The notes beneath the pieces are model-generated. The model did not search any database, was not told the origin of the DNA, and saw nothing but the letters and a program-made list of their open reading frames with translations. Positions 1-64,000 of a stretch of 64,000 nucleotides of DNA are shown here, in pieces. The DNA is from Octopus sinensis (Eukaryota), in NCBI RefSeq assembly GCF_006345805.1, contig NC_043001.1:118234001-118298000 (forward strand), given 5' to 3'. Every line of letters starts with the position of its first letter. Position 1 is the stretch's first letter. A program made the translations under genes and the position numbers.

Positions 1-1975
1 TGCATCTAATGAGAGACTTAAAGATGCCACTATGAAAGGTTGCTAAATGAAGAGAACGAATGTGAGAAAGAGAGTCTGCTGAATGTCGACCCAGCAGAGA
101 GACCAGCTATCGGAATTGACAGTAGCTTAGTAGATAAAGCAATTAAAGGTATGAAGACAGAGAAAGCCCCCGGCCCATCAGGAACCCTGAAGAGATGCTT
201 AAAATATCTGGCAGTGAAGACTATAGTCTAGTCACCCATATAGTCAACCAGGTGATACATGAAGGAGTCATACCCAATGACTTGTGTAGCAGCATCATAG
301 TCAATCACTACAAAGGTAGAGGTGATGCACTAGATAGGAATAATTACAAAGGTATCAAATTGTTGGATCAGGTAATGAAAGTCACAGAAAGACTCATACT
401 AATTAAGGAGAGAGTTAGATTAGATGCAATGAAGTTTGGATTTGTGCCGAAAAGAAGCACCACAGATGCTATATTTCTGGTAAAACAGCTGCAGGAGAAA
501 TTCCTAGCCAAAGATAAACCTCTGAATTTGGCGTTCATTGGCATGGAGAAAGTCTTTGACAGGGTCCCCTGATCCCTTATCTGGTGGTCAATGTGTGAGA
601 GCTGTAAAAGCTATGTACAGAGATGCAGTCAGTAAGGTTAGGGTTGGCAACAAGTAAAGTGAAGAATTCCAGGTAGGAGTAAGAGTCCACCAAGAATCAA
701 TCCTCAGTCCCCTCTTATTCATCATAGTCCTCCAGGTAATAGAAGAGGAATTCAAGACATGATGCCCCCAAGAGCTCTTCTATGCTGATGACTTTGCTCT
801 GATAGCTGAGTCACTACCAGAACTAGAGGAAAAGTTTCAGGTGTGGAAGCAAGGTCTAGAATCGAAGGGCCTTAGAGTCAATCTAGCAAAAACCCAAGTC
901 TTAGTAAGTAGGAAGGCAGACAAATCACAAAATGTGCAGAAAACAGCTTCCATCACATGCCAGGGATAAAAACTAGAAGTAGTTGATAGTTTCTGTTACC
1001 TAGGTGACCAGGTCTGTAGCAGGGGTGGATGTTCTGAGAACATAGCTGCTAGAATAAGAATAGCCTGGGCAAAGTTCAGAGAGGTCCTACCTCTGCTGGT
1101 AACAAAGGGCTTCTTGCTCAGAGTGAAAGGTAGACTGTATGATGCATATGTGTGAACAGCCATGCTACATGGTAGTAAAATGTGGGCTGTGACTGCTGAG
1201 GACATGTGTAGGCTTGAAGGAAATGAAGCTAGTATGCTCCGCTGAATGTGTAAGGTCAGTGTGCATATATGACAGAGTGTAAGCGCCCTGAGAGAAAAGT
1301 TCGACCTAAGAAGCATCAGATGTGGTGTGTAAGAGAGACGACTGCACTCGTTTAGTCAAGTGTTACATATGGATGAGGACAGCTGTGTGAAGAAGTGTCA
1401 CACTCTAACAGTGGAGAGAACCAGTGGAAGAGGTAGACCCAGGAAGAACTGGGATGAGGTGGTGAAACATGACCTTTGAATGTTGGGCCTCACAGAGGCA
1501 ATGACATGCGACCGAGAGCTTTGGTAATATACTGTGCTTGAGAAGACCCAGCAATCTAAGTGAAAATTGTAGCCATGGCCTATGCCAGTGTCACATAACC
1601 GGCCCATTTAAAAGTACCCTTCAATCGCCGGGCAATATGCTGTGCTTGAGAAGACCTGTTGAGTCAAGTGAAATCATTATCATTATCATGGCCAATACCT
1701 GTAGGACCTGACTGTCACCCATGCTGGTAGCATGTAAAAAACCACCATTTCAGCATGGTCAATGCCAGTACTGCTTGACTGGCACCTGTGCCAGTAGAAC
1801 ATAAAAGGCACCCTCTAAAGTCTCAGAGTGGTTGACATTAGGAAGGTATCCAGCTGTAGAGACCTTGCCAGATCAGATTGGAGCTTGGTGCAGCCTCCTG
1901 GCTTGCCAATCCTCAGTCAAACCGTCAAACCCATGCCACCATGGACATTAAACAACAACGAGGAGGAGGAGTCAC
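1..1975 (+). mobile_element. Decayed RTE-clade LINE (RT domain, C-terminus, 3' UTR); truncated by the window edge
   Basis: RT motifs in broken frames (YKGRGDALDRNNYKGIKLLD, FGFVPKRSTTDAIF, LFYADD, FCYLGD); many stops and frameshifts; 3' UTR ...ggaaggtatccagctgtag... ending in a trinucleotide tail. Confidence 0.92.
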
Positions 1976-2436
1976 CTGCTGGCTTATTGATCAGTGGATT
2001 CTCCTTGTTGCTTCAATGATTTGAGAAATAGCACAAAGATTGTACAAAATTGCATAAAAAAGTGGAAAGAATTCATTCATGAAATGATTATAATTTCTGA
2101 CAAAGGCACAAAACCAGAAATTTGTTGCAAAGGGAATAGCTAATTATATCGACATCAGTTCTCAAGTGGCACTTTATGTTATTGACCCTTGAAAGTGAAA
2201 GGCAAAGTTGGTTTTTTAGGGATTTGAATTCAAAATGTAAAAAGCCAAAACAAATACCACAAGGTATTTTGCTTGATGCTTTAACAGTTCTACTAATTCA
2301 CCGATAGCATCACAGTAATACTACACTGAAATAAATATTAGGGACAAAATAATCAACTTAAAATCCTTTACTGCAGTGTCCAACATACCTGCAGTCCAAT
2401 GACAGAAACTAGTGAAACAATCAAAGAATTAGTAAA

Positions 2437-2618
2437 ACACACACACACACACACACACGCACATGCACAGGGTGACATAAACAAAAAATAAACAAGTGTC
2501 AACACACACACACACACACACATACACACACATACACATATACACACACACACACACATACACACACACATACACACACATACACACACACATACACACA
2601 CATACACACACACATACA

Positions 2619-2657
<39 letters not shown>

Positions 2658-2894
2658 ACACACACACATACACACACATACACACACACATACACACACA
2701 CACACATACACACACATACACACACACACACCATACACACACATACACACACACACACACATACACACCACACACACACACACATACACAACACACACAT
2801 ACACACACATACACACACACACACACTACACACACACACACACACATACACACACACATACACACACACACACATACACACACATACACACACA

Positions 2895-2933
<39 letters not shown>

Positions 2934-3277
2934 ACATACACACACATACACATATACACACACACACACACACATACACACACATACACACACATACACA
3001 CACACATACACACACATACACACACACACACACATACACACACACACACACACATACACAACACACACACACACACACACATACACACACATACACACAC
3101 ACACACACAACACATACACACACATACCACACACACACACATACACACACATACACACACACACACACATACACACACACACACCACACACATACACACA
3201 CACACATACACACACATACACACACACACACACATACACACACACACACACACATACACACACACATACACACAACA

Positions 3278-3349
<72 letters not shown>
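2437..3349. repeat. About 0.9-kb compound (CA)n/(CATA) microsatellite
   Basis: Read directly; explains the HT/CV-repeat ORFs in the track. Confidence 0.97.
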
Positions 3350-3350
<1 letters not shown>

Positions 3351-4715
3351 CACTATTATTTTGTTCAATATTGTGGTGGTTTTTTTCATTAGATGTTTCT
3401 TCACGTGTTTTTATGTTATTAAATTTTATGAGATAGAATGGTTAAAGAGAACAGATGGGGAATTATGATATTGATTAGAATGAACCATCGTATTTGTTTG
3501 GGAAATGTTATTGAGCTCACAGCTGATTAAGTGAATGGCTATGGACTACTTGTAACAATTCAGTGGTTTTATATCCTGTCACTAGTATTTTTCTTTTATT
3601 TATCTCTTTACTGAGGAGCTGAGTGCATCAATGACCCTTTACAGGGCCTCTGAGACATGTGCGAGGGATGGAAAGAGAAAAGTATCCCCAGATTAGAGAT
3701 CTGGCCCAAATGCTCACAGAGGTACACAAAGTGCCTGGTAGAGGTATTAACCAGCAATGGATTGATTAAATCTACCGCCCAAGTAGGTCATACTGGAATT
3801 TGAACTCAGAACACGAAGAGTTAAAGCAAATACTGCAAGACATCTGTTCTAATGCTCTAATGTTTGTGCCAGTCTGCCACCTTAGACTGGTGCATTATTT
3901 ATTGACTTTGGAAGAATGAAAGGCAAAGTTGACCCTGGTATGATTTGAACTCAGAACACAACATGCCAAAACCAATACTGAAATCATTTCATCAGATGTT
4001 ATAATGACTTTGCACATTTACCAGATTTGCTGAATGTCTATGTTGATAAAAATGCTTAAATTCTAATGAACCAACCGCATATCTACATATTAGGAAGAAT
4101 TGCAACATTTGAGTGTTTTGTAGCTTGTGGTTCTGAGTTCAAATTCTGTTAAGAATGTGAGCCATAATGTAGATGACAGCTTGCTTCAATAAATGTAAAC
4201 TAATATAGGATTCACTACCCAGTCACTTACTCTGTTAGAAATAACAGCTAGATATCCCTCAAAACTTTATTATAATAAAAAGAAAAAGACATGGTCATGG
4301 TTGGAATGCCTTCAATCAGATACACTGGAGCTAAACAACAGCAGCAACTGCCATCACCACCACCACTACTTCAAAATATAAACAAGTTTAATAAAACAAC
4401 AAGTAAATTCTTGTAGTGCCACTTCATATAAATGCAAGCCAGTCTACATGGCCATTTGATCTGATAAGAATAGCAGTGAAATTTCTCTCATGACACATCC
4501 TATGTAAAAGGAGTCCAACACATTCTACAACTATCACACGCAAACAAGTATGACTTGGTTACATGTAGCATACTTTTGTGTCTTGAGTGCCCATGTAGCC
4601 ATTTGTAGAGCAAACATAGACAGACTATTGACCCTCTTACTCTTGACCAAACAGATTATCCATGATTATAACTGCAGTAGGCTACACCAGCACTGGGTTG
4701 GTACTTTATTTATTG

Positions 4716-4933
4716 AGGCGGCGAGCTGGCAGAAACGTTAGCACACCAGGCGAAATGCTTAGCAGTATTTCGTCAGCTGCTATGTTCTGAGTTCAAATTC
4801 CGCCGAGGTCAACTTTGCCTTTCATCCTTTTGGGGTCGATTAAATAAGTACCAGTTACACACTGGGGTCGATATAATCGACTTAATCCGTTTGTCCTCTC
4901 TGTGTTTAGACCCTTGTGGGTAGTAAAGAAATA
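4716..4933 (+). mobile_element. Second tRNA-derived SINE family (central domain gcctttcatccttttggggtcgattaaataagtacc)
   Basis: Head ggcggcgagctggcagaa...gagttcaaattccgccgagg. Diverged copies near 2130-2310, 3750-4030, 4940-5070, 32730-32900, 41180-41460 and 52810-52960. Confidence 0.8.
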
Positions 4934-5229
4934 GGTACTTTATTTATTGACCCTGAAAGGAGGGAAAGCATAGAGGACATCAGCAGGGTTTGAACTCAGA
5001 GTGCAGAGAGTTGGAACAAATATTACTATGCATTCTATCTGACACTCTAACAACTCTGCCAACCAGTTGTTTTTATTCTAGATATAGAATACCTGGAAAA
5101 TAACACAAAATGATCATCAATGGCTTTCATCATAGAAATAGTTGAACAACAACTGATTTATTGAATTAGAATAACTTTTATTTTATTTTTTTTTATCAGT
5201 CTATGATGGCAGTTTCTTTATTCTTATAT

Positions 5230-5710
5230 TTTAAGGGTTTAATCTGGAGGGAGGAGCTGTGTTCAGGGTCTTCTCAAGTCTTTCAAGACTGGTGATGTTG
5301 ATGTGATTAATCTTCCTTTTAAATAACTAGTTATGAGCAGAGAGGGTATTCTGGGGGCTTGATGTTTGTAAAAGGAAGGGCTGGGTGCACCAGTTACTAC
5401 AGGTGGTAGAGGGTAGCAGCAAGAAGAGGCAAAAATGGGCGAGAGCAGAATGAGATTAATGGTTTCTGAGGAGCAGATGACACAGTAAAAGCAATAACAA
5501 AGGCAGAGAAAAAAAGTGAGAAAAATGTCAGCTTATCTGTGAGCCAGACGTTAGAGAGTTTTGGCATACTAATCAATTAGATGGCTTTTTAATGCAGTTC
5601 TAGAATGTCAGAATGTGTAATAAATGAATGCAGCAGCCCAGATGAAGCTGCAATACTTCATTTATTAGAAATCACACAGCTTCGCACAATAAATGTAAAA
5701 GACCACTGAA
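5230..5710 (-). mobile_element. Decayed CR1-like LINE ORF2 C-terminal fragment
   Basis: Minus strand gives degenerate MKYCSFIWAAA-like and FKRKINH motifs typical of CR1-clade ORF2 ends; heavily mutated. Confidence 0.45.
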
Positions 5711-7514
5711 TTATCAGTCAAAACTAGGATAAGAATAAAATGTAAGACATTATTACAAAAAAAACAAACAAAAAAAACACATTAATGTAACTTAATGTTA
5801 ACAGAAAACAGTTGAGAGAATTAATGAAAGGCATGTTTTGGTGAAGAGGAACAAAAGTGTATCAGTGCAAGAAAAATTAAAGGTTGCTGTGTGTGCCCAG
5901 GTCATCCCTAAGAGAGGAAACTGTATAAAATGACTGAGACAGAGAGGGTTTAAGTTTACTGTACTTTTCACATGCCCAAGTGGTCCTTTATTTTGAGCCT
6001 TTTTTATTCAATGTCTAAGTGGTCTATGTTCAATCTCTGATGAAGCATAGTGTGTTGTTCTGTGTTTTAAATATGTATTAAAAACACTTTCAAAAGAAAT
6101 TAGATGGAACCACTTCCACCAGGAGACAAAAATAAAGTTCACAATGTTCAGCATGATAATCAGTAATACAAGTTGTTTTTGCACCAGCAAGGAAGCTTTT
6201 TTATGGTTATTTGACCTACAAAAATGCCATATAAGTCAAGTTTCCATAAAATCACACCCTATGCCAAAGAAGAAGGTGAAAGAGGAGAAGGAAAAGGAGG
6301 AGGACGAGGGGGAGGAGGATTTAAATAGTCCCAGAAACACTACATCTAAAATTTAAAAAGCAGGGAGGGTCCCAACTGGAAGTCTTTAATCATAGATTTG
6401 CTCAATAAGTGCTGGTTTTGGCTAAACAACAGTAATATATATGTTAGACTATCTACAGTCAACAAAATAATTGTAGGTGCTTCCAAGAACACAGCTTATA
6501 AGGTAACTGAAACAGCCAGCATGATAAAAACAAAGGCCAATAGCAAACACAACACACCACATAACATTAAATTCAACATCAAGTAACCAAAAGGAAACTG
6601 GTTTCATGAAACTTTGTGTGGTTGAAAAAGGTTGAAACTAAGTTTTAATGTATACAGCTAATTATTTTGAATCTATCATGCATAATGAATCTATCATGGT
6701 TCATTGAGTGTACAGGACTTGAAAGATTCCTTGCATTCTCTCTCATCAGCTAGTATACTGGAAATAAAAGTTATCAGCTGAAATACTTGGATACTTGCTT
6801 AAAGAGTCCCCTAATCTATCAGCATATTTTGTGGATCTTGAAGGATCCATTTTATTTCTGTTGGTAACAAGAGGAACAATCTGAATTCATAACATACAGA
6901 GTTGAAATAGATGAAATAACATTCTGTTAATCCACCATCCTGAGTAGCACTTTATTTATTAACCTTTAAAGGATGAAAAGCAAGATTTGAACACAGAAGG
7001 GAGAGAGTTTGAACAAATATCACAAGGCATTCTATCCAATACAAGTGATTTACTGCTTTATACTATGCTCATATTTATATCATATCTATACCATACTTAT
7101 CAAGATATACAACAGCTCTGCTGTGCTGAGGAGCATACTGCATGCTTTGAGATACAGTGGCTTATTGCATAGCATACAATGTCTAGAGACATTATACAAA
7201 CACCACGGTGTAATTTATTTTTTCATACCTGCAGATCCACAGGAGGAGAACAAAGGAAACTCAGTCAAGGTATGACATTCTCTCATTCTCTGTTTCTCTG
7301 GACTTTTCTTTGTTGTACATTTCAGGTTAATAAGGCCATTAATATTGCTGATATTTTTGTGTGAATGTGTACTTTTTTTATGTTTGTCTGAACTGAATAG
7401 CATAGATAGTGCTTCTTTTTGTAATGATTTCATAGTGGTATATTAGGGTGTTGTATATATGTGTGGAATGTTTGAATGCGATTTTTTTTAATGTAGTGGT
7501 AGAGACTGTGAAGG

Positions 7515-7808
7515 TTAGAACCACAGATTTTTGTGACTGGCCTCGACTGACTGGCCTTGTGCCGGTGGCACATAAAAAGCACCATCCGATCGTGGCCGTT
7601 TACCAGCCTCGTCTGGCACCTGTGCCGGTGGCACGTAAAAAGCACCCACTACACTCACGGAGTGGTTGGTGTTAGGAAGGGCATCCAGCTGTAGAAACAT
7701 TGCCAGATCAGACTGGGCCTGGCGCAGCCTTCTGGCTTGTCAGACCCCAGTTGAACCATCCAACCCATGCTAGCATGGAAAACGGACGCTAAACGATGAT
7801 GATGATGT
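7515..7808 (+). mobile_element. RTE 3' UTR fragment ending in (GAT)n
   Basis: ttaggaagggcatccagctgtagaaac...aacccatgctagcatgg...gatgatgatg. Similar short copies near 9020-9250, 11880-12020, 17930-18110, 19100-19240, 25590-25730 and 46180-46240. Confidence 0.82.
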
Positions 7809-7815
7809 AGTTTAA

Positions 7816-8035
7816 CCCTTTCATTACTGTATTTCTGTTGAGATGTTCTAAGTTTCTTTCAATTACTTTAAATATAACAAAAAATTTAGTAAAATAACTT
7901 CGTTATCGTTCAGTTAGTGTTAGGAATATAAATTGTGACTAAGGTTTGGTGGAAGATTTTAATTCAAAACTTATGAAAACAAGAGATTTGTACTCAGAGC
8001 CAGAGCTGGTTTCAGCCAGGTTGGTAACGAAAGGG
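7816..8035. mobile_element. piggyBac-type MITE (220 bp)
   Basis: TTAA|CCCTTTCATTAC ... GTAACGAAAGGG|CTAA. Confidence 0.75.
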
Positions 8036-8802
8036 CTAATTTGGTGAAACTGAGGATCCAAGAAAGGATGGCATAATCCATGCTGGGTCTAATGTACTGT
8101 TTGTATACCATCATTGTTGTATCTTTCACTTGGCAAAATGTAGTATAAGTCTGTGCATCATTTCGTTTTGTTTACTATATCTTCCATGTTTATGGTGAGC
8201 ATTGTGAAGATGTTGCCATGTAACACCTAATGCTTTTGTTTTGCTGTGTGTGTGTGTGTGTTTTATGTTTATGTTTTGAATGTGATGTTTGGCAGTATTT
8301 GATGTTCTCTAGTATTACATTAGGAAATGGAATCATAAATTTGGCAACTGTGTTGTTTTAGAGTCAGATTTCTCAGTGATTGATAGACAGTTGGAGTAGT
8401 TGTGCTACTGTATCTGCAGAACATGAACAGCAGGGTGATATGAATGCACTGTCATCTGCATACAAGCTGTGTGAATGTTTAGAATACTTTTTTTTTTTGA
8501 TGGTTGGATGAATTTTGAAAGAGATTTGACTGATAATTTTAGAATGGTGTGTTACTATAAAGATGCTTCTTTATTGTAATTGTAATATTCTAAATAAGAA
8601 CATTAGGTAGTACAGCTTGTTAAAGCAAGAAGTTGCAGAATTGTAGAAGAGTGGCAAAAAAGAGATTCATTTGCTAGTTGTGTTGAGTTCAATTCTTAGT
8701 AGAAAATTTGTTTTTTCAGCTGTCTGCTTAATGCTACAGAAACTAAATGTAAGAAATGAACCAATCCTATGACTTTGATTTTGAAACCAGAAGGCTAACA
8801 TA

Positions 8803-8805
<3 letters not shown>

Positions 8806-8873
<68 letters not shown>

Positions 8874-9040
8874 TGTGTGTGTGTATGTGTGTGTGAGTAT
8901 TTGTGTGTATGTTGTGTATGTGTGTATGTATATATGTATGTATATATGTATGCAGAAATGTATGTATAAATGTATGTATGCACATACATAAATATGTATT
9001 TACACATACATGCATGGTTATCATCATCATCATCATCTTC
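8806..9040. repeat. Compound (TG)n/(TGTA)n/(CAT)n microsatellite
   Basis: Read directly. Confidence 0.95.
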
Positions 9041-9289
9041 ACCATCTAACATTCATTTTCCATGCTAGCATGGCCTGAATTTTTTTGATAGGATCTGATG
9101 GGTCCAAGGACCATATTGTACTCCAGTGTATGCTTTGGCATGGTTTCTATGGCTTGATGCCCTTTCTAATGCAAGCCACTTTAGTGAGTGTACTGGGTGC
9201 TTTTTCATACCACCAGTACTATTGAGATCACCATGCAGCTCACAAAACTATGATCCCTGAAGGAGTGGGGTCAGCAGCTTTATACTATT

Positions 9290-10700
9290 TGATGAAGAGT
9301 TAAAGTATGCAAGAAGGGTCAATACCAGAGCATGTTTTGTAGAAAAGCTGTATGGTTAACATGTACCCCACAACATAGACTGGTAGTTAGCGACTTCAGG
9401 ATCAGGGCTAAATAGATGCCCAGAAGACAACCATCATGGAAGAGAAGGGTCAGGAAGCTTAAAGATCCTGTGAATGGACAGAGATTTAGAGACACATTAC
9501 TCGAAGCCTTTGAAGAAATAGAAGGAGATATAGCTGCACATGATATGGAAGACAACTGGAGGTTTCTACGGGACAACCGGCTGAGGGCAACTGACCAGAT
9601 CTGTGGATGGTGCAAAGTCCCCACTCAACCCAAAATAACGTGGTGGTGGAACAATGCTGCTGACAAGGCTATTAGAGCAAAGAAACATTATAAGATGTAC
9701 CCAGTGTAAGCTATGGTCACATAAGAGGTAAAGCAATATCAAAGGAAGGCTAACTGGGAAGATAGATTTTGTATGTGGCAGATGCTCAGGAGCAATAAAC
9801 ACTGAAAATGTGCAGAGAACAACTTCCGCCACATTCCAGGGAGAAAAACTAGAAGTAGTTGATAGCTTCTGTTACCTAGGTGACCAAGTCAGTAGCAGGG
9901 GGTTGATGCACTGAAAGTGTAGCTGCTAGAATAAGAATAGCCTGGGCAAAGTTCAGAGAGCTCTTACCTCTGCTAGTGACAAAGGGCCTTTCATTCAGAG
10001 TAAAATGTAGACTGTATGATGCATGTGTACGAACAGCCATGCTACATGGCAGTGAAACATGGGCTGTGACTGCTGAGGAAATGCTTAAGCTTGCAAGGAA
10101 TGAAGTATGCTCCGATGGATGTGTAATGTCAGTGTGCATACTTCACAGAGTGTTAGTGCCTTGAGAGAAAGGTTGGACCTAAAAAGCATCAGATGTGGTG
10201 TGCAAGAGAGATGACTGCGCTGGTATGATCATGTGGTGAGAATGGATGAGGATAGCTATATGAAAAAGTGCCACACCCTAGTGGTTGAGGGAACCTGTGG
10301 AAGAGGTAGACCCAGAAAGACTTGGGATGAGGTAGTGAAGCACAAACTTTGAACATTATGCCTCACCAAGGCAATGACTAATGACCAAGACCTTTGGAAA
10401 TATGCTGTGCTTGAGAAGACCCGGCAAGCCAAGTGAGACCATAACCCGTGCTCTATGCCAGGGGTGTAACCAGTCCACTTATGCGTACCTTTCCTTCATT
10501 GGACACTAAACTCTGCTTGCAAAGACCTGTTGAGGCAAGTGAAATCGAAATTAAATTCAATGACTGGTATCCGTGCTAGTGGAGCACTAAGAGCACCATC
10601 CGAGTGTGATCACTGCCAGAGTGGCTAACTGGCGTCCGTAAGAACCATTCAAGCATGATTGTTACCAGCGTTGCCTTACTGGTACTTGTGTGCAGGTGAC
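9290..10700 (+). mobile_element. RTE-clade LINE copy with the RT domain internally deleted
   Basis: EN-RT linker (RRQPSWKRRVRKLKDP...WWWNN) is joined at about 9690 to the post-RT region; 9810-10520 is colinear with about 930-1660 of the first RTE copy. Confidence 0.88.
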
Positions 10701-11179
10701 ATGTAAAAAAAGACACCAAAAAAAATGGCTTGTAGTCATGCATGATCAGTAGGCAGTGAGCAAGGGGGACAAGAGAGAGGAGAAGGGAAAGAAACGAAGG
10801 GAGTGAGGAGAAGGGAAAAACAAAAAAAGATAGACAGGGGACAGCAAAGAAGGAAGGGGTAAAAGATATATAGAGGATTATAGAGGGATAGAGAGAAAGA
10901 AAGAAAATAGGCAGAGAACAGAGTGTGGAGTCAGAGAAATTATTTATGAATGTAAAAACTTACTGTTGACAAAGGCTGCTTGGCTTTCAATTATAAATAA
11001 TTAAAAATATTCATTAAGTATAGGACATCACCAGTGAGTGAAAAATACGTAAACACACGACAGATAAGTACAGGACAGATACAAGAACATGTGCAATAAG
11101 TACAGGATATCACCAATGAGTGAAAAATATGTCAACACACAGAGATAAGTACAGGACAAAATACCAAAGGAAGTCTAAG

Positions 11180-11720
11180 TCCTCCTCTGTTGCCAACTGT
11201 TTATTTCTCCCTATTTTGAGCTTTCAACAACAAGACAGGAAGACTTCATAAGACAGCAGCATCCACAAATTTTTTAAATATAAAATTTATGGAGAGCTAG
11301 GGCTTTGAATGAACAAACAACATCAGAGTGGATGTACAGAGTAAACAATCGAAGAAGACAGACATTAAGGGCCGTTATGCCAAGACAAGTTGTAATGGGT
11401 AACGCCTGGGAGTAAATTTGAAAGGATATAGAATAAATAGAGGAGAAAAAATATCGAGAGACGAGAGAAATGAATGTCTAGGTGGCTGAACGTCCCATCC
11501 AAAACAGAATTCCATTGGATTTGAAAAACAAAGCTATCACCTTCAACTGAACACCATTGCAGAATGCTTGTTTGAATTAGTTGACTTTGAAAACATTTTG
11601 AGTGATAGACCTTTGTTGAAATTGCTGCGACTAGGATGTATAATTGCATACAGAGTAATATGCAGTCCCCGCAGTCAAAACATATGCAGGTCAGTGTTAT
11701 ATATCCTTTAGCAAACATTT
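11180..11720 (-). mobile_element. Decayed Penelope-like element, GIY-YIG endonuclease remnant
   Basis: Fragments CLLKDI, TKVYHSKCF and FQIQWNSV resemble the PLE endonuclease pattern (CL..NIVY...RYYNH..SF...F.I.W..); a degenerate hammerhead-like string follows. Confidence 0.45.
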
Positions 11721-12029
11721 AGATAAAAAGTTTTGGGTGGGAATAAATCTCCACTCTGCTCTTGGTTATCAATTACATACTCTACAGAATATTTGCAGTT
11801 CTGAATAGGAGTATGGAACTACCCAATGAGTGAAGCTCACAAGTATCAGTATCTCTTTTAAACTCGAGTGCTATGTATATGTATTTGGCATTAGGGAGGG
11901 TATCCAGCTGGAGAAACTTTGCCAGATTAGTTTGGACCTGGTGCAGCCTTCTGGCTTGTCAGCCCTCAATCAAACCATTTGACCCATACCAGCATGAAAA
12001 GCTGATGATAAATGATGAAGATGACAATA

Positions 12030-12071
<42 letters not shown>

Positions 12072-12210
12072 CTGAACCAAACTAACTTTAAATTTTTTAT
12101 TCACCTGTAGAAAACAGCTGTTTTTCATGATGTAATCAGTTTATTTACCAGTAAAAATGCAACTGAAACAGTTGTAGTGAACCATAACCCGTTTTTGTTC
12201 TTTGTATATA

Positions 12211-12257
<47 letters not shown>

Positions 12258-12514
12258 TCACACAAAGAACAAAAGTGGGTTATATTTTATTAAACATTCT
12301 CCAAAATATATCTGTGCCTTTTCCAACTTACTTTTTTTAAAACTATGTATGTATGCATGTATGTATGTATGTATGTATGTATGTATGTATGTATGTATGT
12401 ATGTATGTATATTATATTAATGTTCTAATTTATGGCATCATGATTACCACATGGGATATATGAACCCTGAATCACAATGGGGAACCTAAAAGAAAAGGCT
12501 GGTTGCTGTGTACA

Positions 12515-12938
12515 TAGAGAGATGATGTTAATGTTAGGATGAATGCTGGTGACAGATCTGGAGGTCACTGAATGCTGCTTGGACAAAGTTGAAGAGTCTC
12601 CATGTGGCTGCTATTGTATCGTCACTGGAACTGGCTGTGTCCTGTGTGGTCAGTGGCTAGACCTCAAAAGGTCTGGAACTGAAAGACATCGACTCGATGT
12701 GTCGCTAGAGTTTTATAGTGAGCAGTCAGTGCAAACTGAGGTTTAGAAGAGATTGTCTCATGTGATTTTATCAGAAGGTTGCAATTGGTTGAGTTGCATA
12801 TTGGTGCGCCATAGAGCAAGAACAAATTGCGCCAATACCAACCAATCAGAATAGTGGACACAACAGGGCCCAAAAGGGTGGCCGAAGGCTAGCTGTTATC
12901 AACTACGTCTGTATTTATGTACATATAACAGAGAGAGA
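12515..12938 (-). mobile_element. LTR-like dispersed repeat (shorter copy, begins TGTTATATG on the minus strand)
   Basis: Reverse complement aligns by eye with 22612-23030. Confidence 0.45.
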
Positions 12939-13939
12939 GAGGAATTTCCTTCAAGCGTACGCTACAGACTCTTTGTTTATGTTTCTTAACTTAGTAGTTT
13001 GTCAAATAAGTTGTAAGATCAATTTGTTCAACAAAAGTCCTTCAAGATGACGCCCCAGCATGGCCACAGTTCAATGACTGAAACAGTTAGAAGAATAAAC
13101 AATTTTTTAAAATAAATGAAACTTTCTAATAAAAGCAGATCTTACAAAAGCAGATCTGGTTCTCACTCCACCTGAATAGCTAAACTCAGGGAAACACAAT
13201 GAAAACAAAGCATTTGTTATCTCATGGTAAGTTTTAGTTGAGAGGAGTTGTGAGAAGATTGCACTGACCTAAGAATTGCACTGAATTACTTCTATTTTGA
13301 CTGCAAACTTAAGAGGAAAGAAAGAGATAAAGAGAGAGAAAGGAGGAAGAAAGATGTGTAGAGAGGTAAGAGCACGACAGAAAAAGAGAGAGAGAAAACA
13401 GTGATAGTGGGAAGTAGGTGAGAAGCAAAGAGTGTTCCACAAATCTACATAGAAAGTGTGCAGGTAGCTCAGAGGACAACACAAAACTTTAACTCTCTAA
13501 AAATAAGTTGGCTGACAATATTGTCTGCTGCAGCAGATAGCAACATGTATGCATATGTGTTGATATCATCATCATTATGATCATGATCACCACCACTACC
13601 ACCACCACCATCAGTGTTGTTGTTACTGTCATCATCATCATCATCATCATCATTATGTTAGTTTTTACTTACTTGCATTGGATTGGGCTGAATACTATGC
13701 ATGTGTGGCAATCAGCGTGGGAGCATATATTTAAAAACATAAGCGATATCTAGTTTTACAGGTTTGAGTATTTATGTACGCTTAGTCTGCATGCACTGAA
13801 TAAATTACTCAATACTGGTTGCAGAATCAAAACAATATCAATGGTGACTGTTTAGTTCAATACTTTCCTGATTCTGGCATCTCAAACTGTTTGGAGAAGC
13901 CAGTTTAGGCAAAACTTCAAAGAATGCTATCAACATATA

Positions 13940-14640
13940 TATATATCATCATCATCATCATTATTTAACGTCCGCTTTCCATGCTAGCATGGGTTGGACA
14001 ATTTAACTGAGGTCTGGTGAACCAGATGGCTGCACCAGGCTCCAATCTGATCTAGCAGAGTTTCTACAGCTGGTTGCCCTTCCTAACACCAACCACTCTG
14101 AGAGTATAGTGGGTGCTTTTATGTGCCACTGGCACGAGGGCCAGTCAGGCGGTACTGGCAATGGCCACGCTCAAATGGTGTTTTTTTATGTGCCACCTGC
14201 ACAGGAGCCAGTCCAGTGGCACTGGCAACAACCTCACTCGAATATTTTTTTCACATGCCACCAGCACAAGTGCCAGTAAGGCGATACAGGTAACGATCAT
14301 GCTCGAATGGTGTTTTTTTTACATGCCATCGGCACAGAGGCCAGCTTGTTGCTCTGGCAACGATCTCACTCGTATGATACTCTTAGTGCTCCACTAGCAC
14401 GGATGCCAGTCATCAAATTTGGTTTTGATTTCAATTTCACTTGCCTCAACAGGTTTTCACAAGTAGAGCTTAGTGTCCAATGAAGGAAAGGTACACATTG
14501 GCCACAGGGTTATGGTCTAACTTGCGCTTGCCGAGTCTTCTCAAGCACAGCATATTTCCAAAGGTCTTGGTCACTAGTCATTGCCTTGGTGAGGCCCAAT
14601 ATTCAAAGGTCATGCTTCACCACCTCATATATACACTTCA
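13940..14640 (-). mobile_element. 5'-truncated RTE copy (ORF2 end plus 3' UTR)
   Basis: Reverse complement of the RTE 3' UTR with a (CAT)n tail at about 13945; cttctcaagcacagcatatttccaaaggtc matches copies 1 and 2. Confidence 0.85.
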
Positions 14641-15526
14641 AGATAGTTAGAGAGAAAGAAAAAGTCATGCTTTTTCGTTCACTATTCAACATGCTTCTAA
14701 ACTTGCCAGGGCTGAAGGCAGCAAATTATGTATGTATGCATATATATATATATATATATATATATGTACTACTAATATAGGATGAAGCTTTTTTACAAAA
14801 AAAAATTTCATCAAAAAATGTGGCAGCATATTAAAATACCTTTAAGGTTAAAATTATAAACAAGGGCTAAAGAAAATTATTTCTATGCCAATATGCTGAT
14901 AAAAGACTTTTAAATCATCAATTTCCACATATTATTTACTCGCAACAGAAAACACGTAGAGCTGAAATTGGGGAAAGCTGGCCAACAGAATTTTTTTTTA
15001 AAGTTTGTTATTTCTATATTGAATCACTTTTCGAAATTGATTCAATATAGAAATAACGTCCCTTTGAAATACAAATACTACTCAGTTTTGCCCGCTGAGT
15101 GGACAGGAGTAACATGAAATAAAGTGTCTGGCTCAAGGACACACCACACCATAGAATTAATGATCTTAAGATTGTGGGTCGGATACCCTAACCATGAAGC
15201 CTCATGCCTTCACACACACACATGCCCACAAGTCAGACAAGAACATGTTAGGGTAGGGCAGAGATTTTTTATAACTGGATGCCCTTTCTGTAGCCAACTG
15301 CCACTTGTTTCTAAGCAAAGTGATAATCCCCCTCCCAGTCAAACAACAAGCAGTCCAGACATGTTTTATGGGAAGAACTGGAAACAAATGACATCAATCA
15401 TTAAGGCATTGTTTACAAACAGTAAGTAAACATGAAGATGAGGAAGAGACAAACTCACTTACACACACACACACACACACACACACACGCCCGTGCATGA
15501 ATATATATTCACATATATATATATGA

Positions 15527-15561
<35 letters not shown>

Positions 15562-15862
15562 CATATAGATGTCATAAAAATAATTCTTTTTTGGGAATAG
15601 TGGATCTCAAAATAAATAAGACTATAAATCATAGCATAGAATTATTGGGTTGAAAAGGTTTACAAATTCTTTTTGTGTCAACAACAAACAATTCTTGCTG
15701 GCAAGAATAAAGTTTAAAAAATGGATAGAGAAATCTGAAGGTTTGCATTGGAAAAGTATTTGTTAAAGTGATGATGATGCTGATGATGATGCTACTAGTA
15801 CATACATTCATGTGTGTGTATGTATATCTATCTATCTGTCTATCTATCTATATATCTATCTA

Positions 15863-15907
<45 letters not shown>

Positions 15908-16111
15908 GTGACCTCGTGTGTACCGTTGGCGATTTTTTTTCCTCTGTCTTCCCTTCTCTGGATCTTTCCTTCTCCTATGTTTCCGAGGAAGAGCTCCGCT
16001 CGAAACGTTAAACCCTCCTTCTTTCCTTCTTTCCTGAGCGTCCAATAATACTATATTTGTTCCACGTCCTCGCGTTGTTGTGTTTTTTTGTGCTTTCATG
16101 TTTGGATTAAC
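15908..16111 (+). mobile_element. CpG-rich repeat between microsatellites, probably a Penelope-like terminal repeat carrying a hammerhead motif
   Basis: Contains GTTT-CCGAGGA-A-GAGC(TCC)GCTC-GAAACGTT-AAAC; flanked by (CTAT)n/(CTGT)n and (TA)n. Confidence 0.55.
15979..16013 (+). ncRNA. Minimal type I hammerhead-ribozyme-like motif
   Basis: Stem I GTTT/AAAC, core CCGAGGA, stem II GAGC/GCTC, GAAA, palindromic ACGT in place of stem III. Confidence 0.55.
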
Positions 16112-16112
16112 T

Positions 16113-16277
<165 letters not shown>

Positions 16278-16468
16278 ACTTTAGCATCCATGTTTCCATG
16301 CTCACATCCATTGGAAAGACTTTGTTGTGGTAGATTTGCTATGGCTGAATGTCCTTCTTATCACCAGCCTTCATCTGTTTTGAAGTAAGATCCTATTTTC
16401 TCCTGGTCAGTTATGTTTTCATTGAAGAGTTGATATGAAGGACACTAATTTGCAAGAAGATACTAATA

Positions 16469-16525
<57 letters not shown>

Positions 16526-17795
16526 ACACACACACAACTGTGTGCAAAATTCCACCTCAAGACAGCTTGACTCTGTAAGAATTTATATATATAAGATGAT
16601 TCAACTCTTTAAAATCTAGGAAATATTTCACTCTTTTAGGATTCATGAAATATCTCTGAACAAGTCCTTAGAGAGTATGGCTGCAGATCAGAAGCTTTGC
16701 CCTTGGTGACAATTCCATGTCATGTTAAACATGGCTTCATGATGCAAATTTCATTATATGAGTAATATTCTAATTTTCCATCTTCTCTAAGTGAGATCCT
16801 TAGAGTTTGACCAGTGCTTTTCAAGAGAGAGTCTGAAGCTTGAATTTGAAAATGTTTAACACAGTGTATGTGTATCTCAAATCTTAGCCTTCTTGTTGTC
16901 AGGGTTGAAAATATTTTAATTTCATTTTTAAGTAACTTGACTGTAGACATAAGTGACAGCAGGATACATACGACTATCCCATTCACCTAGAGGATGCTTC
17001 TAAGTAGGACATGCAAGAAATTGCTACTCAAATCATATCCAGTAGCTTTTATAAAAAAAAAAAAAAAGAGAAAGCATGACATAATATAATCCATGATATA
17101 CTATGTCTGGAAAAAAAAAAGGCAAGATAATTATGGCTAGGATTCTTTTTGAATATAGAAACTAGGGATAAATAATAAGAAATGATGGATTCTCACCCAT
17201 CCACTGCTTTGACTAAACTTATTTACTTTCACCCAAATTTCGGTATTTTCAATAAACTGTAAACTGGACTGCCTAGATTTCAATGAAATAACTGAGAAAC
17301 TAATTGAAAATGGTGGGATTCTATTGGCTATTGACAGTTTGTTTTTAATATTATCATAACATACTACATTAACCAATCAGAAACCACGATTTCAGCAGCA
17401 ATGTTTAGTTAGAAGTAATCACCTTCTTTGAAAGGTGTAGTAAATGAATGAATGCATTAAGGCAGAATGAATATTGAGCAGTCACAACACAATGAATCAC
17501 TGTCTACAAATCCAGACAAGTAAACTCGATGTCCAGTCACTGAGATTGTGAGCGAGATTTAGAAAATAGGCAAATGGAACAGAACTGGGAACTATAAATA
17601 AAGTAATTGTGGGAATGATCTAAATACAACAAAACCACCAGAAATAATAGACAATGGTTTTACGCAAATCACTTTTACACAATTCATCTTATTTGCATCG
17701 TTCAATATATACTTATATATATATATATTTGTATATACACAAGAGCATGTGTATAGGTGTGAGTATATGTGTGCATGCATGTATGTGTGTGTTTG

Positions 17796-17836
<41 letters not shown>

Positions 17837-20800
17837 CACATGCATACATGAACGCATACACGCATTACACACACACTCATACACACAATATGATCATTGT
17901 CATCATGATCTTCATCATGATCATTGTCATCACTTTATGTCTGCCTTCCATGCTGGGATGGGTTGGGTGAGTGGACAGGATCTGACAAAACAGATGACCA
18001 CAGCATGCCTCAGTTTTGGCATAGTTTCTACATCCTGATGCCTTTGCTAATGCCAATCAAATTACTAAGTGTACTGAGTGCATTTTACATGGTATCAGCG
18101 CTAGTGGGGGTCAGTTTGTAAGACTAAAGAACTTCCACAACTGAAAGAACACGTGAGATGTGGGTTTAGGAAAGAGTGAAGCATAATAGGAAGACTAGAT
18201 TTATTGTTGTGAGGGATTGGTGGTGGGAAGTGCAACAGAGTAGATATTGTTGGCAGAGGGAGTATGGAAGATACACAGATAAAGAGGATGAGAAGGAATT
18301 GAGTCAGGAATTTCCTGGAAAGAGGGAAAAGGATAACGGAAAAGGCTGGTAGGATGGTTTGTGTAGTGAGCATCCAATGCCATCCCATGTTATAAGGATG
18401 AATATGAGTGGAAGGTGAGGGAGGAATGTGCCATGACATGGAGAGGGATATGAGGGCGATGTGAATTAGGAGAGGATGTGGGAAAAGAGACAGTGTAGAT
18501 TAAGGGAGAAGTAGAGGAGGAGAAATGAGAGTATGCTGAGGAAAGAGAAACTGTGAGGGGAGAAGAGGGAGAGAAAGAGAGGCTGGGATAGTGGAGGAGC
18601 AATGGGTGAATACAGTGAAAGTAATGAGAGAAAAGAGAGGCTGAAAGGCAACAGAGGTGGCAGGAGCGGAGATGATGAATGCAATTAAATCATTACAAGA
18701 GAAAGGAAGTGGGGTAGAATGGGTCGATACATCGAGAGCATCCCAGACTCTAGCCACTCTCTTTGTTAGAATTCTCTCTACATGCATGCCCAAAAGAAAG
18801 GGTTTTCTCTAGTCCATCAGGTTACCAATTGTCAATGTCCCTCGTCATTCTTTTTTGTAAGGTGTAGCACCATGAGATCAGTTTTCCCCACCACATCCCA
18901 TGTTGTTGGGATGCAAACTTCTTATCACACAACCATCCCAGGTAATCAAAAACTGTTGATTGAAATACAGTTTATTTTTAACAGTTGACAACAAAAAGAA
19001 AAAGAAAAAAGGAAAAACTATTGATTTACATAACAGTAGCTCAAATCAGTAATTAATCAAATAATAACAAATATTTAAATATTTATATACTGTAATGTAG
19101 TTTGCATCAGGAAGGGCATCCATCCATAGAAACTATGCCAAAGCTGACTCTGGAATTTGGTGCAGCTCTGAAGCTTGCCAGATCCTGTCAAACTGTCTAA
19201 TCCATGTCAGCATGGAAAATGAATGTTAAATGATAATGAAGGTTTAGATGTATATTTTTTAAAAAGTTGTTAAATCATCACATTTTATTAAAATTTTTTT
19301 TTTTTTTAATTTTTAATTAAAATGTAAAAACCAGCATAGTTTATGAGTGTGTGTGTGTATGTGCATGTGTGTGTGTGTGTGTGTATTATGTTTGTATTCA
19401 CAGTCTAAAAATTGATGTCCTTTGTCTGTAAACATAAACACGACAGACACACACTGACACACACACACAAGCGCATATGTATGTGTGTATGTTGTTATAA
19501 TGTGAAATTCTAATATATTTTTGTAACTTTGTTTAACAGCCAATTTATTTGTAGAGTAGAACCATTAGCACGATTTTCAGTTATTGATTCAGTTATCACA
19601 GATTGTGAACCAGCAACGATAAAGGTCACAAAGGGACATTAACAGAAACTATACCAGATTTCCAATTACAAACATGATAAACACAGCCTTTTATTCTTTT
19701 ATTCCATTATTTGTTTCAATTACTGAACCACATCCATGGTGGGATGCCACTTTGAAGGGGTTAAGTGAGTAAATCAATGTCAATACTTATTTTAAGACTG
19801 GTGATTTTATTTTATTGGTCACTTTTTGCTGAACTGCTTGGTTACAAGGATCTAAACACACCAATTCCAATTGTCATTTAGTAGGGAACTAACATGAAAC
19901 AAAAAGATGAGTATTTGCACCCCCCCCCCCCCCACACACACAGAGTCATTTTTACTCCTCAGCCAATTCCAGATTCTTACCATCTTCCTCCCTGACCATT
20001 CCTTGACATTGCTCAACCACCCATTTGTATTTTGTCCATATGTTACCATATTCAGCAGGACTAAGAGGTCATGGTGTTATGTCACATGACCAAAATCATT
20101 TCATTTTCTTTCTTTTGACAATTGACAGAAACAAAAGCTTCAAACTTTATAATCTTCCCAACAATCTCTTTCCTAACATTCTGGTTACTTCAATTCTCTA
20201 TATATAGAATGAAAATCATCTTTTACTCACATTTCAAAGGCCATCATCTTTTCCCTTTCACTATTCAACATTCATAACTTACACCCAGAGAGATACAGCA
20301 GAGATAAAATTACAATTGCACTTAAAAAATGAATTTTTGTTGTTATTGTAATTTTTTTTTTGTTTCCAATCATGGTCTAATTTTTACAAGTTATTCTAGC
20401 TGCTGCGTTCTGACATTCTACTTCTTTCTTTGATTTCATATATTTTGCTATCATTTTCCCAACAACATTAAAACTCATCTATTTATCTGAGCATTTTACT
20501 CTCCTATTTCAACTGAATTCTTTATTTTCTTTCTGCTATTTGTTGCCATTTCTCTCAGCATATTTTTCCATTCCATATTTTGTTGCAGTTGTAATAAAGA
20601 AGAGTTGTTAAATCTCTTATGACGTTATGTATATAAAATAAACTTCTGTTTTCACTCTTAAAATTTAACAGCAATTACAGCACCATGGAGAGAGTAAAAT
20701 TGAATTAATTAGAATACGTGTGGTTCAGCTCAGTTGAATGGTTATGAAATTTGTTTTGCAATTTCAAGATCCCAAGTTCAATTCCACTGTGGAATCTTGC

Positions 20801-20881
20801 ATAAGTGACAAAAGATTTAAGAAATAGAAAAATTAAAATTTCATAATTTGCTTGTTTGTTGGTTTTACGATGATGATGATG

Positions 20882-20886
20882 CTATA

Positions 20887-20922
<36 letters not shown>

Positions 20923-20936
20923 TGTATGTATGTATG

Positions 20937-20970
<34 letters not shown>

Positions 20971-21090
20971 TGTGTGTATGTATGTATGTATGTATGTATG
21001 TATGTATGTATGTATGCATGCATGTATATATGTATTTATGTATGTATGTATGTATACATATACATATGTGTGTGTGTGTTTTTGTGTGTA
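20882..21090. repeat. (TATG)n tetranucleotide microsatellite
   Basis: Read directly; a similar tract lies at 12345-12410. Confidence 0.95.
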
Positions 21091-21769
21091 TCTACTACTG
21101 ATATATTTCTCTGTTTTTTAATACTATACATCTACAAGAGATACTTTCTCAAGATGAATGCTGCAGTTTAGAAGGCTTTCAACAATACATACACTTTAAG
21201 TATGATATACAGGTTGCCAATATATGTCTAGATATAGCTTAGTGACAACTAATCATGGTGCTAAAATATTTCATGTAGTGAACCAAGAAATTTTAATTAG
21301 TCAGAATTACACCAGTAGTGAAGAGAAAACGTTATCTTCTTGACTAATTCTGGTCAAGGAAGACAAGGGAGGCAACTCAGTTGGATTTAAATTAGATATA
21401 GAATGCAGTTTGAAAGTGAATGCAATCTTTATCAGAGTGGAGATGGCTCTTAGAATGTTTTAGTTTTATTAGAACTTCTCAGTTTGGCATTGTCAGAACA
21501 GGTCCTCTGTTAATAGTCACACAAATCACTTCTTGGTAACATTTTGATAACTGGAGACTAGAACTATAAAGTCAAATCAGCATGAGAAGCTCTAAATCAC
21601 TGCACAACCTGCTAGAAATAGCAGCAAAATATCCCTTAAATAACACTATAATTTTAAAAATGAATATGTTGAGAAATGTGATATGGGGTTCCCTCTACAT
21701 AGAAAAAAGGACAGAATAGTGAACACTTATGCAGGGTTAAATAACAATAACATTAAACCAGGTCTTTAG

Positions 21770-22372
21770 GTAATGAAGAGAGATTTTTTTTCTAGAGAAA
21801 TCAATGGATTTGTTGTGGCTATTCTTCAGAACTTATTGTCAAAGAAGGGCAGTTTGAACAGAAGGGCATGTTGTGTGTTTGGTGGAATTTCAAGGAGGTG
21901 TTGCCCTTTGAATTTGTCCTAGATGATCATTCTGTGAATGCCAACCTTTATGCTCAAAAACGATGCTTTGAAGGGTTTCTGCATGACATTGGTCAGTGAA
22001 AGATGCATGTTCCTACTGCATGACAATGGCCTAGCACAGAGACTGCCAAGGCAATCAAGAGCAAACTTGAGGAACATGAGGGGCTGGAAGTGATGCTTCA
22101 CCTTGCCTGCACTCCTTGCACCTTCACATTACCACTTTTTTTAGTCATGGCTTATTTCCTACATGAATGGAGGTTCGATAATGCAGATGAGTTTTAAAAA
22201 AAAGTGCAGACCGTTTTTTGCCTTAAAAGCAGCCAAATGGTATAAACATAGAATTTAACTTTTGGCTCAATGATGGCAACAAGCAATAGAATATGGTGGA
22301 ATATATTTTCGTATGTAATTTGTTTGAACTATTACTTAAAGCTTGAAAAACTAAAACTTTTGACTTGGCCTG

Positions 22373-22375
<3 letters not shown>
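21770..22375 (+). mobile_element. 5'-truncated, decayed mariner transposase (catalytic region)
   Basis: Broken frames give LCVWWNFKEV, AKAIKSKLEEH and WRFDNADEF, degenerate versions of mariner WWD...HDNA...YSPDL-region motifs. Confidence 0.75.
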
Positions 22376-22413
<38 letters not shown>

Positions 22414-22611
22414 TATATATATATGCATATATATATATTACTTATATTATTATTTAATTGAATGCTACACATCCATTTCCAAGTATATGTATATATATAT
22501 TATATATATATATATATATATATGCATATATATATATGCATATATATATATTACTTATATTATTATTTAATTGAATGCTACACATCCATTTCCAAGTATA
22601 TGTATATATAT

Positions 22612-23290
22612 ATTTATATATACATGAATACAGACGTAGTAGATAACAGCTAGCCTTCGTCCACTTGGACCCTGTTGTGTCCACTGCTCTGATTGGTTGG
22701 TATAGGTGCAATTTGTCTCTTGCTCTATTACACGCCAGTGTGCAACCCAACCAATTGCAGCCTTCTGATAAGGTCACATGAGACAGTCTCTTCTAAATCT
22801 CTGTTTGTGCTGACTGGTCCCTATAAAAAGCTAGCTTCAACACTGTATTTTGTCTTTTGGTTCTAGACCTTCTAAGGTCTAACCACTGACCACAGAGCAC
22901 ACAGCCAGTTCCAGTGACAACACCAGCAGCCACATGGAGAAACATCAACACTTTGTCCAGCAGCATCAGGACCTCCATCTCTGTCGCCTCCGTCTTAATG
23001 TCAACAACATCTCTCTATGTACACGCAGGTCCTATCTCAACACTGTTTGTGAATTACTTCACCATGGTTAACAACAAATACAACCTGCGAGATCTTCCGG
23101 TATCAAGTGACCGGTAGCAGCATAGTAGCCACAACATCTCACACGACATGTGCTTCAACTGGCTCTGTTTCTTCGCCACAACTTCTTCTTACAGCACTTC
23201 ATCTATTGCGTACCTTACTACGAACTGGTATTTATTTTCATTGTGTCTGAACATTCTTCGAGCATCCTATTGTAGACTCTTTCAATGCTC
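22612..23290 (+). mobile_element. LTR-like dispersed repeat (longer copy)
   Basis: CCAAT-type motifs and a CTATAAAAAG TATA-like box; homologous to the inverted copy at 12515-12938. Confidence 0.45.
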
Positions 23291-24196
23291 TGTATTTTAT
23301 GCACACACATACACATTATGTATGCATGACGGCCTGTCTGTTATTATTAGAGACCGAGACCTATGGAAGTATGCTGTGCGTGAGAAGACCTGGCAAGACT
23401 AATGAGACCATAACCCGTGGCCTCTACCTGGTATGTAGCCAGTCGACTTATACATACCTTTCCTTCTTGGGACACAAAACTCTAAAATTTAGATTACATA
23501 AAATGAATTAGACATGGAAATGTTATACAATGAGGACTAGTTAGTTTAGGTGGTGCTTACAGAGAAAACTGGATTTATTTAACCGATTAACACATAGTTA
23601 ATGAGTTAAATAATTTGAGGTCATTAAGCAGGGAATTATTGTTTGTGAAAATAAAGGCATAACTACAGATTTCTGCACACACCCCTCCGACTTTGGATGA
23701 TCACAACTTTCAGAAAAATAGAAATTTTTTAATGAAATTTTCTACGAATATGTGTTATATCATGCAGATTCCAAATATACAAAACATTTTGGGGAAAACG
23801 TTTTAGGAGGGGCTGGGTGGGGAATTTCGGAAAATTCACCAGAGTTCACTTCAATTCGTCTTAACTTTCAAGAAAATGGATGTTTTTTAATAAGATCTTC
23901 TACAAATATACCTCGGACTATGTAGATTCAGAGGATATAGGAATTGGTGGGGGGGGGGGGAAACAATTGGGGTTTATTTTTGAGAACTGTTCTCCACTCA
24001 GGGGTGTTTCGTACCAAGTCGTCCATATTTGTTTCCTTTTCTCCGTTTTGTGTGTTTGTGCATCTGTAGATTTTTACTGAAGCAACGAAGGCAAATGAAG
24101 CCCTCACCAGAAAAATCGTAATGCTAAAAACAACAGCTAAAGGTCTGGTACACAGAAATATGTTATTAAGACGACTTAACTGTTGCATACCATTTT

Positions 24197-24648
24197 GGAT
24201 CTTTTCGGTTTGAACGGCAGTTTTTAACATAATTTCTAGTTAACTAAACACTTTTAAACTTTGTATACTGGTAGAATGTGTTTATAAAACATCTTTTTCT
24301 CTTGGCTTTATTGAGAAAATTCTATAGTTTGTAAGATATTTTTTTGTTGTTTTTTCTTCAATTTCTGCAATTTCAACCAATCAATGACGTCTATTGAGGT
24401 AAAAAAAAAACATTCTGTGCTGTATGAATATGTCCCTCGTTTAAGAAACAGATTGGGTTTATTTACATTTGTGAAGAAAAAAAGATACCCTTCCCCCACC
24501 CCTAACCCTAACCCTAACCCTGATCCTAACCCTAACCCTAACCCTAAAACAGATTGAAATGCAATAGATCGATACTAGGGTCATAATTATGGGTGACAGT
24601 TTCATATGACACCGCTAGAAAAAACTGCCGTTCAAACCGAAAAGATCC
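24197..24648. mobile_element. MITE with 29-bp perfect TIRs and an internal (CCCTAA)n tract, nested in the foldback element
   Basis: ggatcttttcggtttgaacggcagttttt at 24197-24225 and its reverse complement at 24620-24648. Confidence 0.88.
24500..24547 (+). repeat. Interstitial telomere-type (CCCTAA)n, about 8 units with one variant
   Basis: Read directly from the sequence. Confidence 0.9.
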
Positions 24649-24847
24649 CGATTTTTCCTCATTTTAAATAAATTCCCAGGTAAACATTTGTAATAACAAT
24701 TGCAGAAGACACCAGAAGCAAAAATAAGGAATATACACGCACAGTTAAATATAGAAGTGTAAAGTATAATTTGGTACATAATCTTTATAATAATTGAATG
24801 AAATAATTCCCCGTTTGAACTTTTTTAATTACATGTGTGCCATGTGG

Positions 24848-24894
<47 letters not shown>

Positions 24895-25879
24895 AATCTA
24901 TGGATGCACAAACGCACAAAACGGAGAAAATGAAACATGAACGACTTGTTCTGAAACACCCCTGAGTGGGGAAGAGTTCTCAAAAGTAACACCTGATTGT
25001 TCCCCACCCCAATTTCTATGTTTTCGGAAACTAGATAGTCCGAGGTATATTTGTAGAAGATTTCATTAAAAAATATCCATTTTCTTGAAAGTTAAGACGA
25101 ATTAAAGTGGACTCCGGTGAATTTTCCGAAATTCCCCACCTCACCCCCTCCTAAAAGACTTTACCAAAAAAGTTTTGTATATTCGGAATCTACATGATAT
25201 AACACATATTCGTAGAAATTTTCATTAAAAAGATATCTATTTTCTGAAAGTTATGATCATCCAAAGTCGAGGGTGCAGAAATCTGTAGTTATGCCGAAAT
25301 AAAATGGGTGGTTTGTTAGTCATTGTTTATAGGAATGCATGCAAACTGACATCACGCAGACACATTAGATGGATGGACGGACAGATGGATGTTTATTAAT
25401 ATGTAAGATAAACAGGATCATATATTAAGAGACTCTACCCATTTCGAACACAATGGGGTATTGTTCACTTTTGTTTTCTTACAACTAAATAATTATATAT
25501 ATGTATAGTATACATTTAATATATATATATATATATATAAACCGATCTTCTGATTACTTCATTTCTTCTAATATATATATATATATCATCATCATCATCA
25601 TCATCATCTAATGAGCATTTACCATGCTGGTATAGGTTGGATAGTTCAACAAGAGCTGGTGAACCAAATGAATGTACAAAACTCTACTGTCCGCTTTGGC
25701 ATAGTTTCTGTGGCTTGATGCCCTATCAGGATTTTTCTAGATCTGAGTTTTCCCACCCAAACCAATTACTTTTATTTTGCTTTCTAACATGGGCTTTGAG
25801 TGATTATAGAGACCCAGAATTGTTTGAAACATTTGATGACAATCTTTGCACTGGATTTTAAAGAGTTTTTTCATTGATG

Positions 25880-27700
25880 GTGGCTGACCTTCTTTCTCAT
25901 CACCTGTCTCATGTGCCCCTTGTCTTTTCTGTCCTGTTCAAACAGTTTGCAAGACAAGACAGGTGAGATTCTTCTATTGCTCTCTACCCCCTATGACAAT
26001 CCTGATCTTCTTTGGTTGGATACCACAGAGTGTGAGGTTCTTCTTTGGGAAGTCTCTGAACCTTACTTGTGGTCTGCCACTAAGATGTTTTCCCATTGTC
26101 AGTTTAGAATAAAAGATGGTCTTCAGGAGTCATTCATTGTCTATTCTTTGAACAGAGTCAATCCAACATAACTAATGACTAAATATCATGATGATCCTTA
26201 ATGTTTTGTCACTTATGCTTGTTCCAGGACAAAGGTGTTCAGCTTTTTTTACCAGTTAATACCTAGAAGTGAGCAAAATAAGTTTGATTGGCAGAACTGC
26301 TACAAATGTTTGATGTGAGGGCAATAATATGTCCATATCTTGCAAACATAAAGAAGTGTACTGATAACTAGTTTCGTACATGTATAGCTTGCTGGTAGTT
26401 TTGTGGTTCTTGAAGCCTCTTTGGTAAAGCATTCTATATGAAGAATGAACTGCAAGTATCCTGTTGGTGATCTCATTGCTTGTGGCTGCATTTGAAGATA
26501 AGATGGAATAAAGATATGGAATGTGGGAGACCTGTTTGATTGGGTTGTTTTATTGATTGGGTGGGCCTTAGAAGAGATTGGTACAGGTTGTGAGTATTGC
26601 TGATGTTAACTGTTAGGTTGTAATTTTTATATGTTGAGACTAATAAGAGTCACTTATTTGTTGGATGTGAATTTAGTCATGACTGGGTACAGCATTGTCA
26701 GCTGCATGTTACAGCTCTAAAGTGGTATTGGTTGATGTATTAGTCTTTGAGAAGAATTGGCTTCAATTGAAGACACCTTCATCATACCTAATTGTTAGTT
26801 TCACATATAAAGAAGTCTCATTTTCATTTACAGCAACTAGATGAATGACATAAGTAAATGAGAAGAGGATTGGTGCAAGGATGTCCACTTGCTTCACACC
26901 AGTTTTAACTTCAAATGATGATAATGCTGATTGTTTTGATAACACTGGAAACTCCCTATTGTCATAAAGCGAGTGAATGATGGCAAGGAATTTTGGTGGA
27001 ATGTCTACTTCCTGAAGTATTTTCCATGATATTTTACAGCATATACTGTAAAACATCATGGAATCATAGAACAAATAGCGTGGTGACTTGTGGTCTTAGG
27101 ATTTTTCTTGCTGTTGATGAAAAGCAAGACTCACGTGCCACATCAAAAATATTTGTAGGAGTCTTTTTTATAAGATTCTTGCAAATATTTTTCCAGCAGT
27201 GTAATGAAAAGCTGTGAAATTTCTCTATTCCACTCAATCTTCTTTCTTAAAAATTATTACAATTTCTTTATCAAAGAAATATCATGTCAAAGGAATCATG
27301 TCTCTCCCAGATTTGAGGTATGAGAGGATGCAATCAGGTAATCAGTAATTGTCTACTTTTGTTGAAAATACCAGCAGGAATATTGTCTGGCCTGGAGATT
27401 TGTTATTTATTTTATCAATGAGTGTTTTAACCTCAGTGAGAGTTGAAGACAATGATGCTCAAGAAGAAGGGAAAATTGTGGAATCAGTTGATGGTGGTAG
27501 TGTTGATGTTAGTTGGGTACCTGAGAAGACTGAAAATATTCCATGTAATGGTAAAGGATATCAGGTTCATCCTTGAAGACTGTTGATCCACTTAATGAAC
27601 TGAACAGAGTTACAATAGACAGAAGAAGGCCATTGTTGATTTTGATTTTACTTGCTAATGGTAAATCTGAGAAACTTTGTTGTATCTATGGTCAGTGTTT
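25880..27700 (-). mobile_element. Old RTE-type LINE of a different subfamily, RT region
   Basis: Broken minus-strand frames give IPPKFLAIIHSLYD, FEVKTGVKQVDILAPILF and TLLYVCKIWTYYCPHIKHL, typical of RTE RT and downstream motifs. Confidence 0.7.
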
Positions 27701-27752
27701 TCTTTAAGTTGATCTCCTACCCTGCAACGCATTCTCGTAACCCTGGCTCTTC

Positions 27753-28113
27753 ATGATTTAGCTACATGGAAACTTGTCAACAGCTTTATTGATGTCGTCA
27801 GCATTTTCACCGATCCTCCCCCTCAACCTTCCCCTCAACTCATTCTCCCTGTCTCAATAAATCATTACCCCTCCCCACCTTCTCACATGTTTTTGTTCCA
27901 TTTTTACATGTAAACAACTTTATAAAATGTACTCTTAACCTCTACTTCATGTCAGCAACACCACGTGACTAGTGTAAATACTATAGTTGCTGTTGTTGTT
28001 GAAACTCAGCAAGTTTTTGCCACCTGGCTTTCACCCTGCCAGGTCAGTCAGCCTGTTTGGGAAGCAACCGAACAAAGCACGCAATCCACATTCTGTATAG
28101 AGTCACCACACAC
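27753..28113 (+). repeat. Unclassified 360-bp module, copy A
   Basis: Colinear with the reverse complement of 31063-31426 through shared blocks gatgtcgtcagcatttt, tgtaaacaactttata, caccacgtga and ttttgccacctgg. Confidence 0.8.
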
Positions 28114-28846
28114 GCTCTAATGGGTATTAGTGCAGCAGCTGTCTTACTCTAGAACTAGGTTTATTTGAAGATGGACAAACTTGCCTCGTCACAAGCTCAT
28201 TGTTGGGAATCAGTCGTGTCCCCTGCAGACTCCTCTCATGCTGCTGCTGCTGCTCTGTAATTGCTTGTTTGGCTGAACCTTATTTACAGCAAACCTCCAT
28301 TATTTGAAGGCCACTCCACTATTCATTACCTGTGGATGTGCCATGTAAATATACATGCATGAGTGTGTGTGTGTGAATGCATGTGTGTGTGTGATGATGA
28401 TGATGATTGTAGCAGCTTTGCTGTTTCCAGCATGAAACCTCACAGGTTGCAAGTAAACTTTGCAAAACAGCACATATTGCCCACAATGCGTTGAGTACTT
28501 GTTTTGATTTGCAAACATCATAGCTCCACCAATAAACATACTCATACTACTATACATACATATACACATACGTGCATATAGGCATACATAAATAGATTTT
28601 CTTTTATTCTTTTATTTGTTTTAGTCAATTTGACTGTGGCACCACCTCGAAGGGTTTTGGGTTCATCAAATCTGATGCTTATTTTATCAATCACTTTTTT
28701 GCATGCATATACACAGATGCACACAGACACACACATACACACGATGGGTTTCCACACAGTTTCCATCAACCAAATTCACTTACACCTGGGGCTAGTTGAA
28801 AGATGCAGTAGTTACAAGGGTTTTTACCTACAAGTAAATTCATATA

Positions 28847-28888
<42 letters not shown>

Positions 28889-29586
28889 GAGAGTGATTAA
28901 CAGAAAAAAGTAAATTGAAAATAAAATTGTTATTTATGAGATATATTTTTCAATCTTTATCGAGATCAGTGATTGTGCATCACTTAAAGAATATATAGTA
29001 TTGGCCAGCTGGAAAAGATGTTTTCCTGGGACCAAACCAACAGTAACATTGTCCTTTATAGGACTGTCACATTCTGTTGGCATATAAACTTTACTATTTG
29101 GTACTGTTACTGTATCACTCAGTGATTTAAAACAAATTGTTTTTCTCTATAAGAGATCACTGTCTGTGCGTTACTTAAAGAATATATAGCATTTGCAAGT
29201 GGAGAGCTTTTGTTGCTAGCTTGTGGTTTTCTCACACCAAGGACGAGTAACCACTCAGAAACCTAGGTCTGTGAGTATCACGTAATGCAAGAGATAGGAG
29301 TGATGACCTCCCTTGCAAATGCTATACGGACACAGACTGTTGATAGCCTGCTGTAAAAGATGTTTTTCTGGGGCTAAAACAACAGTAACATCATCCTTCA
29401 TAGGACTGCCACATTCTGTTGGCATATAAACTTTACTATTCAATTTTTATCCTTTTCACTAAAATAATTGGATTTTTTGTTTTGTTTTTTTGTGGGTTAT
29501 TTTACATGTATAGACTAGAACGAACCAGCCTTAACTTCCTCCATCCCTTCATTTACAAATACTAATGTGAAATTATATACATAAAT

Positions 29587-29960
29587 AGGCGCTGGCGTGG
29601 CCCTGTAGTGAAAAGCTTGCTTCCCAGCCAATTTGTTCTGAGTTCAATCCCACTGCATGGCACCTTGGGCAAGTGTTTTCTACTATAGTATTGAGCCGAC
29701 CAAAGTTTTGTGAGTGGATTTGGTAGACGGAAACTGAAAGAAGCCCATCGTATATATGTATGTGTATCTATCTTGGTCATCTCCCACCACTACTTGACAA
29801 CCAGTGCTGGTGTGTTTACGTCCCCAAGTGAATGATAGAATAAGTACCAGGCTTCGAAAAAGTAAGTACTGGGTTAGATACATTCGACTAAAATTTCTTC
29901 AAGGCGATGCTCCAGCATGGCCGCAATCTAATGACTAAAACAAGTAAAATATAAAAGATA
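29587..29960 (+). mobile_element. CORE-type SINE
   Basis: Same head, core and tail as 33078-33474, more diverged. Confidence 0.85.
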
Positions 29961-30015
29961 AAATAAAAACAATATAAACAACAGCTACTGAACTGTTTTC
30001 TTTTGGATCTTTCTT

Positions 30016-30374
30016 TTCTTTTACTTTTACTTGTTTCAGTCATTTGACTGCGACCATGCTGGAGCACCGCCTTTCGTCTTATTCTTTGTAAGCCTAGTAC
30101 TTATTCTATCGGTCTCTTTTTGCCGAATCGCTAAGTTACGGGACGTAAACACACCAGCATCGGTTGTCAGGCGATGTTGGAGGGACAAACACACATATAT
30201 ATATATATATATATATCCGACGGGCTTCTTTCAGTTTCCGTCAACCAAATCCACTCACAAGGTATTGGTCAGCCCGGGGCTATAGTAAAAGACACTTGCC
30301 CAAGGTGCCACGCAGTGGGACTGAACCCATGACCATGTGGTTGGTAAGCAAGCTACTTACCACACAGCCACTCC
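30016..30374 (-). mobile_element. CORE-type SINE, tail-to-tail with the previous copy
   Basis: Reverse complement of the same family. Further diverged copies near 33520-33670, 52500-52670, 56020-56170, 57885-58020 and 58780-58920. Confidence 0.85.
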
Positions 30375-30522
30375 ATGTAATTTCTTTATCGAATAGTTGT
30401 TTAACCCCATTTCAACCGAAATCGAACAGACAGACGATCAATAGTGCTACAGCCGTCTCCATTTCTCATTTGAAATATACTTACAGCATTACATTGTTAA
30501 ATGCATTCTTCATATTGTGGAT

Positions 30523-30752
30523 CAGTGATTTCCAACCATTTTCAAACCCATGAACCCTTATGATTCCTATTTTACTCGGGTGGGTCCTCGTAACCATTCG
30601 ATGTTTAGAAAATCCTATAATATTTTTATAATTAAATGTTATTAGGAATTATATTAAAAAAATTTGGGAATTGTAGGCGTATATCCAATTTATTACACAA
30701 AATTTAATATGGACCCTCAAAGGTCAAATGCACCTCGGTTGAAAAATTATTG
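30523..30752. mobile_element. hAT-like MITE
   Basis: cagtgatttccaacc ... ggttgaaaaattattg: imperfect CAGTG-type TIRs; no clear 8-bp TSD. Confidence 0.5.
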
Positions 30753-30753
30753 C

Positions 30754-31013
30754 GGCGATCTTTCGTCTCTAGTAGACCTTTCCGTCGATTACACAACATA
30801 CTGTCTGTCTCCCACACCCCATCAAACACACACATGTACATCAATGCTCCCATGCACGGTAACTTCAAAAGAACTTCCCTCCTCATACAATCGCTTTGTC
30901 TTAGTCTCTTTCGCTCTCATTACTTCAAAAGTTCCCGCAAGCCCATATGTAAAAAAAAAATTTTTTTTTTTACGGAAATCGACGGAAAGGTCTACTAGAG
31001 ACGAAAGATTGCC
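30754..31013. repeat. 260-bp element bounded by 33-bp perfect (37-bp imperfect) inverted repeats
   Basis: atctttcgtctctagtagacctttccgtcgatt (30758-30790) versus its reverse complement at 30977-31009. Confidence 0.85.
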
Positions 31014-31062
31014 AATTATTGCTGTAGAGTGTGATTTGTGGAAAATTCCGCTGCAGAGTTAA

Positions 31063-31426
31063 GTGCGCCGTGACTCCATACAAAATGTGGGTTACGAGCT
31101 TTGTTTATTTTGCTTCAGAAAACAAGGTTGGCTGAGTTAGCAGTGAAAACCAGGTGGCAAAAGCTTGTCAAGTTTCCATAATAGTAACTGCAATATTTAC
31201 ACTATTCACGTGGTGCATGAAAGCAGAAGCTACGAGTACTTGCTATAAAGTTGTTTACAAGTAAAAGAAGGAACAAAAGCATGCGAGAAGGTGGGGGGGG
31301 GGAGAAGGTAAAGATTAACTGAGAGAGGAAAGGGTGAACTGAGTAGCAATTGAAGGTGAAGGTCGATTAAAATGCTGACGACATCAGTAGTAAGGCTTGT
31401 TGACGGGTTACCAGTAGCTAAACCAT
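31063..31426 (-). repeat. Unclassified 360-bp module, copy B (inverted)
   Basis: See copy A. Confidence 0.8.
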
Positions 31427-32039
31427 ATCGAGCGCTCGAGCTTGTGTCTGTCCCCTCCCCTATACAGATTTAATCTCGAGGGTTTAAAGGTATCTATTTC
31501 CTCCTTTTCAGAGTGACTGATAAAAACAGGATTAAGTTTCTTTTTGTCTTGGGGAGTGGGTGTGCTTAAGATATAAATTTCATTTATTCTTTTGCTTATT
31601 TCTCTTACTGGACTGTATCTATGCTGGAGGGACAGTCTTGAAAGACTTTCCTTATTGGTCTTTTGCCGAATCGCTAAGTGACACCGACGTGAAAACACAA
31701 CACCAATTGACAAACGATGAGACACACCTTCCACTACCTCTCTCGTATTTATGTATATATGCACGTGTGTGTGTGTGTGTCTGCATTTATGCACGTACAT
31801 ATGTATGACTACAGCTGTAGGAATTAGAGCTCCACGTGGATTATTATTATTATCCAGTTAACATCCAGTACAGCGACATTCATTCACAATAATCGTGTGA
31901 TGTGAAGACAAGGAGATCACAAACGTTGTTCTCAGGTGGTCCCATTCACTCTAAGGAGTAAAGTTCAACACAGAATAGTAAACTAAGTAAACCACTCAAT
32001 TTTAATTAACACCGTTTATTTATTTATTCATTAATTATC

Positions 32040-32313
32040 CTGGCACTCCATTGTGGAATTAATGTGGGCGTGGCTGAGCACTCCACAGACATGCATACCC
32101 TTTATGCAGTTCTCAGAGAGATTCGGTATAACACAAAATGTGACAAAGCCCAGCCCTTTGAAATACAGGTACAACTCATTTTTGCCAGTTGAGTGGTCTG
32201 GAACAACGTGAAATAAAGGGTCTTGCTCAACAACACGGTACCACCACTGGGAATCGAACTCATGACCTTATGAATGTGAGTGGATTACCGTAACCCCCAA
32301 GCCACACGCCTTC
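32040..32313 (-). mobile_element. Third tRNA-derived SINE family
   Basis: Minus-strand head gaaggcgtgtggcttggg...gagttcgattccc then ttgttgagcaagacc; related copies at about 44940-45240 and 15030-15215. Confidence 0.75.
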
Positions 32314-33077
32314 CCTATTTATTATATGACTTTATTCAAAGGAGGAAGAGAAGCATTTTTAGGCCCCTTGAGGCTTATCAAATGGAATTATCTTCACACT
32401 GGTAATCAGACCTGAATGCTTGGAACAGAGTTACCTTTGCTTAAGATCCTCAAGGGCCTGGCAGTGGTGGTGTTAAACTAGGCACTCCATCATGAAGCAC
32501 CCCAGACAACATGAGTTGCAAGGTACCTTCAGCCAGCCCTGAAATACTGGAAACTGAAGTAACAATTTAAGTAACTTGATTCTGTTAAAAGATCTGTCTC
32601 AATATATCTCAAATTAATATAATCAATAAACCACTAAACTTAATTACTGAGGGAATATTATCCACAGTTAAGTTAAAATTGATTTCAAATTTTGGCAGAT
32701 GGCCAAAAGTTTGGCAAGGGGGGGGGGTTTAAGTCAATTAAATTGATCTCAGCGTTTATCTGGTACTTATTTTATCCACTCCAAAAGGATGAAAGGCAAA
32801 GTTGATCCCAGCAAAATTTGAACTTAGAACAAAAACACAAATGACATACTGCTAAGTATTTTGCCCAGCATGCTAACAATTCTGCCAACTCACCTCCTTC
32901 ATTTAAGTGAATATTAACATATTTAATGTAGTGAGATTAAAAAACGATAATTGGAAATATATGTAGAAATGATTAAAATAACGAGTCATTGAACTACTTA
33001 ATGTTGTCTTTTCCTCACCATATAACAATTATCTAATTACATTTTCTGATATTCATTAGTTTTTTTTAGTATTGAAT

Positions 33078-33474
33078 GGGCGCAGGAGTGGCTGTGTGGT
33101 AAGTAGCTTGCTTACCAACCACATGGTTCCGGGTTCAGTCCCACTGCGTGGCACCTTGGGCAAGTGTCTTCTACTATAGCCTCGGGCTGACCAAAGCCTT
33201 GTGAGTGGATTTGGTAGACAGAAACTGAAAGAAGCCTGTCGTATATATGTATATATATGCATGTGTATGTTTGTGTGTCTGTGTTTGTCCCCCTAGCATT
33301 GCTTGACAACTGATGCTGGTGTGTTTATGTCCCCGTTACTTAGCGGTTCGGCAAAAGAGACCGATAGAATAAGTACTGGGCTTACAAAAGAATAAGTCCC
33401 GGGGTCGAGTTGCTCAATTAAAGGCGGTGCTCCAGCATGGCCGCAGTCAAATGACTGAAACAAGTAAAAGAGTA
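33078..33474 (+). mobile_element. tRNA-derived CORE-type SINE, full length
   Basis: tRNA-like head (A box gtggctgtgtgg, B box gggttcagtccc), CORE-like ggcaccttgggcaagtg, tail ggtgctccagcatggccgcagtcaaatgactgaaacaagtaaaagag. Confidence 0.88.
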
Positions 33475-33699
33475 ATTGTGAAGCCTACCAAGAAATGCTA
33501 GTTATACATACAACAGGCTTCAACACAGTTTCTCTTTTATCTTATTTCACTCGAAAGATATTGATCAACCCAAAGCTATGGTAGAAGATATATGGTCAAA
33601 ATGATATGCAGTGGGACTGAACTTGAAACCACAGGGCTGTGAAACAAATTTCTTAGCCACACAGTCTATTGTCATTGATAATGTAACTGAAGCTACAAA

Positions 33700-36600
33700 C
33701 AGTTGACATTACATGGCTAATAATCAACATTGTACATGACAAACTTCTAATTACTATAATTATCATTCTGACAAAATACACAGGTATCCTGACTACACAT
33801 TATAGAAAACAACATTGAGTCAATGACAAGAACTGTAAATGTAGACACTTGACCTACTAAATAAAAAAAAAACCCATCAAAAATCAGTGTCATTCCAGAG
33901 ATTAGTGTTTCAAATCTTTTACAACTTTAACAAATTAATAAACCTTCAGTGATCCTTTTTGTAAAGAATATTTCTATAGGACACACTTAATATTTCATAC
34001 ATTTGAAGAGAAATATTCCCTTTTTTTTTTGGTAAATTTTGTCTTGTGGCCTTTATGCTTATACCTTACTGTATAACATATTCTTTAACACTTCACATTT
34101 TCCCAAATTAAAAGATAATGACACTGCAACTTTTTCAGAATTATCATTTGATAACCTCACAAATACACAAACTCCTGTGTTACAACAAGGTCACTTCATA
34201 CCCAGAATCTCTAGTGATGGCCATCTGGAGAACAGTGTTTGCTACTTTACTTGCTTATCCAAAAGGTTCCAAAGGGCAAATGATAGTACTAGCTTATCAT
34301 CTGCTCTCGAGTTCAGCAAACTGTACTTTATGTAGCTTCATCGTTTCTGAGATAAGTCCCATATCTTTGACTTGGTATTAAATTGTGTTTTCCATGAAAG
34401 ATTTTGTGCTCTATGTAAAAGTTTCAGATGTTATACCATGACCTCAAGAATTACTGCCCAAGATAGATTTTGGCTCAAGGAAACACGAGATGGTCAGAGC
34501 TGGAACTCCTTGGACCATACATCTGTCTGATCAGGTTTGACCTAGAGCTTAATGCTTTTGTTACCAATATTTCTGTTGAAATACCCTGCCTTTCTTTCAA
34601 TTATTTTCGAAAATAAATTTATTATTCACTGGTATTTGGATCACCAATTAACATGAAATTTTGCTAGGTTTTAATTTAAATCAACTTTCAAACTAAAAGT
34701 TTGTAATATAGAAAGCTAGTTTTACTATCAAAAAGGGCTTAAAAGAAAAAAAAAGGTTGTGCAAGATCCATGAATGACATGTCTTTTTCACACTTAATGC
34801 AGAGAGCTACACATTTTAATTGAAACTTCTTGATGTCAACTTTTAGAAGCCAGAGCAATCTTGGTGAAGATGCATTTTCCAACAGAATTCAAAAGTTTTA
34901 AGAATGTAATTTCAACATTGACTCCCTCCCTCAAGTTAAGGATAGAGTGACTAATGTAATCTGGAAAAAAATGAATGGTCATAGATTTTAATTCATTCAG
35001 TCTGGGTTGAACACCACCACCAAAAACAACACATCATTAGTCTTGCTCAATATGGAATACAAACCACACAGGCCTTAAAGAGGAACTTTCTTAATTGCTA
35101 ACACAGAGCTGAAAATTCTATCATTTGAAATGTTGGGGATCACATAATAAAACTGAAGTCCATGCTCCTCAGAAGGATATTAACAAAGGAGAAATTAAGT
35201 TTCATAACCTATTGAATTTAATAATAAATTAGTTTCAATTTATCAAAAATTTACTCTCTACTCAATGGTACTTGCATTAGATGAAACTGTGATTACTGAC
35301 CCAGTTTAGAAGACCACAGATAATGTGGATGAGAATAAGGCTGTGATAATGGTCATTGCTTGCTTTCTTGTATGTATTGAGCAAGATAAATGAATTGAAA
35401 TATTAAGCTAGAATTGAAAATTACTGATGAAAAGTACATCTCAAGGTTAACATTACCCTGGTATTTACCACAATGTAACTAATCAATAAGGTTTAATCAA
35501 TATGAATTTAACATATTTAAGGGTATATCATGGCTTAGTGGTAAGTAGACTGACTTCAGATTAAGTTGCTGGGCTACACAGAGGAAAAAAAAAAAAGGTC
35601 ATGAATTATCAAAACTATACTATTGTATTTAGAAGCAATGTATAATATTCTGTTTGTTTGTTTACCAAGTGGGAAGTAGGTATTTGAACTTCACAGCAAA
35701 TAAGTTATAAAAATATTTAGCTCACAAGAAAAAAAATCCTACTCCAGTAGACTTTTTTTTTTTTACACTACTTTTCTTGAAAATGATGAATAACTAATTT
35801 AACTGAAAACCAACCCAGCAAGCAGTAACTTTATATGTTGAGAATGTTTTAGTACTTGTATGTATTTAAAATGATAAAGTGTAATGAATGATCATTGACT
35901 AGACTAGAGGGTCAGTAAAACAGGTGGGTCACTATCACTGAGTTCCCTGTGGGCCTCAGACCTTTTCTAAAAGGTTTTAAAATTTAAATGAATTTGCAGG
36001 GTACTGAGCAACTGATGGCTTTTGGAGTGTCTTATGCTACAGTTTTATTCTTACTTACATAAACATTGTTAATAATGGAAATAGGGAGATACACAGGGTT
36101 GTTTTTGTGGGCTATAGGTATATGTAAAAGAGAAAGATTATACCTAATATATAACAACCAGTTTGATTAGCTATCCTTTTGTCACAATTTTGTTTCCACA
36201 GAGCTACTTGGGACTAGATTACAAAAGCAACTGACAGCAGATTGATATGGGCAAGTTTAGGATCAATTATATTGAGGTAGCCAGTAGACATCTTAACTTT
36301 ACAAGATGTACCTTTTGGTTAGAAAGACAATTGTTAAGTGACCAGCATCCAAATTAAATTACGAGGTTTGAAAATCTGAATCAAAGTGATTTATAAGATA
36401 TTTGATAAAGTATTGTAAGATGAAACTAATAAGAAAATGGAGGAAACATGCTTGGAAATTGGACAGATGGAATGAGGTAAAGTTGGACAGTAACAGGTTT
36501 TATGAAATGATTATCAACATTTTTGAAAGAGCAAATAATATACAATTACAGCATAAATGAAAACGGGGACTTGAAATTTTCAACGGTTGATCTAGTTAGA

Positions 36601-37529
36601 CTTATTATTTCATTACTGTCACACTGGCCCATTGGAACTTGTAACCAAAGGTGCTTTTATTGTTCAAAATTTGCCATATAAAATAGAAATAAATTAGAGT
36701 TAAAACAGTCAAGCAGCTCAACCAAACTGTTAATTAATCAAGATGAAATCTAAGCATTTTCTAATGATGAAGCACTGACGATAAACAGACATTATACACT
36801 GCCAGACTCTCTCCATCAACAACAAAAAAAACCCCATCAGTGTTAATAGACATAATATTGTTTACTTAAAAAATAATAAATTATTTCGACAGTTAATAAA
36901 TAATTATTTATTTGAGTTTGCTACATTACTTCTTTTGTACAGGAAAAACACAAATTTTAAAGAAGGTTTTTAAATTTCATTAATGCATGTATTTGAACAT
37001 ATAATTCTTTGGACCATTGCTGTAAAATATTATGATGATAAATGTAGAGAACAAAACAAAACATCTTGGAAGAAGATCTAGCAAGGAAAATCTAATACAT
37101 TTTCACTTGCTGGATATAATTAGCTTACTTCACTCATCTCTAATGACATTTAGAATGGTATAAATACCACACTCACTATAATTTTCATTTCTTCTCAGTG
37201 AAGTTAGGACCTAGTGCCTATCTAAGAAACTGATATTATTCAACAGGCACTGGGATAAAACCAGTTATCTGCAACAAAGAGGTAAGCTCCAAGCAAACCA
37301 TGTTTAATCCCAGGTTATATCCTATCACACAATCTTACTTTCCATCCTAAAAAAAACAAACAAAAAAACAAAAACAATTTGGACTAAAACCCAAAGCAAA
37401 ATGAAATACTTTAAATGGTAGATAACAAATAACAAAAAGTTTTGACCTAAAAATTATTTATTTAAAGATTGGATTGGGATCAGATAGGGGAATTTTCAGA
37501 AGTCAAAATGGGGCATTTGACTGAGAGTG
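33700..37529 (-). other. Putative long 3' UTR / 3' flank of the POLDIP3-like gene
   Basis: AT-rich stretch after the stop codon that nearly lacks young SINEs and microsatellites; minus-strand AATAAA/ATTAAA hexamers at about 36656, 36045, 35217 and 34618. True end not determinable. Confidence 0.35.
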
Positions 37530-37764
37530 TCAAATTTTCACAGTAAAAGTCACAGGTCGACTGCCTGCTTGAGTAGAGGCTGCAGTACTGCTGCTACCAG
37601 CATTTGAACCTTTGTTGCTAAATAGTGCTTTATGAATTAGATTCACATCAACTACAGCAGTTGATGAAGTAGAAGAACTCTGTGAGGTTGTTCCACCACG
37701 GGTTGATGTACCACTATCCAGTTTAGGATTGGCACCAGAACTACTGTTTAAATCTTTCCGGAAC
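37530..37764 (-). CDS. POLDIP3: POLDIP3-like last coding exon (FRKDL...VDVNLIHKALF...RPVTFTVKI-stop)
   Basis: Acceptor ttgattgcag|G; 235 nt; stop TGA at 37530-37532. VDVNLIHKALF and RPVTFTVKI* resemble the conserved POLDIP3 C-terminus. Confidence 0.9.
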
Positions 37765-39055
37765 CTGCAATCAAAACAGGTGTGTCAGTTAAAAGAGAGA
37801 ACAATAAAACAAGAACAATTCTTTTATTTAACATTTGCACAACATTCATAAAATGCATTCTCAGTTTTTGTCAAAGTTTCTACAAAGACCGATTTATAAA
37901 GGTTACTGATGAACCAATGAGTTATTTCTATTTTTCTGCTGTTTTTATCCTTTTCACAGCCGAACTGTTTCACACATAAAAAATGTTGTTTCAGTACACA
38001 CACAATAAAACTTAAATGATAAATGCAAAAATAGCTGTCAAACTGTGTTAAATTAACTTATGTAACTTTGCATGGAAAGTGTTAAAAGTTCGCATGAATG
38101 AAAATTATCTTGATTATATTGGTATAGCAAACTTGAAAAATAAATCAAAAAAAAAAAAAAAAACATGTACTTATTAATTTTAGATATTGTAATCCCCTTT
38201 TCAAAAAAAAATTATTGCAGATAAAAAAGAATAAAAGCTAGATAGAGGAGTGGCGGAATAGATATGAAAAAAATAAATAAATAAAAAGAGTTACGTGTCA
38301 TTAGATCTCCAGTATTCACTTTTAGATCTCTTTATAATTAGGAGAGAAGGAAGTGTTGTGATGGAAAGGAGGAAGAAATCCTCAATCTGACACCTGGCCT
38401 CAATGCTTGCTATGGACTAAACTCTGCTAAAGGAATGCAAGGAGCCAGGTGATGAATTAAGTCCACCACCTAGGTAGGTCAAGGCAGGATTTAAATTTTG
38501 AATGCAAAGAACTGGAACAAATCCTGCAAGGTATGTGGCACAACAATCATACACTTGTATATATCTACTGTACTTTATTTTGAGCACAAAAAGACAAAAG
38601 GTAAAATTGGTTTCAATGGGATTTCAATTCAGGGAGTTGAAACAAATAGCATGAGACATTCCATCTGATGCTTGACAACTCTGCCAATTCACTGCCAACA
38701 AAGAATTATATGGTATTTATTCTTGTAGTTGGGTAATCCTGAAATGATCTGGTTTAGAAGCTCAGTCGCTGTGAAGTACTTTGATGTTTAAACATCAACA
38801 TGCTGTGATAATGATCATTAATTAATTACATCAGAGAAGCACTCAACATTTGGTTAGCATTATACAAATGCATCTTCAATTTGTGATGTTTATTGACCTC
38901 AACCCTAAACAATTTTATTGTATTATACCTTTTAATCTTATGACTCCCAGCTTAAAAGAACCAACAACTGACAGAATTGTTAGACCTTGTCATTAATATA
39001 GCATCGTAAACTAGACTATGTAACTCAATAAAGGAATCACAAACGGAATACATAC

Positions 39056-39152
39056 TTGAGAGGTTCTCCCAGAGATTTTGGTATTGCGGAACTGGAGTGG
39101 AGAGAAAACACTGGAGATGTAGGAGTCGTCATTTTTACTATCATTGGCTGAC
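39056..39152 (-). CDS. POLDIP3: POLDIP3-like exon, end of RRM (GQPMIVKMTTPTSPVFSLHSSSAIPKSLGEPLK)
   Basis: Acceptor ctcacatatatatag|GT, donor CTCAA|gtatgt; 97 nt, phase 1/2. Completes LDGQPM and joins the flanking exons in frame. Not in the supplied ORF track. Confidence 0.9.
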
Positions 39153-42100
39153 CTATATATATGTGAGAGAGAGAGAAATGTATTTATAATGTTGTTTAGT
39201 CTACAAAGAATACAATTAAAATCTTAATAGTTAAAAGTAGGCAGCAAATGAAAAAGTAAAAGGCTTTGTGACAACTGAAATTTTAATTAACATAATGGAT
39301 CTTTCAAGAATTTTGACACCGAGCATTCAATTATCTGATCAATTCCACATTCAACTTGTTAAATTAAAATATAAGTGGCTCAGTATTCTACAGACACACG
39401 AATCCTTAATGTAATTCTCAAGCTGAGTCATGATCCGTGACACAGCCCATCTTTGAATTAAAGATACGATTCATCTGATAGGCTTCCAGGTTCCAGCTTC
39501 CCAATTCCACTCAGAAGGCTTGGACTGATCTGAGGCAATGGTGGAAATATTTCTTTAAATTGCTATAGATTGAACCCAAAGCCTCATCACTGCAAAGCAA
39601 TCTTCTCAACCACTCAGCCATGTTTGCATTTTCTTCAACATAATATCAGGGATGATTTTTTTTGTCAAATTGAAAACTTTCAATGACTTTAGATTTGCTA
39701 ATGGACAGCCAATATCAGACAAGTAACATCAGATGGTGAATCAAACAAGTCAGAAATGGTTTGATTTTACAAGGAAGAATGAATAAACATGAAAAGATTT
39801 TTAACCAGGGTTTTAAAAGTTGCTATTCACTAAACCAGCAGGTCACCTTTAGCATAGGATTGATGTATTTCAATACTGATTTAATCATCTTTCTACTTTG
39901 CCCCAGTAGTATACTTCAGTCACAAAGTTTGTGTTAAGAAAAAAAAAAACACCTGCCTTATGTAAAGACAGTTTTATAACTATTTTAAAGATAGAGCTGA
40001 CAGTATTACAAAACTGTTCTATTGAATGAGTGGTTTTAGCCATATAGATATTCACAACAATGTTTCCATGGAAACTCAGCTTTCTTTTACCAAATTCATT
40101 TGCTATATTCATGACTATGAGACTGTTGTAATCACACTTGCTGTTCAACTCTAACAGAACAGCTCAAAGTTGTTCCAACAGTGACATCCCCACAGGTTTT
40201 CAGGCATAATGTATCTAAAACTATATTGTCCAAAGTGTTCTTTCCTTTTTTTTTAAAGACAGTAGGGAAATTAGTCAATTTCCGGCAGGTTGAGGAACAA
40301 CAATAAGGTTCACTCATTGCAAGTTTTCTATTCTGGAGGAATTTAAAAATAAGCTGGAGTGCACTTCATGGAAGATCAATTGTGTATGTGTGTGTGTGCG
40401 TACACTAAATCCTCACATAAAAACCAGTAATATGTTGACATTTCTTGCCAGCAAATCTTCTCTAGCTCTGCACTTTCAAAAACAAAATTTAATAAAAATC
40501 CTTTACACAAAAAAGTAATGGTTACCAACAGGAAAGGCATCTGGCAGTAAAATGAATACATATCTATCAACAAAATATGAAAATATTCTAACAAAAGGCC
40601 TTATGTACAGATTTTTATGTACTATTTGATATCTGGAATCAATATATAAAGTTGAACAACAGTTGTCAATTTCCCAACACATTTCATGACAGAAGAAAAA
40701 AATTAATTTATGCATGTGAGGGTCAAATATGAACAACAGTGAAAATTCGTAAAAATCATATCTCAGTACATCTGATAACAACTATTTAGGGGGTTAGGCA
40801 AACAAGATTATAGTTTTAAAAGTATATTCTCAAACCTTTCTATTATATTTTATATCATAATTTTCTAATTTTATGACAAAAATCGTTATCAGTAAATTTA
40901 TAGCCGATAAGGGCTTGTTCCTAATGTGCTGAAAATAAATACATAAAACAAAATATAAATATCTACATTTCCAGAAGTATCAGACATCACGTGTCATTAA
41001 AAAATTACAAGTATCTGAGCAAAGACATTTCACACTTTCTGGTCTAGTTCATTTACTGTCAGTCACTAGCACCCTTAGGTAATTCAATGCTTTGCAACCC
41101 TGTTGCAAGAAAGAGGATGAATAACACCAACATGCTTCTGATAATTATAATTAGTATTAAGGTGATGAAAGGCCGAATCATTTGTACACAGACAAAATGC
41201 TTAGCAGCATTTCATCCACCTCTATGTTCCGAGTTCAGATTCTACTAAGGTTGACTTTTACCTTTCATCTTTTCAGAGTCAATAAGTACTGGGGTCAATT
41301 TAATTGACCTAGCTCTGTTCCCCAAAATTTCAGGCCATGTGCCTATAGTAGTGAGGATTACCATTTGGCCTTTTATCTTTTCAGAGTTGATAAAATACAG
41401 TCAAAAACTAGTACTGAGTAACCCCTTTCCTCAAAATTATCAGTCTTGTGTCTAAATTAGGAAACATTACTATCCAAGATGATAATCACAATGACAAAAT
41501 AGTAGATACTACAAATATATATATCTCAGACAGTACCTGAAAATGGGTATGTCTGAACATAGATATAGCTCTGAAAAGAAACACTGGTTTTTTGGATGCA
41601 GACCTAGGGATCAGCTATTTTGTGGACGTACTGGGAGAGAGGGAGAGGAAAAAAAAAAGTAAATTTTATTTCATTCTATTTCTCTCTTGGCTATCACTGC
41701 CTCCAAGTTTCCTTATTTCTTCACACCAATTTCTTTCAAATTTTGCTGCTACCCTCTGTCACCATTGCTTTGGTCAATTATTTTTAATTCCCCACCATTC
41801 ATTCTCCTGACCAAACATGGATCACTCTGGCCACTGACTTTCTTTCCCAGTTTAAGTTTCCATGCATTGAGAACTACAACAATTCAAGGTTGCTGCACCT
41901 ACATGTACCTACATGCTTGCAAGGTTCAGCATTAGTAATAGTGGCTTGTTGTGAAAATGCAGTTCCTTGTCGAAGATTTCTTTGCTTTGTATACAAGTTA
42001 CACTACTGACATATACACGAGTAAATAGAGTATCTTTCCTACTGGCCATAGAAAATCTTCCAGCTGTCATATCCATTTAATATAGATGCTTCTATACAAT

Positions 42101-42163
42101 CACACACACCACAAAGAGAAATAATAGAGCTAGATTTGAAAGAAAACAAGAAAGGAAGCCTAC

Positions 42164-42293
42164 CATCAAGTTCTCTGTTGTGGTATTTATTGACAGCAGC
42201 TACAGCATCATTATATGATAAATAAACAACTTCTGCACAACCAGCTTTCAATAGATGGGCCTTTTTTAGGGCTCCAACTGCACCAAACAACTC
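42164..42293 (-). CDS. POLDIP3: POLDIP3-like exon, RRM core (ELFGAVGALKKAHLLKAGCAEVVYLSYNDAVAAVNKYHNRELD-G)
   Basis: Acceptor tttcttttag|GAG, donor GATG|gtaggc; 130 nt, phase 0/1. Resembles the vertebrate POLDIP3 RRM pattern ELF..GALK.A.L..PG.AEVV......A..A..KY.NR.LDG. Confidence 0.93.
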
Positions 42294-42416
42294 CTAAAAG
42301 AAAAAAAAAAGAAACCCAAATCATTCAACAGATATTATTTCAAGTATATGAATAATGAAAAGAATTTATGATTTAGGCACAAAGCCAGTAATTTTACCTA
42401 ATTCAGACTACTTTAA

Positions 42417-42635
42417 CCCTTTAGCATTTAAACCGGCCATATCCGGCCAAAAATATTCTACCTGTTTTATGTTCAAACTGGCCAGATCTGGTCTCTCACA
42501 CCAACCCTACAATATCATTTTAAAAATTAACAGCTACCTCATCAAAATCTCATAACTACAAGATAATGCATTAGTTCAAAACAATGTGGATAAAAAAAGC
42601 ATTAATTTCGGCAGAACATTGTGAACACTAAAGGG
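42417..42635. mobile_element. piggyBac-type MITE (219 bp)
   Basis: TTAA|CCCTTTAG ... CTAAAGGG|TTAA: intact TTAA target duplication and CCC/GGG ends. Confidence 0.85.
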
Positions 42636-43770
42636 TTAAACCATAAACCAAGTTTTCTAATATAAAATGAGTTATTTTTTGCTGATGGAATATTGTAAAT
42701 AAAATATATATATATATATATAAAAACTCTGCAAAACAATATACAATGAGTAAAAGAAAGAGATGCTATATACCAGCTGATGTTTTTCTTTTACAGATTT
42801 CAAATACTAAAAGTCATTGTTCTGATGACAAGACAATGAAAATATGCTAATACCACTATAAACGGATATGATTTGGAATGTTGTTAAGCCTTAATGTCTT
42901 ACATACAAGCTGATATCTATGAACATAGATAAGGTAGCAGGAGGCCATAAATGTCTAGTAGCAATAGGGAAGCGGGTTTTGCAAGGCATCCTTGACAAGT
43001 AAAGGAACAAACCTGATACTGGGTCAAACAATGTCTAACCCTACATGCCAAACAGCGACAGTTTTGGTAAAAAAAGAATATGACTTTTGGTGCAGTAGAT
43101 GTACTGGAATACTTAGCAATAGAAGTAGCCATGAAATGAAGGCTAGAGAGTGACCAGGTGGGTCACTGGAAAAACAAACAAGTTCTGATATCAATGTTTG
43201 TTTAATTTGCTCTAGAGAAAGGTTGAATGACAGTTTAAAAAATACATAAACTTGGTAATGTAGAAATATATAAAATACAAATTAATAATAACAGGTTTTA
43301 TGCAATAGAAAATACTGAATGGACTATATCTTTTTTTTTTTTTTTTAATTTGCCATTAATTACTGACTGGTAAAAAAAGAAGACAGTAACAGTAAAAAGA
43401 TTTCTACTTCAGTGTTGTAAAATGTTAGTTCTGGCTAACAAAAAAAATCCCAAAATATAATTTCATAAAATAGAAAGACAATCTGGGGAAGTCAGTACTT
43501 TTTTTACTCTATTGCAATGGAATACTAAATTAGCAAAAGTGTAAAGCAAGACAGGCTATGCATGTGTACATGCATAGATGTGCATGAGTGATCAATTTTC
43601 ATTCATTCTTTTTTTTAATACTTGCAGAGGTCAGACAGTTCTCCAATACAGTACCTTACTATTTGTCACCATCCTTGTCATATATTTATAAGTTTCAGTT
43701 TTTACCACTTGCCTCCTCCTCTTATATATTTTGTATATAGGTAGCAGGATTGCCAGTGAGGTGACTTTCC

Positions 43771-43945
43771 AAAGCCCGGTCGAGTAGGAGGGCGCCATGG
43801 CGAGCATGGAAGTAGCTCTCGGTGGTAGTAGTAAATATTCATATGAGATCTTCAAAGACTGAAGTGGAGAAGGGTTCTGTGCCAATGGCAGTCGAGCAGG
43901 GGTCAATCAGTCAGTCCTAAGAAGCTGGTGAAAGCTTCCATGAAC
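43771..43945 (+). pseudogene. Decayed 28S rRNA fragment, antisense within a POLDIP3 intron
   Basis: cgagtaggaggg, ggtggtagtagtaaatattc, aagactgaagtggagaagggttc and gtcagtcctaaga are colinear with conserved eukaryotic LSU sequence as I recall it (CGAGTAGGAGGG...GGTGGTAGTAGCAAATATTC...GAAGTGGAGAAGGGTTCC...GTCGGTCCTAAG), with a deletion of about 40 nt. Confidence 0.88.
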
Positions 43946-44495
43946 CCCCCCCCCTTGCACTTCAAGGTAGTGCTCCAGCATGGTTGCAGTCAGATGACTG
44001 AAACAAGTAAAAGAATGTACATACCCAATAAATTAAACCAACACATACACACACACACAGTGATATATCTGAATATGCACATATGAGGTGTCTGGTGAAT
44101 ATTGTGCTCATACAAACATACATGTGTATATGTCTATATATTAAACGAGTACACATATAGGTGGATCTGAGTTGGTGTATTCATAGATGGCATGAAGCTC
44201 TTGCTTTTAAAAGTTAGCTGCAATTACATAACAAATTACAAACTCAATTCACAAATTCATTTTGACACAATTACAAATTCACTTCAGATCTTTGAGGATG
44301 TCATACAGGACTCCAATTTCACTACTGATAAACCTGATAAAAGGAAGACTCAGCATCAACTGAGATAGGCTCACTTGCAGAGTGATCCAGTATTTCATCT
44401 TGCTATTTGTTTCTTAGTGATTCCATTTTCTCACTAAAATGAGGAAAACTAAATGGGGACAACATACTTGTTCTCCAGCTCAATTTGCGCAGATA

Positions 44496-44896
44496 CTCTT
44501 TTACTCGTTTCAGTCATTTGACTGCTGCCATGCTGGAGCACCGCCTTTAATTGAGCAACTCGACCCCGGGACTTATTCTTTTGTAAGCCCAGTACTTATT
44601 CTATCGGTCTCTTTTGCCGAACCACTAAGTAACGGGGACATAAACACACCAGCATCGGTTGTCAGGCGATGTTGGAGGGACAAGCACAGACACACAAACA
44701 TACACACATACATACATACATACATATATATATATATACGACGGGCTTCTTTCAGTTTCCGTCTACCAAATCCACTCACAAGGCTTTGGTCGGCCCGAGG
44801 CTATAGTAGAAGACACTTGCCCAAGGTGCCACGCAGTGGGACTGAATCCGGAACCATGTGGTTGGTAAGCAAGCTACTTACCACACAGCCACTCCT
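44496..44896 (-). mobile_element. CORE-type SINE, full length
   Basis: Reverse complement is nearly identical to 33078-33474. Confidence 0.88.
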
Positions 44897-46135
44897 GATA
44901 CTTTATTTTAGTTGAGAAATATGTTTATATATAAATGGCACTCCATTGATTATGACAAGTGTTCCAGTTGATCTGATCAACAGAACAACCTGCTCATGAA
45001 ATTAACACACAAGTGGCTGAGCACTCCACAAATGTACATACCCTTAATGTAGTTCTCAGGGAGATTCAGTACAACACAGGTGACAAGGCTGACCCTTTGA
45101 ATTAGAGGTACAACTCGTTTTTGCCAGCTGAGTGGACTGGAGCAATGTGAAGTAAAGAGTCTTGCTCAAGGACACAAATTGATACCAGGAATCAAACTCA
45201 CAACCTCGTGAGCCAAATACCCTAACTACTAAGTCATGCATTTTCTCTCTCTCTCTCACACACGCATGCATGCACACACACACACGCATGTATGCACACA
45301 CATACACACACACACCTGCTTCTCGTTAGTTGATTACGATGAGTTTACATTACCAGCAATTTAAGCGAGGAGGGTTAACGTAGCAAGTGACTAATACCAA
45401 AGAGAACACTACTTCTGGAAAACAAACAGTGGCCTAGATAAACCAGGGATGGCATTACAAAACCTACATAATTAACTATTTTGTCACAAACTATGCAGAT
45501 TGTAATTTAGTTGTACCCCAATTTCTGAATGGTGAAAATAGGCATTAATTACCGACACCAGCCAATGACTATTTAGTAATCTATTTTATTTTCTCTTGCA
45601 TTCTTGACTAGGAGACCTCACTGCCACTTCTCAACTGGGCTTCACATGGGAAGCAATTATTAGATTTTCCTCACAACACACATTATGTACTTTTCTTCTA
45701 CCTAGAGTAAAGACTCTTGATTTATTAAGACTACACACCCACTCACATGTGTATATATGTGAACACACAGAGAAACACTCTTTCTTTGCACTTTGTTTGG
45801 CTAAAGGCGGTGCTCCAGCATGGCCGTAGTCAGATGACTGAAACAAGCAAAAGAATAAAAGAATAGCAATTGACTGCCTTCTTTAACCAACAGACAGGAG
45901 ATTATACTGCACAGTAATCAATAGAGTTATTGTTTACAAAACCTGCATGCTTGTTTGTATTATGTCAAATCATTTTAAAAGATGACCTTTATATATCTAT
46001 TCAATACAGAATACACCTATGTTTGAAGATAAGCTTAACTGAAAGTAAACAATATCATGATCAAGGCCACATCAAAACAACATTTAAAAACATTTGAACA
46101 ATATCAAGCAGTTAGTAACAGATGGCATGCTAAGA

Positions 46136-46184
<49 letters not shown>

Positions 46185-46535
46185 CAGTCCAACCCATGCT
46201 AGCATGGAAAACAGACGCTAAATGATGATGATGATGAATAATGTTTAAAAGATAGAATTAAAGGCAGAGACTTTTTATTCTTAATCCTGCTCAACAGTCA
46301 AATATCCTAACCCAAATCAACAAGTACACAAAACAAAACCAATTATAAGCAACAACTACGTGTATGCAAGCACTTGTAAACAGATCGGTCGACAGGACAA
46401 CTTTCAATTTAGGTATATTTCTTTCTGATTCACTTCAATTTAAAGACAAGAGAACTCAGAGACTGCAAACCTCCAGCAAGGTAACACCAACAATTAACCA
46501 GAGATGATTTTTAATGAGAATATTTGAAATAAACT

Positions 46536-46815
46536 AGACTGCTCTCAAAAATGAGAATACTAAAAATGAACCTGACCCCCCCCCCCCCCCCAAAAAAAAA
46601 AAAAATTAAGCAAAAGACCAGAAAAATTATACAGAATTCTTGTCTGGTAACAGATTGATCCCAAAATCTAATCAGTTCGTGCCAGTCACAAGGCCAAACA
46701 TGCCTGAAAGTTTAATCTGAATCCATCCAGCGGGTCTTGAGATATCTTGTCCACGGACAAACAAACAAATGTGACTGAAAACAATACCTCCGCCTTTGCT
46801 AAGGTAGAGGTAGTC
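46536..46815 (+). mobile_element. Helentron/HINE-like (DINE-1-type) non-autonomous element
   Basis: ccaaaatctaatcagttc...gagatatcttgtccacggacaaacaaac...aaaacaat followed by the 3' hairpin tacctccgcctt-tgct-aaggtagaggta (46785-46812). The 5' boundary is approximate. Confidence 0.55.
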
Positions 46816-47168
46816 AATAGCCTAGTAGTAAGATTTTAGAATACGTATGACTATCATTCTATAACATAATTCTAAAGTATGGAAATGTATCATTTAAAGT
46901 AAGTTAAACAGAAAATATAATTAAGGACATATATAGTAGAAAAATTTACTTTACTGTTGTGTAACACCCACCCACTGACTGTATCTGGGTCATTTTGTTC
47001 ACATTTTACTGACAAATAATGTCAACTAGTGTGAGATATGTCTGGGTGACATGTAGCTCTAATTCATCACCAAATATATGAGCCACACCCAAAAACAATA
47101 TAATTATGAATGGAAACTTCAAGAATGTTGATATGCAAATCTAAACAAGTGAAACTGGATTCTTAATA

Positions 47169-48383
47169 TTGGGTCATCCCATAAATGTGGTTTTTTAGAC
47201 TTCTATTTTCAAAAATTAAGATATCTTTTTTTAAATCTGAAATATACTCTCCTTCATTTTCTACAATGCTCTTCCCCTCTATCTTGTAGACTTGCAAGGA
47301 CCCTCTTCCAAAACTCACTTGTCCGTGATGAAAAATACTCCACCAGTACTTTTCTGACCTAATCTACAGAATTCATATTTTTTCCATCCAAATGATTTTA
47401 TGGGGCAATGTCCAGTAAATATGGTGGGTGGGGCATCATTTCCCATTCAAACTGCTTCAGCCTTTGGAATGTCATCCTCGTTGTAGGTGGCCGACCATTA
47501 TCCCGAGGGAAGAACACCTTTCATCTTGAAACCAAAGATGGTAGTTTTTCTTCTAGCACTGACTTAAGCCACTCAAGCTGCTCACAGTAAATCTCCTTTG
47601 TTATTGTTTGGTTTGGGTTTAAAAGTTCAAAGAGGACTGAAGCTTTCATATCGCACCAAACAGATAACATCTTACATGGGTGAAGGTCTTTAGCCTGGGG
47701 TGCCGGTGTTTCTCCTTTCCCTACCCACAATCTTCGGCCCATTACTCATCACCAGTCACTATTCGGTTGGAAAAAGGTTCATTTGTGACTGACAGCAAAG
47801 AAAAGCACACATTCAATCTCTGCACGCAATTAGACTCAGAAAGTTTGTGAGGAACCTACTGGCCCAATTTGCAGACATTTCTAGTAGCATGCAGTTGTTG
47901 ATGAATGGTTGAATGACCAAATCTAAGCTTCTCTGCTAGTTCCTCAACAGTTACGATGAGATTTTGTTCCACCAGGGTTTGCAGGACATCCTCATCAAGC
48001 TTTACAGCTCTTCCAGGACGAGGCTCATCCAGGCTGCAGTTTCCGGCTCGGAATTTCTGGAATCACCACTGACACTCGCTCACACTTATTGTTTGATCCC
48101 ATATACTGCATTAATATTCCTCAGACTTTCCATTGTGCTGGTGCCTTTATTGAACTCATACAGCAAAATATGCTGAATATGCTCCTTTGTCACTTCTATT
48201 ATAACTTTGAAAAAATAACTTAAAATCAAACTGCACTCTTGAAAACTTGCTCAAAGAATAAGAACAATGTAAAATTACTACCTGCTTTTATAGCAAAGTT
48301 GATGCCTGTAGTTTATCCCGTCCCCCCTCCGACTTTTAGTTCATGCAACTGGGCAAAACTGCATTATTTATGGGATGACCCAA
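47169..48383 (-). mobile_element. Full-length (1215 bp) dead mariner element in a POLDIP3 intron
   Basis: Perfect 18-bp TIRs ttgggtcatcccataaat (47169-47186 / 48366-48383), TA on both sides; transposase remnant WVGKGETPAPQAKDLHPCKMLSVWCD...ELLNPNQTITKEIYCEQL; several frame disruptions. Confidence 0.92.
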
Positions 48384-51100
48384 TACAAATACTTGTAAGA
48401 AACAGGTATAAATATTAAGAATTCTGATTTGAAGATGGAGCAAGGTTCCAATCAGGTGTAGAATGATATTGTAGATAAAGTCATAAAGCTAAGAGATAAA
48501 TAAAAAAAGAAAGAAAATAAATGGATAGCAAGGAATACTATCAGACAACTTGGCTTGCTAATTTTCCATATAGAAGGGACCAAAAGCAGAGGTATTCTGA
48601 ATTATGAAACTGTACCAGTGTGAATCAGAATATTGTTGTCAAAAACTTTGTATATTTTGTGTAATTACCCTTGCCAAGACTGGGGCATGAATGCTATTAA
48701 TAGTTGTTGAAAAAAAGGGAATACAGTAGACTCCTCTGAAAAGACTCAAAAGTGGGACCAGCTGTTGAGGCAGCCAACTATACAGTTGGAAGAGCCATTA
48801 TGAATATGATAACAGTGAAAGCAGAACTACCAGGGATAGTTGATGCTGAAAATACCTAGTGAATTAAGGGATACACCAGTTATTCACATAGCTAAACAGG
48901 TAGTATAGGGTGTCATTCCCAAAGACTGACATATTAGCAGCATGGTGAAGAGTTCAAAGGAGATTCTTTAGACAGGAGCAATTACAGGGATATGAAATTG
49001 ATGAACCAAGACATGAAAGTGGCAGAGAGAATTAGAGGAGGCAAAGTTTGGTTTTGTGCACTGCTCTATTTTTAGCAAGGAAGCTAGAGAGAAATCTTAC
49101 CCAAGAGTGCACTACTGTACCTAGTATTCATTTATTTTATACATGTTAAATAAAAAGGAAACTAAGATATTTCTCCATGTTGCTGCACTCATCTGCTACT
49201 TAGTTTGTAACCCAAATATACAATCATCAGCAAATTCCCACGACAGAAAAAAATCAGGCTAAACAAATAAGATACAACAATCTATTTCTGGATTGTACTA
49301 AATATCACAGGACAGAATAATGGCATTATAATCTCAGACCCAGTTCTGCAGTCATTCTCAAGACACTGATTATGCCTATGCCGTTTTAAGATTGTACAAG
49401 TAGAGTTGATAGAGACTAAACAATAACTGCATCATGATAGCTTATAATAATTTATTAAGAAATAACTACATGAAGAAGTATTTAATAAGTATTTGACAAC
49501 TCCATAAACATATATTGACACTGCTTACTTAATAAAGAAACCAAGGTAAAATAAGTTTACAACTAACAATATTTTTTACTACTGTGCCACAATTTTTTAT
49601 AGAATGAAGAACTGTTTAATCTACACCTATTTTCTATCTAAAGAAGAGTCATGAAATTTGAATGGGTACTTTAATTCTATGTCTATGTGAAGAATTATCA
49701 ACAGAAAAACTCCATAAGTTTCTAGCAGTCAAGTGTAGAGTTTTAAGATTTCCAGCAGCTCCCAAAATTTATGCAAATACTGAAATAAAATCGTCATCCA
49801 TTCTAGCAAGACAACAGATGGTAGTAAAATACTCATTACAATTATTAATCAACCTTTATTAAATTGAAATGTATGAGCATTTGGAATCATTGCCCATCAA
49901 AGAGAACAAGTAACTCCAAAGAGGAACTCAGGCCATGACAAATCATCCAATCTAAGCTGATATGAAAAGCAAATGTAAAATTATGACTGATGAAATAAAG
50001 TATATGAAATAAAATTGATATGGAATATGTTTCATCTTTTTTAGCTACAACTCCTCATTCCAGAATATGAAGGAACAACAGTACAACAAAAGCAGGTACA
50101 CTGCAATGGGTGCAGCATGATTGTATGGTTAAGCAGTTCACTTCACAATCACACAAGTCCAGGTACACTCTCACTGCATAGCACATGGTGAAAATGATCT
50201 TCTACAATAACCCCAGGATGAACAATAAACCTGTAAGTGGAATTTGGGAGTTAGAAACTATGTAGAAGCTCTATTTCAACTACTGTGAAACTATTTGAAA
50301 AAAGAATGTTGCAGTAATGAAAAAGACAAATGACAAAGATGAAAAATTCACCATGAGCTTTGCTCTGCTCTTTCTATGATGCACACCTTGTGCAGTCATA
50401 TGCTTCATGCAAATATTGAACTTCTTAGTCACCAGATGAAGCAACATAAGAAATATGTGAGAGAAGAAAGAATACTACTTGGAAATAAAAAAAATTGGTG
50501 ATATTATGTGTGTGAATGTGTATATTCTACCAATGCATATCAGTAAAGTGGGTAAACATCACTGAGAAAGACAAAAGAATGATTCTCTTTGAATGAAATT
50601 TTTTGTGATATTTGTTCTGCCCTGAATTTAGAAACTTCCATGTGTCACTTTTACAGTCAAAAATGCAGTGAACTAGAGACTAGTTGAACAGAAACTGAAA
50701 ATGTGATATAAATACTGCAAAAGGTAAGCATGCTCAGGTCATTGCTACAGGAAGGGAGATAATAACGGTTAACCCCTACAACTAGCGTTAAAAATTTATA
50801 AGACTCAATTTGTGGAATTTATCACCATTACATCACATATAAACACTAATTTACGCTAGTATATACATACAATTAAAAGTACTTTTAAAATAAGCTTTTG
50901 AGGTCCCACTCTCTTTCCAGAAGAAAATTAAAGACATTAGACACAATTCTCAGTAATATGAAAATATCACTATTCCCACATTCATCACAGCTAAAGTTAA
51001 ACTATTAGAATTTGTTCATATTTATTCTTCTTTGAGCTATTAGGATTTTGTACGGTTGTAACATTTTTCTTCTAGAGTGAAATAAAATGCTTTGACTTAC

Positions 51101-51196
51101 AATTATATCATCTTGAGTGACAATTGGATGAAGATTAGTGACCAACACACGGTAGCCAGATGAAGATGAAGAATTGGAGAGAATGTCAGAAGAAAA
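51101..51196 (-). CDS. POLDIP3: POLDIP3-like exon, start of RRM (FSSDILSNSSSSSGYRVLVTNLHPIVTQDDII)
   Basis: Acceptor tttgtttcag|TTT, donor ATT|gtaagt; 96 nt, phase 0/0. RNP2-like VLVTNL plus HPIVTQDDI matches the POLDIP3 RRM as I recall it. Confidence 0.92.
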
Positions 51197-51844
51197 CTGA
51201 AACAAATCAAATCAAGAAATTTATGAACAAAAACATATTTAGATAAAGAAGAGTTCCTTTCTAAATGTATCTGAGACATTAAAGAGATTTATCTATCAAA
51301 ACCATTTACTGTGAAAAAAAAACCCCATTACTATCTGGTTTAAATGGTTCCTGTATATTGTACATGACTGCTGTAGGAAATATGTAAACAAAGGCTACCA
51401 AAATGAGCATGCAGTGAAGAACAGAGCACAACAGAATAATTGCTGAAAACAAGTAAACAAAAAATGTGGTACACACAAAAAAAGAAAAAAGTTTGCTTCA
51501 AGCTTAATTTTCATGGTAATTAAATGGATGACATTACAAGACTTGCTGCCAAAGAGGACAGCAGCTTGTTGCAAGGCCAATCCCAATCCAGCTAACTATT
51601 GCTGGTATGTGTTTTCAGCTGCATAGATTGTAATGAAATGCTTTCCTCAAAAACACAACATCCTGCTCCATAAATATAAAATTCAAAAGTTCTTGATACT
51701 GTCAAAATGATGAATCTATATGTATGGGAGTATTCACAAATACTTATGTATTTATATAAATTTGGTTGAAAAAACAGGAGAAATTTAAGTGAATATTTTA
51801 ATGTCTACTATTCCAAGCTTGCATAGGTCAGAATTCACTTTGGC

Positions 51845-52385
51845 AGACCTTCTCCAGTTTCCTGCCCCTCAAGTCACCAACCTGTCAGACTTTCTCCAGT
51901 TTCCTGCCCTTCAAGTCACCAACCTGTCAGACTTTCTCCAGTTTCCTGCCCTTCAAGTCACCAACCTGTCAGACTTTCTCCAGTTTCCTGCCCTTCAAGT
52001 CACCAACCTGTCAGACTTTCTCCAGTTTCCTGCCCTTCAAGTCACCAACCTGTCAGACTTTCTCCAGTTTCCTGCCCTTCAAGTCACCAACCTGTCAGAC
52101 TTTCTCCAGTTTCCTGCCCTTCAAGTCACCAACCTGTCAGACTTTCTCAGTTTCCTGCCCTTCAAGTCACCACCTGTCAGACTTTCTCCAGTTCTGCCCT
52201 TCAAGTCACCAACCTGTCAGACTTTCTCCAGTTTTCTGCCCTTCAAGTCACCAACCTGTCAGACTTTCTCCAGTTTCCTGCCCTTCAAGTCACCAACCTG
52301 TCTGACTTTCTCCAGTTTCCTGCCCTTCAAGTCACCAACCTGTCAGACTTTCTCCAGTTTCCTGCCCCTCAAGTCACCAACCTGT
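51845..52385. repeat. 42-bp minisatellite, about 13 copies
   Basis: Unit agactttctccagtttcctgcccttcaagtcaccaacctgtc; units 2-7 identical, later units carry small indels. Confidence 0.97.
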
Positions 52386-54186
52386 TTGTTTCCAAACAAG
52401 CTAATATTTCTCCGTCACATGACATCTATGGATGACTAGAAAGAACATCATTTGGATGACAGAGGCATTTGTTTAACTATCGTGGGATGCCAAGACAATA
52501 ACATACACAACTAGCAACTTTCTGTTTCCATCTACCAAAAGCACCTGCAAGATTTTGGTTGATCTGAGGCTGCTGTAGAAGACACTTGTCCAAGGTGCCA
52601 TGTACCAGGACACAACCTAAAATCATATGGTTAAGAAGCAAACACCTCAACCACATAGTCATACCTGTATACACACACACACACACTATATATATATATA
52701 CATTTCCTATCCATGCAAACATGGAAGATGGATGTTAATGATTTTAAAACAATGACTGGAAAATTTGGTAATTTTTCATTCCTCGTTGTTTCATTATAGG
52801 AAATACAGTATGAATAATAATAATCTTTTCTGCTATAGGCACAAGGCCTGGAATTTTGGGGGAGAGGACCAGTCGTTACATCAACCCCAGTGCATAATTG
52901 GTACTTAATTTATTGACCTGAAAAGGATGAAAAGCAAAGTCAACCCCAGCGGCATTTGATAATGATAATTTTACAATAGTTATTTATATACATGTAGAGG
53001 ATCTATTGTAACTCTTCAGACAAAAATTATATTTCAATCTCACAGGAGACTTAGCGGTTGATCAAAAACAAGATGCATGGATAGTATCCAATCCAACCAA
53101 AAAGTGTAATGATGGTTACTTCTGATAATGACCCTATGAAGAAGGTGCCTGGGGACAATACCCCAACAACCCTCCCAGGAATAATGGACAAAGAAAATGC
53201 ATGGATGGACAATGGGTAGAAATCATGTTACCGTTTTACAGAGTTTATTAACATGACAGGATATATTATAGTCACGAGGAATATTTTTTAAAAATATGTC
53301 AAAAACTGTAGTTCCAAGAAAGTACAATTCATCTCAAATTACAATGCCAATCTATTTTCATCATTTGACATGTAATATGGAGTTGGAATACTTGGTCTGC
53401 TAGTTTCTCACTTAGAATCATACTCTACTGAAACACTAGACTAATTGGTCCTAGATAAGGAACTCAAATTTGAGAATGGATTTCAATGTTCCTGTGGAGA
53501 ATTTGTGGGCAATAGATACCATATAACTTGGAGATGTTATCTGTAATAAATCAGTGTCTTAACTAGGAGATATTCAACTCACATCAGTTTAACCCATAAT
53601 AAAACTGGAGTTAACAACCATTGCTTAAAAATTATATGAGGTTTAATTTTTTTTCATGGCTTAGTCGGGAGTCCATGATCTCTGAAGAGCTGTTGAGACT
53701 GGGCAGAATTGAAAAGAACTAGTTACAGATTGTTGCAGTAGGTAGCATTGCAAATCAAGTTATCTATCCTCAGGACCAGGTGATGATGTTGAAATGGTGC
53801 ATCAAATTAGGTCTAAGACTTACGTATGTATAAACAAAAGAACAATCCAAGCATGGAAAAGAAGTTTGGTTACTTGCCAACTAGAGTTCAAACTCTAACC
53901 TAGTAAACTACCATGACTTGTCTCTTTGTTAATTTAGGTGTAAATAGATTGTGACTATAATTACTAATTTCTTGGTTCAATGGCTGGGGTTAGGAAGAGC
54001 ATTGAACAGTGGAAAATGTGTTTCAATATTTACTTAATTTGGAAAAAAAGAACCCCAAAAAACTAACAAAGAAAACCTTTAAACCTTTCTAGCACTGACA
54101 AATTGTAAAATAAAATAGTGATCATTACTGTTTTGACATTAACTTGTACTCATGAAGATGTCGAATTCAAAAACAGAATTACTCAC

Positions 54187-54630
54187 CTGGTCATGTGAAT
54201 CAACATTACTTGCAGGTTTCATACGTTTCGTAGCAGATGGAACAACCCCAAAATCTCTGGACTGACGAGGAAATTTGATAAGACTTTCCCGATCTAATGG
54301 TAAGGAAGATTTCGATGGATTGCTAGCAACTTCGTATTTGTCTCTACTACGAGTCATTGATGAAGAAGAAAGTACAGAATTCTGGCTGAGCCGTAATGAC
54401 CATGGAGATGAGGATGATGACTGTTGTGGAGGTGGTGGTGGTGGGGATGAGGGTGAAGTAAGGTGTCGAGCAGAAGAAGTGAGAGAAGAGTACCCAGAGG
54501 TACTCAAATGTTCGTAATCATAGTCTATGGATTTAGGAGTAGGGATTTTCTCCCGATAATGATCATTCTTCAATTGTATAACAGGACCTCTGAGGGGCTC
54601 ATAAGTTGCGATATTTGATCTTTCATCACT
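54187..54630 (-). CDS. POLDIP3: POLDIP3-like exon, Ser/Pro-rich low-complexity region (148 aa, SDERSN...DSHDQ)
   Basis: Inside ORF 54139..54684; acceptor ttgtttcag|AGT, donor CAG|gtgagt; 444 nt, phase 0/0. Confidence 0.85.
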
Positions 54631-56841
54631 CTGAAACAATTGAAAAAAAGTTAAGTTAGAAACTGAAAAAATAAAATGATACAAATATGTATATTAAACT
54701 TCTCACAAATTGTATTTCAGCAGGCACCTAGCAGCATTTGACAAATCCATTAGATTTAAACATATGTGAGAAATCAGTTGCAGAGTGTTAGAGAAAACTG
54801 TGTGGTGTGGTTATGTGACGTGCATGGAAAATGTTAGCTATGTAAAGCAGTTCAATGTGGATGGAAACATAGGAATAAGAAGTAGTGATGACTGATCTCA
54901 AGAAGTTGAACCTCACAAAGAGGATTGGTCAAAGGCTGCAACAAGTGGAGAAATGTTGTGCTTAAGAAAATCGAAGTCCATGAAAACATAGAAAAATAAA
55001 TGTAAAAGAAATGCTGGTGGTCAAAGAGGGTGGGATAATATCTACAATTCATGCTAATATTTCCATACACGACCCCCATCTTAATTACTATACATCATTC
55101 TCTCATCATTCCTTTTCTGCAGCTAGTACCTTCCTACTGTCTCTTCTATCATATTCTCTTCCTCTGTCACCATCTCACTTGTCTCTTTTCAATCCAACCA
55201 ACAACCTCCATGCAATGTCTATCTCTATCCCTTTCCATTACCCTCTTCTCTATCATTCTGGTTCCCTTTTTAGACTCCCTCTTTCTGCCATCACACTGCC
55301 TATGTCATGGGAGATAGCAATGCATGCATACCTGCCAATTCATCCTTTGTTACCTGGCTAATTTATCAGCACATCTCACCTCAACAACCTATTCCGACTA
55401 CATGGGTCCAAAAGCTGATCTAAGTCTCCCCAACTCTCTTAGCACGAAGACCTTACCTGGTGCCATGGAGACAGCATCAGCTTGCCACTGACAACCAACT
55501 GTCTTTTTGCTATTAAAAATACAAAATGGACTGATGCAGAGGAGGCAGCAATGGGGACAATAACCTGTTCATTTGCTGTTACACTTCAAGAAGGGCCCTT
55601 GCCTGATGAACTGGGTACAATCAACACATAGTTTACATCAACTTTCCCATGCCAGTAGGGGTTGGATAGATTTTTCTGAAGCAGTGCTTTATGTCCAGAT
55701 ACCCTTCCTATTGTCAAGCTTTTATTTCATAAAACATGCAGAGATTTAGTGCATCCCACTCTAAAACCGACCTACATATTGTTAGATACTGTATTTAAGA
55801 CATAATTCTGACTAACAACTTGAATTTTAATCAAGAATACTATTAAAGGAATAATACAACATGCATGCACACAGATGCAGTGAGGGGACTTAGAGAATAT
55901 CACATACAAACATTCTTTTTCTGGAAGTGTGTGAATATGTAAATTAATATCTATCAAGGAAAAAAAGTATTCTTAATTACCAATTGCTATTCATTATTTT
56001 GCCTTTTACTAAGTTGAAACATATAGAGGTGCAAGTATGGCTATGTTGCTACAGAGTCCAATTGGTTTCCATCCCACTGCATGGCACCTTGGGCAAATGT
56101 TTACACCAAAGCTTTGGCATGACAAATGCATTGTGGGTGAAACTGGTAGGTAGGAACAATATGGAACTCTGCCATACACATATTTCATTCATTTAATCTG
56201 TTTTTTATGCTAGAATGGCTTAGATTGGGATTAATTTTGAGGCAGGATTTCATAGCCAAATACTCTTCATATCTTCATTCCACCCTGTTTTCAGCAAGGG
56301 TTTTTAATATTCCACAAGTCTTCAAAACTAAGAGTAACCAATCACAGAAAGTAAACATCATTCTTCTCAACCCGAACAAGTGAATAGTAATGCTCACACA
56401 CAGGTATGTATGTATGTATGTATGTATGTGGTTGCACTGACAAAGGTTGGGTGACAGTCATGTTATGCATACAACTCCTGTAGCTTGACAATTTCAGTTT
56501 CAACATATGAAAACCAGTGGAATAGAAATACTTTACTTGAACAGAAATAGTTAGGAGTTGAGTGAGACTTCTTGAAATAGTATTCTAAGATTAATATGCC
56601 AGAAAGGGTATCTGCCTCAAGAAGTTTCACCAAAGTAATGGCAGCACAAAAAGAAAAGCTGATGTGAAAAACTCAGAAAATTGATATTCTAATTTTTTTT
56701 GTCATAAATGAAAAAAAAAAATAAAAGGTAGTAACACAGAAGGCAGCAATGGTAACAGTGGCAAAAGTATTGGAAAATATATTTGTTGTCATACAAGACA
56801 CATGCAGCTGAAAATTTTACACTATAGTTTTGAACATTTAC

Positions 56842-57009
56842 CTTATTTTGAACATTTAGTCTATTTGGAATATTTTTATTCGTTTGAAGCCTTTTGTTGG
56901 TGTCCGTTTGTGAATGAAGATATACTGTGCCCATATCAAATTGGGATGCCATAGGACCACTGCCTGCTGAAAGGAGACCAGTGTCTGATGGTGCTAAATC
57001 ATTGGTCAA
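56842..57009 (-). CDS. POLDIP3: POLDIP3/SKAR-like gene, most 5' coding exon in window (56 aa, LTNDLAP...LNVQNK)
   Basis: Acceptor ttatttttcag|TTG and donor AAG|gtaaat; 168 nt, phase 0/0, stop-free and in frame with the next exon. The peptide itself is not recognisably conserved. Confidence 0.72.
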
Positions 57010-58753
57010 CTGAAAAATAAAGACATTATTTACACCCATTGTAATGGATGAGAGGAGCAGTAAGAAGATGAGCAATTCATTACATGGGTATGTTAAGCAA
57101 ACTCCTCCTGTTATTTCGACATTGGTAGGCTCACGGAGCAGATGCAGCTGTTGGAGAACTCAACCAGCAGTCTGGCCACAGCCGTTTTGTCTTTATTAGG
57201 AGGTACAAACTGACCTTAGAATTAGCACTTAAAGCATGTGATTTCCTACATTTAAAGACCAAAGAGAGTTTGTTGAAGGAAATTTGACTGCAACAGTGAA
57301 GCAGATAGTACAGCCAGTCATCACTTGCAAGAAAATATGGTTTGGTGACATGAATCACACTTCTGCTCATTGTTTTAGGTACCTATGTAGTCATGAACAG
57401 CTACAGACATCCTCTTGGCTCTCTTACACCTGACCCAGTGGAACAGCTGCAGAGAGAGAGAGAGAGAGATGAGTAGATTGGAACAAATGCACCACCTGAT
57501 ACAGAAACTGAACCCATGAACTTATGATCATGAGCCAAAGACTAACCCACTGGGCCATGCAGCTTCATTAAACAAGTAAAATGACTCAGGTTCCTTGCTT
57601 AACTTGTGTTATTATTTCTACAACTGGATCTTGCTCTGATAAAAGATGACTTCGATACTTAAGTCAAAATAAAAAAGCAATATATAAAATTCCATGAGAA
57701 GTCAACCTGACAGAGTCTCTCAGTAATCAAGGTGTGCTCTGATTAGGAGACTAAAGACATGCTCTCAGTTGCCAAAATTAATAACTCAAATAATGGTGAG
57801 AGATCTTACTTCTCTATTCCAGTTTGTATTTCAGTCGACAAACATGTAATGGGGATGTTGTATGTTAAGTATTCAATCATAGATGCAGACAGGAGTGTGT
57901 GGTTAAGAAGTTCAATTTGCAATCATGTGGTCCTAGGCTCAGCCCTAATACATAGTACCTGGGTAAATTATTACTTCAGGCCAACCACTACAGGGAATCC
58001 AACATGTATAAGCAGGTGAGAAAGTTGTCATTTCTGCTTCTCACTTGAAATCACTTGAGGAAAAAAAAAATTGTGTTTGTATTTCTGGTAGACATTAACA
58101 TCTCTTAACTCTGCACTCTCAAAATAGTTGCATAAAAACTCCCTTACATGCAGAAACAGGAAAATGTTGTGACAGGAAGAGCATGCAACAGTAAAAACAT
58201 TGCCTCTAACACATGCCAGCATAGGAAAACAAATGTAAAATGAACAAATTTAATTCCAACCAAATAGCAGTTTATCCTTCTAACCAAGAAGACCCTTTAA
58301 ATACAAGGAGTAAGGTCTGAATTTGGGCATGCAATAGTTCACACTTGTTAAACTCTCAGATTTATGAAGTATACATTGGCTTATGTCCATAACAATGCAA
58401 CATAAATGGCAGTCATTTCAAAAATTTTATACTTTTTGTTGATTTGAAATTCGATTATTTTTCCATGAACTTTCATCATAAATTTTCCGCATTTACCATT
58501 TGAGAATTCTTTCAAGGGCTTCCATAAGAATCATCCCTTTAACATCCACTTTTCTAGATATGCACGAGTGGGATGGAGTTTATTGAGGCATATATTTTCT
58601 ATGGCCTGATGTCCTGCCTGTCACCAACCATTACTTGTTTCCAAGCAAGGTAATATTTCCCCATGGCTAGTCTTTGCAGAATAATAGAAATGAATGACAT
58701 TCATTTACAATTAAATGACGTTAAGACAAAGAAACACACATACATATATACAC

Positions 58754-58788
<35 letters not shown>

Positions 58789-59149
58789 TGGGCCAATCAA
58801 ATCCACTAACAAGACTTTGGTTAGCCCGGGACTATAAAAGAAGTCCATGGTGCCAGACAGTGAGACTGAACCTGAAATTGTGTGGTTGGGAAGCCAAATT
58901 CTTAAGCACTCACACATGAAGAGAAATGAAATAATCAAACAGTATAACGATATAATGTAAGTTGCCTTTGCAAACATAGGTAGAGACTTCAACAATAACA
59001 TACACCAACTATCATGTATCTTTCTGACCAATCCTAAATACAGGGTATGCCAGGTATTTGTAAAGAAAATTTTTAGGCCATAAATGAAAGACAAACAAGT
59101 GTAAATGTTTTGGGACATACTCCAAATTTTAACTTTCTCATCTTTCAGA

Positions 59150-59520
59150 TGTACTGACATAGCGTATTCCAATTAGTCGGGAAATGAAAAGGTATGCTGT
59201 GCTTGTGTTCTTAGCAGCCAACCACAGCAACGTCAAGATTGATATAAACAGGTCCTTTGTGTTTAGGATCAGGAAACAGCTGGAGAGATATGTTACCTGT
59301 GGCCAAGACAAAAAAATGTTAACCAGACATTGTCAGGGCAACCAAGTTTATCCAGCAGGTTCAGGACATCATCAATGACAAACTCCAGCAAGATGACGAA
59401 GGCTATTGCTGAGAAGCTCGAGGTGGTAGAGCCAACTATCAGAAGCATGTTGTAAAAGAACATCAGGTAAAGTTCTACAAAAGAAGGAAGGGCCAGTTCA
59501 TATCTTGCTAGACCCAGACA
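59150..59520 (+). mobile_element. Tc1/mariner-superfamily (maT/DD37D-like) transposase N-terminal remnant
   Basis: MKRYAVLVFLAANHS...RSFVFRIRKQLE and QQVQDIIND...KAIAEKLEVVEPTIR (HTH-like) in broken frames. Confidence 0.5.
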
Positions 59521-62500
59521 AATGTGTTCATGTGACCTTTTTCCTAGCTCTCTGTTGTAGAGGAGGTGGATGGCATGGACAAAAACTATCCTGGCATGTA
59601 ATCACTATTGATACACTGAGGCTGTCAATAGAGCTGTGTGCACTTTTGTTGATTGACCTATTTCTTTGATGTATCTAGCAGAAAATGCAATGTTTCTCAG
59701 GATTTTTTTTTTGCCCCTAGTTTGATGAGTTTTTACCTGGTGCATTGATTTGTTCTTGCTTGCCTGACACACTCTCAGTAGCTGTATTTTCCGACATCAT
59801 ATAACAGCATCTCTTCAGGCATGACATGTAATATCCCCAGGCCACATAACAGACTGACTTAGCAACGAATAGCCACCACAATAGTATAAAGCTTCCATCC
59901 CATTCATTATTGTTTCTGATTTTAAAATAGACCTATAATATTTATATTATTACATGATATATTTTGCACCTCCATTTTTTTTCTTTTTACTTCTGCTTTG
60001 AGTGCATGGTAAACTTTCTGTGTCTAAATTCAAACCCTACCATAATTCAAACATCCAAAATAAAACTGAATAACAATACAACTTAGAAACTAGAATAAAC
60101 CAAAGCAGTACCAAGACACTGTAGTGTGTAGTAATACTCTCTCACAAAAATGACATTTAATTACACAAATGACAGCTGCTGCAGATTGTGTGTAATCTTG
60201 AAATTATATGGTTTCAGATTCAATTTCCTTGAGTAGTACTACTACAGATAAGTGTTTTATACCTTAGTCTCAGGTCAACCAAAACTTTTTTTTGTAAAAT
60301 TTGGTATACAAAATCTGTGGAAGTTATCAGAGAAACTGTTCCTGTTCTTGGGCAGGATTAACTCTTGGGAATTAACTGGTCATCAAGTTTAACATCACCA
60401 CCTGACCCATAAGTGACCCTAATAGAGTCCAGTTTGTTTTGAGCATTCTGGCCAGGCCAATGATCTGAACATAACTTCCATACCCTGAAAATGATCATGG
60501 GCACTGGCCTTCTTTCTCAAACTAAGCATTTAAAAAAAATAAAAGGTTATTAATAAAAACAAGTGGATACAATAATCCACTTTAGTAAAGGTGGAATCAA
60601 CTAAAACTTAAAAGGTGGAGAAACTTAGGAATTGAAAATTCTTTTTATAAACTCCAATGTAAATGGCACCAGGACATAAAATATATTTATCACAGATGGT
60701 CAAGTAAATGAAATTTATGCAGGAGTTAACGATGATACTGAAAGATGTCAACTATTTCCAAATGAATAGATTGTGATTATTCAGATGATGGAAAATAACA
60801 ATGAAATAATATTTACATTGGATTTTACTGAGAAAAGAAACAATTTCGAAAGAAATAGTAAAATGCTAAGTCTTACCAAATGAACAAAAATTAATGGCCA
60901 TAACCATATCAGTAGAGAGGACGAATCTGAGAAATGTGTAAGGATTCTTCACATAAGAAAGAAATGTTAAATGCAGATATTACTATATAGAGAGTATAAT
61001 GCTAGTCATACACTCATTCATGAAATTACACATGGATATATCCTTCTTAATTTCTGAATAACAGTGCTATTCTAATTACAATAAAAGAGTTTACATGTTT
61101 AATCCCACAGAACAATTTGAGAAAACTTTCATTGTTATTTACATGAACTGAACCATTATTACTGTTGTATAATATACAGTTTGTTTATAATTTTTTTACA
61201 AAAAAAAAATTCATTGAGGATTTTTCCTTTTAAAATTATATGCCTGTTCCATTTAACAAGATATCATTCACAAAAAGTTTTGCCAACTTTTAAAATACTA
61301 TTTTCTGATTAGGTAAGACTGATCAAACTCTAAACCTCTAGCATTTTCATAAAATTTTTCTGGAACACATCAATAGCAAAATCAGATTCAGTGTGAAAAA
61401 TTACATCAATATACCAAATTCGAAAATTCTTGCTTAACTTTAAAATTTCAAAAACACTGACAGCAATAGAAAAGATCCAAATTTGCTAAGTAGAAACTGA
61501 ATGGAAGCTGGTCATATGCAATCATCATTTTACATTTGCTTTCCATGTTGGAAAAGTAATCATGGTCTTCTCCTTCTAGATATGTTGGAGGATCATCTGC
61601 TGTCCATTCATTCTGACTTGGTTTCTATAGCAAGATGCCCTCCCTATGATCAACTGCAAGAGTGTAGTGGGTGCATTTTCTTATGACACTAGCACTAGAG
61701 AGGTTGTCACACCCTCAACAAGATAAAACTTAAGGGTTCTCTCAAACCTACACTTTCTCCAAGTTCTCTGACTACTTGTGCTTCATTATTGGCTTGAATT
61801 CTACAGCAAGATACCCTTCCTAACATTAAACACTTTACAGAATTTATGAGGTGCTTTTTCCACAACACCAGGACTAAAAAAGTACCACGATCTTGATGAA
61901 ACCAAAGAGTCCTTCCATCTTTACACTTCACAGAGAGCAGTTGGTGTGTTTTGAAAGCGACCAACACTAGAGAAGTAACCATGTTCTAGAAAGGCCTAAA
62001 GGAATCGCATGACCACATGTGACTCCTTGCCCACTAACTGTTTTACAAAGTGGTGGGGCACAACTGATAAAAGAGTAAGGAATACAGGTATTTAGTATTT
62101 TGATTATATATATATATAAGATATGGGACTTCACAACCCTATGTGTCAACTTAATTTGTTACAGAAAGACTTAGGCATGAATGATAGTGATAAGTAATAT
62201 GAAGAATGTGTGATAGAGAATGAAAGATAAGCAAGCTTAAAATTCAGGATGTATGTATAGTAAAGATATTATGGCCAAGAAGATAGAACACTGATAGAAA
62301 GCAACATGACTAAGGGACAATGATACAGACCCAGGATATGTAAAAGGAAAAGGAGCAAGAGTATGAGGGTAGGTAGTAAATTGAAGTAGTCGAACAATGG
62401 GAGTGGGTAACAGTAGAATGTACAGGGTACAGTTAGTCCAATGTAAACTCAGATGAACTGGGGTTCTAAGTATTCTGTGATCTACATATATAATTAAAGC

Positions 62501-63226
62501 AACATGGCCAAGAGAATAGCACAGTGGTAATAGGGAATATGACCAAGGAGATAGAGCAATGACATGAGATTTAGGGTATATTGGAGAATAATGGTAAAAA
62601 AGCAGGTCACCTTTGAAAAAAATTGTGTTTAGTGTATATTATAGATTTTTATTCAGAATGTGTTTTCATTACAAATTACTAGTGTTTAAATATAGCATAA
62701 TGGAGGGTGAAGACAGAGTTACCGGAGATAAGTGATCCAGAAGAGCAAGAGTAGATAGCAGGCAATATATAAACACACACACACAATACAGTGATCCAAC
62801 CATTGTGAGTGGATTTGGAAGATGGAAACTTGAAAAGGTAGTCTATTGTGTGTGTGTGTGTGTACACATACAAGTGTGTATCTATATTTGTATACATCAG
62901 TCACTTGTTTGAAAGTCATAACATTTATGTGGTGTTCTGTTGCCATTTCTCATGATAATAAACCACCTGTTGACTTCCTACTATCAAAGCCATGTGGAAT
63001 ATAAAATCCCTCACTTGAAAAGCAGGTAGGAATTAACATCAGAAAGGGCTGTAAAACAATTCTTCAATAACACATTCAACTAAACCAGTGGTTCCCAACC
63101 TTTTATTTGTGCTTAGCCCTGCTTGGAATCTTTAAAACACCCCACCCCCAGTGAAGAAAATACTTAATAAAAATAAAATTTATAAAAATAAATTATAACT
63201 AACAATGAAATTTTAAATTAGTTTCA

Positions 63227-63452
63227 TTAGGTTGGTGCATAATTATTGCAGCTTTTTTTCAATAAATTTTATTCAACAAAAACAATAACACTTAACAAAA
63301 ACATCTTTAGATGATTATTCCAGAGCATATTCACCATCTACTTCAATTACTGCTTTCCATTTGCTTGGCAGCTGGTTGGAATAATCATTTAAAGATGCTT
63401 TTGTTAAATGTTTTTGTTGAAAAAAAGCCGCAATAATTATGCACCAACCTAA
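63227..63452 (-). mobile_element. 226-bp internally deleted mariner (MITE) with Hsmar1/MADE1-like TIRs
   Basis: TIRs ttaggttggtgcataattattgc(a/g)gc; right flank TA, left flank CA; interior keeps LPSKWKAVIEVDGEYALE* (mariner C-terminus) on the minus strand. Confidence 0.85.
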
Positions 63453-64000
63453 TAAGGAATTTATTTCTATGAACAATTTCTGAACAAAAATTTATAATAA
63501 ACCTTAAAAAATATTTTTCAAAGGTGATCTGTTTTTACCGCTAATGTAATAAAATCCATAAAACTATCAGTGTCAATTAATTGCACATTTATTCCCTATT
63601 CCTAGATTTAACAAAAGCTAAGATATTTTGAGGGTTTAATAAAACAACCATTTAATAATTCATTATTTTCCTGGTATAACATACATAACAAAAAATTTGC
63701 ACCGATATCCAGAAAATAATTTCTAAAAATATTACTTTTTTACCATAAAAATAACATCCTTTAGCAAAAATCAGAAGAATGTGCCATATTTCTTTTTACT
63801 GTATATATTCAATAAAATCTTTGTGACTGATGCAGTTTCACAAGCTTTTCAATATCAGGGTCCAATGTTGTTAGACATGAACAAAAATCACCTCTACATA
63901 CAATTTCTAAGAGATGTGAATTTTTGATAGCAAGAATGATACTCACTTAAACTGGACACAACTAGGTAAAAAGTAGGAAAGGCAATAGAACAAAATCTTA

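What the first reader, a model, noticed from the sequence alone, without database searches (positions are those of the whole stretch)
43771..44015. 28S rRNA fragment fused in the same orientation to a SINE 3' tail: candidate rRNA-headed retro-chimera
Seen: the 28S-like piece (43771-43945) is followed by a C10 run and then only the 3' tail of the local CORE-type SINE (cttcaaggtagtgctccagcatggttgcagtcagatgactgaaacaagtaaaaga, 43960-44015), with no SINE head. Known: LINE reverse transcriptases make template-switch chimeras (for example U6-L1), and rRNA-derived SINEs exist (5S-derived SINE3, 28S-derived SINE28). Inference: this is either a one-off chimera or a member of an undescribed cephalopod SINE family with an internal-28S head. 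I see no target-site duplication.
Basis: partly seen in the sequence, partly recalled or inferred. Interest (0 to 1): 0.7.

Follow-up and report, generated by a model that had tools for sequence, protein, structure and literature searches.

The report
28S rRNA piece fused to SINE tail
A decayed 170-base copy of large-subunit ribosomal RNA sits head-to-tail against the last ~57 bases of the local octopus SINE inside an intron; it is most likely a dead by-product of retrotransposition, of a kind already catalogued in primates, and whether it ever multiplied could not be tested.

Summary
Window 43774-43944 (+) is a true 28S rRNA fragment: Rfam LSU_rRNA_eukarya scores 67.6 bits, E 4e-16, when the region is scanned alone. 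It is followed by C10 (43945-43954), TTGCA, and the 3' tail of the local CORE-type tRNA-SINE (43960-44016). That tail occurs about 10 times in the window; the rRNA part occurs once.

Two results favour a single RNA-mediated event. First, both halves are equally decayed: 87% identity at conserved rRNA positions and 91% for the tail. Second, the rRNA piece ends inside the interval that holds the protostome "hidden break" (D7a). The junction therefore lies at the predicted natural 3' end of 28S-alpha, as expected for an end-to-end template jump or an RNA ligation.

I found no target-site duplication, but the local SINE copies show none either. There is no convincing pol III promoter.

One-off versus SINE family could not be tested. 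No Octopus genome was reachable, and control searches for the abundant SINE tail also found nothing. 28S/LINE-1 chimeras are already described in primates, so this is a new member of a known kind. Interest is modest.

The parts
43774..43944 (+). 28S (LSU) rRNA-derived segment. It corresponds to Rfam LSU model positions ~1371 to ~1575 and is interpreted as the 3'-terminal ~205 nt of 28S-alpha, minus a 35-nt hairpin tip.
   Evidence: 67.6 bits, E 4.2e-16; 76/87 identical at highly conserved positions, and 8 of 11 changes are transitions. Several helices are broken in the alignment, so it is a decaying pseudogene.
43800..43804 (+). Site of an internal deletion. Five nt (GCGAG) stand where the LSU model has 40 positions (1397-1436). 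The stem base CCATG/CATGG is retained.
   Evidence: alignment (*[40]* in the model against *[5]* in the sequence). The cause is inferred: either the reverse transcriptase skipped a hairpin or the bases were deleted later.
43863..43882 (+). Upstream marker of the protostome hidden-break region (AGUGGAGAAGGGUUCCAUGU), matched 17/20.
   Evidence: (Natsidis et al. 2019, PMC6925239) gives the marker. One search shows the match. The downstream marker CGAAAGGGAAUCGGGUUUAA is absent (best 11/20, chance level).
43945..43954 (+). C10 run at the junction. It sits where the 5' strand of the D7a hairpin would begin. Its origin is unresolved: templated by octopus D7a, or added without a template.
   Evidence: aligned to model 1575-1589 with posterior probability only ~0.5.
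43955..43959 (+). TTGCA, five bases that cannot be assigned to either parent.
43960..44016 (+). 3' tail shared by the local CORE-type tRNA-SINE and presumably its partner LINE. It includes the hairpin CAGTC-AGAT-GACTG (43987-44000) and the terminal AAAAGAAT.
   Evidence: 75-92% identity to nine other copies; alignment and predicted hairpins; 48/53 identical to the window consensus.
33075..33475 (+). Full-length reference copy of the SINE (tRNA-like head, CORE, microsatellite, tail). Shown for comparison only; not part of the chimera.
   Evidence: The copy at 44494-44908 (-) is 93-97% identical.
42162..42313 (-). Downstream exon of the host gene (second half of an RRM domain). Together with the exon at 51095-51227 (-), it bounds the intron that holds the chimera, which lies antisense to the gene.
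   Evidence: conserved with L001; translations; the nearest solved structures are ALY/REF-type RRMs.

Best explanation
This is a dead chimeric retrocopy made in one RNA-mediated event.

Proposed mechanism:
1. The reverse transcriptase of the LINE that mobilises the local CORE-type SINE primed on the SINE (or LINE) 3' tail at a nicked target.
2. It copied only the last ~57-80 nt of that RNA.
3. It then continued on the 3' end of 28S-alpha, the 5' half of the 28S rRNA that protostomes cut at the hidden break in D7a. This happened either by an end-to-end template jump or because the two RNAs had been ligated beforehand.
4. It copied about 205 nt of rRNA, losing a 35-nt hairpin tip, and stopped, as in ordinary 5' truncation.

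The insert lies antisense in an intron of an RRM (POLDIP3-like) gene. It has since decayed by about 10-13% and has no function. It is most likely solitary or very low in copy number.

Shown directly: the anatomy, the equal decay of the two halves, and the position of the junction relative to the published hidden-break markers.
Inferred: the RNA intermediate, which enzyme acted, jump versus ligation, and solitary status.
For: - A real 28S fragment in sense orientation directly abuts the retroposon tail.
- Both halves are equally diverged from their sources: 87% identity at conserved rRNA positions and 91% for the tail, Fisher p 0.78.
- rRNA homology stops 57-72 nt after hidden-break marker 1, and marker 2 is absent. 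The interval between the markers has a median of 105 nt in Mollusca. A random 3' end would fall in that interval only about 2-3% of the time.
- Reviews state that cephalopod and octopus 28S carries the protostome break, and a figure legend of a 2026 preprint depicts it.
- Tails occur about once per 6 kb in the window. Chance abutment within ~15 nt, on the same strand, at that particular rRNA position would therefore be very rare.
- 28S/LINE-1 chimeras with the same layout (sense orientation, 50-482 nt rRNA pieces) are documented in primates.
- There are no convincing pol III boxes.
- The element folds no better than shuffled sequence, z 0.29.
Against: - No target-site duplication was found. 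This is weak evidence, because the four full SINE copies checked show none either.
- No empty orthologous site could be examined. The only ortholog reached (L001) is a distant cephalopod with a 2.5-kb intron and no copy of this SINE.
- A 10-nt C run is longer than typical untemplated additions.
- If the window was drawn at random, finding a solitary chimera in 64 kb is itself improbable, which favours a multi-copy family.
Confidence: 0.55

Rival explanations
1. The element is one copy of an undescribed octopod SINE-like family. Its head derives from the 3' end of 28S-alpha and its tail from the same LINE that serves the CORE-SINE. The founding event would be the same chimera, followed by amplification.
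For: - The tail, the module the partner LINE needs, is intact, with its hairpin and terminal AAAAGAAT.
- At least two different SINE bodies in the window already share related tails, so new heads are recruited to this tail.
- rRNA-headed SINEs exist: SINE28 and the 5S-derived families listed.
- Base-rate argument (inference): meeting a solitary chimera in a random 64-kb window is unlikely.
Against: - The window holds no second copy, against about 10 tails.
- There is no A box, and the only B-like motif has 2 mismatches and lies 96 nt from the best A-like site.
- No fold signal.
- No ORF-level relatives in the protein collections. Those collections contain almost no Octopus DNA, so this is very weak evidence.
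Confidence: 0.28
2. Two independent insertions. An older 28S-derived fragment was already present, and a 5'-truncated SINE or LINE copy later landed next to it by chance.
For: - Tail-only copies occur elsewhere in the window (45785-45858).
- No TSD brackets the whole element.
Against: - It requires the same strand, a gap of 15 nt or less, and a landing point at the hidden-break end of the rRNA piece.
- The two halves are equally diverged.
- An rRNA fragment has no means of its own to be reverse-transcribed by a LINE that needs its specific tail (established knowledge of stringent-type LINEs).
Confidence: 0.1
3. DNA-level origin. A piece of rDNA (an orphon, or filler DNA captured at a double-strand break) was inserted without an RNA intermediate, and its adjacency to the tail is coincidental.
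For: Dispersed rDNA-derived pseudogene fragments are known in other genomes (Robicheau 2017; seen only as a reference title, the paper itself was not read).
Against: - A DNA fragment has no reason to end in the D7a hidden-break interval.
- It has no reason to be fused in sense orientation to a retroposon tail.
Confidence: 0.05

Closest known systems
[quoted passage not shown]
   Same: A 28S fragment of a few hundred nt (range 50-482, median 269) is fused in sense orientation (83% of cases) to the 5' side of a retroposon 3' part. They are attributed to template switching or RNA ligation during target-primed reverse transcription, and are rare, solitary events (n = 18).
   Different: - Here the 3' partner is the specific, non-poly(A) tail of a cephalopod CORE-SINE or its LINE, not L1.
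- The rRNA piece comes from a different region. In primates many pieces start near position 3636.
- The junction coincides with the protostome hidden break, which mammals lack.
- No TSD is seen.
U6 snRNA/LINE-1 chimeric retrogenes
   Same: A cellular RNA is joined through its natural 3' end, in sense orientation, to a 5'-truncated retroposon.
   Different: - U6 is copied full-length; here the rRNA is 5'-truncated after ~205 nt.
- U6/L1 chimeras have TSDs and poly(A).
- The role of a 2',3'-cyclic phosphate end in ligation is known for U6 (own knowledge: Moldovan et al. 2019) and is only conjectured here for 28S-alpha.
SINE28 (Longo et al. 2015, PMC4994717)
   Same: A 28S-derived sequence mobilised by LINE machinery.
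   Different: [quoted passage not shown]
- The present piece comes from the middle of the gene (the D7a border), carries a SINE/LINE-specific tail and shows no promoter.
5S-rRNA-derived SINEs (SINE3 and relatives)
   Same: An rRNA-derived head combined with a LINE-derived tail.
   Different: The 5S gene brings its own internal pol III promoter. A 28S fragment does not. Multi-copy status is not shown here.
OR2 / CORE-SINEs of Octopus (Ohshima and Okada 1994, cited in PMC4758252)
   Same: The tail at 43960-44016 matches that of the window's CORE-type tRNA-SINE copies, whose CORE resembles the MIR core.
   Different: Only the last ~57-80 nt are present; there is no tRNA head and no CORE. Identity of the local SINE with OR2 itself was not tested.

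Membership tests
Chimeric retrocopy (cellular RNA + retroposon 3' end, U6/L1 or 28S/L1 type) | The cellular-RNA part lies 5' of the retroposon 3' part, directly fused with it and in the same orientation | tested here: met
   28S 43774-43944 (+), then 15 nt, then tail 43960-44016 (+).
Chimeric retrocopy (cellular RNA + retroposon 3' end, U6/L1 or 28S/L1 type) | The junction uses a natural end of the cellular RNA | tested here: met
   rRNA homology stops 57-72 nt after hidden-break marker 1, and marker 2 is absent. The end position in octopus itself is inferred, not measured.
Chimeric retrocopy (cellular RNA + retroposon 3' end, U6/L1 or 28S/L1 type) | A single insertion event: both parts are the same age, and the empty site lacks both | tested here: inconclusive
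   Divergence is equal, 87% against 91%, p 0.78. No informative orthologous site was reachable.
Chimeric retrocopy (cellular RNA + retroposon 3' end, U6/L1 or 28S/L1 type) | A target-site duplication brackets the whole chimera | tested here: not met
   no direct repeat of 8 nt or more at the ends. The four full SINE copies checked also lack clear TSDs, so this feature may not apply to this LINE group.
SINE family with an rRNA-derived head (SINE28 / SINE3-like) | Many dispersed copies share the same head-tail junction | not testable with these tools
   One copy in 64 kb. Collections that could be scanned lack even the abundant SINE tail. Protein collections hold almost no Octopus DNA.
SINE family with an rRNA-derived head (SINE28 / SINE3-like) | An internal pol III promoter (A and B boxes) in the head | tested here: not met
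   no A box without a mismatch. The single B-like motif, GGTTCTGTGCC, has 2 mismatches and lies 96 nt from the best A-like site.
SINE family with an rRNA-derived head (SINE28 / SINE3-like) | A LINE-derived 3' tail able to recruit the partner reverse transcriptase | tested here: met
   The tail, with both predicted hairpins and the terminal AAAAGAAT, is retained. Function was not tested.
SINE28 specifically | [quoted passage not shown] | tested here: not met
   The piece maps to LSU model 1371-1575 of 3401.
CORE-SINE (OR2-like) copy | A tRNA-derived head and a CORE domain | tested here: not met
   No tRNA-like sequence and no homology to the head or CORE upstream of the tail.

The most novel reading that the evidence does not exclude
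The locus is one member of an undescribed octopod retroposon family. Its head is the 3' terminus of 28S-alpha, created by the hidden-break cleavage, and it is mobilised through the CORE-SINE/LINE tail. That would be the first SINE-like family headed by a large-subunit rRNA fragment outside mammals, and the first born from the protostome hidden break.
Probability: 0.28. Interest if true: 0.6.

Novelty: new member of a known kind. Interest (0 to 1): 0.33.

Why it matters
As a solitary chimera it is a small natural-history record. It would show that the reverse transcriptase behind a cephalopod's tail-specific LINE/SINE system can carry along abundant cellular RNA, as mammalian L1 does. It would also show that the hidden-break cleavage of protostome 28S rRNA supplies a free 3' end for this.

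The junction gives an indirect genomic record of where 28S-alpha ended in the octopus lineage when the insertion occurred.

If many copies exist, it would be a new class of rRNA-headed retroposon and a useful phylogenetic marker for octopods. No effect on the host gene is expected, because the insert is intronic, antisense and decayed.

Tried and rejected
1. I first thought the 5' end of the rRNA piece (43774) was the 5' end of 28S-beta. This was wrong. The published flanking 20-mers place the hidden break downstream of GAAGUGGAGAAGGGUUCC, so the 3' end of the piece is the one that coincides with the break.

2. I first estimated that the rRNA half was about 20% diverged, and so older than the tail. 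That figure counted variable positions. At highly conserved positions the identity is 87%, no different from the tail.

3. TTGCACTT is shared with the tail-only copy at 45785-45858. In the multiple alignment that string sits at a different homologous position in that copy, so the match is probably chance.

4. SINE homology might extend upstream through ATGAAC-CCC, which resembles the copy at 28600-28740. That stretch also aligns to 28S, so it is unresolved. The junction can only be placed between 43939 and 43960.

5. Searches for other copies all failed:
- junction-spanning ORF against the word-indexed protein collection and the representative library (one noise hit, E 3e-4);
- a chimera DNA pattern in metagenome and prokaryote genome collections;
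- control scans for the SINE tail alone were also empty, so these negatives say nothing;
- a SINE ORF search found only one 538-bp ENA contig (L003) and an Argonauta hians 'protein' that holds the CORE only;
- exact look-up of the antisense ORF found nothing.

6. The partner LINE was not found. The RT-bearing LINE fragments at 1-1675 and 9805-10546 do not end in this tail.

7. Structure: the whole-element fold is no better than shuffled sequence, and the tail hairpins show no compensatory changes.

Full report
**What is there**

A GC-richer stretch starts near 43771. It is followed by ten C's (43945-43954), TTGCA, and CTTCAAGGTAGTGCTCCAGCATGGTTGCAGTCAGATGACTGAAACAAGTAAAAGAAT (43960-44016).

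The rRNA match depends on how much sequence is scanned:
- Whole-window Rfam scans did not list it.
- An 801-nt scan gave LSU_rRNA_eukarya at 28.6 bits, E 8e-5.
- A scan of 43730-43960 alone gave 67.6 bits, above the curated threshold of 50, with E 4.2e-16 and model positions 1363-1589.

The difference arises because the match is a short piece truncated at both ends. Two checks do not depend on Infernal. The universal 20-mer GACTGAAGTGGAGAAGGGTT is present exactly once in the window. The published marker AGUGGAGAAGGGUUCCAUGU matches 17/20 at 43863-43882.

The confident alignment runs from 43774 to about 43939. It starts with GCCCGGTCGAGTAGGAGGG, the 3' strand of the hairpin that precedes GAGUAGG. 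One hairpin tip is missing: 5 nt stand at 43800-43804 where the model has 40 positions. There is also a 4-nt insertion.

**The tail**

BLAST of the region against the window found the rRNA part only once. The last ~55 nt occur nine more times, at 75-92% identity.

Full-length copies of the repeat lie at 33075-33475 (+), 44494-44908 (-), 29584-29955 (+) and 30024-30390 (-). They have a tRNA-like head, a CORE-like segment (CCTTGGGCAAGT...GCCTC), a TG/TA microsatellite and this tail. Octopus OR2 is a published CORE-SINE. I did not test whether the local SINE is OR2 itself.

Nothing upstream of 43958 in the focal element matches the head, CORE or body, and ARAGORN finds no tRNA-like sequence.

The tail carries two predicted hairpins, including CAGTC-AGAT-GACTG at 43987-44000, and ends in AAAAGAAT. 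In other copies that octamer is repeated. From general knowledge, this is the look of a tail recognised specifically by a CR1/L2-type LINE. The partner LINE itself was not found in the window.

**One event or two?**

At positions that Rfam marks as highly conserved, the rRNA piece is 76/87 (87%) identical, and 8 of the 11 changes are transitions. The tail is 48/53 (91%) identical to the consensus of the window's copies. The two proportions do not differ (Fisher p 0.78). Several rRNA helices are broken in the alignment, so the piece is a decaying pseudogene, not a variant rRNA.

Tails occur about once per 6 kb in the window. Chance abutment within 15 nt, on the same strand, would therefore be rare.

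**The junction**

Natsidis et al. (PMC6925239) define the protostome hidden-break region as the interval between AGUGGAGAAGGGUUCCAUGU and CGAAAGGGAAUCGGGUUUAA. The median interval in Mollusca is 105 nt, and it contains the D7a loop.
- The first marker is inside the focal piece. The second is absent (best match 11/20).
- rRNA homology fades 57 nt after marker 1.
- The C10 run sits where the 5' strand of the D7a hairpin would begin.
- The SINE tail starts 77 nt after marker 1.

So the rRNA piece ends inside the hidden-break interval, at the predicted 3' end of 28S-alpha. A randomly placed 3' end would fall there only about 2-3% of the time.

Reviews state that cephalopod and octopus 28S carries this break. 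A 2026 preprint on octopus ribosomes draws the protostome gap alongside a further octopus-specific break in H88.

I had first guessed that the 5' end of the piece was the 28S-beta 5' end. The marker sequences showed that this was wrong.

**Mechanism**

A free natural 3' end joined in sense orientation to the 5' side of a truncated retroposon is the signature of U6/L1-type chimeras. Two routes can produce it: an end-to-end template jump during target-primed reverse transcription, or ligation of the two RNAs before reverse transcription.

The same layout has been catalogued for 28S rRNA and L1 in primates: 18 loci, pieces of 50-482 nt, 83% in sense orientation.

Here the enzyme would be the LINE that serves the CORE-SINE. 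It copied ~57-80 nt of tail RNA, moved to 28S-alpha, copied ~205 nt and stopped. The hairpin tip was lost either during copying or later.

The C10 run may be templated by octopus D7a or added without a template. I could not tell which.

**Target-site duplication**

None was found. The four full SINE copies I checked show none either, so this neither supports nor refutes the model.

**One-off or family?**

This could not be tested.
- The junction-spanning ORF found nothing in either protein collection.
- The chimera pattern found nothing in the metagenome or prokaryote collections.
- Control scans for the very abundant SINE tail were also empty.
- A SINE-ORF search returned only a 538-bp ENA contig and an Argonauta hians entry that holds just the CORE.

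The collections therefore contain essentially no Octopus DNA.

Evidence from the sequence itself leans weakly against a self-sustaining SINE: there is no A box, only a 2-mismatch B-like motif, and no excess folding. Against that, meeting a solitary chimera in a random 64-kb window would be lucky. I put the family reading at about 0.28.

**Context**

The host gene is on the minus strand. Exons at about 54142-54693, 51095-51227, 42162-42313 and 37528-37784 are conserved with a distant cephalopod contig, L001. The two middle exons encode an RRM (GYRVLVTNLHPIVTQDDII / ELFGAVGALKKAHLLKAGCAEVVYLSYNDAVAAVNKYHNRELDGR). Its nearest solved relatives are ALY/REF RRMs.

The chimera lies antisense in the 8.8-kb intron that splits the RRM. 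In L001 that intron is 2.5 kb and has neither part, but that species also lacks the SINE, so it does not serve as an informative empty site.

**Verdict**

It is best read as a decayed 28S-alpha/SINE-tail chimeric retrocopy, a new member of a known kind. The useful added detail is that its junction marks the hidden break. Interest is modest unless genome-wide searches reveal a family.

Noticed in passing
window 29584-29955 (+) / 30024-30390 (-); 33075-33475 (+) / 44494-44908 (-): SINE copies form inverted pairs inside the same intronic region. One pair has 179-nt arms, 80% complementary and 425 nt apart. The other has 233-nt arms, 93% complementary and 11 kb apart. In the pre-mRNA these could form long double-stranded RNA, a possible substrate for the heavy A-to-I editing known in octopus.
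   Followed up: no
window 51844-52385: A very regular 42-nt tandem array: 13 copies, 97% matches, unit CAGACTTTCTCCAGTTTCCTGCCCTTCAAGTCACCAACCTGT. It lies in the intron just upstream (in gene direction) of the RRM exon at 51095-51227.
   Followed up: partly
window 1-1675 and 9805-10546: Two copies (81% identical) of a LINE fragment with a reverse-transcriptase remnant (Pfam RVT_1, E 1.5e-6, just below the cutoff). They do not end in the SINE tail, so this is not the partner LINE.
   Followed up: partly
window 2143-2421, with relatives at 3798-3983, 4934-5028 and 32762-32828: A second SINE-like family (...GATTTGAACTCAGAAC...). Its copy at 2143-2421 ends in a related but diverged tail (GCAGTCCAATGACAGAAACTAGTGAAACAAT), which suggests that several SINE bodies share one LINE tail lineage.
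   Followed up: partly
window 45785-45858: Another tail-only copy of ~70 nt with unrelated sequence upstream. It may be a 5'-truncated SINE/LINE copy or a second chimera with an unidentified partner. It has no Rfam match.
   Followed up: partly
window 2436-3350: A ~900-bp imperfect (CA)n/(CATA)n microsatellite. This and other TG/TA repeats produce all the sub-threshold miRNA-family Rfam hits (mir-297, mir-466, mir-3149 and others), which are artefacts.
   Followed up: yes
L002 10001-10300 (Argonauta hians GCA_054771915.1, BAAFZT010000006.1): The annotated 'hypothetical protein Ahia01_000201400, partial' is a translation of the CORE region of a SINE copy (87% identity to window SINE positions 55-167). 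It is probably an annotation artefact. It also shows that the CORE, but not this tail, is shared with Argonauta, at least in the 20 kb seen.
   Followed up: partly
L003 (ENA ERZ1023377, 538-bp contig): A metagenome assembly contig carries a 90%-identical copy of the octopus SINE including its tail, so it is host (Octopus-like) DNA within a metagenome sample.
   Followed up: no
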